In this document: positions 1-39,972 of the stretch, in pieces
How the letters are laid out: each line of letters begins with the position of its first letter
Position numbering within the stretch: position 1 is the stretch's first letter
NCBI GenBank assembly: GCA_905215675.1
Contig: CAJMRA010000001.1
Location: 1 to 39,972 of the forward strand
Reading direction: 5' to 3'
Length of the DNA: 39,972 nt
Origin: an uncultured bacterium
GTDB lineage: Bacteria; Desulfobacterota; Desulfovibrionia; Desulfovibrionales; Desulfovibrionaceae
Program-made: the position numbers and the translations under genes
Notes under the pieces: generated by a model
What the model saw: the letters and a program-made list of their open reading frames with translations, nothing else
Told to the model about the DNA's origin: nothing
The model's database searches: none

Positions 1-29
1 GTTTCCTTCCCCCCAGAAGAACAATTTTG

Positions 30-1166
30 TTAGACCCTGCGGCGGAACATGGCGACGGCCACGAGGATGCAGACCAGCGCGATGAGGGCGATCTTGCCCA
101 GACTGAAGAAGGCCGCCGCCGGAGAGATATCCTTGAGAAACACGCCTTGCGCCAGCGTGGTGAAGTGGCGGACGGGATTCAGTTCGCTGGCATACTGGAG
201 GAAGGGCGGCATGTTGATGACGGGCGTCACGGCCCCGGAAACGAGAATGCAGGGCACGCCGACGGTAAAGGCCCCCAGAAAGGCCTGCTGCTGGGTGGCG
301 GCGAGGGACGAGACCATGAGACCCACGCCGCCGGAGGCCAGCGCGAAGATGAAGACGGCGGCATAGAGCAGGAGAACGGAGCCGGTGAAGGGGACGCCGA
401 AGGCAAAGACGGTGATCAGCAGAAAGATGGTGCCGTGAATCAGTCCGACGATGCAGCCGGGCAGGAGTTTGGCGAGGGCGATTTCCGTCGGGGTTGCCGG
501 GGAGACGAGCAGCTGATCGAAGGTGCCGACTTCTCGTTCCCGCGCGACGGAAAGTCCGGTGACGACCAGCCCGAGCATGAAACTCAGCATGCCGATAAGG
601 TTGGGAAGAAAGAACCACTGGAATTCCAGATTGGGATTGAACCAGCAGCGGATATGCAGCGTCACGTCGGGAACGCCGGTGTGCCGTTGCGCCGCCATGC
701 GCGTGCGCGGCAGGGTGGCGGCCACGTCCGCAAGCATGGTTTGCAGGTAGTAGGCCGCAATCTGGGAGGCATTGGCGCGGCGACCGTCCAGAATGACCTG
801 TACCGCGGCTTCCGTTCCGGCGGCGGCCCTGCGGGACAGGTCGTGCGGCAGCACAAGCGCGAAGAGCGCGCGTTCCTCGTCGATGGCGGGCGCAATATCC
901 GCTTCGGACGACAGGAAAAATACATGGCGGAACGTGGGGGAACCGTGCAGGCGATGCACGATTTCCGCGGCAAGGGAGCCGCCGTCATGGTTCAGGACGG
1001 CCACGTCCACGTTGCGGACTTCCAGCGTTGCGGCCCAGCCGAAAAGCACGATCTGCATCAGGGGCGGCACGATCAGCATGATACGGGAGACGCGATTGCT
1101 GCAAAGGACCAGCAGTTCCTTGCGGACGATGGTCAGCAGACGCCGCCGGTTGGGGAAGGGGATCAT
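30..1166 (-). CDS. ybhR: ABC-2 type transporter permease (YbhR-like), 378 aa
   Basis: Start re-assigned to MIPFPNRRR at 1166 (ATGA overlap with the upstream stop). Motifs IVRKELL, WFNPNL and SVAREREVGTFDQLLVSP; multiple TM segments. Confidence 0.85.
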   Translation of the reverse strand: MIPFPNRRRLLTIVRKELLVLCSNRVSRIMLIVPPLMQIVLFGWAATLEVRNVDVAVLNHDGGSLAAEIVHRLHGSPTFRHVFFLSSEADIAPAIDEERALFALVLPHDLSRRAAAGTEAAVQVILDGRRANASQIAAYYLQTMLADVAATLPRTRMAAQRHTGVPDVTLHIRCWFNPNLEFQWFFLPNLIGMLSFMLGLVVTGLSVAREREVGTFDQLLVSPATPTEIALAKLLPGCIVGLIHGTIFLLITVFAFGVPFTGSVLLLYAAVFIFALASGGVGLMVSSLAATQQQAFLGAFTVGVPCILVSGAVTPVINMPPFLQYASELNPVRHFTTLAQGVFLKDISPAAAFFSLGKIALIALVCILVAVAMFRRRV

Positions 1167-2290
1167 CGGTCCAGCCTCTTTTGCAGATTGTGATAGGTCA
1201 GGCCGAGGAAGACGGCCGCCAGCAGGGCCATGAAGCCGAGGGCATGCAGGAAGACCGGCCAGACATCCCCGGCCAGAAAGATGGTACGCATGCAGGTATT
1301 GAAGTAGCTTGCCGGGATGAGGCGCGTCACGGCCTGCAAGAGCGGCGGCATGCTGTTGATGTCGAAGACGAAGCCGGAGAGCAGCAGGGCGGGCAGAAAG
1401 CCGGAGAAAAGACCGGCTTCCGCCGCGACGAGCTGCGTTCGGAAGGTCGTGGAGATCAGCAGGCCCTGTCCCAGCGCGCAGCACATGAAGACGGACGACA
1501 GCAGCAGGAGAGCGGCGACGGAACCGCGAAAGGGCACGTCGAAGAGCAGCACCGCCGTCACGCTGCACAGGCCCATGCTGAAAATGCCCATGCAGAAATA
1601 GGGAATGAGCTTGCCCAGCAGGAGCTGGCAGCGGCTGACGGGCGTGGCGAACATGGCTTCCATGGTGCCGCGCTCCCATTCCCGGGCAAAGACCAGCGAG
1701 GTGAGCAGCGTGCCGATCAGGGTCATGATGACGGTGACGGCTCCCGGCACCAGAAAATGGACGCTGCGGGCGGTGGGATTGTACCAGATGCGCGGCTCCA
1801 GACGCAGCGCGGCCTCGGCCGGGCGTCCTCCGGGGAGAAAGGTTTCCTGCCAGCGCAGGACAACGCCCTGTCCGTAGCTCTGGATAAAGGTGGCGACATT
1901 GGGTTCCGTGCCGTCCACCACAAGAAGCGCTTCCGCCGCGTTGCCGCGTTGCAGCGCGGCGTCCATGTCCTGCCGCAGGACAAGAACGCCCTGAACGACG
2001 GAGTCGCGCATCAGGCGTTCGGCTTCGTCCATATCCCGCACGGGATGGGTCTGGAACCAGGGAGAATTGGCAAAGGCGGCCTCAAGGCTGCGGGACTGCA
2101 TGCCGCCGCTCTGATTGAGCACCGCCAGTTGCAGGATACCGGGATCAAGGCTGATGCCGAAACCGAAAATGAACAGGAAGAGCAGCGGCAGGACGCCGGC
2201 CACGAGATAGGAGGAGGGATCGCGGACGATCTGGCGAAATTCCTTGAGAATGAGCGCGCCGAGCCGACGCATCCACAGACCGCTGTTCAT
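1163..2290 (-). CDS. ybhS: ABC-2 type transporter permease (YbhS-like), 375 aa
   Basis: Start MNSGLWMRR at 2290 (ATGA overlap). Motifs KEFRQIVRDPSS, WYNP and AREWERGTMEAMFATPV. Confidence 0.85.
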   Translation of the reverse strand: MNSGLWMRRLGALILKEFRQIVRDPSSYLVAGVLPLLFLFIFGFGISLDPGILQLAVLNQSGGMQSRSLEAAFANSPWFQTHPVRDMDEAERLMRDSVVQGVLVLRQDMDAALQRGNAAEALLVVDGTEPNVATFIQSYGQGVVLRWQETFLPGGRPAEAALRLEPRIWYNPTARSVHFLVPGAVTVIMTLIGTLLTSLVFAREWERGTMEAMFATPVSRCQLLLGKLIPYFCMGIFSMGLCSVTAVLLFDVPFRGSVAALLLLSSVFMCCALGQGLLISTTFRTQLVAAEAGLFSGFLPALLLSGFVFDINSMPPLLQAVTRLIPASYFNTCMRTIFLAGDVWPVFLHALGFMALLAAVFLGLTYHNLQKRLDR

Positions 2291-4041
2291 GCCGGTTCTC
2301 CTGTTGCCCGCTGTTCCTCGATGCAGGCGATGAAGGCTTCTTCCAGCGTGGGATCGGCGCGGCCGGTCGTGCGGGCGCATTCTTCCTTGAGGGCGTCCGG
2401 GGTTCCCATGCGGATGACCGCGCCGTTGTTGATCAGGGCGAGGCGATCGCAGTATTCCGCTTCCTCCATGAAATGGGTCGTGACGAGGACCGCGGTTCCG
2501 GCGGCCGTCAGGGCCAGAATATGCTTCCAGAAATCGCGCCGGGTACGGGCGTCCACGCCGGAGGTCGGTTCGTCGAGAAAAAGGACCGGCGGTTCGTGCA
2601 GCGTGGCGCACAGCAGCGCCAGCCGCTGCTTCTGTCCGAGCGGCAGTTCCTCCGTCCTCTGGCGCAGGGCGTCCTGAAGGCCCAGCGCGGCGCACAGCTC
2701 GGGAATACGTTCGTCCTGCCGTTGCCGGGGCACGCCGTAGAGATCGGCGACGACGCGGATATTCTGCCGGACCGTCAGTTCGGGATACAGCGAAAACTTT
2801 TGCGCCATGTAGCCCAGGCGGGCGCGGGCGGCGCTGCCGGCCCGCAGCAGGTCCACGCCGTCCACGGCGCACCGGCCTGCGGTAGGCCGGGACAGTCCGC
2901 ACAGCATGCGGAAGGTGGTGGACTTGCCCGCCCCGTTGGGGCCCAGAAGACCGAAAATTTCGCCCGCATGGACGTTGAAGCTGATGTCGTCGGCGGCCGT
3001 GAAGGACCCGAAGCGTTTTGTCAGGCCGCGCGCGACAATGCGTTCCGTCTGTTCGGTCCGCGAGGTCCCGGCGTCAAGGCGGCCGAAGGGGGAAGGCGCG
3101 CGCAGCATGCCGCCCAGCGCGCTCATATAGGCGTCCTCAAGCCGGGGAGAGGCAGGCATGCCGTTGTCCAGAAGACGGGCGCGGGTCGTTTCCGGCGCGT
3201 TTTCGCTCAGGACAACCCGCAGCGAACCGCCCTGCACGACCACGTCGTCCACGCCGTCGCGCTGCATCCATTCCTGAAGGACGCGGCGGCGCTCGTTCCG
3301 GGCGGGCGAGAGAAGAAAGACCCTTCCCCGCGCCCGATCGGCCATGGCCTGCGGCGGACCGGCGTAAAGCAGGCGGCCTTCGTCCAGCATGAGGATTTCC
3401 GGGCAGCGGGCGGCTTCGTCAAGATAGGCCGTGGACCAGATGATGGTCATGCCGTTGCGGCTCAGTTCGCCGACCATTTCCCAGAGTTCGCGGCGCGAGA
3501 GCGGATCGACGCCCACGCCGGGTTCGTCGAGAAGCAGCAGACGGGGCGCGCCCAGCAGGGCGCAGGCAATGCCCAGTTTCTGCTTCATGCCGCCGGAAAG
3601 ACGGCCCGCAAGCCGTTCGGTAAAGGGAGCCAGCGAGGTAAAGGACAGCAGACGGGCGAAGACGGCGGCGCGTTCCTCGCCTTCCACGCCGCGCAGGCGG
3701 GCATGGAGTTCCAGATTGGCCCGGACGGTCAGGTCCTCGTACAGACCGAAGCGCTGGGGCATGTAGCCGATGCTGTTGGGAGAGGCGGCGAGCAGGGCCG
3801 ACGCCTCCATGCCGAAAATGCGGACGTCGCCGCCGGAAGGGCGCATGAGGCCCGCCACAAGGCGGAGCAGCGTCGTCTTGCCCGCGGCGTCGGGACCCAC
3901 AAGGCCGGTAATGCGTCCCGGAGTTATGCGGGCGTCAATGCCGCGCAGGGCCTCCCGCGCGCCGAAGCGCATGCGCAGGCCGCGCAGGACGACGGCGGCG
4001 TCGGCCTCGCCGCGCGCATCCGGGGCGGGGCGCGTCGTCAT
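2287..4041 (-). CDS. ybhF: ABC transporter ATP-binding protein with two NBDs (YbhF-like), 584 aa
   Basis: Walker A motifs GPDAAGKT and GPNGAGKS; signatures LSGGMKQK and LPLGQKQR; two LDEP Walker B motifs. Start MTTRP at 4041 (ATGA overlap). Confidence 0.9.
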   Translation of the reverse strand: MTTRPAPDARGEADAAVVLRGLRMRFGAREALRGIDARITPGRITGLVGPDAAGKTTLLRLVAGLMRPSGGDVRIFGMEASALLAASPNSIGYMPQRFGLYEDLTVRANLELHARLRGVEGEERAAVFARLLSFTSLAPFTERLAGRLSGGMKQKLGIACALLGAPRLLLLDEPGVGVDPLSRRELWEMVGELSRNGMTIIWSTAYLDEAARCPEILMLDEGRLLYAGPPQAMADRARGRVFLLSPARNERRRVLQEWMQRDGVDDVVVQGGSLRVVLSENAPETTRARLLDNGMPASPRLEDAYMSALGGMLRAPSPFGRLDAGTSRTEQTERIVARGLTKRFGSFTAADDISFNVHAGEIFGLLGPNGAGKSTTFRMLCGLSRPTAGRCAVDGVDLLRAGSAARARLGYMAQKFSLYPELTVRQNIRVVADLYGVPRQRQDERIPELCAALGLQDALRQRTEELPLGQKQRLALLCATLHEPPVLFLDEPTSGVDARTRRDFWKHILALTAAGTAVLVTTHFMEEAEYCDRLALINNGAVIRMGTPDALKEECARTTGRADPTLEEAFIACIEEQRATGEPA

Positions 4042-5045
4042 GAGGGGGTGCCCTCCGCCTCCGGCAGAAAGACGCGCACGGGCATGCCCTGCCGCATGAT
4101 GTTGTCGGGGTCCTCCACCTGAACCCGGATGCGGTATACCAGCGAGGTGCGCACCTCGTACGTTTCCACATTCTTGGGCGTGAATTCCGCGGCGGGCGCC
4201 ACGTAGCCCACATGCCCGGCAAAGCGGCGTCCGGGGGCGGCGTCCGTTTCGGCTTCCACGCGCATGCCGGGGCGGATGCGTCCCAGACGGGGTTCGTCCA
4301 CATAGACGCGCAGCCACACGGGATTGACGAGACTCAGCGTATAGACCGTCTGTCCCGCGTCCACGATGGCCCCCGCCTCGCGCGCCCGCGTCAGCACGAC
4401 GCCGTCCTGCGGAGCCTTCAGTTCGGCGTCCTGCACATGGATGACCGCCTGTTGCAGGCTTGCCCGCGTCGCGGCCACGACGGCGCGCTGCGCCAGTATT
4501 TCCTCCTCGCGGTAACCGGCGCTGACCAGCGCGAGCTGTTCCCGGGCGGCTTTCTGCTTGGCGGCCGCGTTGCGGTAGGTACCGCGGGCGTTGTCCAGCT
4601 CCTTCTGGGAAACGGCATTGCCCGAGCGCATGGCTTCCACGCGGTGCAGATTGATGCGGGCGTTTTCGGCAAGGGCCGCGGCGGCGGCCTCATCGGCCCG
4701 GGCACCGGCTATTTCCTCGCTGCGGTAGCCGCTTTCCAGCCGTTGCAGGGTCGCTTCCTGCTGCGCCAGCTGGGCGCGGGTACGGGCCTCCTCGGCTTCC
4801 AGAAGATCCGTCTCCAGACGCGCCAGCGTCTGGCCCTTGCGCACGCTTTCCCCCTCTTCGACCAGAACGGCGGCAATACGGCCGCCGACACGGAAGCCCA
4901 CGTCCACCTGACGTATTTCCACATTGCCGTGGAGGACGTTTTCTCCGGCGTCATCGGCGCGGCGCGTCCAGAAAAAGACCGCAAGAAGAATGATGGCGAT
5001 GACGGCGCCCAGGGCCGCCGTGGAAGGGTGCAGGGCATGGGGCAT
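4038..5045 (-). CDS. ybhG: HlyD-family membrane fusion protein (YbhG-like), 335 aa
   Basis: N-terminal TM anchor, GNVEIRQVDVGFRVGGRI, coiled coil, AEFTPKNVET; GGAGG RBS before the ATG at 5045. Confidence 0.85.
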   Translation of the reverse strand: MPHALHPSTAALGAVIAIILLAVFFWTRRADDAGENVLHGNVEIRQVDVGFRVGGRIAAVLVEEGESVRKGQTLARLETDLLEAEEARTRAQLAQQEATLQRLESGYRSEEIAGARADEAAAAALAENARINLHRVEAMRSGNAVSQKELDNARGTYRNAAAKQKAAREQLALVSAGYREEEILAQRAVVAATRASLQQAVIHVQDAELKAPQDGVVLTRAREAGAIVDAGQTVYTLSLVNPVWLRVYVDEPRLGRIRPGMRVEAETDAAPGRRFAGHVGYVAPAAEFTPKNVETYEVRTSLVYRIRVQVEDPDNIMRQGMPVRVFLPEAEGTPS

Positions 5046-5228
5046 GGCGTCCTCCGGGAAAAGGTCCGGGCTGTCGGGGAAATTGCGCCGCCTGACGGTC
5101 GGCTGTCTCCATGATAGACCGGAGCGCGCGGGGAGGCAATGGGCTGTTTTTGAAAGGGAAGCCCGCAAGCGCCGCTATTTATTTTGAAAAGTGATGCGCG
5201 TAGCATACCCGGCAAGGAGGATGGTCCC

Positions 5229-5642
5229 ATGTGGAAATGGTATGCGTTGCTGTCGGCGATTTTTGCCGCCCTGACGGCGATTTTTTCCAAGCTGGGTGTG
5301 CGGAATGTGAATCCTGATCTTGCGACGGCCCTGCGGGTCAGCGTGATTCTTGTCATGACGTGGGGCATTGCCCTGTGCGGCGGCGGGCTGCGCCATCTCA
5401 AGGAGGTTGACGGCCGTTCCCTGCTGTTCCTGATTCTGTCGGCGCTGGCCACGGGCGCGTCGTGGCTGTTCTATTTCCGGGCCCTGCAATGCGGCGACGC
5501 CTCCAAGGTCGCGCCCATAGACAAGCTCAGCGTCGCCATCACCATCTTTCTTTCCATTGTGCTGCTGGGCGAACCGGCGGAACTCAAGACCATTCTGGGC
5601 GGTCTGCTGATTACCTGTGGATCGCTGGTGCTGCTCTTGTAG
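5229..5642 (+). CDS. EamA/DMT family single-domain transporter, 137 aa
   Basis: AAGGAGG RBS, then MWKWYALLSAIFAALTAIFSKLG; ASWLFYFRALQ and SKVAPIDKLSV motifs. Confidence 0.85.
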   Translation: MWKWYALLSAIFAALTAIFSKLGVRNVNPDLATALRVSVILVMTWGIALCGGGLRHLKEVDGRSLLFLILSALATGASWLFYFRALQCGDASKVAPIDKLSVAITIFLSIVLLGEPAELKTILGGLLITCGSLVLLL

Positions 5643-5824
5643 GGGAGAAAGCCCGTCCATATCTTCCACATGCAGGTTGACGCCCGCGCCTTCCTTTGCC
5701 AGTCTGGAAGACACGGGAGAGGCTGCGGCCTCTGCCTGCATGGGCGGCTCCGAAACCCCAGCATTTGAGTCTGCTGGTAACGATGACGAGCCGCCCTTTT
5801 TTGTTCTCCAGCCCTCGACAGCGG
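5643..5824. repeat. 182-bp direct repeat, copy 1 (partner 39651-39832)
   Basis: Gapless manual alignment, about 149/182 identical, with a perfect 42-bp block (5647-5688) and a perfect 24-bp block. Begins immediately after the EamA stop codon. Confidence 0.9.
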
Positions 5825-5901
5825 TTTTTCCGCTCACTTTGGGCCGGGCGGCGCTGTGCCGCCGCTTCGCGTTTTACCTTTTTCAAAGCTAAAACGCTCC
5901 A
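5821..5901 (-). mobile_element. Truncated copy of a MITE/REP-like palindromic element
   Basis: Minus strand reads TGGAGCGTTTTAGCTTTGAAAAAGGTAAAACGCGAAGCGGCGGCACAGCGCCGCCCGGCCCAAAGTGAGCGGAAAAACCGC, matching the copies at 12404 and 39844. Confidence 0.7.
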
Positions 5902-6039
5902 GGGGGAAAGCCCGCGCACGGGGCGCACGACGCGGTTTTTCGCTGGAGCGGAACCGTGAAAAGGCGTAGGATATTTTTGCAGGGATGAACGGACGGAGCC
6001 AGCCGCGAACACTGAACGTAAAAATCACAAGGATGTCCC

Positions 6040-7440
6040 ATGCAGGAAGAACTGCGCTGTTTCAAGGCCTATGATATCCGGGGGCGGTTTCCCTACCCCC
6101 TGTCCCGCGAACTGGCGTTTGCGCTGGGCAGGGCCGTTGCGAGTGAATTGCAGGCGCGTCGCGTGGTTGTGGGACATGACGTGCGCCTGTCCGGTCCCGA
6201 GCTGGCGGCCGCGCTGTATGCCGGTCTTGCGGAAGAGGGCGTTTCCGTCGCGTCCATCGGTCTCTGCGGCACCGAGGAAATCTATTATGCCGCCGCTCAC
6301 GGCAATTTTGATGTCGGCATCATGATTACCGGCAGTCACAATCCGGCGGATGAAAACGGTTTCAAGCTGGTGCGCCGCGGCGCCGTTCCCGTCAGCGGTG
6401 ATTCCGGCCTGAACGCGCTGCGGGATCGCGCGGCCATGTGGGCGGGCATGTCGGCGCTGCCGGAACCGGAACGCGTTCCCGAGCCGGAGCGGGTCTCCTT
6501 TCGCGAGGAGTATATCCGTCGGCTGCTGGCATATGCTGCGCCGGAAGCGCGCCGCGCCTCCGGCAGAAAGTCCCTGCGCATTGTTGCGGACGCTGGCAAC
6601 GGTTGTGCCGGACCGGTGGCGCGTGCGCTGGCCGCGTCCCTGCCGTTCGACATGATATTCCTGCATGAGGAACCGGACGGCGCTTTCCCCAACGGCGTCC
6701 CGAATCCCCTGCTGCCGGAACGGCGCAGCGCGACGGCGGAAGCCGTCCGCCGTGCCGACGCCGATCTGGGCGTCGCGTGGGACGGCGATTTCGATCGCTG
6801 CTTTTTCTATGACGGCGAGGGGAATTTCATCGAAGGCTATTACTGCGTGGGGCTGCTGGCCGGGGAAATCCTGCGCCATGCCCCCGGCGGCAACATCGTG
6901 CATGACACGCGCGTTTACTGGAATACGCGCGAGATTGTACGGGCGGCGGGCGGCGTGCCGATCATGGGCAAGACCGGCCATGCCTTCATGAAGGAACGCA
7001 TGCGGGCGGAAGACGCGGTCTATGGCGGAGAAATGAGCGCCCACCATTATTTCCGCGAGTTCGCCTATTGCGATTCCGGCATGCTGCCGTGGCTGCTTGT
7101 GGCGAACATCCTGCTTCGTACCGGAAGACCCCTGAGCGATCTGGTGCGCGAGCGCATGGCGGCCTATCCCTGCAGCGGAGAGATCAACCGGCGTGTGGAG
7201 AACGCTCCGGAGCTTATGGAGCTTGTACGGCGGCGGTATGCCGGATCGGCGACGTACGAGGACGCGCTGGACGGCGTCAATCTCGAATTTCCCGAATGGC
7301 GCTTCAATCTGCGCATGTCCAATACGGAACCGCTGCTGCGGCTCAATGTCGAAACGCGGGGCGACAGGGCCCTGCTTGAGGACAGGACGGGAGAACTCCT
7401 GCGCTTTCTTGAGGAGCGGGGCGGGGCCGTGCCCGCTTAG
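6040..7440 (+). CDS. manB: Phosphomannomutase (ManB/CpsG), 466 aa
   Basis: FKAYDIRG, phosphoserine motif TGSHNP, metal loop DGDFDR, GEMSAHHYF, RMSNTEP. Confidence 0.95.
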   Translation: MQEELRCFKAYDIRGRFPYPLSRELAFALGRAVASELQARRVVVGHDVRLSGPELAAALYAGLAEEGVSVASIGLCGTEEIYYAAAHGNFDVGIMITGSHNPADENGFKLVRRGAVPVSGDSGLNALRDRAAMWAGMSALPEPERVPEPERVSFREEYIRRLLAYAAPEARRASGRKSLRIVADAGNGCAGPVARALAASLPFDMIFLHEEPDGAFPNGVPNPLLPERRSATAEAVRRADADLGVAWDGDFDRCFFYDGEGNFIEGYYCVGLLAGEILRHAPGGNIVHDTRVYWNTREIVRAAGGVPIMGKTGHAFMKERMRAEDAVYGGEMSAHHYFREFAYCDSGMLPWLLVANILLRTGRPLSDLVRERMAAYPCSGEINRRVENAPELMELVRRRYAGSATYEDALDGVNLEFPEWRFNLRMSNTEPLLRLNVETRGDRALLEDRTGELLRFLEERGGAVPA

Positions 7441-7484
7441 AGCAATTTTAGAGCGTTTCACCTTTTTCAAAGGTGAAACGCTCT
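7438..7484. terminator. Perfect hairpin from the same repeat family; likely bidirectional terminator/stabiliser
   Basis: 16-bp arms AGAGCGTTTCACCTTT (7450-7465) and AAAGGTGAAACGCTCT (7469-7484) with a 3-nt loop, between convergent manB and GT4. Preceded by TAGAGC, which contains the manB stop. Confidence 0.7.
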
Positions 7485-7578
7485 CGAGAAAGAGCTGTAA
7501 AGTTTGTGTCGCATACGCCCCGGCGGGCATGCGGTGCTGACGGCCGTTCCGGGAACGGCGCGCGTTACCGGGGGGCCG

Positions 7579-8733
7579 TCAGTCCGTCCGGGGAGGCGCG
7601 ACGCCATCCAGCGTCTCCAGAATGACGTCGAGCATGGCCCGGCGGAACGCCCGGTGCGAAAAGGTCGCCGCATGCGCGCGCAGCGTTTCCGCCGACCAGT
7701 GATCGCCTTCGCTCTCAAAGGCTTTGAGGGCGTCGAGCAGGGCGCGCGGGCTTTGCCCGGTAAAGAAGCGCCCTGTTTTCCCGTCAATGACGGTATCGAG
7801 AGCGCCGCCCGCCCGGAAGGCGACGACGGGCCGTCCCGCGGCCATGGCTTCGACGGGCGTAATGCCGAAGTCCTCCTGTCCGGGGAGCAGAAATGCCTTG
7901 CAGCCGGCGAGCAGGGGCGGCACAAGCGCGTCGTCCACCCGGCCCAGAAAACGGATCGTCGGTCCGGCAAGCCGTTGCAGGCGCGCCTTTTCCGGGCCGT
8001 CTCCCGCTATGACGAGAGGGAGCCCCCCGGCGTTGCAGGCTTCCACGGCCAGATCGATTCTTTTGTAACAGACCAGTTCCCCCAGACAGAGATAATAGGA
8101 CCGCGCCGTCATGCCGTGAGGCAGCAGCGTCATGTCCGGACGGGCGAAGCGTTCCACATCGACGGGCGGGTGGATCACGACGGAGTCCCGCCCCCACCAG
8201 CGCCGGATTCTCCGTTGTACGGCGCTGGAATTGGCAACAATGGCGTCGACGCGCTGGGCCGAAATGTAATCCCATTGACGCAGACGGGGAAAAAGCAGGC
8301 GCATGCCCAGGCGGGTGACGATATCCGCCGAGGCGAGATAATCGGGATAGGCGTCCCAGAGGTAGCGCATGGGGGAATGGCAATAGCAGATGTGCGGCGT
8401 TTCCGCCCGGGTGACGACGCCCTTTGCCGGGCCGGATTCGCTGGACAGCACGAGATCGTAGGCGCGCAGATCCAGTTGTTCGAGCGCCAGCGGCATCAGC
8501 GGCAGATAGCGCTGGTAATGCCGCACGCTGCCGGGGAGCTTCTGGATGAACGTCGTATGGATGGCGTGGGAGCGCAGGGCGGGCGAGAGTTCCCCGGGGG
8601 AAACCACGTGCGTGAAGATGTCGGCCTGCGGAAAGATGTCGCACAGGGCTTCCAGAACTTTTTCGCCGCCGCGCATGGTCGTCAGCCAGTAATGGACGAT
8701 GGCGACGCGAAGATCGGACAGGGTGGAATGCAT
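7579..8733 (-). CDS. GT4 glycosyltransferase (WbaZ-like, probable mannosyltransferase), 384 aa
   Basis: VAIVHYWLTTMRGGEKVL, HICYCHSPMRYLWD, EDFGITPVEAMAAG (EX7E). Start re-assigned to 8733. Confidence 0.85.
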   Translation of the reverse strand: MHSTLSDLRVAIVHYWLTTMRGGEKVLEALCDIFPQADIFTHVVSPGELSPALRSHAIHTTFIQKLPGSVRHYQRYLPLMPLALEQLDLRAYDLVLSSESGPAKGVVTRAETPHICYCHSPMRYLWDAYPDYLASADIVTRLGMRLLFPRLRQWDYISAQRVDAIVANSSAVQRRIRRWWGRDSVVIHPPVDVERFARPDMTLLPHGMTARSYYLCLGELVCYKRIDLAVEACNAGGLPLVIAGDGPEKARLQRLAGPTIRFLGRVDDALVPPLLAGCKAFLLPGQEDFGITPVEAMAAGRPVVAFRAGGALDTVIDGKTGRFFTGQSPRALLDALKAFESEGDHWSAETLRAHAATFSHRAFRRAMLDVILETLDGVAPPRTD

Positions 8734-8909
8734 GGATGTCTGGGGGCTGGATGGTGAGCGCCGCGTCCGGTACGCCGCCGGGCGAACGCGGCGCGGGAAA
8801 AACGTCTCTTCCGGCGCTTCTCCGGCGTTTTCGGCCGGGGGGAAGGAAACCTGTCGCGACGTTCCCGGAGCATGGAGAGCGCCGTTGACAACAGGGATCG
8901 GCCTTTGCG

Positions 8910-9245
8910 TCACTGTCGTGCGTCGCGGCTCCGGCGAGCTCGTCGCTCACGGAGTCCGGTCAGAAAGCGCTGGAGAGGAAGCGGCGCATTCAGGCGTTCC
9001 GGACTGAGCAGAAGAGACAGCAGAACGCGCAGCCGTCCGGGAAGACTGGCGGCGCGGGCCTCATAGGCGCGCAGACCGGCCGGGTCCGCCTCACGGCCGA
9101 GCAGGGTCCGATAGGCAGCCAGAAGAAAGTCGATACCGTCAAGGCGCAGCAGTTCCAGCAGCGCGCGCGGGCTTGCGGGCGCGACGCGTTCCCCGGCTTC
9201 GCGCCGCACGCTTGCCATGAAGGCGCGGCAGTCAAATTTTTCCAT
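8910..9245 (-). CDS. Small DUF4214-like protein, 111 aa
   Basis: DFLLAAYRTLLGREADPAGLRAY motif; start overlaps the wzt 3' end. Confidence 0.7.
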   Translation of the reverse strand: MEKFDCRAFMASVRREAGERVAPASPRALLELLRLDGIDFLLAAYRTLLGREADPAGLRAYEARAASLPGRLRVLLSLLLSPERLNAPLPLQRFLTGLRERRARRSRDARQ

Positions 9246-10443
9246 GTTCCGCTCCGTAGAGGTCCAGACTTGCCGTCAGGCGTGTATGACCGCTGAAGAA
9301 ATAGTCCTTGTCCTGCACGATTTCAAAGGTCGCCGCATTATCCCACCAGTGAAAGCAGTTTTCCAGATGCGTCGTACCGGTATGCGCGGCAAGATTGACG
9401 CTGTAGACTCCCGGGCCGATGTTCATGGCCGGAAAGTGGAAACAGCCCCGCCCGTCGCGGCGGATATCGGCCGTCGTACGCAGCAGCGCGCCGTTTGTGC
9501 CGAAGACGTCCTGCCCGAAGCGGTCGCGCAGCATGACGCCGAATGTCACGTTGTCAACGGGCTCGCGGCAGGCGTAGGCGAAGTGAATATCCGCAGGGTC
9601 CCCGGACGTCAGCACGGAAAGCGGGGAGCCGTCCGGGGACCGGAGCTGTACGGAGGTAAAGCGCACGGCGGCGTTACCGTAGCCTGTGGGCGTCTCTTCG
9701 CCGCTGTTGCCGCGGGCGGCCATGACCTTGTTGTAACGATTGACGGCTTCATCGGGAGCGCCCAGATAATCGACGACGCCGTGATGCAACAGCATGGCCG
9801 TATCGCAGAGCAGCTTGACCGCATTCATGTCGTGCGACACAAAAAGGATGGCGCCGCCCTGCGCGCGGAAGTCCCGCAGGCGGGCAAAGCATTTTTGCTG
9901 GAAGCGCACGTCGCCCACGGACAGCGCCTCGTCGATGATGAAGCAGTCCGGATCGGCATGAAAAGCGATGGCGAAGGCCAGCCGCATGGTCATGCCCGAC
10001 GAATAGCTTTTCAACGGCGCGTCGATGAAATCGTTCAGTTCGGAAAAGTCGATGATGGCCTGTTCGCGTTCGGCAAGCTGACGCCGCGTCATGTGCAGAT
10101 ACGCGCCGTTGAGATAGATGTTGCGCCGTCCCGACAGCTCGCCGTTGAATCCCGTGCCCAGCTCCAGCAGACCGGTAATTTTCCCGCGGCGTTCGATGCG
10201 GCCTTCGTCGGGCAGCAGCAGCCCGGCCACGAGCTTGAGGAGCGTGGACTTGCCGGAACCGTTTTCGCCCACGATGCCCATGGTTGTTCCCGGCTCCAGC
10301 GTGAAGGAAATACCGTCCAGCGCGGTAAAGTCCCTGTGCAGACAGCGGCGGGAAACGAGTTCGACGATGCGATCGCGCGGACGTTGAAAGAGTTTGAAGG
10401 TCTTGCGGAGGCCTTCGACGCTGATGACGGGCCTAGAGGACAT
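9232..10443 (-). CDS. wzt: Polysaccharide ABC exporter ATPase with C-terminal Wzt_C carbohydrate-binding domain, 403 aa
   Basis: GENGSGKST, LLELGTGFN, YSSGMTMRLAF, IDEALSVGD, plus a C-terminal beta-sandwich (VTFGVMLRDRFGQDVFGTN...GPGVYSV). Confidence 0.92.
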   Translation of the reverse strand: MSSRPVISVEGLRKTFKLFQRPRDRIVELVSRRCLHRDFTALDGISFTLEPGTTMGIVGENGSGKSTLLKLVAGLLLPDEGRIERRGKITGLLELGTGFNGELSGRRNIYLNGAYLHMTRRQLAEREQAIIDFSELNDFIDAPLKSYSSGMTMRLAFAIAFHADPDCFIIDEALSVGDVRFQQKCFARLRDFRAQGGAILFVSHDMNAVKLLCDTAMLLHHGVVDYLGAPDEAVNRYNKVMAARGNSGEETPTGYGNAAVRFTSVQLRSPDGSPLSVLTSGDPADIHFAYACREPVDNVTFGVMLRDRFGQDVFGTNGALLRTTADIRRDGRGCFHFPAMNIGPGVYSVNLAAHTGTTHLENCFHWWDNAATFEIVQDKDYFFSGHTRLTASLDLYGAEHGKI

Positions 10444-11218
10444 CGCGGATATCCTTGTGCAGACGGTGAAGGGTGTACAGTCCCAGGGCAACGGCGGCAT
10501 GGGCGCTCAGCAGCATATAGGCAACGGACGCCGGGGAGACGCCCTGTCCGAAAACAAAGCATTGTTGAAAAATGCCGACCACATGCGTCATGGGGTTGAT
10601 GACCAGCGCCCGGGCGGCCCAGTCCGGCAGAATGGACGGCAGGTAGACGATGGGCGTAAACCAGAAAGCCATTTGCAGGGCGATGGCCACGGCTTCCGTG
10701 GTGTCGCGGACGAAGACGGCACAGCAGGCCAGAAAAAGGCCGAAGCCCGCGGCCAGCGCCTGCTGGCAGTACAGGGCGAGAAGCGTCCATCCCAGAAGGG
10801 AAGGCGACGGCGACCAGCCGGAGGCCAGATCGGCCGCGAACAGCAGAAGCGCGCCGAGGGCGAAGGGAAGCAGCTCCGCCATGCAGACGGCCAGCGGAAA
10901 GACGCGCAGATCCACCATGACCTTGTTGATGATCTGGCGTTTATCCACAAAGGCGCGGGCCGTGCGTTGCAGGGTGTTGGCAAAGCAGCTCCAGGCAAGA
11001 AGCCCCGAGGCCACATAGATGCCGTAGGAGTAAATATGTCCGTCGCCGCCGAAGCGGCCTCCCATGAGCTTGCCGAAAATGACAAGATAGATGAACAGCT
11101 GTACCAGCGGCCAGATGAAAATCCAGAGGGAACCGAGCATGGCGCCCGCGAAGCGTTCCTGCAAATCCTGTTTGCAAAGGGTGGCGGCCAGCAGCCAGAA
11201 ATCGATCAGCGCGCGCAT
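10433..11218 (-). CDS. wzm: Polysaccharide ABC exporter permease, 261 aa
   Basis: DLQERFAGAMLGSLWIFIWP, FWFTPIVY, INPM; adjacent to wzt. Confidence 0.92.
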   Translation of the reverse strand: MRALIDFWLLAATLCKQDLQERFAGAMLGSLWIFIWPLVQLFIYLVIFGKLMGGRFGGDGHIYSYGIYVASGLLAWSCFANTLQRTARAFVDKRQIINKVMVDLRVFPLAVCMAELLPFALGALLLFAADLASGWSPSPSLLGWTLLALYCQQALAAGFGLFLACCAVFVRDTTEAVAIALQMAFWFTPIVYLPSILPDWAARALVINPMTHVVGIFQQCFVFGQGVSPASVAYMLLSAHAAVALGLYTLHRLHKDIRDVL

Positions 11219-12360
11219 AGCTTGACGAAAAGCTCCAGATGACGTTGTACGGATGTTTCCCAGCGGAAGCGGGCGGCCTGTTCCGGTCCGCGGCGGCGCA
11301 GATCGGAGTGCAGCGTTTCATTTTCCAGCAGCTCTTTCAGGCGGGCGCTCATGGCGTCCGTATCGCCGGGGGGCGCGCACAGGGCGGCGTCCCCGCAGAC
11401 TTCCCGCAAGGCCGCGTCGGTGGAGATCAGCGTCGGACAGCCGCAGGCCAGCGCTTCCAGCGCGGGCAGGCCGAAGCCTTCATACCATGAAGGATAGGCC
11501 ACTACGTCGGCGGCCCGGTACAGATCGGGCAGATCGGCGTCCGCCACGTAGCCCCGCAGCTGTACATATGCGGAGCGTTTTTCTATTTTTGCAAGAATGT
11601 CCGCATTGTTCCAGCCGGGCGCGCCCGCCAGCAGCAGGGGAAAACGCCGCTGCAACGCTTCGGGCAGCGCGGCGTGCGCGTCCAGCAGGCCGGACAAATT
11701 CTTGCGCGGCTCCAGCGTCCCCACATGCAGGATGAAATGTTCCGGCAGATTCAGACGACGACGCGCAGCCCGGCGGCTGTCTTCCGTCCCCGGATGGAAG
11801 CGGCGCAGATCGACGCCGTTGGGAATGGCATGGACGCGATCCGGCGCGAGGGAGAACAGCTCCAGCGCTTCCTTTCGGATGGCCTCGGACACGGTGATTA
11901 CGGCGTCGGCCCGTTCCAGACCGGCGCGAAAGTGCTTTTCCATGAAGCACACACGTTCCGCCGGATGCCACTGCGGATAGAGAAAACAGGAAAAGTCGTG
12001 GGCCGTCAGCACGGCATGGCGGGCGCGAATGCCGGGCATCAGGACAAAATTGGGTTCAAAATAGCAGTCATGGCGGACGCCGCGCAGGGCATGCCACGCC
12101 GCGCCGGCAACGGCCAGACCCTTCCGGCAGACGCGTCGCGCCAGAGGCCGGCGGGCGATCAGCGATTTGATTCTGCCGATCAGGGACGCCGCGCTGCCGT
12201 TTTCATCGTCGCCGATGAGCTTCCGGCTGTAATAGCCGTAATAGTACGTCGTGGAAAACATGTCCGGGCGGGCGGCGAGTCCCTGCGCGATTTGCCGCGC
12301 ATAATGACCGACGCCGGTCTGTCTGCCCAGCAGGGGGACGGCATTGAAAATAAGGTCCAT
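11206..12360 (-). CDS. GT4 glycosyltransferase (MtfB/WbdB-like), 384 aa
   Basis: TGVGHYA, TAHDFS, VGTLEPRKN, YPSWYEGFGLPALEALACG. Start re-assigned to 12360. Confidence 0.88.
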   Translation of the reverse strand: MDLIFNAVPLLGRQTGVGHYARQIAQGLAARPDMFSTTYYYGYYSRKLIGDDENGSAASLIGRIKSLIARRPLARRVCRKGLAVAGAAWHALRGVRHDCYFEPNFVLMPGIRARHAVLTAHDFSCFLYPQWHPAERVCFMEKHFRAGLERADAVITVSEAIRKEALELFSLAPDRVHAIPNGVDLRRFHPGTEDSRRAARRRLNLPEHFILHVGTLEPRKNLSGLLDAHAALPEALQRRFPLLLAGAPGWNNADILAKIEKRSAYVQLRGYVADADLPDLYRAADVVAYPSWYEGFGLPALEALACGCPTLISTDAALREVCGDAALCAPPGDTDAMSARLKELLENETLHSDLRRRGPEQAARFRWETSVQRHLELFVKLCAR

Positions 12361-12403
12361 GTGCGATCCTGACAAATACGATGGTGCGACGGGCAACGCC
12401 CGT

Positions 12404-12528
12404 GAGCGTTTCACCTTTGAAAAAGGTGAAACGCGAGGCGGCAGCACAGCGGGAAAAACCGCGTTTTTCCGCGAAACGACAGCCCGTATGGTTTGAAACG
12501 CCGTGCGTTTCAAACTGAAAATGCTCTA
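12404..12528 (+). mobile_element. Most complete copy of the MITE/REP-like element, with three internal hairpins
   Basis: GAGCGTTTCACCTTTGAAAAAGGTGAAACGC...GGAAAAACCGCGTTTTTCC...TTTGAAACGCCGTGCGTTTCAAA...TGCTCTA. The terminal CTA is the stop codon of the upstream minus-strand GT. Confidence 0.75.
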
Positions 12529-14907
12529 TTCCAGTTCGGCGACGGCCTTTTCCAGAACCTGCATGACCGCGCGCCAGTCGTAACGGGCAGCGATGCGGCG
12601 CGCCGTGGCCTCCAGCTCCCGCGAATCCGACGGCTGCGTAAGAATGCGGCGGATCATGCGGGGAAATTCCTCCGGCGCGCAGGCATGGACGCAGGGTTCC
12701 AGCGGCTCGTCGATGCCGCGCATGCCGAAGGGCGTCGATACGGTTTCAAGTCCGGCCGCCGCGTATTCCACCAGTTTGAGGTTGGTGCCGGAGCCGGAAA
12801 TCACGGGATTCAGCCCCACGTCGGCCGCATGCAGCAGGATTTTCTTGACGGCCTCGCTGACGATGCCCGTCAGATGGACATTGGCGGGACGGGGCGCGTC
12901 CCGGACTTCGGCCTGCGTGCCGACGCTGCCCACGACCAGAAACTGAACGTCGGGCAGTTCTCCGGCCATGTCGCGGATGAGGGACAGGGCCTCGATATTC
13001 GGCTTGTGCCCGCTGCCGACGAACAGGGCAAGCGGCACGTCCGGGTAGAGCAGGCGGCGGCGCAGGGCGCGCCGTTCCCGCGCGGAGGCAAAGCCCGTGT
13101 CCGCGCCGTCGCAGCCGTTGGGGAGAATGCGGCACTTTTCGGCGGGCAGATCGTAACACGTCGCGAAGCGTGCGGCATCTTCCCGCGAACAGGCAAGGAC
13201 GATGCGCGCCGTCCGCACGCATTCGCGCTCCATGGCAAAGACTTCCCGCAACAGTTCCGGGCAACGGTCGCCGAGCACGGCGGTTTTCATGTCGCTTTCG
13301 ACATTGTGGGCGTCATAGAGCAGCGGCGTTTGCGGCAGGGCGCGTTGCAGGGCGGGCAGAAGCCAGGGCGTGGCAACGGCGCAGAGGGCGTTTTCCCCCT
13401 GCATGCGCAGGGCGTCATGCAGGCCAGCATCTTCTCCGCAGGTACGCATCAGGGCAAGATCGTCCACGCTTGCGCCGCCGCAGCGGGCGCGCAGGGCGTC
13501 GGCTTCGTCCAGCGCCCGCTGCGGCCACGGCAGGCGCAGTTCCCGGAAATGCGGTAGGAGTTCCCGCGTCTGTACGCCCTGCTGCGTCTGTGCGCCATAG
13601 CAGATCAGCAGCACGTCGTGACGGCGGGCCAGCGTCTTGCAGACATGATACAGGCGTCGTCCGCCTCCGGAAGGAGCAGAGGCGGAAAACGTGCCGCATA
13701 CCAGAATCCGGCGTCGCGCGGTATCCGTGTTGCGCGTCGCGGCCTGCGCCGCATGAAACAGCAGCTTGCGACAAACGTTCTTCCAGGTGATGTCGCGCAC
13801 CCGCTCCCGCGCGGCGAGCCCCAGACGTTCCGCCAGCGCGGGATCGTCGGCAAGGCGCTGCATGGCCGCGCCCAGAGCTTCGGGCTCGGGTTCCGTACAG
13901 AGTCCCGTGCGGCCGTCCTCCACCAGTTCGCAGACGCCTCCGGCGTCGCTGACGGTCACGACGGGCTTTGCCGTGTGCATGGCCTCCACGGTAATGAGCC
14001 CGTAATCCTCGTCGTAAGGCACAAAGGGAACGAAAAGCGCTCCGGCATAGAGCGCGGGCAGCTCGGCATCCGGCACATGGCCGAGAAATTCCACGCGGGG
14101 ATCGTCCGCCGCCAGCGCCTTCAGATGTTCCATTTCCGGCCCCGTTCCGGCAATCTTGAGGGGAATATTAGCGGAAACATGCCGCATGGCCTCGATAATC
14201 AGGCGAAGGCGCTTCATGGAGGTAAGGCGGCTGGCCGTGAAGATGTAGCGCCCCGGCTCCGGCGGCAGGGCCGGGATATCCGAAGGATGCGGCAGCACCA
14301 GCGTTTCCACGCCCGGCGGCAGATAGCCGCGGCGGCGCACGGTGTCGGAAATGGTCGCATAGGCCGATACCTGCGAAGGCGCCAGCGCCGCGCGATCGAA
14401 GAAATGAATTACTTCCCGGATGAGCGGGCCGGGAAAGGCCAGATAGTGCGGCGGAATGTCCGTTCGGCCGCGCAGCCGGTCCAGCATGTCGAACATCCGG
14501 GCCAGATCGTCGCGCGTGGGCGCGGGCGTGCGCGCCGGCAGGATCAGATCGCGCAGCGCCGCCGGTACGGGATCGAGGCGTTCGGGCAGGCCGGTGAAGC
14601 GATAGGTATCGTAGAGGCCGCGCAGGGTGTGCTGCATGTAGACCACATGACGCGGATGGCGGATCATCCAGGCGGGATACTTGGTGCTGACGACCATGTC
14701 GAAATGGGAAAGATCCAGCTCGCTGAAACGGCGGTAGGCGTCGATCAGATCGAAAAAGCCGTCTTCCCTGCAGGGAATTTTCAGCAGCTCCACAGAGGCG
14801 TCGCTCCAGGCGGAGAGGGCGCGATGCAGCCCCCACCAGAATTTTTCCGCGCCCCCGATCTGAAAGGGGACGGAGGACGGCGCAATGATGGCGATGGTCT
14901 GAGTCAT
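12526..14907 (-). CDS. Two-domain GT4-GT4 glycosyltransferase, 793 aa
   Basis: First domain GGAEKF...EDYGLITVEAM; second domain SGGGRRLYH...SGSGTNLKLVEYAAAG. Start MTQTIAII at 14907. Confidence 0.85.
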   Translation of the reverse strand: MTQTIAIIAPSSVPFQIGGAEKFWWGLHRALSAWSDASVELLKIPCREDGFFDLIDAYRRFSELDLSHFDMVVSTKYPAWMIRHPRHVVYMQHTLRGLYDTYRFTGLPERLDPVPAALRDLILPARTPAPTRDDLARMFDMLDRLRGRTDIPPHYLAFPGPLIREVIHFFDRAALAPSQVSAYATISDTVRRRGYLPPGVETLVLPHPSDIPALPPEPGRYIFTASRLTSMKRLRLIIEAMRHVSANIPLKIAGTGPEMEHLKALAADDPRVEFLGHVPDAELPALYAGALFVPFVPYDEDYGLITVEAMHTAKPVVTVSDAGGVCELVEDGRTGLCTEPEPEALGAAMQRLADDPALAERLGLAARERVRDITWKNVCRKLLFHAAQAATRNTDTARRRILVCGTFSASAPSGGGRRLYHVCKTLARRHDVLLICYGAQTQQGVQTRELLPHFRELRLPWPQRALDEADALRARCGGASVDDLALMRTCGEDAGLHDALRMQGENALCAVATPWLLPALQRALPQTPLLYDAHNVESDMKTAVLGDRCPELLREVFAMERECVRTARIVLACSREDAARFATCYDLPAEKCRILPNGCDGADTGFASARERRALRRRLLYPDVPLALFVGSGHKPNIEALSLIRDMAGELPDVQFLVVGSVGTQAEVRDAPRPANVHLTGIVSEAVKKILLHAADVGLNPVISGSGTNLKLVEYAAAGLETVSTPFGMRGIDEPLEPCVHACAPEEFPRMIRRILTQPSDSRELEATARRIAARYDWRAVMQVLEKAVAELE

Positions 14908-14933
14908 GGGCGAAGAATACGGGCGATTTTTCG

Positions 14934-16346
14934 TTATTTCCGTCCGTAGACGTCGGCAAGGCGGACGATATCGTCTTCGCCGAGATACGCGCCGGACTGG
15001 ATTTCTATCAGCACAAGCGGAATCTTGCCGGGATTTTTCAGGCGGTGGCGCGTGCCGAGAGGAATATAGGTGGACTGATCCTCGGTAAAGAGGCGGGTTT
15101 CTTCCCCGTTGGTCACTTCCGCCGTGCCGCTGACGACGACCCAGTGTTCGGCGCGGTGATGGTGCATTTGCAGCGAGAGTTCCGCGCCGGGAAGCACGAC
15201 GATGCGCTTGACCTGAAAGCGATCGCCTCCGGCCAGCGCCTCGAAGCTGCCCCACGGGCGCTGCACGAGCGCGTGCTGCCGACTTTCCGCGCGCCCTTCC
15301 CGTTGCAGACGGGCGACCAGCGTTTTGACTTCCTGGGCACGGTTTCGGGGAATGACAAGCACGGCGTCCGGCGTTTCCACCACAACCAGATCGCGAACGC
15401 CGAGGGCCGCCAGCAGGCGATGGCGCGCATTCAGAAAGCAGCCTTCCACATCTTCAAGAAGCACGTCGCCGACGGCGACATTGCCCTGCGCATCCTTGTC
15501 GCCCGCCTGATAGAGCGCTTCCCACGATCCCAGATCGCTCCAGCCCAGCGTCAGCGGCAGCACGACCGCCCGTGTTGTCTTTTCCATGACGGCATAGTCG
15601 ATGGAGTCCGCCGGAACGGACAGAAAGGCTTCGCGGCCCGGGCGGCAGAAGGGGCCGTCGTTCCGTCGCTCCTGCCAGGCCGCGCGACAGCCCGCCGCCA
15701 TTTCCGGCGCATGGCGCGTCAGCTCTTCCAGAAAGACGGAAGCCCGCAGCAGAAAAATGCCGCTGTTCCAGAAATAGCCGCCACGCGCCAGCATGGCCTC
15801 CGCCGCGGCGCGGTCGGGCTTTTCCACAAAGCGGGCGACGGCAAATCCCGGCCCGGCGGCGTCGCCGCGTTCAATATAGCCGTAGCCCGTTTCCGGCCCG
15901 GAAGGCTCGATACCGAAGGCGACTATGGCCCCTTTTTCGGCAGACGGCACGGCCCGGAGGACGCCCCGGCAGAAGGCGGCGTCATCGTCAAGGGCGTGAT
16001 CCGAAGGCAGAACCAGCATCAGCGGATCTTCTCCCGTTTCCCGCAGGGCCTGCGCGGCCAGCGCAAGGGCGGGCGCGGTATTGCGGGGAGCCGGTTCCAG
16101 CAGGATGGTCGCCTGTCCGACCGTTTCGTGCAGTTCATGCAGCACATGAAAGCGATGCTCCTCATTGCAGACCACAAGCGGAGCGGCGCGCCCCGGCAGT
16201 CCGTCCAGACGTCGCAGTGTGCGCGCAAAAAGCGTCGGTTCGTCGCCGAAGGCGACAAACTGCTTGGGATGGAGTTCCCGCGAAAGCGGCCAGAGACGCG
16301 TGCCGCTGCCGCCGCAAAGTATGACGGGGGTGATGGTCGTTGGCAT
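14934..16346 (-). CDS. manC: Mannose-1-phosphate guanylyltransferase / mannose-6-phosphate isomerase, 470 aa
   Basis: LCGGSGTRLWPLSR, FVEKP, WNSGIF, WSDLGSW; cupin motif LSLQMHHHRAEHW. Confidence 0.96.
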   Translation of the reverse strand: MPTTITPVILCGGSGTRLWPLSRELHPKQFVAFGDEPTLFARTLRRLDGLPGRAAPLVVCNEEHRFHVLHELHETVGQATILLEPAPRNTAPALALAAQALRETGEDPLMLVLPSDHALDDDAAFCRGVLRAVPSAEKGAIVAFGIEPSGPETGYGYIERGDAAGPGFAVARFVEKPDRAAAEAMLARGGYFWNSGIFLLRASVFLEELTRHAPEMAAGCRAAWQERRNDGPFCRPGREAFLSVPADSIDYAVMEKTTRAVVLPLTLGWSDLGSWEALYQAGDKDAQGNVAVGDVLLEDVEGCFLNARHRLLAALGVRDLVVVETPDAVLVIPRNRAQEVKTLVARLQREGRAESRQHALVQRPWGSFEALAGGDRFQVKRIVVLPGAELSLQMHHHRAEHWVVVSGTAEVTNGEETRLFTEDQSTYIPLGTRHRLKNPGKIPLVLIEIQSGAYLGEDDIVRLADVYGRK

Positions 16347-16376
16347 TGGCGTAATCCTTTGGGGTGACAGGCAGAG

Positions 16377-17315
16377 CTAGCCGCGCCGATTCTCATGATC
16401 CACATACCAGCGGTAGGTATCGCGGATGCCGTCTTCAAGGGGAATGCGCGCCTTCCAGCCCAGAGCGTGCAGTTTCGTCAGATCAAGGAGCTTGCGCGGC
16501 GTGCCGTCCGGTTTGGAGGCGTCCTGTACAAGTTTTCCCTGATAGCCGACGATATCGGCAATCATCCTGGCCAGCGCGGCAATACTGATTTCCTCGCCGC
16601 TTCCGATATTGACGATTTCCGCATCATCATACGTCTGCATGAGATACAGACAGGCGTCCGCCATGTCGTCCACATGCAGGAATTCCCGCAGGGCGGAACC
16701 GGTACCCCAGATGCGGACTTCGGGAGCCCGGGACCCTTTTGCCTCATGCAGGCGGCGCAGCAGGGCGGGCAGCACATGCGAATTTTCCGGGTGAAAATTG
16801 TCCTCCGGGCCGTAAAGATTGGTCGGCATGACGGAAATGGCGTCAAAGCCGTATTGGCGGCGGTAGGCCTGGCACATCTTGATGCCCGCAATCTTGGCTA
16901 TGGCATAACTGTCATTGGTCGGTTCCAGCGGGCCGGAGAGCAGACAGGATTCCGGCATGGGCTGAGGCGCGTTACGGGGGTAGATGCAGGAAGAACCGAG
17001 AAACAGCAGTTTTCGGACGCCGTGCCGGTACGCGGCGTCAATGACGTTTGTCTGAATTTGCAAGTTGTTGCGTATGAAGTCCGCAGGGTAGCAGGAATTG
17101 GCCTGAATACCGCCCACATGGGCGGCGGCCAGCAGGACATATTCAGGACGTTCTGCGGCAAAGAATTGTTCCACATCCGCCTGACGGCAAAGGTCCAGCT
17201 CCGCATGGGTACGAGTCAGCACATGGGAGCAGCCCTTGCGGTACAGGGCCCGGAGGAGCGCCGAGCCAACAAGTCCCCTGTGCCCGGCCAGATAGATACG
17301 AGCATTGTTGTCCAT
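16377..17315 (-). CDS. fcl: GDP-L-fucose synthase, 312 aa
   Basis: [45 protein letters not shown]. Confidence 0.96.
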
Positions 17316-17326
17316 TTTCCGCCCCT

Positions 17327-18475
17327 CTATCTTTCCGCGGCATTATGGAGTTGAAATCCGGCCTGCATGATGACGGCGTCCCGCAGGGCCTGCTGCAAAT
17401 CCTCGAGGACCATTTCCCGCACCGTGTCTTCAAAGGAAATGCGCGGAGCCCAGCCCAGTTCCCGTGCCGCCCTGGAAGGATCGCCCAACAGGGTTTCCAC
17501 TTCCGCAGGGCGGAAATAGCGCGGCGATACGCGCACGACACAATCCCCCGGCCGGAGAGGACTGGCGATTGTTCGTCCGTTGCAGAGCGCTTTCAGCCGG
17601 TCCGTGTCCAGATGCGCCACAAGGGCCTTTTCATCCAGCCCGGAGCCGCGCCATTCGAGCGACAGGCCAAGTTCTCCCGCCGCCCTGTTCACAAAGTCGC
17701 GCACGGAAAATTGCCGTCCTGTGGCGATGACGTAATCGCGAGGTTCCGCCTGTTGCAGCATCAGCCATTGCATACGCACGTAATCGGCGGCATGCCCCCA
17801 GTCGCGCAGCGCGTCCAGATTGCCGAGCGACAGCGCGTCGTCCAGCCCCAGCGCCAGACGCGCCAGCCCCCGCGTGATTTTTCTGGTGACGAAGGTTTCG
17901 CCGCGCAACGGCGATTCGTGGTTGAAGAGAATGCCGTTGCAGGCATAGATGCCGTAGGCTTCCCGGTAATTGACGCAAATCCAGTAGGCATAGAGCTTGG
18001 CGCAGGCGTAGGGACTGCGGGGATGGAAGGGCGTCGTTTCCTTCTGGGGCGTTTCCTGCACGAGGCCGAACAGTTCGGAGGTGGACGCCTGATAGAAGCG
18101 GGTCTTTTGTTCCAGTCCCAGAATACGGATGGCCTCCAGCAGACGCAGCGGTCCCAGCGCATCCACGTCAGCCGTGTATTCCGGCTGTTCAAAGCTGACC
18201 TTGACGTGACTTTGCGCCGCCAGATTGTAGATTTCATCCGGCTGAATTTCCTGTACCAGGCGAATGAGGTTGGCAGAATCCGTCAGATCCCCGTAGTGCA
18301 GCTGAAAGCGATCCGGGCTGTGGTGCCATTGCTCATAAAGGGCATCGATGCGTCCCGTATTGAAAAGCGATGAACGACGTTTGATGCCGTGAACGGCATA
18401 ACCCTGCTCCAGCAGAAATTCCGCCAGATAGGCGCCGTCCTGCCCTGTAATGCCTGTAATAAGCGCTGTTTTCAT
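17327..18475 (-). CDS. gmd: GDP-mannose 4,6-dehydratase, 382 aa
   Basis: [58 protein letters not shown]. Start re-assigned to 18475. Confidence 0.97.
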
Positions 18476-18492
18476 AAGAGTTCCAGAGCTGT

Positions 18493-21417
18493 TTACCGGG
18501 GGCGGCGTCCTTCCGCATGCCCGAACGTCAGATAATGCCAGAAGGGATTCATTCCCGCGGCGGCGATATCCTTGTTTTGCGTCAGGTAGGCATGACTGTC
18601 GAACCACGGCGCAGGATTTCTGCCCTCCCTTGCGCCGTGCAGCACATAGTGGGAGACGGCGTCCATGGTCGCCGACAGCGTGTCGGGATAGGCGCGCATG
18701 TACCAGGCGCGATCAAACGCGCCGTGAGCGGCCAGATCGCGGATTTCCTTTGCCTGCCGGGGCGTGACGGAGCGCGGCATGTACACGGCGGCGGGATTGC
18801 CGCTCAGGACAAGAACCGGCTGATGAGAAACATTGCCGAGCGGTCTGTGCGTCAGATCCGTTGCCCGCAGGCCGAACGACTTGAGCAGGGTCCATTTTTC
18901 CAGCAGCAGCGGCAGGCGGCGCGGGCCATAGATGCGGTGGGCGTTCCAGGCGAGACAGTCCGGCCCCGTGGGCACAGCCAGAAAGAGCAGACCGTCCGGC
19001 GTCAGATGACGGACGGCCTCTTCCATGGCGCGCAAGTCGCCGTCCGGGTTCAGTGGATCGCCATAACGGCCCAGACCGTCGTGTTCGAACGAGGAAATGG
19101 AAATGGCAATGTCGGCCTTCAACGCGCTCTTTTTCAATTCCGCCATGCTGATGACGTCAACTTGCGGATGATCGCAGCGCGGCGGATTATAATCCACTGC
19201 CACAACGCGCCTTGCCCCAGCGGCAAGGGCCAGCGCGTCACAGTTGCATCCGGCAAGGCCGTAGACGAGCACCGTCTTGCCCGCGGGAGAAAATTCGCTG
19301 AAAGCGCACTGCAACAAGGGCAGGGTATCGCCGTAATATTTGAAGGAACCATTTTCTATGGCGCGGATGGTCTTGTCGTAGACTTCCCGGGTATTGTTGA
19401 CAGGCGTTGCGCGGCGATTATCCAGATAATAATCGATAACCGGCACGACGCCGCCCATGGTGTAGTGATCGCGCAGTTCGGCGGGCATATGGCGCGGCGG
19501 CGTGGTATCCCTGCCCGTCAGTACGGCAAAGTTGCCGATATGCACTTCGGGATAGCGGGTGATGCAGGGCGCATCCTGCGCCGTCGGGAAGGTATCGGCC
19601 GACGGGGTGAAAGTCCCCGCATCCCGTCGGACGAAGGTGATTTCAAACAGGCTGGATACCAGAAAATCACGGAATCCGAGTATGTTTCCATTATTATTGT
19701 AGTGGAAATGCACAACGCGATGCGTTTTGCAAATCTTTTTAAATATCCGCGTGTAGAAGGGGAGTTTTTCCCTGTTTGTCAGATCGTGAAATTCCACGAT
19801 AAGCTGGCGGAAGCGGCGCAGCTGATCGTCCGTGATGGTCTCGAACACGTCCCATTCCGCGCCCTCGATATCCATTTGCAGGATGATATTCCGTTCTTCG
19901 GCATGCCCGAAGCGGGAAAGAATCTGACTGATATTGCTCGTGCCTTCGGGCGGTTGTGTCTTGCCGGAAATATTGAGCTTGAAGAAAAAAAGATTGGGAT
20001 GGTGGTCCGGCGCGTCGTCGATGGTACCGTCAAACTGCCAGACCTTGAAGCCGCGTTCGGCCATCTGTCTGTCCCACGGGGAATAGCCGCTGACGCCGAA
20101 GGAATAGGCAATGCCGTCCCGGCCGGGATCAGGCATGACATAGCCGCCGTCGTTGTTGCCGCCGATACGTACCTTCTTGCATCCCTTGATATCGTACGGA
20201 GTCAGCAGGGTGAAAAGACGCCGATAGGCGGCTTCCAGTTCCGCGTCCCGGGACCAGCTGAACCGGGCCTTGTCGCCGGCCTGCTGCATGCGTCTGGCGG
20301 CGGATTGCAGCACGGCCGCCCGCTGCGCCGCCAGATCTGGGGTCGGCGCATCCAGCGCGGCATGCTCCCGCAGCAAGGCGGGAGAAAAGGCCGTCATGGC
20401 GGCCAGTTCCGCCAGAGGCCTGACGAGTTCGGCATCCTTGGGGCGGAAGGGCAGTTCCCGGAACAGGGATTCCGCATCCAGTCCCGCCTGCCGCGCCAGC
20501 GGCTGCACGACGGCATCCCTGACGCTGTCGAGCGCCAGAGCCAGATTCTTTTCATGTTTGTGCGCCCAGCAGCCGTGGGGATCCTTGGGCTGCGGCGTGC
20601 CTTCTTCAATGATATGAATCAGGAACTTTTCCAGATCATGTTCCGCGGGATCATAGTCCGGCTGCATGGGCGGCTGATGCAGCATTTCCAGATAGGCGTC
20701 GTCGTGCGTATCCAGATACTTGACGTAGTCGATGACTTCGTCAAAGTCGGCAAAGTCGTGACAGTTGATAAAGGCTTTGGGGTTGAATTCCCGCGTCACC
20801 GCCGGATCGCCCCAGTAGATGGGCACGGAATTGGCCTGCAAGGGCTGCGTCAGTTTTTCCGTCACATAACCGGGCGTGGAAGAATTTTCAAAGGCAATGG
20901 TAAATTTATAGTTCTGAATAAAATCAAGTTTTCCCTTTGCCCAGTTGCCGTTGCGCGGCTCAATGGCATTGTTCATATTGTTGAGAACTTTGCCCGGGCA
21001 ATCGACATGTTTATATTGCATCAGTTTTTGACAAAATTTCTGACGTACTTGTGCTGATGTGTTAGAGTATATGAAATTGCAGAATTTTCTGGATGCCAGC
21101 TCTTCCGGTGTGAGCGTCAGGGGATCGCGCTTTGTAAAACGTGAATGCCGGAAATAGCGATCTTCAAATGAAATATAGTCAAAACCGATGGCATAGTCGC
21201 ATGTATTGAAATCAGGGCGTACATTTTCTGTTGTCCAGAATATTTTTATTGCACTGCTAAAGGTAGTATATCTATATCTATTGTTATAACAGGAGTAGAA
21301 TAAATATTCAGGAGTTTCTGATATATCTACAATGTAATATTTTTTTAATATATTAAATATGCAGCCGATTTGAGGCGAGTGATAATCGCAAAAAGCAATG
21401 GAAATTTTCTTTTTCAT
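18493..21417 (-). CDS. Multidomain protein: GT10 alpha-1,3/4-fucosyltransferase + FkbM/Methyltransf_22-like + DUF268-like + C-terminal FD..Y...PDV...HY..G..EGR repeats, 974 aa
   Basis: GT10 motif [20 protein letters not shown]...VPIYWG; methyltransferase [10 protein letters not shown]...YSFGV...QMDIEGAEW...[10 protein letters not shown]268-like [21 protein letters not shown]...WNAHRIYG. Confidence 0.85.
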
Positions 21418-21517
21418 TGATATAATCCTTTGTTATGTTTTCTTGAATATATATTCAAAATAGTTTTATTGTTTAGGAAGGATAGTTGATAGCACTGCTG
21501 TCTCCGGCATCGCACCT

Positions 21518-21799
21518 TCACGGCTGTGATACGTTTCGGATCAGAAAGTCGTAAAAGGGATTACCGCTGACAGACGTCTGATCGTGCTGTGCCCTTTCGC
21601 AGACTGAGGCATCGAACCACGGCGCGGGCTTGCGCCCTTCAGCGGCTCCATGACAGACATAGTGATAGATGGGATCCATGCCGGAATACAGGACGTCGGG
21701 ATTCTGTTTCAGATAGTATGGGGCGTCGAATTGTCCGCTTTGCGCAATGCGGCTGCAGATCGCAAGGATATCGGGCGACGGCGTTTCGGGGGCAGACAT
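21518..21799 (-). CDS. Stand-alone FD..YY...PDV...HY..HG..EGR-repeat protein, 93 aa
   Basis: FDAPYYLKQNPDV...HYVCHGAAEGRKPAPWFD, paralogous to the C-terminus of the 974-aa protein; AAGGAG RBS upstream. Confidence 0.7.
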   Translation of the reverse strand: MSAPETPSPDILAICSRIAQSGQFDAPYYLKQNPDVLYSGMDPIYHYVCHGAAEGRKPAPWFDASVCERAQHDQTSVSGNPFYDFLIRNVSQP

Positions 21800-24700
21800 G
21801 CTTCTTTCTCCTTCTCATGTTTTGCGTCGGCTTCCTGTTGCAGGCGTCGGGCGTAGTCTGTGACAAGGTAACGCAGATATGTACGCGAGCAGCTTAACTT
21901 TTTCAGGATATCATCAGTTAAAGGGGTTGGTTTGCCGGCTACGGCACAGGCTTTAATATACTGGAGCAAATTTTTTAGATGATGAGGTTTTCGGGCAAAA
22001 CGTTCCATGCCGATGGACTCCAGCAAATACATATCGGCATCAGAATTGAGGGCGACGCTTTGAATCATCGTGAAAAAGGCTGCGATATTATCAATTACTG
22101 CCATAAAGAAATCTTTTCCACGGTGATGGGGGCGCATGATGGAAGGATTTTTGGATTTTGTGACATGTGTATATGCTAACAGGTCAATATATTTTACTTT
22201 TGTTGCATGTCCATAGGCGCTCAGCAAAAAAAGTTCATCTCCATTGGCTTTTGTTGGATTAAATTGGCAGTGGCCGGACTCAAGCAATTCTTGTTTGAAG
22301 AGAATTGACCAGCAGGCATAAGTTGGAATTTTTTCCATGAGGTAGGCCTGCACGGCTTCCCGGCCTGTCAGAACGAGTCCATCCGGCATCTGTTTGCGGT
22401 AGAGCTCCTTGCCTGACAGGAGGTCCCATGCCCTATAGGTACAGACAAGCATATCAATAGATCCGTCCTGCTCCATATGCTGCAATGCCTGCTGAAAGAA
22501 TCCCGGCTCAAGCCAGTCGTCGCTGTCCACAAAGGTAATATATTTTCCGGCAGCGTGAGAGAAAACAAGATTGCGGGCCACAGACGGACCGCTTGATTGT
22601 GATGTCCTGAATAGTCTTATATTATTATGTTTTTGTGCATATGATTGGCAAATGGTAAATGTATAATCTGTAGAACAATCATCTATTAAAAGTATTTCAA
22701 TGTTTTCGATATTCTGTGCCAATATGGAGTCAAGACAAGATGAAATTGAGATTTCAGTATTGTATGCTGGTATAATAACGGAAAGGGCACAAGGGGATAT
22801 CGTCGATACGGAATTTTCATAGGGAATAAGAAATGTATCTGGACGTATAATATCCTTTGTCAGGGAGTCTCTATCTTCATTGGGTGATTGTTGTTTGATT
22901 GATATGTCGTCAATATAAAGACGCGCGTAATCCTCCAGCAGCAGGCGCAACAAATGCGGCGCCTGTTGCAGGTCTTCCATCATGGTGTCGGTTAAAGGCG
23001 ATATGGAGGTGTCCTGCAAGGAGGCCAGCCATGCACAGGCATCGCGAAAGTGATAAAAGATGCTTTTCAGACGCAATGGGATAAGGTCGTCACGTTTTTG
23101 CTGGAGGAGAAAATTTTCTGTTAACGCCGCAATATGGAGGCTCCCTGCGAAATGGCGTTCCGTCTTTTGCGGGGCCGTCATCGTGCTTGCAGGATGCGGG
23201 GTACGTATGTTGACATAATAATCCCCTTCCTCAATGAGAAATTTCCGGGCAAACCTATATACTTGCAATAGGAAGAAATTGTCTTCATAAAGACAGTGCG
23301 GCGATGTTATACCGTAATGATGTAAAAATTCTCTGCGATATATTTTGGACCATACAGCCCATGATTTGAGTTTCCCTTGACAATAGGCTTCCAGAAGTTC
23401 GTTTCCCTGATAGCAGCGCGGAGGCATATATGCATCATAGATCATACGGCCGGCAACGTCATGGCGGCGATAATTGAAATGCACGACATCGATATCCTTG
23501 AATTGCTCAAGGATACTGACGCCGCGCAGGAAAAAGTCCGCTTTGATATAGTCGTCGCTGTCCACATAGGCGATATAGGTTCCGCGCGCCAGTTCCTGCG
23601 CCCGATCCCGTGAATAGCCCTGTCCGCCGTTGCGTTCATTGCTGTAGACGCGCACGCGCGCATCCTGCGCCGCCAGAGCCTCGCAGACGCGCAGTGTGCT
23701 GTCCGTGGAGGCGTCGTCAATGACAATGATTTCCAGACGGCGCAGACTTTGCCCCAGAATGCTGCGCAGGCAGCGTTCAATATATTTTTCCTGATTGTAG
23801 ACAGGGACAATGGCCGTCACCAGCGGCTGTTCCGTGGCCTCGGGGAGGAATGCCTGTTTCCGGCGTTGCGGCAGTTCGGGCAGGATGCCCGCCGGGATGG
23901 AACCTCGGGCGCGACAGCGGGCGTAACCGATCAGCAGGGCCTTGATAAAGGCAGGATTGCTTTCCAGATCTGCCCAGTCCTGTTCCGTAAGGGCGACGTC
24001 GCCTGTAGCTTCCATATATGCCAGAAGAGGAGGCAACAGTCTGTTTTCTATGGAGTATGGCAGAGAAGGCTGCACTTCTGAAAAAAATTGTCTCTTTTTT
24101 ATTTTTGCACAGGCAGAGCGGATATGACGATAGGTAGAGTTGTCCGGCAGAATGATGGAATGCGGCACATGTACGACTGTATAGACGGAACCGCCGGGCA
24201 ATGTACGGATGCGAGAACTTTGCAACAGGACATCCATCATAAAATGCACGTCCTGATGATACACGCCGACGGCAAAACGGCACTGCTTTTTTTGCAGGAA
24301 AGCAGCGCGAAAGATTTTTCCCCAGGGCCCCCAGGGCATGGCGCTTTTATGGTATGCATAGAGAGCCTGTCTGCCGCCTGCACAGAGAGGATGGCAGGCG
24401 ATGCGCCGCACATCTCTTCCGTCAGAATCAACTTCGCGCACGTCATAGGCCAGCATGTCTGCTGCGGGATCGGTCTCCATATCCCGGCAGGCACGAGCAA
24501 AGAAACCGGCTTCCACGCGATCGTCGCTGTCCACAAAGGTCAGATAGCGGCCACGTGCCAGATCGATGCCGATATTGCGACAGACGCCCTGCAAACAGTT
24601 ATGCGCCATTCTGAACAGTCGGATGCGGCGATCGCTCCGGGCATAGTGTTGCAGCAACGTGTAGCTGTCGTCGGTGGAGGCGTCATCTATGACAAGCACC

Positions 24701-27700
24701 TCAAAGTCGGCCATGTCTTGACGCAGGATGCTGTTCAGGCAGGTGGCAAGCCAGGGGGCCTTGTTGTAGTTGGGCACGATGACGGACAGCAGCGGCGCAG
24801 CGCCCGTCGGATGCAGACTGTTGCCCCAGGCCGTGAAATCACGCGGCGGCAACAATTCGGTCGCGGCCTTGCGCCAGTCCCGATCCTCTGCGGCGACGCG
24901 GGGGGTCAGCCCTTCGCGCCAGCAGTACAGACGGGCATAGTCCGTGAGGATGCAGCGCAGAATTTCCCGGGATGAGGCAAAGGCGGCAAGATTTTTTTCG
25001 GAAAGGAGTTCGTCTGTCTTTCCCTGTTTGTCGACTTCCCCCAGCGTGTCGAATAGCCGTCGGCGATCCCAGTTGTAGAGGCGTTGCAGGCAGTACCGGT
25101 AGCCTTCATCCTCAAGGAACAGGCCGTTCTGCCGGAAGAAATTGGTCAGAAAGGCGGCAAAACGGGTAAAGGAGGTGAAATACGCCTCACTTGCTGGAGA
25201 GGAGGCGTTGGAGCCGGGACGCAGATAGCGGCAATAGCCGATGTCCGCTATGGCCAGCGTCTTGCGGGAAAAATAGAAGGCCTGCACGCTGAAGAACATA
25301 TCTTCATGCACGCGGGTATCGCTGTAGCGCACGGCATGATGGCGCAAATGATCGGCGCGATACAGGCGCGCATAGGTGGCGTAACCTCCGATATTCTGGA
25401 GCAGCAGTTGCCGCAGGGAATCCTTGCCGCTCCACGTGCCTTCGGTAATGCCCCAGCGTTCTTCCTGATGGTTCTTGTCATGGACGAGCATGTCGAAGCA
25501 GACGATATCCGCCTGTTCCGTTTCCATGAGCGCCATGCCGCGTTGCAGGAAGCCTTCCGCCAGCATGTCGTCGCTGTCGATGAAGGTCAGATAGCGCCCG
25601 CAGGCCCTGTCCATACCGGCATTGCGCGCCGGGCCTGCCCCCTTGTTTTCGTAAAAGCGCAGACTGCGGATGATATGCGGATAACGCCGCGCATATTCGG
25701 CGATGATGTCGGGCGTACTGTCGCTGGACGCGTCGTCCACAAGGATGATTTCCACATCCGGCACGCCCTGAATCAGCACGCTGTCCACACAGCGCCGCAG
25801 CGTATCTTCATTATTGTGTGCGGGGATGACGACGGAGACGGCGGGCTCCTTTTCCGCAACGGGGCGCAGCAGGGCCTGTGCCCGTTTCCAGGCCTTGTCC
25901 TGCGGCGGCAGGGCATAAAGGCAGGTTTCGTAATACCACCAGCCATGATGCCCTATATAAAGGGTATAATCGGGATGATGACGGAGCAGCCGGAGGGGAA
26001 TATCCAGATAGTGATCGGGATGGTGATACAGGGAAATCTGCAACTTGGGATAATCGCGGGCAATGGTGCCGGCCGCCCCCTCCAGACAGGCCATTTCCGC
26101 GCCTTCAATATCCAGCTTGATCAGGCTGCACCGTTCCAGCCTGTCCCGCAGGTAGCCGTCGATATCTATGGAACGGCATTCTTCCGTACGTTCGTTGGGC
26201 TGCGTCACCATGCGGCTGCCGCCGCCCTGATCCTCGATATAAAAGGTGGCGGCGCAGGACCAGAGTCCCAGCTGTTCGAGGGTAATCCGGGGATGCGCGC
26301 CGATTCTTTCCCGAATGGCATCACAGGCGGCCCGGCGGAGTTCAAACGCAAAGACTCGGCCTTGTTCGCCTGCGATTTCGGCAAAGGTTTTTGTGGTTTC
26401 GCCGTCATTCAAGCCGCCTTCAATAATGCTGTCTCTCGGCTCCGCATGCACCAGCGGATGCGCATATTGCGGATAGGCGGAGATGGGCAGATAGCCGGGA
26501 TCGCCGCTTTCCAGCGCTTTCATGGCCCGCAAAAAGACCTCGCGGCTTTCTTCGTCCGCAAGCGCCGCGTAGATGCGGACAATATCCGTAAACCGTTGCC
26601 GTACAATATGAGGCCGGGGAGGCCGCGCCTGCATGGGGCGCGCGACGGCGGCATCCAGCTGGACGCTTGTCAGTCCCGCGGCCGCGCAGAGCCGCAGCAA
26701 AGGCTGGATGCACCCCTGTTCCCAGAAGCGCCTGTCCGGTCGCGCATACAGGCAGAACCGCCGCTGCTCCAGCGTGTCGCGGGCGACAAGGGGCACTATG
26801 GAAACCTGCAGGCGCGCGGCGGTCTCCTCCCGGGCGGGATGGGGCGAGCCGTCCCAGTCGGCCAGTACAAAGGGCGGCAGGAAGGGCAGCGGCGGATCCT
26901 GCTGCCGGTAATGCCGCACGGCCTCTTCCAGCACGTCGCCGAAGGTGACGACGGCGGTCGTGACGGGGTCAATGCGCTCGACGGTCTCGCGCAGGGGGCG
27001 CAGTTCCTGAAAGTGCGCGCGGACAAGGGCGCGCATGTCCGGCTCTCCGGTGACAGGATTGATCAGGGAAGGAGCGTCGCAGGAGCGTTGCAGCGCCAGG
27101 TCGCGCCGTCGCTGTAATTCCGCTTCGGCCGTTTCGGCATCTTCGGCGGACGGCGGCAGGTTGCGCAACGGGCAGGCTTCCTCGTCGCAGCGGACGATGT
27201 GCGGCAGGGCGTTCCGTGCCTCCTCATCCATATCCCAGAGAAAACCGCGGTTGAGCCCGTACGCGCAGGATGATGTGTGACAGGAACCGTTGCAGTCAAT
27301 ATGGACATTCTGCACGCCGAGACAGCAGAAACGCTCTTCGCTGACGACGACGGGCGCGGACGTCGGGCCGGTTGCCGCAGGCCGGGCAAGGGGCCGCATG
27401 GGCAGGGGGGCGGCCTGCGCGGCGCGCGCGTCGAATTGGCGTTGCGCCGTTGCGCGCCATTGCCGCCGATCTTCGGGACAGGGGTATTCCTGCCCGTCCG
27501 TTGTCAGGACCGGAGCAATATCCAGGGCAAAGGGAAGAACGCGCCGCAATCCGCACAGGGCGGAAAAAAAGCGCTGCGCTTCCTGATGACGATCCGGGTG
27601 GTGCATGAGCCGTACATGCGCAAGTTGTCCGGCCTCGGCCACTGTGGCGACCACTTCCAGAACATGCTGCGGATCGGCATGTTCCAGATGTACGGAAAGA

Positions 27701-28038
27701 AGGACTTCCAGCCTTTGCGGGGCGGCGGCGTCCGCAAGGGAACGGTACAGGGCGAGAGGGGCGGAACCGTTGGTCTCCAGCGTGACGGCGATGTCGTAAC
27801 CCGTGGAGAAAAGATAGCGCGTCAGGTCCGGCAGCAGCGGATGCAGGGTAGGTTCCCCGCCTGTAAGGATAAAATGATAGGCCGCGTGCGGCATGGACAG
27901 GAGACGATAGGCGGAAAGCAGCAGACGATCCCGGACAAGAACGCAATTTTTCAGATCATGCTCCTGCCGACAGTAGGAACAGCCATAGTTGCAGGCGGAA
28001 ATAAGATTCCAGGTGATGGAAAGGGTATCGCTGTGCAT
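21709..28038 (-). CDS. Giant multidomain enzyme: radical SAM + Cys-rich (SPASM/twitch-like) + FkbM methyltransferase + four GT2 domains, 2109 aa
   Basis: CNYGCSYC, LTGGEPTLHP, ETNGS; CCLG..HIDCNG..SSC..CDEEAC; EGGLNDGET..FAFE..IKLDIEGAE..ISLYHH. Four GT-A starts (VSVVIPAHN, LSVIVPNYN, VTAIVPVYN, LSVIIPAYN), each followed by a (F/Y)(I/V)DSDD motif. Confidence 0.88.
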   Translation of the reverse strand: MHSDTLSITWNLISACNYGCSYCRQEHDLKNCVLVRDRLLLSAYRLLSMPHAAYHFILTGGEPTLHPLLPDLTRYLFSTGYDIAVTLETNGSAPLALYRSLADAAAPQRLEVLLSVHLEHADPQHVLEVVATVAEAGQLAHVRLMHHPDRHQEAQRFFSALCGLRRVLPFALDIAPVLTTDGQEYPCPEDRRQWRATAQRQFDARAAQAAPLPMRPLARPAATGPTSAPVVVSEERFCCLGVQNVHIDCNGSCHTSSCAYGLNRGFLWDMDEEARNALPHIVRCDEEACPLRNLPPSAEDAETAEAELQRRRDLALQRSCDAPSLINPVTGEPDMRALVRAHFQELRPLRETVERIDPVTTAVVTFGDVLEEAVRHYRQQDPPLPFLPPFVLADWDGSPHPAREETAARLQVSIVPLVARDTLEQRRFCLYARPDRRFWEQGCIQPLLRLCAAAGLTSVQLDAAVARPMQARPPRPHIVRQRFTDIVRIYAALADEESREVFLRAMKALESGDPGYLPISAYPQYAHPLVHAEPRDSIIEGGLNDGETTKTFAEIAGEQGRVFAFELRRAACDAIRERIGAHPRITLEQLGLWSCAATFYIEDQGGGSRMVTQPNERTEECRSIDIDGYLRDRLERCSLIKLDIEGAEMACLEGAAGTIARDYPKLQISLYHHPDHYLDIPLRLLRHHPDYTLYIGHHGWWYYETCLYALPPQDKAWKRAQALLRPVAEKEPAVSVVIPAHNNEDTLRRCVDSVLIQGVPDVEIILVDDASSDSTPDIIAEYARRYPHIIRSLRFYENKGAGPARNAGMDRACGRYLTFIDSDDMLAEGFLQRGMALMETEQADIVCFDMLVHDKNHQEERWGITEGTWSGKDSLRQLLLQNIGGYATYARLYRADHLRHHAVRYSDTRVHEDMFFSVQAFYFSRKTLAIADIGYCRYLRPGSNASSPASEAYFTSFTRFAAFLTNFFRQNGLFLEDEGYRYCLQRLYNWDRRRLFDTLGEVDKQGKTDELLSEKNLAAFASSREILRCILTDYARLYCWREGLTPRVAAEDRDWRKAATELLPPRDFTAWGNSLHPTGAAPLLSVIVPNYNKAPWLATCLNSILRQDMADFEVLVIDDASTDDSYTLLQHYARSDRRIRLFRMAHNCLQGVCRNIGIDLARGRYLTFVDSDDRVEAGFFARACRDMETDPAADMLAYDVREVDSDGRDVRRIACHPLCAGGRQALYAYHKSAMPWGPWGKIFRAAFLQKKQCRFAVGVYHQDVHFMMDVLLQSSRIRTLPGGSVYTVVHVPHSIILPDNSTYRHIRSACAKIKKRQFFSEVQPSLPYSIENRLLPPLLAYMEATGDVALTEQDWADLESNPAFIKALLIGYARCRARGSIPAGILPELPQRRKQAFLPEATEQPLVTAIVPVYNQEKYIERCLRSILGQSLRRLEIIVIDDASTDSTLRVCEALAAQDARVRVYSNERNGGQGYSRDRAQELARGTYIAYVDSDDYIKADFFLRGVSILEQFKDIDVVHFNYRRHDVAGRMIYDAYMPPRCYQGNELLEAYCQGKLKSWAVWSKIYRREFLHHYGITSPHCLYEDNFFLLQVYRFARKFLIEEGDYYVNIRTPHPASTMTAPQKTERHFAGSLHIAALTENFLLQQKRDDLIPLRLKSIFYHFRDACAWLASLQDTSISPLTDTMMEDLQQAPHLLRLLLEDYARLYIDDISIKQQSPNEDRDSLTKDIIRPDTFLIPYENSVSTISPCALSVIIPAYNTEISISSCLDSILAQNIENIEILLIDDCSTDYTFTICQSYAQKHNNIRLFRTSQSSGPSVARNLVFSHAAGKYITFVDSDDWLEPGFFQQALQHMEQDGSIDMLVCTYRAWDLLSGKELYRKQMPDGLVLTGREAVQAYLMEKIPTYACWSILFKQELLESGHCQFNPTKANGDELFLLSAYGHATKVKYIDLLAYTHVTKSKNPSIMRPHHRGKDFFMAVIDNIAAFFTMIQSVALNSDADMYLLESIGMERFARKPHHLKNLLQYIKACAVAGKPTPLTDDILKKLSCSRTYLRYLVTDYARRLQQEADAKHEKEKEACLPPKRRRPISLRSAAALRKADNSTPHTI

Positions 28039-28049
28039 ATAATGCGCCT

Positions 28050-30791
28050 TTATTTATAAATTTTATGATTAATACTATTTTTTTCAGGATGCAGACGGGC
28101 AAGCAGCCGCATATAGGCTTGTTCGGCCTCCCGGGACGCGGGGACAGGGCGGGGAAAAACGGCGGGCCGTCGTCCGGGCAGGGTCGACAGCAGGCGCAGG
28201 CAGTGCGGCGTGTCGTCGTAGACCAGCAGGTCGTCCCCGGCAAGGCGCAGGCGGGACGGGCAGAGGATGGGCAGGCCCGCGGCCCGGTACATGCCGATCT
28301 TGATGGGATTCATGAACATGGAAATATCGTCCAGCACATGCGGCACGATGGCCGCGTCCATGCGGGACAGGATGGCGAGGGTCTCGCGTTCCTCCGTGAC
28401 GCCGTGATAAATGACGCCGCGCGCGATCAGGGCGTCCAGCGCGGCGCGGGCGCGCTGCGCCGTTCCCGCCAGATGCAGGCGCACGCCGGGCTGGACGGCA
28501 ACGGCCTGCAACAGGGGCCAGTCCAGCCGATCGTTCATGTTGCCCGAATAGAAAATGTGCCGTTCCGGGCCGGGCAGGGGGCGCGCCGCGGGAACGACGC
28601 CGTCCGGCGGCGTATACCAGTTGGGGATGACGGCCGCGTCGGCGGCATGCGGAAAATGGCGCTCCGCAAAAAAGGCCCGCATCTGCTCCGTATTGAAGAC
28701 AAGCTGCGCGGCGGAGGCCGCCAGACGGAAGTATTGATCCAGCAGGCGGCAGCGGCGGGCGTCGTCGGCGGCCCAGCCGAGCTGATTGTCCACCACGTCA
28801 ATCAGGCGGACATAGGGGCGCAGGATATCTTCCACCTCTTCCAGCGCCTCGATAATCGGAAACAGCACAAAAAGGCTGTTGTCCGGCGAGAGCTTTTCCC
28901 GGACAAGAAAGGCGAAAAGGGCGTCGCGCAGCTCCTGCCCCGAACCGTGCCGCAGGGTGCGGAGAAAGACGCCGTCACGCATGAGCCCCGGTAGTTTGAG
29001 GGCAAGAAGATGCGAACGGAGCGCCTCTTCCCCGGTGAAATCCTCTTCCGGCAGGGGGGAAGCGTCCTGTTCCTTTTCTTCCGGCGTCGCGTTCCCCAGC
29101 TGCTCGAAGGTCTCGGCATCCGTAACGGAAACAGCCGTGCGCGGGGCTTCGTCCGGCAAATGATCTTCAAAAAATTCCAGAATAATGACGCGGTGTCCGG
29201 GAAAAGCGCGCCGATAGCTGCGGGCTATCTGATCGACGCGTCGTCCGTACAGTCCGGCATCGTGCTGCTTCCAGAGCAGCACCAGCGCCGGAGGCCCGTC
29301 TTCCTCGTCCGTTTGCGGCGGCAGGCCGTCCAGAATCCGCAGCGCCGGAACCGGCACGGCCTCCTGTTCGGCGGCGGCAAAGGCGGCGCAGGCTCCTTCC
29401 GGCGTGAACTCGTCCGGCAGCGTCACGGGCCGCTTTTCGGAGAGCGCCGCCACGAGTTGATCCGTGAAGGTGCGTTCCGTAAAGGGATATATCCCGGGAA
29501 GATCGCGCAGATCGGCGATGGCCGGGCCGTCAGGAACCAGAATCGGGCGGCCTGCGGCCAGGGCGTCGGAAATCTTGGCGGGCGTCTGGTGTGCCGCAAC
29601 GGCACGGATCGCGTCGTCCCGGGCGGCTGCGGGGTAGCCGCTGATCAGGACGTGCATCCGCGCCGTTGCGGCCGGCAGGTCCGCAAGGGAAACCGTGCCG
29701 TGCAGTTCGGCTCCGGCATGGAGCAGCTTGTCTCGGTATTCAGGGGGTTGAACGTCGCCACAGCAGTGGAACCGCAGCGGCAGGCCCGTTGTGGCGGCCA
29801 GCAGGCGCACAGCGCGGGCGGCGGCAAGAACATTTTTGTGCGGCCGCGCCGTACCGATAAAGCCGATATGGTAGACGTCCCTGCCGTTGCCGTCCGGCGT
29901 CGGGCGGGGCGTCCGGGAGCGCGCATGACGCACGATATGGCCGCCGAAGCGCGCCCGAAGCGGAGGGCTGACGACCGTGCGCGCGGGAATCGCGTCCCGC
30001 AGGAAGTGCGCCAGCGGGAGCCCCGGCGCGTCATAGCAGGCCCGCGAGTCCGGCTGCCGGGCGCTGAAGGCGTCTTCGTCGTCGTCGATATCCAGAAGAA
30101 AGCGGGTCTGATCGTGAGAGACCGCCGCAGCCAGCCGGAAGGAAGGCAGGCGCGGCTTGCAAATCCAGACCGTATTGAAGACGATGCCATAGCGACGCAG
30201 CAGAATATGCGCCTCGTGGCGCTGCTTCCAGGGGATGGCGACCAGGGGAAAGTCGCAATGGAGCAGGGGCGGCCAGAGGCTGCCGCCGAATTCCTCGTGC
30301 AGATAGCAGAGCAGCACGGCGGGACGGCGGCAGGCCGCGATGTCGTACAGCACCTTTGCCCGCCCTATGGGATTGTGCGCGCCGTCCCAGCAGACGATGC
30401 CGACGGCGTCGGAGCGGCGCGCCGTGGCGGCGGCCCGCCGGAGCTGGGCTTCCAGCCCCTGTTCGCAGACGGGATGCGCAAGGGAGCGACGCAGCGAGAG
30501 AAAGACGCCGTCGGCCGTGACGCCGTACAGGGACAGGACGGCTCCCGCCGGGGCCGCGGGAAGGCGGCAGGCAAAACCGACGGTATCCGGACCGGTGAAG
30601 CCGAACTTCTGGCAGACGTCTGGCCGGGGAATGGCCGCATCCGTCAGCACGGCCGGTTCGTCATTCACGAGAACCAGCGGGCGCACGTCGGGCGCGACGC
30701 CGAGCAGCCAGCCGTGGAGCATATCTCCCTGAATGAGATCCATTGCTCCCGGCAGCAGCGGCGAGGTCTCTGCGGATACCGTCGTCAGCAT
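28050..30791 (-). CDS. Multidomain GT-B fold glycosyltransferase-like protein, 913 aa
   Basis: GFIGTARPHKN...PAKISDALAAG and FYSGNMNDRLD...MNPIKIGMYRAAGLP, i.e. two GT-B-type C-terminal motifs. The N-terminus (GWLL...RPDV...GF) resembles accessory domains of glycan enzymes. Confidence 0.7.
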   Translation of the reverse strand: MLTTVSAETSPLLPGAMDLIQGDMLHGWLLGVAPDVRPLVLVNDEPAVLTDAAIPRPDVCQKFGFTGPDTVGFACRLPAAPAGAVLSLYGVTADGVFLSLRRSLAHPVCEQGLEAQLRRAAATARRSDAVGIVCWDGAHNPIGRAKVLYDIAACRRPAVLLCYLHEEFGGSLWPPLLHCDFPLVAIPWKQRHEAHILLRRYGIVFNTVWICKPRLPSFRLAAAVSHDQTRFLLDIDDDEDAFSARQPDSRACYDAPGLPLAHFLRDAIPARTVVSPPLRARFGGHIVRHARSRTPRPTPDGNGRDVYHIGFIGTARPHKNVLAAARAVRLLAATTGLPLRFHCCGDVQPPEYRDKLLHAGAELHGTVSLADLPAATARMHVLISGYPAAARDDAIRAVAAHQTPAKISDALAAGRPILVPDGPAIADLRDLPGIYPFTERTFTDQLVAALSEKRPVTLPDEFTPEGACAAFAAAEQEAVPVPALRILDGLPPQTDEEDGPPALVLLWKQHDAGLYGRRVDQIARSYRRAFPGHRVIILEFFEDHLPDEAPRTAVSVTDAETFEQLGNATPEEKEQDASPLPEEDFTGEEALRSHLLALKLPGLMRDGVFLRTLRHGSGQELRDALFAFLVREKLSPDNSLFVLFPIIEALEEVEDILRPYVRLIDVVDNQLGWAADDARRCRLLDQYFRLAASAAQLVFNTEQMRAFFAERHFPHAADAAVIPNWYTPPDGVVPAARPLPGPERHIFYSGNMNDRLDWPLLQAVAVQPGVRLHLAGTAQRARAALDALIARGVIYHGVTEERETLAILSRMDAAIVPHVLDDISMFMNPIKIGMYRAAGLPILCPSRLRLAGDDLLVYDDTPHCLRLLSTLPGRRPAVFPRPVPASREAEQAYMRLLARLHPEKNSINHKIYK

Positions 30792-30811
30792 GAGCCTTCC
30801 CCGTTTCCGCC

Positions 30812-32143
30812 TCAGCGTCCGGCGGCGTTGTTCGTTGCGCCGCGGGGGGGAAGGTCTTCCCCTTCCTCCTCCAGCAGAACGAGATTTTCCAGCGCGCCGC
30901 CGCCCGCGTCCGTGGCGGGGCTGCCTTCCAGCAGAACCTGCTTGAGGGCGGGCAGGGTTGCGTCCGTACCCAGCGCCCGGATGCTCTGGATATTGTCGTC
31001 GAAGAAGCCTTCCGGCTGATGGGCGAGATGATGCAGCACACGGCGGGCAAGGGCGTCCACGTCGCCGAAGGGCATCAGATCAAGGCCCTTCAGGTGACGG
31101 AATTCCTGCACAGGCGGCGTGTCCGACGCCACGATGGGCAGACCCAGCGCCGCCGCTTCGAGGAAGGACCACGACAGGATGAACGGCGTGGTCAGATAGA
31201 CATGGCAGGCGCTCAACTTGAGCATGGCGAGATAGAGCTTGCGATCCAGCATGCCCAGAAAATGCACGCGCTTCCAGTCAACCTTGTCGCCCAGTTCGCG
31301 TTCCAGGCTCTTGCGCCAGCTCACGCCCTGCGGATTGGCCTTGCCGTAGCCGATATTCCTGATTCCCGCATCCTGCCCCATGACGATGACGTGCGCCTCG
31401 GGATTGCCGTTCAGAATGGCCGGCAGGGCGCGCATGAAGTAGTGAAAGCCGCGCACGGGTTCCAGATGACGCGCGCAGAAGGTAACGATGGGCATGCCCT
31501 TGCGCAGCTTGACGCCCTGCGAGGGAATGCCCAGCGCGCGCGGCCGTACCGCCGCCAGTTCTTCCAGATGCAGCCCTTCGTGGATGACGTGCATCTTTTC
31601 CTGCGCCCAGGCGGGAAAGCGGCTTTTTTGCCATTGCGTGGGCGTGACGGCGGCGTCGCATTCGCTGAGGGCATGCAGGAAGGGCGTATTTTTCAGCGTC
31701 AGGCGCAGTTCGTCTTCCTCCGACAGGGGAGGAAAGGCCGGATCAAAGTTCACTTCCTGCCCGTGCGCGTTGTAGAACCATTCCGCATAGACGACATAGC
31801 GCGCGTCCGGCCAGACGTTTTTGACATACAGGGCTTCTCCCCAGCCGGGATGCGCGTAGACGACGTCGGGATTGAGTCCCTTGCCCTTCAGCAGCTTCAT
31901 GGCCTTGTAGGCGCTTTCCGCACGAATGAGCTTGGCGTCCATGTCCCGCAGCAGGTACGGCGTCTTTTCGTTGTCCTGACCGCGCAGGGGCATGTAGCGG
32001 TACTGGGTGACGCCGGGCAGGGCGTCCTGTGGGGTCATGGACAGCGCCGCGACCTTGTGTCCGTCAAGGGCCAGGGAACGCGCCGGTGCGTCGAACTGGC
32101 AGGGAAAGGACTGATGGATGAAAAGAATGGTGCGGGGATTCAT
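30812..32143 (-). CDS. GT4 glycosyltransferase, ExpC-like, 443 aa
   Basis: ILFIHQSFPCQF, AHPGWGE, RHLEPVRGF, HVYLTTPFILSWSFLEA. Start re-assigned to 32143. Confidence 0.85.
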   Translation of the reverse strand: MNPRTILFIHQSFPCQFDAPARSLALDGHKVAALSMTPQDALPGVTQYRYMPLRGQDNEKTPYLLRDMDAKLIRAESAYKAMKLLKGKGLNPDVVYAHPGWGEALYVKNVWPDARYVVYAEWFYNAHGQEVNFDPAFPPLSEEDELRLTLKNTPFLHALSECDAAVTPTQWQKSRFPAWAQEKMHVIHEGLHLEELAAVRPRALGIPSQGVKLRKGMPIVTFCARHLEPVRGFHYFMRALPAILNGNPEAHVIVMGQDAGIRNIGYGKANPQGVSWRKSLERELGDKVDWKRVHFLGMLDRKLYLAMLKLSACHVYLTTPFILSWSFLEAAALGLPIVASDTPPVQEFRHLKGLDLMPFGDVDALARRVLHHLAHQPEGFFDDNIQSIRALGTDATLPALKQVLLEGSPATDAGGGALENLVLLEEEGEDLPPRGATNNAAGR

Positions 32144-32168
32144 GGGTATTCCTTGCTGGATCGTGAAG

Positions 32169-34334
32169 TCAGCGGGCATGCCGCGCGCGCGGCGGCAGGG
32201 CCAGACCTTCGAACGGTTCGACGGCCGTACAGAGCGGCAGGTTGGGGTTATAGAACGGGTCCTCGTACAGGGGCCAGCGGCGGCGAAAAGCGCGCATTTC
32301 CCGTTCGGCGCGCGCCTTGTTCATGGGGGCCGTGTCCTTGCCCCGGCTGGCGGATTCATGGTGTACAAGGCGCGCAAAGGGCGTCCAGAGGACCTTTTTT
32401 CCGGCGGCGCGAAGGCGCAGACAATAATCAACGTCATTGAAGGTCACGGGAAAACGGCGGGCGTCAAATCCGCCGAGCTCCTGAAAAAGCGCCCCGGGCG
32501 TCAGCAGACAGGCGGCAGTGACCGCGCCGTATTGCTGGACAATCAGATTGCGGGCCATGTAGCCGGGCTCGTCCGCCGTCCAGTGATTGCCCGCATGGCA
32601 GGCCAGTTGATGCGTACCCACCACGACGCCGCCGTGCTGTACCAGTCCGTTGGGCCAGAGCAGCTTGGCCCCGACGCAGCCCGCCTGATCCCCGCAGGCC
32701 AGCAGCAGGGCAACCATTTCCCGCAGCCAGCCGGAAAAGGGCATTTCCGTGTCGTTGTTGCAGAGGCAGAGCAGCTCGCCGGAGGCTTCCCGCACGGCGT
32801 CGTTGTTGAGGGCCGCGTAATTGAAGATGCCGGGGCGGCGCAGGACGCGCGCCTGCGGCAGCGCGTCGATTTCTTCCAGCAGCGCCAGCGCCTCCGGCTC
32901 GGCGGTGTCGTTGTCCACCACGAGAATTTCCAGATTGCCGTACTCGGTCGCCAGAAGACCGTCCATGCAGCGGCGCAGCAAGGAGGCATGATCCCGCGAG
33001 GGAATGATGACGGACACGCGCGGTTCCCGCGTCAGCGGGTAGCGTACGCGGGACAGGGTGGGGTCCTCCTGCGCCTCGATGGTTGCGCCCGGATGCCGGA
33101 CGTCCAGCCAGCGCTGCCACGCGGCGCGCCGGGCGTCGCCGTCGGACGGCGGCAGTTCTTCGCTCAGCAGATACGGCACATGCCGGATGCCGCCCAGGGA
33201 TTCCGCCGCCAGCGCCAGGCGCACGCGCAGGGCCGAAGCGGTTTCATTTTCCTGCGGCGGGACGGCCTCCATGACGGCGCGGGAAACAAGTACGGGGCCG
33301 AGATAGTCCCGCCCCATGAAGGCGTCGCGATCCCAGCTCGGTTTGCAGAGGGCTGCGGGATGACCGTCGGCGTCCGTGGTCTCGCCGTCCGCATAGACCA
33401 TACCCGCGCCGGTGTGTTGCAGCGCGGCCGCCAGATGGGCGACGGCCGCGGGATGCAGGCGTTCCCCCTTGCGGAGCAAAAGCGTCATGTCCGCGTTATC
33501 GGCCGCAAGGCGGCAGGACGGGGCCTTCTGCCGTCGCCAGAGGGCGGCGACGTCATGGCGCGTGCCGCCGGTCATGCGGATGGACAGCGTACAGGGCGCG
33601 GACGACGGGGGAGCGGGGACGGGAAAGACCTTTTTCCAGAAGTCGAGACGCGCCTCGCCCTGCGCCTGCGGCAGGCGGCTTTCCATGTGCCGCAGCACGT
33701 CCAGCAGCAGGGCGCGTCCGTCGGCATCCATTTTCCCCTGCCGTTGCAACCATGCGGCAAGACCGGAAACGAGCGTCCGAAACGTCAGCGGGCTGCCGGG
33801 GAGCGGACGGCCCCTTTCATCCTCCACGGCTATGCGATATTCCCTGCCGTCGGCCAACTCCGGCGGCAGATGCAGTACAAAACCATGTCCGTCGGCCTGT
33901 CTGGGGGCATAACGGCGTTCTCCGGCGAGCGCTTCGGCGACGACGCGACCCTCGCAGCGCGCCGTGACCCGCAGCGTTTTTTCCGGGATGGTCGTATCCA
34001 GTACCCAGCCGGAAAGCGTCTGTCCCGCATCGGCCGTCAGTTCTCCCAGCAGGGGGGAGGCGGAGACCTCCCCGCCGGGAATCGACAGGGGCGCGCCGAC
34101 GCTCTGGGACGTATTGGCGACGCGGACGCGAAGCGTACAGGGCGATTCCGCCACAAAGGACGGCAGGGGAAGCCAGAAACCGCAGCCTTCCGGCTCCGGC
34201 AGATCGGCGCGTCCGGCACTCACGACGACGTCGTCGGCCAGAAGCTCCAGCCACAGGGGAGCCATGCCCTCGCCGTATGCCCAGCCGCCGACGCCGAGCC
34301 CGTACAATGCCGCTTCGCCCGTGATCCGTCTCAT
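32169..34334 (-). CDS. GT2 glycosyltransferase (RfbC-like C-terminal domain; N-terminal GW-type beta repeats), 721 aa
   Basis: VSVIIPSRD, FNYAALNN, LCNNDTE, GAKLL..VQHGGVV, AVTAACLL, FNDVDYCLR, HHESASRG. ATGA overlap fixes the start at 34334. Confidence 0.85.
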   Translation of the reverse strand: MRRITGEAALYGLGVGGWAYGEGMAPLWLELLADDVVVSAGRADLPEPEGCGFWLPLPSFVAESPCTLRVRVANTSQSVGAPLSIPGGEVSASPLLGELTADAGQTLSGWVLDTTIPEKTLRVTARCEGRVVAEALAGERRYAPRQADGHGFVLHLPPELADGREYRIAVEDERGRPLPGSPLTFRTLVSGLAAWLQRQGKMDADGRALLLDVLRHMESRLPQAQGEARLDFWKKVFPVPAPPSSAPCTLSIRMTGGTRHDVAALWRRQKAPSCRLAADNADMTLLLRKGERLHPAAVAHLAAALQHTGAGMVYADGETTDADGHPAALCKPSWDRDAFMGRDYLGPVLVSRAVMEAVPPQENETASALRVRLALAAESLGGIRHVPYLLSEELPPSDGDARRAAWQRWLDVRHPGATIEAQEDPTLSRVRYPLTREPRVSVIIPSRDHASLLRRCMDGLLATEYGNLEILVVDNDTAEPEALALLEEIDALPQARVLRRPGIFNYAALNNDAVREASGELLCLCNNDTEMPFSGWLREMVALLLACGDQAGCVGAKLLWPNGLVQHGGVVVGTHQLACHAGNHWTADEPGYMARNLIVQQYGAVTAACLLTPGALFQELGGFDARRFPVTFNDVDYCLRLRAAGKKVLWTPFARLVHHESASRGKDTAPMNKARAEREMRAFRRRWPLYEDPFYNPNLPLCTAVEPFEGLALPPRARHAR

Positions 34335-36553
34335 GAACGCATCTCCGCCGTTTCGTTGTTTCCGTTCGGAAGCGCGCGCAGAACCGCGTCGGCGCAGCCA
34401 TGATCGGACAGCCATGCCCGCCAGGCGTCCCCGGCCTCCGTCGCGCTGCCGGAGGGCACAAGCAGCGTTCGGACATCCAGCGGACTCAGATCCCTGACGA
34501 AAGGCAGGGGACGCACATTGGCCGGGCAGGGCGCGTCACGCAGCTGTTCGGGCAGCGTGAAGACAAAGAATCGCGTGCCGGGGCGACGCCGGGCCAGCCC
34601 GCACAATCGCCCCCATGCCGCCGGGCCGTGCGGCGGCAGTGCCAGGCAGGACCCCGCGGCGGTCGGCAGCTCCCGCGGCAGCGCGTCCAGCACATCCTTG
34701 CTCGGCTCCAGCCGGAGGGGGAGGCGACGCAGGCAGCGGCGCGCGAGCGGAAGTTCCCCGTGCAGGACGGCGGTTTCCAGCCGACAGCGTTCCAGCACAT
34801 CTTGCAGGGCCTCCCGATCTTCCGGCAGCCGGAAGCGCATGTCCGCCAGCGGCACGTCCTGCCGCAGCCGCAGCAGCATGCGCGCGCCTCCGGCAGGGAA
34901 AGGAAGAACAAAAAGCGCGGCATATGGCGAGGGGAGTCGCCGGGCCGACAGCGGCGGAAGACGGCGATCCGTCCACGAAAAGACATGCAGCCGCGTTCCT
35001 TCCGGGAACGGTCCGCAGAGCGTGCGGGAGATGCGATCCCGCAGCGACGCGAGCGGATCGGCGGCCATAAAGGCGTCATATGCCGCGTCATAGCCGGGGT
35101 GACGGGCAAAGATGGCGGCATTGTTCTGCGTTGCCAGCGCCCGTTTGGCCATGCCGAAGGAACGGCCGCCCAGATGCGCGACAAAAATATTCATGGCGGC
35201 AAAATTTTTCAGGCCCGATTCGGCAACGCGCAGGCAGAAGTCCACTTCCTCGCCGTAACCGCTGAAAAGGCGCAGCCCGTCAAAACCGCCCACGGCCTGC
35301 AACGCCCGGCGCGCAATGCCCATGCAGAAGCCGACGCCGACGGGGATTTCTCTCAGGGCCGTATCGGGAGGCAGAAGGCGGCAGGCCTCGTCGATGCGGC
35401 GCGCCTCCCGCAGACGGCGCACGTCGCCCCGAAAGGACGGGGACGGGAAGGACATCAGTTCCGCGTCGGAGCCCAGCGCCGTGACCGTTCCCGTATCCGG
35501 TCGGCGCAGCGCCCGCGCCATGCGATCGATCCAGTCGCCGGAGACGAGCGTATCCGCGTTGAGCAGCACGATGTCCCCTTGCGGCACAAGCGACAGCGCG
35601 TAATTGATCCCGGCAAGGAAGCCCAGATTGTGCGGCGTCTCGCGCAGAACGACGTCCCGGCGCGCGGCAAGACGGCGCAGATCGGCGTACAGCCGTTTGT
35701 CCGGGCCGTGATCCCAGAGAATGAAAATTTTGAACGGCGTCCTGTTTTTCTTGCGGCTGAGGAAAACCGACGCGAGACAGGACAATGTCGCCGCGCGATC
35801 GTCATAGACCGGTATGATGACGGTCGGTTCCCCTGTCGTCCGGCGACGTGGCGTCGCCCTCCCTGCGCAGGACGCGATGCCGGCGGCGGGCGAGCATTGC
35901 AGGGGACTGCCCTGCACATGCCTGCCGTCGCCCTCGATCACCCCCAGCGAGAACGGCGTCGTCGTTTCGGGCAGGAGGGCATTCAGCACGTGCAGGGTAT
36001 GGAGGCCCTGCCGCGCGCAGGGCGCTTTCTCCAGCGAAAAGGACGGCCCCCCGGAAACAAGAATGCGGTATGTCTGCGCCGTCGGCAGCCAGAGCCAGCC
36101 CCGCAGGCGACCGGCATGAATGCCGACGCAGCCGCGCCCCCGCCAGCCGCGTTGCGTCAGTTCCTCCAGAAAGGCGGGATCGGGAACGTCGGTGAAAAGA
36201 TGTTCGAGCAGCGTCAGCCAGCAGTCGGCATAACGGGCCGCCGCCGGGGAGAGGGGCCCGATCGCCCGGGCGGCGCGCAGCGCCTGCGCGAGTCGCGCGG
36301 CGTTCAGGCCGTCCCGATGCAGCGCCTTGTCCCAGTGTTCCAGCGCGGACTCTTCATGGCCCGCCCGGGAAAGCGTCGTCGCGCACAGCGCCTCGGCGTC
36401 CGGCAGGGCATGCCCGTAACGCCCGGCAAGGACGAGGGCCGGTTCGACGGCTTCCGCGGCCTTGCCCTGTTGCAGCGCCGTCAGGATGCGCCGGGCCAGA
36501 GTGTCGGCATCCAGACGACAGGCGGGAACAAAGGGGGGAACGGCGCTTTTCAT
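34331..36553 (-). CDS. GT2 glycosyltransferase with helical (TPR-like) N-terminus, 740 aa
   Basis: TVIIPVY, NLGFLAGIN, LLNADTLV, VGFCM, GYGEEVDFCLR, HLGGRSF. Start MKSAVPP at 36553. Confidence 0.8.
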   Translation of the reverse strand: MKSAVPPFVPACRLDADTLARRILTALQQGKAAEAVEPALVLAGRYGHALPDAEALCATTLSRAGHEESALEHWDKALHRDGLNAARLAQALRAARAIGPLSPAAARYADCWLTLLEHLFTDVPDPAFLEELTQRGWRGRGCVGIHAGRLRGWLWLPTAQTYRILVSGGPSFSLEKAPCARQGLHTLHVLNALLPETTTPFSLGVIEGDGRHVQGSPLQCSPAAGIASCAGRATPRRRTTGEPTVIIPVYDDRAATLSCLASVFLSRKKNRTPFKIFILWDHGPDKRLYADLRRLAARRDVVLRETPHNLGFLAGINYALSLVPQGDIVLLNADTLVSGDWIDRMARALRRPDTGTVTALGSDAELMSFPSPSFRGDVRRLREARRIDEACRLLPPDTALREIPVGVGFCMGIARRALQAVGGFDGLRLFSGYGEEVDFCLRVAESGLKNFAAMNIFVAHLGGRSFGMAKRALATQNNAAIFARHPGYDAAYDAFMAADPLASLRDRISRTLCGPFPEGTRLHVFSWTDRRLPPLSARRLPSPYAALFVLPFPAGGARMLLRLRQDVPLADMRFRLPEDREALQDVLERCRLETAVLHGELPLARRCLRRLPLRLEPSKDVLDALPRELPTAAGSCLALPPHGPAAWGRLCGLARRRPGTRFFVFTLPEQLRDAPCPANVRPLPFVRDLSPLDVRTLLVPSGSATEAGDAWRAWLSDHGCADAVLRALPNGNNETAEMRS

Positions 36554-36566
36554 GGTTTTTCGGGAA

Positions 36567-36590
36567 GGGCGTCCCCCTGCGGGGACGCCC
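36567..36590 (-). terminator. GC-rich stem-loop just downstream of the surface-protein gene
   Basis: GGGCGTCCCC-GCAG-GGGGACGCCC, a 10-bp perfect stem with only a weak U-tract; 13 nt upstream of the next ATG. Confidence 0.6.
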
Positions 36591-36618
36591 GGGAAGAGGT
36601 TGCTGACGACGGGCCTTG

Positions 36619-37752
36619 TTATTCGGTAAAGGCTTCGATGATGTAGTTCTCGCCGTTGCTGCCCAGAAGCTGCACGGTCTGTTCGTTGGTGGCGACTTCG
36701 TAGGCGACCTGTTCGCGATCGAGCTCGCCGCTTTCGAGGGCGGCGATCCACGCGGCGCCGTCCACGCTGATGCCGGCGTTGCTGATCAGGGTGTTGACGT
36801 AATCGGCATTGCCCATGCCGTCGTACTTCTGATGGAACTCGTCGCAGTTGAGGAACGAACGCACCAGATGTTCGGTACTGCCGTCGGTGGCGCCCTTTTC
36901 AAACTCGTTCATCCACCAGTTGAGACCGCCCAGGGTGCTGTTGTCCCAGCCGTCCGCGCCGTCGATGGCTTCGCGGCCCAGGGCCACTTTGTACAGGGTG
37001 GCCACAAGGCTGTCGTGGGCGTTTTCGGCAATGACGGTAATGCTGTCGTCGGCGGTGATCACGCCGTCCTTGTTGGTGTCGAAGGTCACGACCTGCACGC
37101 CCTTCATGGTGATGGCGTTATCGCTGTGCATCACGACGTTGCCGTTTTCGATGGTAAAGGAGTGCGCCGCGCGACTATCCTGCAAGGTGAGCTGATCGAA
37201 GCCGTCGCCCGCATCAATGGTGGCCACGCCCACATTGGTATCCAGCTTGACGGTCATGTTGCCGGAACCGCCGGTGATGTGGCTTTGTCCGTCGCCCTGC
37301 AACAGCACCGTATCGTTGCCTTCGCCGGTGTTGACCGTGGCGTTGCCCGCCTTGAGCACAATCTGATCGTTGCCGCCGGCAGTGGCGATGGTGCTTTCGC
37401 CGCCGGTGGTTTCAACAGAGATGTTTTTGTCGGCGGCAAAGGTCACATTATTGTTGCCGCTGCCGAGTACCATAGCGGAAATGGCGGAATCGGCCGCAAA
37501 ATTCACATTGGCGCTGGTATTGCCTTCCATCACGACGACCTGCGCGCCGAGATCGGAGGTCACGTCGGCAGAGGCGGAAACGGCCTGCGTTCCTTCGACG
37601 ACGGGACCGGTACCGTCATAGCCGGATACGGTTACGTCCGTGGTTTCCGCGCCCAGCAGGGCAGAAATGGCATCTTTGGTCGTCTGGCTCAGTCCACTCC
37701 ACTTGTCATCAATCAATGCGGAGGTGGACATCTGTTGTTCATATGAGGCCAT
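36619..37752 (-). CDS. Putative S-layer/surface protein: acidic, Thr/Gly/Asp-rich, RTX-like repeats, C-terminal DUF4214, 377 aa
   Basis: GGGAGG RBS; no signal peptide. Repeats GSGNNNV, AGGNDQI, GEGNDTV, GDGFDQL; DUF4214-like LYKVALGRE...GLNWW...SFLNCDEF..KY...DYVNTL. Confidence 0.75.
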   Translation of the reverse strand: MASYEQQMSTSALIDDKWSGLSQTTKDAISALLGAETTDVTVSGYDGTGPVVEGTQAVSASADVTSDLGAQVVVMEGNTSANVNFAADSAISAMVLGSGNNNVTFAADKNISVETTGGESTIATAGGNDQIVLKAGNATVNTGEGNDTVLLQGDGQSHITGGSGNMTVKLDTNVGVATIDAGDGFDQLTLQDSRAAHSFTIENGNVVMHSDNAITMKGVQVVTFDTNKDGVITADDSITVIAENAHDSLVATLYKVALGREAIDGADGWDNSTLGGLNWWMNEFEKGATDGSTEHLVRSFLNCDEFHQKYDGMGNADYVNTLISNAGISVDGAAWIAALESGELDREQVAYEVATNEQTVQLLGSNGENYIIEAFTE

Positions 37753-37955
37753 ATGGTTCCTCCCGAGATGAGGCTTGCGCCGGTTGCCTGCGGTTGTGAG
37801 CAGAGAGGCCGCCCGGCGCTGGTTCGGTTCAGGCATCTTTCAGGAAACAGGCCGGACAGGAAATTCGGCAAGCGGGAGCCGGGACCGAATGCCTGTCTTC
37901 CGGAAGCGCACGTTGCCGCCGACATTTTCCGAAAAGGGCCAATCCCGAAGATGAG

Positions 37956-37981
37956 TCTTGAAATCGTCAGTTATTTCAAGA
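37956..37981. promoter_or_regulatory. Perfect inverted repeat (9-8-9); candidate operator or accessory site
   Basis: TCTTGAAAT-cgtcagtt-ATTTCAAGA, 22 bp from the left recombination site. Confidence 0.45.
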
Positions 37982-38003
37982 GGGTTATTCCGTCGGCTTC
38001 CAA

Positions 38004-38023
38004 TTGACAGACGTACTGTCGAT
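38004..38023. promoter_or_regulatory. Putative recombination site IRL of an invertible promoter
   Basis: TTGACAG-ACGTA-CTGTCGAT; the central 15 bp are the exact reverse complement of 38167-38181. Confidence 0.8.
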
Positions 38024-38122
38024 TGGCGGCAACGCGAAAAAAGACAAGAAATTTTATTTCTTCATAATTTATGGATTTTTTTAACAAAAAAACAAATATA
38101 AAAATTTTTTATGATCGAGGTA

Positions 38123-38151
38123 TTGTAAATTTTCAGGCTGGAAAGTATGAT
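38123..38151 (+). promoter_or_regulatory. Sigma70-type promoter inside the putative invertible segment, pointing away from the operon
   Basis: TTGTAA (38123-38128), a 17-nt spacer, TATGAT (38146-38151); A/T tracts upstream resemble an UP element. Confidence 0.75.
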
Positions 38152-38164
38152 TAGTCCGTATCTG

Positions 38165-38184
38165 TTGACAGTACGTCTGTCGAT
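38165..38184. promoter_or_regulatory. Putative recombination site IRR of an invertible promoter
   Basis: TTGACAG-TACGT-CTGTCGAT: the same arms as IRL with the core inverted. Confidence 0.8.
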
Positions 38185-38275
38185 GAATGGCGTAATGAAA
38201 GATGAAAGAGGAGAAACATTTTGTATTGCTTTTTAGATAGTTAGCTCTGTTTTTTCTGTGAGCGTACATATCGCG

Positions 38276-38320
38276 TCTTTTCAAATCCTCATGCGTTTTG
38301 TGAGCATGATCTTGAAAAGA
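38276..38320. terminator. Imperfect hairpin between the switch and the recombinase 3' end
   Basis: TCTTTTCAA...CTCA...TGAG...TTGAAAAGA. Confidence 0.4.
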
Positions 38321-38402
38321 TACACTATTTCTCATATTGAGCTGTGTTCTGGTTCTCTCGGCGTCAGGCTGTCGCGGTTCCGGGCACAGCTCTTTTTTTG
38401 CG

Positions 38403-39428
38403 TTAGGTTTCTTCAGGCACGTGTGCCGGCGTTCCTCTGGCGAGCGCTCCGGCGAGGGGCAGGTTCTGCGGGCGGGCGCGTGTTTTTCCGTGCGGGCGCA
38501 GCTGCGACAGCAGGCCGCTTACCGTTTCCGCCGCAAGAAGAAGGGATGTCTGCCCCAGGTGCGCATAACGCATGGTGGTACGCGGATCGCTGTGCCCGAG
38601 GAGCTTTTGTACTTCGTAGAGGGAGTGACCGGCGTTGACCAGAAAGCTGGCAAAACTATGCCGCAAATCATGAATCCGCACATCGTCCAGCCCCAGGGAA
38701 CGCCGTAGCGTATTCCAGAAGAGAAAGATGTCGGACAGCGGTTTGCCCGGAGCATGCCCGGGGAAGAGCCAGGGATTGTCCCCGGCGCGCGGTATGGCCC
38801 GGATGACGGCCATGGCCGCGTCAGATAACGGAATATGTCTGGGTTTGCCGGATTTGGATACGGGAATGGTCAGCAGGCGCAGATCCAGTCGTATGTTTTC
38901 CCAGCGCAGCCTGAGGATCTCGTTCTTCCGCGCCCCGGTCAGCAGAAGAAGGCGCAGCACCAGCGCTTCCTGTCTTCGGGAGCGCCGCAGGGCGTCCATA
39001 AGACGCCGGGCTTCCGATCGGGAAAGATATCTTTCCCGTTGTTCATGTATTTTGAAGGGGGCGACATGCGCGCAGGGAGAGGCGGGCACCATGTCGTGAA
39101 CGGCGGCCAGCGAACAAATACTCTTGAGGACGGCAAGAATCCTGTTGCAGGTCGCCGGGGCCAGCCCCCGCGAAGGCAGGGATTGCAGCCAGGTCTCCAC
39201 ATCCATACGGGATATGTCCGCGAGAGGACGATCGCCGAACATCGGCGAAAGGTGCTGGCGGGCAATACGTTCGTCCACGTGCCAGCTCCGCTTGCGTGAT
39301 TGAACATGCGGCAAATAGATGCGGGAGACGAAGGCATCGAGAGTGAGGCCGCCGGATGCCTTGCGTCTGCCGCTTCGCCGCCTGTGCGGGGATACCGCCG
39401 GGAGGGGAACCGGATAAAAGAGGGCCAT
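38403..39428 (-). CDS. Tyrosine recombinase (site-specific integrase/invertase), 341 aa
   Basis: Complete catalytic set: TGARKNE (R), SKSG (K), HDLRH (HxxR), LLGH (H), RYAH (Y). N-terminal core-binding domain; AGGAG RBS before the ATG at 39428. Confidence 0.93.
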   Translation of the reverse strand: MALFYPVPLPAVSPHRRRSGRRKASGGLTLDAFVSRIYLPHVQSRKRSWHVDERIARQHLSPMFGDRPLADISRMDVETWLQSLPSRGLAPATCNRILAVLKSICSLAAVHDMVPASPCAHVAPFKIHEQRERYLSRSEARRLMDALRRSRRQEALVLRLLLLTGARKNEILRLRWENIRLDLRLLTIPVSKSGKPRHIPLSDAAMAVIRAIPRAGDNPWLFPGHAPGKPLSDIFLFWNTLRRSLGLDDVRIHDLRHSFASFLVNAGHSLYEVQKLLGHSDPRTTMRYAHLGQTSLLLAAETVSGLLSQLRPHGKTRARPQNLPLAGALARGTPAHVPEET

Positions 39429-39650
39429 GCGCTTTGCTCCTGAAAAAACGGTGAATGCCGATATCGCCTGTACGGGGTCCGTCGGGATTGACGGCGGGCG
39501 CACAGGAGATTGCGACAGTGTATCACGGTTTCATCTGCGGAATGCACGACCTGCAGGTCTTATATTTTTTTATATAAATTAGTATGTTTGCGATGGTTTG
39601 CCGCACTACGGCGCGGCGCGAGCGGGCGGTTCCGGGACGGTCGAAAAGTC

Positions 39651-39832
39651 GGGGGAAAGCCCGTCCATATCTTCCACATGCAGGTTGACGCCCGCGTCTT
39701 CCTCTGCCAGAGTGGAAGCCACAGGAGGGGCCGCGTCCTCTGCCTGTATGGGCGATCCTGATTCCCCTGTCATTGATTGGGCAGGTAAGTTTGAGGGGTC
39801 GCCCTTTTTTGTTCTCCAGCCCTTGACATCGG
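39651..39832. repeat. 182-bp direct repeat, copy 2 (partner 5643-5824)
   Basis: Gapless alignment at a constant offset of 34008 bp. Confidence 0.9.
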
Positions 39833-39843
39833 CATTGATGTTG

Positions 39844-39912
39844 TAGAGCGTTTCAACTTTGAAAAAGGTGAAACGCGAGGCGGCGTCACAGCGCCGCCCG
39901 GCCAAAAGTGAG
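39844..39912 (+). mobile_element. Truncated copy of the MITE/REP-like element
   Basis: TAGAGCGTTTCAACTTTGAAAAAGGTGAAACGCGAGGCGGCGTCACAGCGCCGCCCGGCCAAAAGTGAG. Confidence 0.72.
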
Positions 39913-39972
39913 AGCCCTAACCATCGCCCGATGTAGGGCTGGCCGAGATCCAATCCGGAATATCCTGAATCT

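Follow-up and report, generated by a model that had tools for sequence, protein, structure and literature searches.

The locus

The window is a 39,972-nucleotide stretch of DNA from an uncultured gut bacterium of the family Desulfovibrionaceae. It contains an open reading frame, P0001, that begins with ATG, has no internal stop and encodes 2109 amino acids (Table 1). Along this protein, Pfam matches occur in the order radical SAM, FkbM methyltransferase and four GT2 glycosyltransferase domains, and no transmembrane segment was found in it. The initial annotation had described an uninterrupted frame with a CxxxCxxC radical SAM domain, a Cys-rich region, an FkbM domain and four tandem GT2 domains, a description confirmed by the ORF translation and Pfam; its domain limits, converted to residues 1–196, 237–290 and 520–708 with GT2 starts at 732, 1082, 1405 and 1752, match the tool results. 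The anaerobic host that it assumed is consistent with the family.

The gene shares its strand and gene string with wzm, wzt, GDP-sugar genes and further glycosyltransferase genes. The ATPase Wzt carries a carbohydrate-binding module (CBM), Wzt_C (PF14524), at its residues 273–407 (E 2e-29), and this module implies that the chain is capped. In the related genome G067, a syntenic cluster that includes wzm and wzt and has the same order of upstream genes encodes a 1955-aa protein that likewise combines a radical SAM domain with four GT2 modules.

Table 1. Features of the 2109-aa gene and its neighbourhood (positions in the window)
Feature	Residues	Positions	Strand	Basis or remark
Whole ORF P0001	1–2109	21709..28038	(-)	radical SAM + twitch + linker + FkbM + 4 x GT2
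Radical SAM core	1–210	27409..28038	(-)	PF04055, AF2 model, fold matches, invariant columns
CxxxCxxC	C16, C20, C23	27970–27993	(-)	inside radical SAM core
Twitch-like auxiliary Fe-S region	236–296	27151..27333	(-)	conserved columns, fold matches
Linker domain, small alpha/beta unit	347–480	26599..27000	(-)	second AF2 model
FkbM-family methyltransferase	481–712	25903..26598	(-)	PF05050, TIGR01444, PDB 2py6
GT2 module 1	725–1062	24853..25866	(-)	helical tail
GT2 module 2	1075–1398	23845..24816	(-)	
GT2 module 3	1400–1722	22873..23841	(-)	
GT2 module 4	1745–2072	21823..22806	(-)	low G+C (GC3 0.44)
Read-on tail	2079–2109	21712..21804	(-)	peculiar to this strain
93-aa ORF		21518..21799	(-)	other frame, overlaps tail
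974-aa GT10 fucosyltransferase with two methyltransferase-like regions		18493..21417	(-)	next gene downstream
GDP-mannose / GDP-6-deoxyhexose precursor genes		14934..18607	(-)	ManC-like, epimerase/reductase, GDP-mannose 4,6-dehydratase
Wzm-like ABC-2 permease		10433..11218	(-)	PF01061
Wzt ATPase with C-terminal Wzt_C carbohydrate-binding module		9232..10500	(-)	PF00005 + PF14524
Upstream genes		28050..37836	(-)	913-aa GT1, GT4 (Glyco_trans_4_3), 748-aa GT2, 806-aa GT2, DUF4214 protein

Integrity of the fused gene

A 98%-identical protein of 2077 aa was found on three contigs. Two contigs from other sequencing runs, of 8796 nucleotides (run X1) and 15532 nucleotides (run X2), are colinear with positions 21510–28300 of the window. 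They belong to a different strain, in which 1.8–5.6% of the letters differ, and they span all domain junctions. It is extremely improbable that the frame is an assembly chimera, or separate genes run together by sequencing error: the source is a fragmented metagenome bin of 423 contigs and G+C declines from the linker (GC3 0.84) to GT2 module 4 (0.44), but the contigs of the other strain are colinear over every junction, the same architecture recurs in P0002, P0003 and G067, GT2 segments lie behind the head in 54 of 59 long relatives, and the G+C gradient matches what the two strains display, mosaic recombination of their GT2 cassettes. The fusion is thus not an assembly artefact, one of the cases that the initial annotation had named as refuting it, since contigs of a 95–98% identical strain from other runs cross every junction. 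The 2109-aa frame is a single real gene of this bacterium.

The radical SAM head and its auxiliary cysteines

The radical SAM domain (PF04055) is matched at residues 11–129 with E 4.3e-10 and 40.4 bits, above the cutoff of 29.5. Its cysteine triad, C16, C20 and C23, is shared by all 64 aligned family members (alignment A2), as is the SAM-binding GGE motif at residues 60–62 (G60, G61, E62), and the head retains all 10 invariant columns of this alignment. It differs from that of the related strain at one of 346 residues, and the triad is intact also in the 36%-identical homologue from G067. The AF2 model of the head (pLDDT 87.8, pTM 0.86) shows a confident radical SAM barrel, a partial TIM-barrel, with a twitch-like end.

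The Cys-rich region contains C238, C239, C249, C253, C258, C284 and C289, among which C238, C258, C284 and C289 are conserved across the family. The SPASM profile PF13186, which describes a seven-Cys motif for two auxiliary clusters, gave no Pfam match at E values up to 1. Because just four cysteines are conserved in the family, the region is better regarded as twitch-like than as a full SPASM domain. The closest fold neighbours of the model are SkfB and BlsE (Z 16.6 over 263–266 residues), followed by viperin-like enzymes (15.5), anSME (15.3), DesII (13.8) and BtrN (12.7).

The head thus resembles BlsE (7vob), SkfB (6efn), anSME (4k36-39), BtrN (4m7t) and DesII (8hzv) in its partial TIM-barrel and CxxxCxxC motif, and twitch/SPASM enzymes in general in the Cys-rich beta-hairpin region at its C-terminal end, which would hold an auxiliary cluster; the matches extend to about residue 296, with Z 12.7–16.6 over 212–276 residues. 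It differs from these enzymes in that sequence identity is only 10–16%, in having neither a Pfam SPASM match nor a family model above cutoff, and in that fused heads lack the last cysteine of the family CxC. The known twitch/SPASM enzymes, moreover, act on small molecules or peptides, not on polymer ends. None of the named radical SAM equivalogs (BlsE, viperin, MoaA, anSME, BtrN and others) exceeds its curated NCBIfam cutoff, the top scores being NrdG2 with 33.6 bits against 131 and viperin with 33.1 against 180, and stand-alone relatives likewise score below the cutoffs (30/30). No family model, fold match or neighbouring gene names the reaction or the substrate of the head. Since the invariant residues are all kept, the head of the 2109-aa protein is likely to be active, as judged from its sequence.

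Linker, methyltransferase and glycosyltransferase modules

Residues 347–480 form a linker domain without a Pfam match, which is found only in P0002, P0003 and P0004 (three of 59 long relatives). In a second AF2 model, of residues 330–725 (pLDDT 52.5), it is the sole confident part. The methyltransferase that follows is matched by FkbM/Methyltransf_21 (PF05050) at residues 542–674 with 39.3 bits (cutoff 22.7), by TIGR01444 with 52.2 bits (cutoff 37.7) and by PDB entry 2py6, “Methyltransferase FkbM” (E 1.3e-11).

Glycos_transf_2 (PF00535) matches the remainder in four stretches starting at about residues 735, 1082, 1409 and 1751 (434.9 bits, E 2.1e-131). Every GT2 module contains DDxSxD and DSDD motifs, the latter at residues 821, 1170, 1493 and 1838. 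All catalytic hallmarks are therefore present in one polypeptide: CxxxCxxC, GGE, the four auxiliary cysteines and, in each GT2 module, DxD. In the related strain, a diverged sequence takes the place of the C-terminal half of GT2 module 2 (24007–24467). Codon 2079 is a stop in that strain, and P0002 ends at K2078. The 93-aa frame overlapping the read-on tail is homologous to the repeat domain that P0004 carries in frame at its C terminus (BLASTP E 5e-17).

Relatives and repeated loss of the cysteine triad

The family was surveyed through its 150 best representatives at 50% identity, 57 of which are at least 1000 aa long, and GT2 modules are present in all 29 long relatives scanned. The architecture is not rare: the fusion of a radical SAM head to GT2 arrays defines a large clade that is widespread in metagenomes, yet unstudied. 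The initial annotation knew of no characterised radical SAM domain fused to such an enzyme, and this holds here as well: the long fused representatives include no named entry, and a literature search found no studied case of such a fusion. Matches to Omnitrophota loci are weak. The pairing of radical SAM with methyltransferase is not a general rule, as Pfam FkbM had no match in any of these 29 proteins.

In the tree, the fused heads group together as a single clade. The second cysteine of the terminal CxC is gone in 29 of 30 members of this clade. CxxxCxxC is intact in all 63 stand-alone relatives (300–499 aa), which adjoin GT2 genes at three of five loci examined. Among the fused proteins of at least 1000 aa, the triad is intact in 35 and degenerate in 19 of the 54 that could be aligned (four could not), a count that speaks against the radical role proposed below for the head. 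The tree of fused heads requires eight losses of the triad, at least four of which are forced by well-supported branches, and one 12-member clade is degenerate throughout. In degenerate members the domain itself persists, usually with GGE and frequently with the auxiliary cysteines. The repeated loss of the triad indicates that the head also has a non-catalytic role in many relatives.

The head may be mainly structural here too, serving oligomerisation, docking, spacing or glycan holding, and its radical chemistry might be vestigial or non-essential even in proteins that retain the cysteines; on this view, the protein would amount to a plain polymerase/terminator made of a methyltransferase and four GT2 modules. 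The confinement of triad loss to fused proteins and the persistence of the degenerate domain argue for this, as does P0004 (11 member sequences), which has the same linker, FkbM and four-GT2 body but no head in frame. Such a reading is nevertheless rather unlikely for the 2109-aa protein, which keeps each invariant residue of the active family; the same is true of the relatives with 98% and 36% identity, and most alignable fused heads remain intact.

Comparison with known polymerase-terminator systems

A Wzm/Wzt cluster with a Wzt_C module makes the fused terminator-polymerase proteins, namely WsaE, Klebsiella O7 ORF6 and WbbB, the closest likeness. In these enzymes, N-terminal terminator modules are joined to C-terminal glycosyltransferase polymerase modules, and the CBM of Wzt reads the cap (PMC11231755, PMC2943079). 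ORF6 of Klebsiella pneumoniae O7 has an N-terminal methyltransferase-kinase and GT2 modules with DxD motifs, the Kdo transferase of K. pneumoniae O12 WbbB is an N-terminal terminating module, and a coiled-coil ruler is described as characteristic of terminator proteins (PMC11231755). WsaE of Geobacillus stearothermophilus NRS 2004/3a similarly unites an N-terminal methyltransferase with glycosyltransferase domains in one soluble protein, and its methyl cap stops chain growth before export by Wzm/Wzt; it has two glycosyltransferase domains and no Fe-S domain, and it acts in the glycosylation of S-layer proteins of a Gram-positive host (PMC2943079).

Like ORF6 and WbbB, the 2109-aa protein is one soluble polypeptide with an N-terminal modifying module, here a putative terminator, and C-terminal glycosyltransferases, and it is clustered with wzm and with a wzt bearing a cap-reading CBM. 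It differs in having four GT2 modules rather than two and an N-terminal pair of radical SAM and FkbM domains, which is not known from any characterised terminator. No coiled-coil ruler is seen in residues 1–346, where helices of the AF2 model are at most 20 residues long, a point against a terminator role; residues 330–725 are modelled too poorly to judge. No sequence kinship with ORF6 or WbbB emerged beyond generic GT2 and methyltransferase folds.

In E. coli O9a, the polymerase WbdA is of the GT4 mannosyltransferase type. WbdA and WbdD resemble the present case in combining a polymerase with a terminator responsible for chain length and for modification of the non-reducing end, but they are separate proteins, and the terminator is a kinase and methyltransferase with a coiled coil (PMC3482155). 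The analogy with multi-glycosyltransferase and methyltransferase enzymes that polymerise and cap glycans, drawn in the initial annotation, fits the wzm gene, the Wzt_C-bearing wzt and the syntenic cluster in G067.

A proposed function and its implications

The 2109-aa protein may well polymerise and cap a glycan resembling O-antigen, whose end the radical SAM head is predicted to tailor by hydrogen-atom abstraction. In this model, the four GT2 modules would extend a lipid-linked chain by the sugars of a repeat unit on the cytoplasmic side. The N-terminal half, comprising radical SAM and FkbM, sits where WsaE, O7 ORF6 and WbbB have their terminator modules and would make a cap at the non-reducing end, which the Wzt module would have to recognise before export.

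BtrN and anSME pass an electron to a fully Cys-ligated auxiliary cluster. By analogy, the radical SAM domain would cleave SAM, abstract hydrogen from a sugar C-H bond and pass the electron to such a cluster, yielding a keto or epimerised sugar, and FkbM would contribute an O-methyl group to the cap. This specific chemistry is the weakest step of the proposal and must be considered doubtful, although radical tailoring of the glycan by the head is in itself plausible. Radical chemistry on a growing glycan, which had been proposed at the outset, is not to be assumed, given the repeated loss of the triad among fused heads, although activity is likely in this protein with its full set of invariant residues.

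The head could instead be active outside capping, modifying a nucleotide-sugar donor or internal residues of the chain and thereby supplying or tailoring what the neighbouring GT2 module uses as substrate. BlsE, DesII and viperin have nucleoside- or nucleotide-linked substrates; enzymes of this kind are among the top fold matches, and the viperin and BlsE models are weakly similar in sequence. Single GT2 genes directly adjoin stand-alone relatives, and most fused relatives have no full methyltransferase partner. The fold likeness, however, extends across the SPASM/twitch group as a whole, with peptide maturases scoring equally, no nucleotide-binding motif was identified, and characterised fused enzymes carry their terminator modules at this same N-terminal position, so that this role is unlikely.

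Extended to the whole clade, the capping proposal would mean that an N-terminal twitch radical SAM domain makes a radical-derived cap read by the carbohydrate-binding module of Wzt, and that it has become a non-catalytic scaffold in about one third of the lineages. This generalisation is speculative and on balance improbable. The cap would be a terminal sugar in keto form, epimerised or functionalised at a C-H bond in some other way, in the present bacterium also O-methylated. If the proposal is true, radical SAM cap-makers would be chain terminators of a new class, and this protein would be the first radical SAM enzyme to act on a growing polysaccharide.

Organization of the fusion protein and its gene cluster

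The protein under study, P0001, is read from a single frame of 2109 codons that begins with ATG and has no internal stop. Its domain boundaries, proposed at the nucleotide level in the initial annotation, fall on the same residues as the Pfam stretches. The radical SAM motif CxxxCxxC is formed by C16, C20 and C23 (the triad), and a Cys-rich stretch follows with C238, C239, C249, C253, C258, C284 and C289. All four GT2 modules contain DDxSxD and DSDD motifs and are closed by a helical tail with a "..DYAR.." motif. They share 26–31% pairwise identity, and no tandem DNA repeats are present in 21000-28500; judged by their sequences, the modules are old duplicates, not a recent repeat. A whole-protein window scan revealed no membrane helix (top 19-residue hydropathy 1.59). 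A class B (cobalamin) radical SAM methylase was ruled out, as no B12-binding domain is among the Pfam matches of P0001.

Features of the gene cluster in order of transcription, with the domains of P0001
Feature	Position	Strand	Remarks
Phage-type integrase	38403-39503	(-)	upstream edge of cluster
DUF4214 protein	top of gene string	(-)	
Two large GT2 proteins, 806 and 748 aa	after DUF4214 gene	(-)	
GT4 protein	after 748-aa GT2	(-)	Glyco_trans_4_3
GT1 protein, 913 aa	stops 11 nt before P0001 ATG	(-)	
P0001, 2109 aa	21709-28038	(-)	
P0001, Radical_SAM	residues 11-129		Pfam 40.4 bits, cutoff 29.5
P0001, FkbM methyltransferase domain	residues 542-674		Pfam 39.3 bits, cutoff 22.7
P0001, four Glycos_transf_2 stretches	starts near residues 735, 1082, 1409, 1751		Pfam E 2.1e-131
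93-aa ORF	21518-21799	(-)	overlaps last 31 P0001 codons in a different frame
974-aa protein	18493-21417	(-)	directly downstream of P0001; alpha-1,3-fucosyltransferase (FucT_N + GT10), Methyltransf_22/FkbM-like and DUF268 methyltransferase-like regions
GDP-mannose 4,6-dehydratase, epimerase/reductase, ManC-like enzyme	downstream of 974-aa protein	(-)	
Two further GT4 proteins	after ManC-like gene	(-)	
Wzm-like ABC-2 permease	10433-11218	(-)	
Wzt ATPase with C-terminal Wzt_C module	9232-10500	(-)	E 2e-29
HlyD-like adaptor, double-ATPase ABC protein, two ABC-2 permeases	1-5168	(-)	downstream of glycan cluster

Every credible gene in the window is encoded on the minus strand. The cluster is laid out like those of ABC-transporter-dependent O-antigen-type pathways, where the completed chain bears a cap that the transporter reads. 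The 974-aa GT10-methyltransferase fusion is unusual and perhaps makes a methylated fucose. At the upstream edge, the integrase coincides with a drop in G+C (52–59%); no tRNA was found in the window, and the two features may mark an island boundary.

A candidate terminator joined to a candidate polymerase

In ABC-transporter pathways, a terminator module caps the non-reducing end of the glycan and the CBM of Wzt recognizes this cap; export is restricted to capped chains (available text of PMC11231755). Termination determines how long an ABC-transporter-dependent O-antigen becomes and clears it for export. The characterized caps named in that text are only methyl, methyl-phosphate and Kdo, and they are made by methyltransferases, kinases and GTs. 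Klebsiella O12 WbbB and O7 ORF6, described there as well, carry an N-terminal terminator and C-terminal GT polymerase modules in one polypeptide, with a coiled coil between them. WsaE similarly has an N-terminal methyltransferase followed by two rhamnosyltransferase domains, and its 2-O-methyl-capped product is exported by Wzm/Wzt (available text of PMC2943079). No coiled coil is seen in the modelled head of P0001 (residues 1-346), and an AF2 model of the linker and FkbM domain (residues 330-725, 4-row alignment) has a pLDDT of 52.5, too weak for a coiled-coil judgement.

By analogy of position and context, the radical SAM and FkbM half of P0001 is a candidate terminator and the four GT2 modules a candidate polymerase, a reading whose chance falls just short of even. 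The GT2 modules would form up to four linkages, alongside the neighboring GTs. The head could abstract hydrogen in the manner of BtrN or anSME and oxidize the terminal sugar, after which O-methylation would follow; this particular chemistry is improbable as a specific proposal.

Fold and family of the radical SAM head

Searches of residues 1-346 against NCBIfam and Pfam yield generic sub-cutoff matches only, with the best NCBIfam match far under its cutoff, and Pfam finds no SPASM domain in the head. The same holds for the stand-alone relatives, which are unfused radical SAM proteins of 300–499 aa; in 30 of 30, the search for a curated family gave generic sub-cutoff matches only. A PDB sequence profile search matches generic radical SAM enzymes, and those over the initial ~120 residues only; an Atlas look-up leads to generic, mostly viral radical SAM clusters, which serves as a lead only.

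An AlphaFold model of the head, built on an alignment of 63 stand-alone relatives, is confident (pLDDT 87.8, pTM 0.86) and consists of a beta/alpha barrel followed by beta-hairpins that hold conserved cysteines. Foldseek and a second look with VIA match this model to SkfB (Z 16.6, 266 aligned residues), BlsE (Z 16.6, 263 aligned residues), SuiB (15.7), viperin-like enzymes (15.5), anSME (15.3), PqqE (15.1), MoaA (14.6), EpeE (14.4), DesII (13.8) and BtrN (12.7). The model thus shows a predicted twitch/SPASM-type radical SAM enzyme, and the spread of matches singles out no reaction. Among 64 aligned members, C16, C20, C23, G60, G61, E62, N90, H117, C238 and C258 are invariant and C284 is nearly so, while C289 is invariant in a 9-row alignment. 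P0001 keeps all of these residues, including C284 and C289. The four conserved tail cysteines fit a predicted single, fully ligated auxiliary [4Fe-4S] cluster.

Giant relatives in metagenomes

A word-index search for stand-alone relatives gave two weak matches and was superseded by an exhaustive comparison of residues 1-346 with 1.84 billion representatives, in which 199 matched at E <= 1e-10 and 14 at E <= 1e-30. The best 150 of these 199 comprise 57 proteins of at least 1000 aa, 22 of 500–999 aa and 71 that are shorter. A Pfam scan of 29 of the 57 long relatives placed between one and four GT2 stretches after the head in all 29, with a Radical_SAM match at E <= 1e-5 in 21 and an FkbM match in none. 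The architecture of a radical SAM domain followed by a GT2 array is therefore widespread in metagenomes. None of the ten long representatives checked by identity (from Logan, ENA or NCBI metagenome-bin sources) has a protein name.

Local phmmer comparison of P0001 pieces with 59 long proteins matched the GT2 segments in 54, and flank fragments of the FkbM segment, with the core absent, in 28. The linker (residues 347-480) was matched in only three: the 98%-identical sister-strain protein P0002 and two long relatives, P0003 and P0004. P0004, a protein of 1894 aa with 11 member sequences, lacks an in-frame head; it aligns colinearly with P0001 residues 332-2072 at 42% identity. P0003 contains a head, a reduced FkbM-like remnant, and then a complete body of linker, FkbM and four GT2 modules. 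These two architectures suggest that P0001 is a P0004-type body to which a radical SAM head is attached.

Intact and degenerate triads

Head matches were sorted by size and by the residues that align with C16, C20 and C23.

State of the CxxxCxxC triad in head matches, by protein length
Length	Intact	Degenerate	Not alignable
300-499 aa (stand-alone)	63	0	0
500-999 aa	20	1	1
1000 aa or longer	35	19	4
Under 300 aa (fragments)	5	3	0

Of the alignable stand-alone proteins, 23 of 31 retain the terminal CxC of the family, compared to 1 of 30 long proteins; P0001 is also without it. In a tree of 139 heads (FastTree only; 358 columns, three trait columns included; many long branches; rows under 300 aa, unalignable rows and P0004, P0006 and P0007 left out), the fused heads form a single clade of 53 rows with local support of 100, of which 33 are intact and 20 degenerate. 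The triad state needs 8 changes on this tree, at least four of them forced by well-supported branches, compared to a shuffled mean of 19; none of 500 shuffles was as low as 8. One sub-clade of 12 fused proteins is entirely degenerate. Degenerate heads mostly keep GGE and often keep the auxiliary cysteines. So, as far as the tree can tell, the fusion arose essentially once, and selection on the radical cluster was later relaxed repeatedly while the domain was kept.

On this pattern, the head in the fused clade must also serve a role independent of radical chemistry, and a mainly structural head is the leading alternative for P0001, though rather unlikely. The P0001 head differs from that of the sister strain at 1 of 346 residues, and the triad is intact in G067, a Desulfovibrionaceae genome with a syntenic cluster, at 36–38% identity to the P0001 head. 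By these comparisons, the radical SAM hallmarks are maintained in P0001's own line.

Stand-alone relatives near glycan genes

Neighboring genes were scanned at five loci that hold stand-alone relatives. In Brachyspira pilosicoli (L015:1730-14934), the relative lies directly after a GT2 gene, near genes for a polysaccharide pyruvyl transferase, three more radical SAM proteins, a GT61 and a nucleotidyl transferase. This locus has four radical SAM genes in all, one with SPASM and two of about 600 aa; B. pilosicoli is a cultured spirochaete and tractable for studying the stand-alone relatives. In a Pseudobdellovibrionaceae bin, a GT2 gene directly follows the relative. A Bdellovibrionales MAG (L020:1295-9209) contains six tandem paralogues of 425–448 aa each, which precede asparagine synthase, GT2 and UDP-glucose dehydrogenase genes. 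A glycan link is therefore seen at three of the five loci, and clear glycan context is absent at two. A head that acts on a nucleotide sugar or on internal residues of the chain, in place of a terminal sugar, is an unlikely second alternative to the terminator reading.

The fusion in another strain

The source genome is a fragmented bin (423 contigs, 92% complete). A 2077-aa protein recorded from three contigs is 98% identical to P0001 over the first 720 residues. Logan contigs from two runs recorded as animal gut metagenomes, X1 and X2, represent a different strain with 1.8–5.6% other letters; runs X5 and X6, with short pieces only, were left out. The region 21510-28300 is colinear with one 8796-nt contig of X1, and with a 15532-nt contig plus a second contig of X2, so every domain junction is bridged by another assembly. 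An assembly chimera is thus rejected, the uninterrupted fusion described in the initial annotation stands, and the chance that P0001 is an artefact is negligible.

Only two cassettes are diverged from the X1/X2 strain, 23040-23193 and 24007-24467, the latter being the C-terminal half of GT2 module 2. Both match the sole strongly differing region of the two proteins, residues 1188-1345. From the linker (GC3 0.84) to GT2 module 4 (GC3 0.44) the G+C content of the gene declines, a trend more in keeping with mosaic exchange of GT2 cassettes than with misassembly. G+C is 35–49% at 21000-23400, compared to about 63% elsewhere. This low stretch takes in GT2 module 4, a 291-nt gap and the first part of the fucosyltransferase gene, and is suggestive of a cassette of foreign composition acquired by recent exchange. 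The strains also differ by a compensated frameshift at 25192-25210, made up of two deletions of one base each and an insertion of 2 bases; it keeps the frame and alters about 7 residues (944-950) in the tail of GT2 module 1.

The last 31 residues of P0001 are a strain-specific read-on. They exist only because codon 2079 (21802-21804), a stop in the sister strain through a difference at 21804, is a Glu codon here. Two bases after the sister-strain stop comes the ATG of the 93-aa ORF, whose product shares homology (E 5e-17) with the repeat domain "NPDV..G.DP..HY..G..EGR.P" at the C-terminus of P0004. This domain is in frame in P0004; the module has therefore split off at this locus.

Distribution and significance

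The gene order recurs in G067: DUF4214, two GT2, GT4, a GT4+GT2 protein and a 1955-aa radical SAM protein with four GT2 modules, followed by GT8, methyltransferases, GT4s, Wzm and Wzt with Wzt_C. On the side where the window has the HlyD-like adaptor set, the G067 cluster has a type I secretion-like ABC/HlyD/OEP set instead. A close head occurs in just 2 of 200 other Desulfovibrionaceae genomes, namely G067 (E 4.7e-60, 1972-aa frame) and G177 (E 8.6e-29, 871-aa frame on a 3.8-kb contig), and 1 of 400 other genomes sampled across the phylum has a match at E <= 1e-15. GT2 module 1 has no orthologue in any of 30 further genomes of the genus, where the best match is 33% identical and in short frames; two of these genomes have a full-length Wzt at 63–68% identity. 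The gene is sporadic, with the patchiness of serotype-specific glycan genes.

A fused terminator-polymerase in a Wzm/Wzt pathway is of a known kind; a radical SAM module within such a system is not. Full-text searches outside the subscription journals turned up no report of a radical SAM domain that is joined to an O-antigen or S-layer glycan polymerase or works together with one, and no homologue bears a name, in agreement with the earlier view that no characterized enzyme is known to join radical SAM to a multi-GT/methyltransferase protein. PMC7159879, the one paper to mention fusion alongside both a radical SAM and a glycosyltransferase domain, concerns unrelated conflict systems in its available text.

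If the head is purely structural, the P0001 gene encodes an ordinary, though very large, serotype-specific polymerase. The occurrence of intact and dead heads within one clade offers a natural comparison of catalytic and scaffolding roles. Giant GT2 proteins from dozens of clusters at 50% identity conserve the head at the presumed terminator position, and a radical SAM enzyme at this position would bring oxygen-sensitive radical chemistry to the surface-glycan assembly of anaerobes, gut Desulfovibrionaceae included.

Follow-up and report, generated by a model that had tools for sequence, protein, structure and literature searches.

A segment of 146 bp that lies between a tyrosine recombinase gene and a large array of surface-protein and glycan genes almost certainly inverts in the bacterium studied here. 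It was found in a stretch of 39,972 nucleotides, hereafter the window, which is the whole of the largest contig of a Desulfovibrionaceae MAG (423 contigs, 2.48 Mb, GC 0.63). Natural inversion of the segment is seen in public contigs, the architecture of the cassette is conserved in related genomes, and a promoter motif at a fixed position in the segment is found in both orientations. This motif is presumably the promoter of the operon, and its orientation would set operon expression. The full model, a phase-variation switch of the invertible-promoter type with an ON and an OFF state for the operon, seems to us very probable. The features of the locus are collected in Table 1.

Table 1. Features of the switch, the recombinase gene and the cargo genes in the window.
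Feature	Position	Strand	Sequence or motif	Remarks
Glycan synthesis and export gene array	30..36751	-		co-directional, nearly uninterrupted to contig start
First cargo gene, RTX-like calcium-binding repeat protein with C-terminal DUF4214	36619..37754	-		weak matches
Untranslated leader, 249 nt	37755..38003	-		between switch and first operon gene
Operon-side recombination site (distal to recombinase)	38004..38023		TTGACAGACGTACTGTCGAT	arms TTGACAG / CTGTCGAT, asymmetric core ACGTA
Invertible segment, 146 bp	38021..38166			GC about 0.27-0.33; inverted between unchanged flanks in public contigs
Weaker promoter-like site	38041..38068	+	AAGACA-N16-CATAAT	inside segment, directed away from operon
Sigma-70-like predicted promoter	38123..38151	+	TTGTAA-N17-TATGAT	9/12 consensus matches
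Recombinase-side recombination site	38165..38184		TTGACAGTACGTCTGTCGAT	arms as operon-side site, core TACGT
AT-rich spacer, 218 nt	38185..38402			between switch and recombinase stop codon
Tyrosine recombinase gene, presumed invertase	38403..39503	-		longest ORF 366 aa from GTG; PF00589 1.1e-32

The two 20-nt sites proposed in the earlier note are borne out by the letters themselves and by the repeat listing, as are their asymmetric cores, TACGT being the reverse complement of ACGTA. They are separated by 141 nt. As a direct repeat the pair shows only 75% identity because the central 5 nt differ; it also forms an 18-nt inverted repeat that is 94% complementary, with 146 nt between the arms. The perfect inverted core is the 15-mer GACAGACGTACTGTC, found at 38006-38020 on the plus strand and at 38167-38181 on the minus strand, and the 2.48-Mb MAG has no further exact copy of it elsewhere. 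The motif GACAG-N5-CTGTC occurs twice in the window, where 0.02 occurrences are expected, and none of 100 shuffles reached two. Genome-wide it is present at only four sites, namely this pair and two singletons on other contigs. The DNA between the sites is AT-rich, as had been noted, and so is that beside them: GC is 0.32-0.41 over 37900-38399, against 0.57-0.66 around it and 0.63 in the genome. The proposal that these are inversion sites of a tyrosine recombinase is upheld by inverted contigs, by an adjacent tyrosine recombinase gene and by the covariation of the cores in relatives.

Parts of the window are contained in 20 public runs, all of which are animal gut or faecal metagenomes by their records. 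The four best of these 20 (X1 to X4) were compared with the window over 37000-39400; all are assembled contigs, not raw reads. In X1 one contig (record 3, 3101 nt, depth 31) covers the two flanks, 37066-38020 and 38167-39400, in minus-strand sense, whereas 38021-38166 reads in plus-strand sense. The segment is therefore inverted between its flanks. The joints fall at 38020/38021 and 38166/38167, and 15 letters fit both sides, as many as the inverted core has. The contig stems from another strain than the window, with 72 differing positions and 11 gaps in the first gene, only two differences in the segment and five in the recombinase region. By itself it shows that inversion has occurred at precisely these sites.

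In X2 a contig of 210 nt (record 7) joins the segment in inverted sense to 49 nt of the left flank. X2 record 8 and X4 record 19 both have, directly before 38167, a 15-nt loose end that reads as 38021-38035 in reverse complement; the earlier note had predicted just this right-hand junction for the ON state, and it is met here in assembled contigs. Pieces in the orientation of the window are also present, in X2 as record 6 (64 nt, 37972-38035) and in X4 as records 17 and 18, one across each site. X2 and X4 each contain junctions of both orientations, and X3 has no contig over 37961-38382. A single orientation had been named as the sign that the sites are repressor operators; public contigs contain both, and the strand change within X1 and at the X2 joint bears out that the segment flips between unchanged flanks. 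The junction pieces of X2 and X4 reach only 15 nt past the repeat, which is presumably what a 31-word assembly graph would yield at a branch. The mixtures in these two runs may also come from two co-resident strains that are fixed in opposite orientations.

The recombinase gene is found 218 nt from the right-hand site; it is transcribed towards the switch and lies on the same strand as the array downstream. A probable ATG start is at 39428. The N-terminus contains SAM-like domains by Pfam. Alignment with the archaeal XerA shows the canonical TGxR, HxLRH, LGH and Y motifs, including the stretches TGARKNE and HDLRHSF. The best solved relatives are XerA, XerC-like and XerD proteins. The best-scoring family models are also those of XerA (112.9, cut-off 220), XerD (99.5, cut-off 329.6) and XerC (97.3, cut-off 335), all far under the equivalog cut-offs. 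Judged by its sequence, the resemblance of the protein to Xer is confined to fold and catalytic core. It was also compared with Fim-type invertases, and this assignment was rejected as the NCBIfam model for tyrosine-type DNA invertases (NF007370) gives 27.2 bits against a cut-off of 221. A serine invertase system of the Hin, Gin or Mpi type was discarded too, the only recombinase at the locus being a tyrosine recombinase. The adjacent recombinase is presumably the catalyst of the inversion, and the genome of the window has one copy of its gene. The earlier note is silent on this gene, which we regard as the most telling neighbour of the switch.

The recombinase is part of a cassette that recurs in the Desulfovibrionaceae. 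A search with the protein against contigs of one genome per species retrieved 51 loci, 38 of which are at 55-74% identity, often with several in one genome. Nearly all of these 38 are in records titled Desulfovibrio, Mailhella, Bilophila, Lawsonia or Desulfovibrionaceae. The gene is present at E <=1e-70 in 26 of 300 genomes drawn evenly from the family; together with the genome of the window this draw places it in 12 of 72 genera, at one to four copies per genome. In every related locus the recombinase gene converges on the switch. A DNA search of 40 relatives with 37700-38500 found no homologous intergenic region and gave a single match of 40 nt.

The sites of the relatives were sought by scanning the 1.2 kb that follow each recombinase gene for the permissive pattern NCAG-N5-CTGN. 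A pair is present at 26 of the 38 loci, with the consensus CAT-YGACAG-N5-CTGTCR-ATG. The two sites are spaced by about 130-195 nt and lie 48-265 nt past the recombinase stop codon where that codon can be placed. The segments between them are AT-rich, with GC of 0.26-0.43 in most. Among the 12 loci that have no regular pair some are at a contig edge (L029, L034) and some have an inverted repeat with variant arms (L010, L033); the rest have no sites in the scan. The second site of L034 turns up in L086. Conserved GGAC-type repeats are found in the spacer between recombinase and switch in several relatives. Some related switches (L070, L077) have no recombinase within 3 kb. Among the records with such switches are those titled Desulfovibrio sp. 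ZJ369 and SGI.169 (L012, L013, L035).

The cores vary between loci and match within them. In the 26 loci and the window there are 14 different cores, and without exception the two cores of a pair are exact reverse complements. An open-core scan of the genome collection was made for two CGACAG-N5-CTGTC sites 130-160 nt apart with their cores left unconstrained, and it returned 55 stretches. The cores are reverse-complementary in 30 of them, all of which are in Desulfovibrionaceae-type records with a segment GC of 0.21-0.52. A further 23 stretches lie outside the Desulfovibrionaceae (in Bacteroidota, Lactococcus, actinomycetes, a haloarchaeon and others) and none of these has complementary cores, the two cores being identical or unrelated; their GC is at least 0.39, and at least 0.5 in all but two. 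The last two are L074 (Alistipes), which is a direct repeat, and L085, which has no site in either scan. Of the 30, 13 coincide with loci found through the recombinase and 17 are new. Over both sets there are 44 different switches, namely the 26 loci, the window and the 17 new stretches, and they use 22 distinct cores between them. Tyrosine recombinases require an identical crossover region in the two partner sites. Complementary cores that covary in this way are the pattern that selection for continued inversion should produce. Some genomes contain the same core twice, for example in L009 and L022 and in L084 and L110.

The earlier note had placed in the segment a promoter that points away from the operon, and we find the same: TTGTAA-N17-TATGAT is on the plus strand, directed away from the minus-strand operon and towards the 3' end of the recombinase gene, and its position is conserved in relatives. 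Its -35 hexamer begins 43 nt from the segment end. On the strand towards the recombinase the related segments have TTGCCA-N17-TATTGA or close variants. A rule that asks for TTGnnn-N17-TAnnnn, with 42-45 nt between a segment end and the start of the -35 hexamer, selects a promoter motif in 23 of 27 segments, compared with 0.8% of ends in shuffled segments; four segments have none. It points towards the recombinase in 20 of the 23, the window included, and towards the cargo in three (L017, L021, L036). When reverse-complemented, L017 and L021 align over their full length with the majority, and the window does so without being reverse-complemented. The promoter is thus built into the mobile segment as a constant element. 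It appears to be placed to fire outward across the adjacent site. Judged by promoter direction, public assemblies have caught homologous switches in both states. Since the promoter faces the recombinase in most motif-bearing segments, with the window among them, the window is probably captured in the OFF state. The earlier note had described it as captured OFF; that the promoter faces away from the operon stands, and the basis of the state assignment is promoter geometry.

Other signals in and around the segment were considered. The weaker site AAGACA-N16-CATAAT is not conserved in relatives. A simple scan of the minus strand over 37500-38700 found no promoter-like site of comparable quality. 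The exact 29-nt promoter of the window has no match in a scan of the metagenome contig collection. A sigma-54 promoter was considered for the conserved TGGCA of the related segments, which does not have the GG-N10-GC spacing, and TTGCCA-N17-TATTGA on the reverse strand was preferred. An 84-aa ORF on the minus strand (38081-38335) spans the right-hand site; it has no Pfam match and is therefore regarded as a chance ORF in AT-rich DNA. A small ORF on the opposite strand, which would begin with an ATG at the recombinase-side site, was rejected as well: the CAT/ATG belongs to the palindromic arm, a ribosome-binding site is lacking, and the spacer of the window does not share the similarity.

The first gene after the switch starts with an ATG at 37754-37752, which is preceded by GGGAGGA; the longest ORF runs to 37836. 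The protein matches DUF4214 (8.5e-5) and an SMc04171-type calcium repeat (1.5e-7), both under the curated cut-offs, and is probably secreted or located at the surface. An Rfam search of the leader found no family; the only hit, CncR1, has 17.6 bits against a cut-off of 76, which is sub-threshold and at chance level. The surface-protein and glycan array extends over roughly 37 kb. It includes many glycosyltransferases (GT2, GT4 and GT1), a fusion of 2109 aa that combines a radical SAM domain, a methyltransferase and four GT2 domains, a fucosyltransferase-methyltransferase, Gmd, a GDP-fucose-synthase-like epimerase and ManC. Parts of a Wzm/Wzt ABC exporter are present, and an HlyD-type protein occurs with an ABC ATPase and ABC-2 permeases. 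From strand and spacing only, we infer that the array is a single transcription unit; given a gap of 290 nt at 21418-21708, there may be further promoters within it. With that reservation about its being one unit, the earlier label of a surface protein-glycan operon is a fair one for an RTX-like gene followed by glycan and export genes.

The cargo of the related switches was surveyed with Pfam in 20 relatives, taking the first same-strand gene after the switch. The gene on the cargo side is always on the same strand and begins 30-460 nt after the switch. It codes for a GT2 glycosyltransferase in three relatives, a KpsF-like SIS+CBS isomerase in three, a protein with CBS domains only in one and a flagellin in two. 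An autotransporter with PMP repeats, a methyl-accepting chemoreceptor, a radical SAM protein, a KAS III enzyme and a Type ISP restriction-modification enzyme are found once each. The remaining six have no Pfam match, and several of these are very large. Cargo of such classes is usually under phase variation.

We propose that the adjacent Xer-like recombinase binds both sites, each of which would consist of two roughly 9-bp inverted arms around a core of 5 nt. The core is always asymmetric because its length is odd, and recombination would invert 38021-38166 because the two cores are exact reverse complements. In the orientation of the window transcription from the promoter, which lies about 15 nt inside one end of the segment, would run towards the 3' end of the recombinase gene, and operon expression would be OFF or basal. 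After inversion the minus strand would be transcribed from near 38029, with about 275 nt up to the ATG of the first gene. Transcription would cross the operon-side site and the leader of that length and continue into the RTX/DUF4214 gene and then into the glycan genes, which is the predicted ON state.

Among the alternatives the one that survives best, although we think it unlikely, accepts the inversion and gives it another main target than the operon promoter. With the segment in its more frequent orientation, an antisense transcript from its promoter would run into the recombinase gene, which converges on the switch. The main effect would then be on the rate of switching itself, or would come about by read-through and termination, and transcription of the operon would start elsewhere. 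The 20 of 23 positional promoters that face the recombinase 3' end fit this as well as they fit a population of switches that are mostly OFF, and the constant convergence of the recombinase gene on the switch and the GGAC-type repeats conserved in the spacer of several relatives are in its favour. It accounts less well for the cargo side, where a same-strand gene of a class typical of phase variation always follows within 30-460 nt, and for L017, L021 and L036, in which the promoter is as far from the segment end as elsewhere and points to the cargo. At the switches that have no adjacent recombinase there would be nothing for an antisense transcript to act on, and at this locus the scan of 37500-38700 offers the operon no minus-strand promoter-like site of its own. 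The operon promoter remains our preferred target.

It is very improbable that the recombinase is instead the integrase of a mobile element or island, with the repeats as att or terminal sites and the inverted contigs as artefacts. The Pfam domain carries the name 'Phage integrase', and the gene is near a contig end beside AT-rich DNA. The sites bound just 146 bp without a gene, however, and the cassette precedes unrelated chromosomal cargo genes in many genomes. An assembly artefact is also hard to reconcile with the X1 contig, which spans both junctions within 3.1 kb at a depth of 31, and the 15-bp repeat is shorter than the 31-letter index words, so that a wrong crossing by the assembler would not be expected. 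Less credible still is the fallback of the earlier note, that the sites are paired operators of a dimeric repressor and do not invert: each site is near-palindromic and the two flank a promoter region, but inverted-segment contigs from at least two independent runs contradict it, operators need no covarying reverse-complementary cores (56 site pairs, the sum of 26 and 30 counted separately, with 13 counted twice), the adjoining gene is a recombinase with no regulator gene adjacent, and the motif pair is unique in the genome.

The invertible-promoter switch of our preferred model resembles several known systems. The switch of E. coli type 1 fimbriae is arranged as fimB-fimE-fimS-fimA, with a segment of about 314 bp and two recombinase genes. 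Like fimS, the segment described here is a short invertible element with short inverted repeats, predicted to carry the promoter of an operon for a surface structure, and the order of recombinase, switch and cargo is the same, with the recombinase gene transcribed towards the switch. Unlike fim, there is one recombinase gene, which is not of the Fim type; the segment has 146 bp, each site is a complete palindrome of arm, core and arm with a length of about 23 bp, and the cargo is an array for glycans and an RTX protein. In work attributed to Weinacht et al. in 2004, tyrosine recombinases of Bacteroides fragilis reportedly invert the local promoters of outer-surface protein genes. By description that system shares with ours several paralogous tyrosine recombinases per genome, each beside its own invertible promoter, and the control of surface molecules in a gut bacterium, both of the latter as predicted here; it differs in phylum and in site sequence, and the predicted promoter here is the sigma-70-like TTGCCA-N17-TATTGA, not of the Bacteroides type.

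The heterospecific lox variants of Cre/loxP are engineered sites of the form 13-8-13, in which the spacer decides compatibility and its asymmetry sets inversion or deletion. The sites described here are natural and of the form about 9-5-9, and they share with the lox variants identical arms and a central spacer that would decide partners. We hypothesise that different cores insulate the switches within one genome. A wider reading starts from this point and proposes an undescribed, dedicated system of multiple switches in gut Desulfovibrionaceae. One Xer-like clade, with one to four copies per genome, would also serve 'orphan' switches in trans. The 9-bp arms would be shared and the 5-nt core would act as an address, so that each site recombines with its partner only, and at least seven independent switches could be kept in one genome without scrambling of the chromosome. 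The varied functions would be flagellin, capsule, adhesin, chemoreceptor, restriction enzyme and glycan operons. Antisense transcription into the recombinase gene in the OFF state would provide an orientation-dependent feedback, which would explain why assemblies are mostly OFF. With all of these parts taken jointly the proposal is a tentative one, and we are inclined to doubt it as a whole.

A family of invertible elements in gut bacteria that is likewise defined by a repeat motif and linked to adjacent tyrosine recombinases has been described in Clostridia as 'inverton group 139' with 'invertase group 35' (PMC11892184). That group is supported by reads, its link to the recombinase is statistical, and it is placed in other taxa, Clostridia and Bacteroidia (PMC11892184). 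Words beginning with 'Desulfo' or 'Bilophila' do not occur in the main text of that paper, whose supplementary tables may list invertons of such strains. A deep-learning survey refers to predicted invertons in Desulfobacterota at the level of the phylum only (PMC11602134). IntDes is described as a subgroup of tyrosine recombinases that is confined to Desulfovibrio and whose function is not known; it has an arm-binding domain, its first arginine is shifted and a tyrosine replaces the first catalytic histidine (PMC8138268). The recombinase of the window is from the same bacterial group and is likewise a tyrosine recombinase without an assigned role. Unlike IntDes, as that subgroup is known here by description, it has the canonical TGxR and HxLRH motifs, and membership was rejected. 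In the literature searched on invertons, invertible promoters and phase variation in Desulfovibrio and Desulfovibrionaceae we found no such switch; PhaseFinder listings may include such loci. The novelty suggested in the earlier note holds to this extent, that no description for the group was met with in the searched literature, and it does not extend to invertible promoters as a class, which are well known. The site, promoter and recombinase family in gut Desulfovibrionaceae is well defined and apparently undescribed.

Repeated links to inflammation have been drawn for Desulfovibrio, Bilophila and their relatives, which are gut bacteria that produce sulfide. Their flagellins are now under study as immune stimuli (PMC13653922), and the main text of that paper makes no mention of phase variation, inversion or recombinase. 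If inversion switches surface glycans, flagellins, adhesins and restriction systems, one genome sequence would not tell which antigens a population displays, and isolates of the same strain could differ in behaviour. The simple site motif could then be used to score the state of the switches in metagenomes. Fixed arms with a free but matched core are a compact natural example of how many switches could coexist in one genome, and the site family offers candidate parts for orthogonal genetic switches.

Inversion of the segment in the window would give TTGACAG/CTGTCAA at one site and ATCGACAG/CTGTCGAT at the other, so that the earlier suggestion of fully symmetric arms after a flip is right in its arithmetic for this locus. 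The bias in switching direction that was drawn from it finds no support as a general rule. In 12 of the 20 loci whose promoter faces the recombinase, the site on the recombinase side already has symmetric arms, and across the family arm symmetry does not track the predicted state of the switch. The arm pattern of the window is therefore a local peculiarity.

Two switches that share a contig in a MAG labelled Bilophila are orphans, no recombinase homologue being present within at least 3 kb on either flank. This MAG contains at least seven site pairs (counted at L018/L104, L070, L077, L081, L093, L094 and L107) with six different cores, the core being the central 5 nt of each site. The orphan switches, together with this number of pairs and cores, suggest that a recombinase acts in trans and that the core is used as an address. 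Several recombinase homologues in related genomes carry one or two in-frame stop codons, which suggests that decayed copies occur alongside intact ones.

Part of the related switches have three sites instead of two. In three of these an additional far-side (cargo-side) site, whose core is identical to that of the first, lies 44-45 nt farther out; in L044 the near (recombinase-side) site is duplicated, the second copy occurring 39 nt after the first. With a third site, inversion could end at either of two boundaries, or the short stretch between the two directly repeated sites could be excised.

The spacers from the recombinase stop to the near site were read in six loci (L011, L013, L014, L015, L025 and L042). 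Conserved YGGAC(A/G)T-like repeats are found immediately outside the near site, at a spacing of about 10-11 nt, and are possibly accessory binding sites. These repeats are absent from the window spacer (38185-38402). The window contains a 14-nt inverted repeat, 93% complementary, with one arm inside the invertible segment and the other at the recombinase stop-codon region; this may reflect chance in A/T runs or orientation-dependent pairing.

Full-length flagellin genes immediately follow switches of the window's family in two Desulfovibrionaceae genomes, a linkage relevant to ongoing studies of Desulfovibrio flagellin and TLR5. In the window, a single ORF of 2109 aa combines a radical SAM domain with an FkbM-type methyltransferase and four glycosyltransferase domains of the GT2 family in one fusion.

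Coordinates of switches, genes and repeats in the window and in related loci (L) or genome:contig pairs (G:C)
Feature	Location	Remark
Orphan switch	L070:3024-3211
Orphan switch	L077:3638-3827
Three-site switch	L009:1937-2170	second far-side site
Three-site switch	L022:5150-5385	second far-side site
Three-site switch	L084:1784-2020	second far-side site
Three-site switch	L044:3137-3355	second near-side site
Flagellin gene	L025:1789-3276	directly behind switch
Flagellin gene	L026:5549-7171	directly behind switch
Fused ORF	window 21709-28038	(-)
Inverted-repeat arms	window 38031-38044, 38391-38404
Recombinase homologues with stops	G227:C30, G098:C4, G070:C8, G087:C104, G309:C105, G288:C22
Unrelated repeated element	L065, L066, L072, L082, L088, L098, L100, L101, L111

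A different repeated element is found in many copies (six in one MAG, three in another) in environmental Bacteroidota-labelled MAGs and in one MAG labelled only 'bacterium'. A distance of 149-151 nt separates its two CGACAG-N5-CTGTC palindromes, whose cores are AT-rich and non-complementary. The element has a GC content of about 0.5 and is unrelated to the Desulfovibrionaceae switch.
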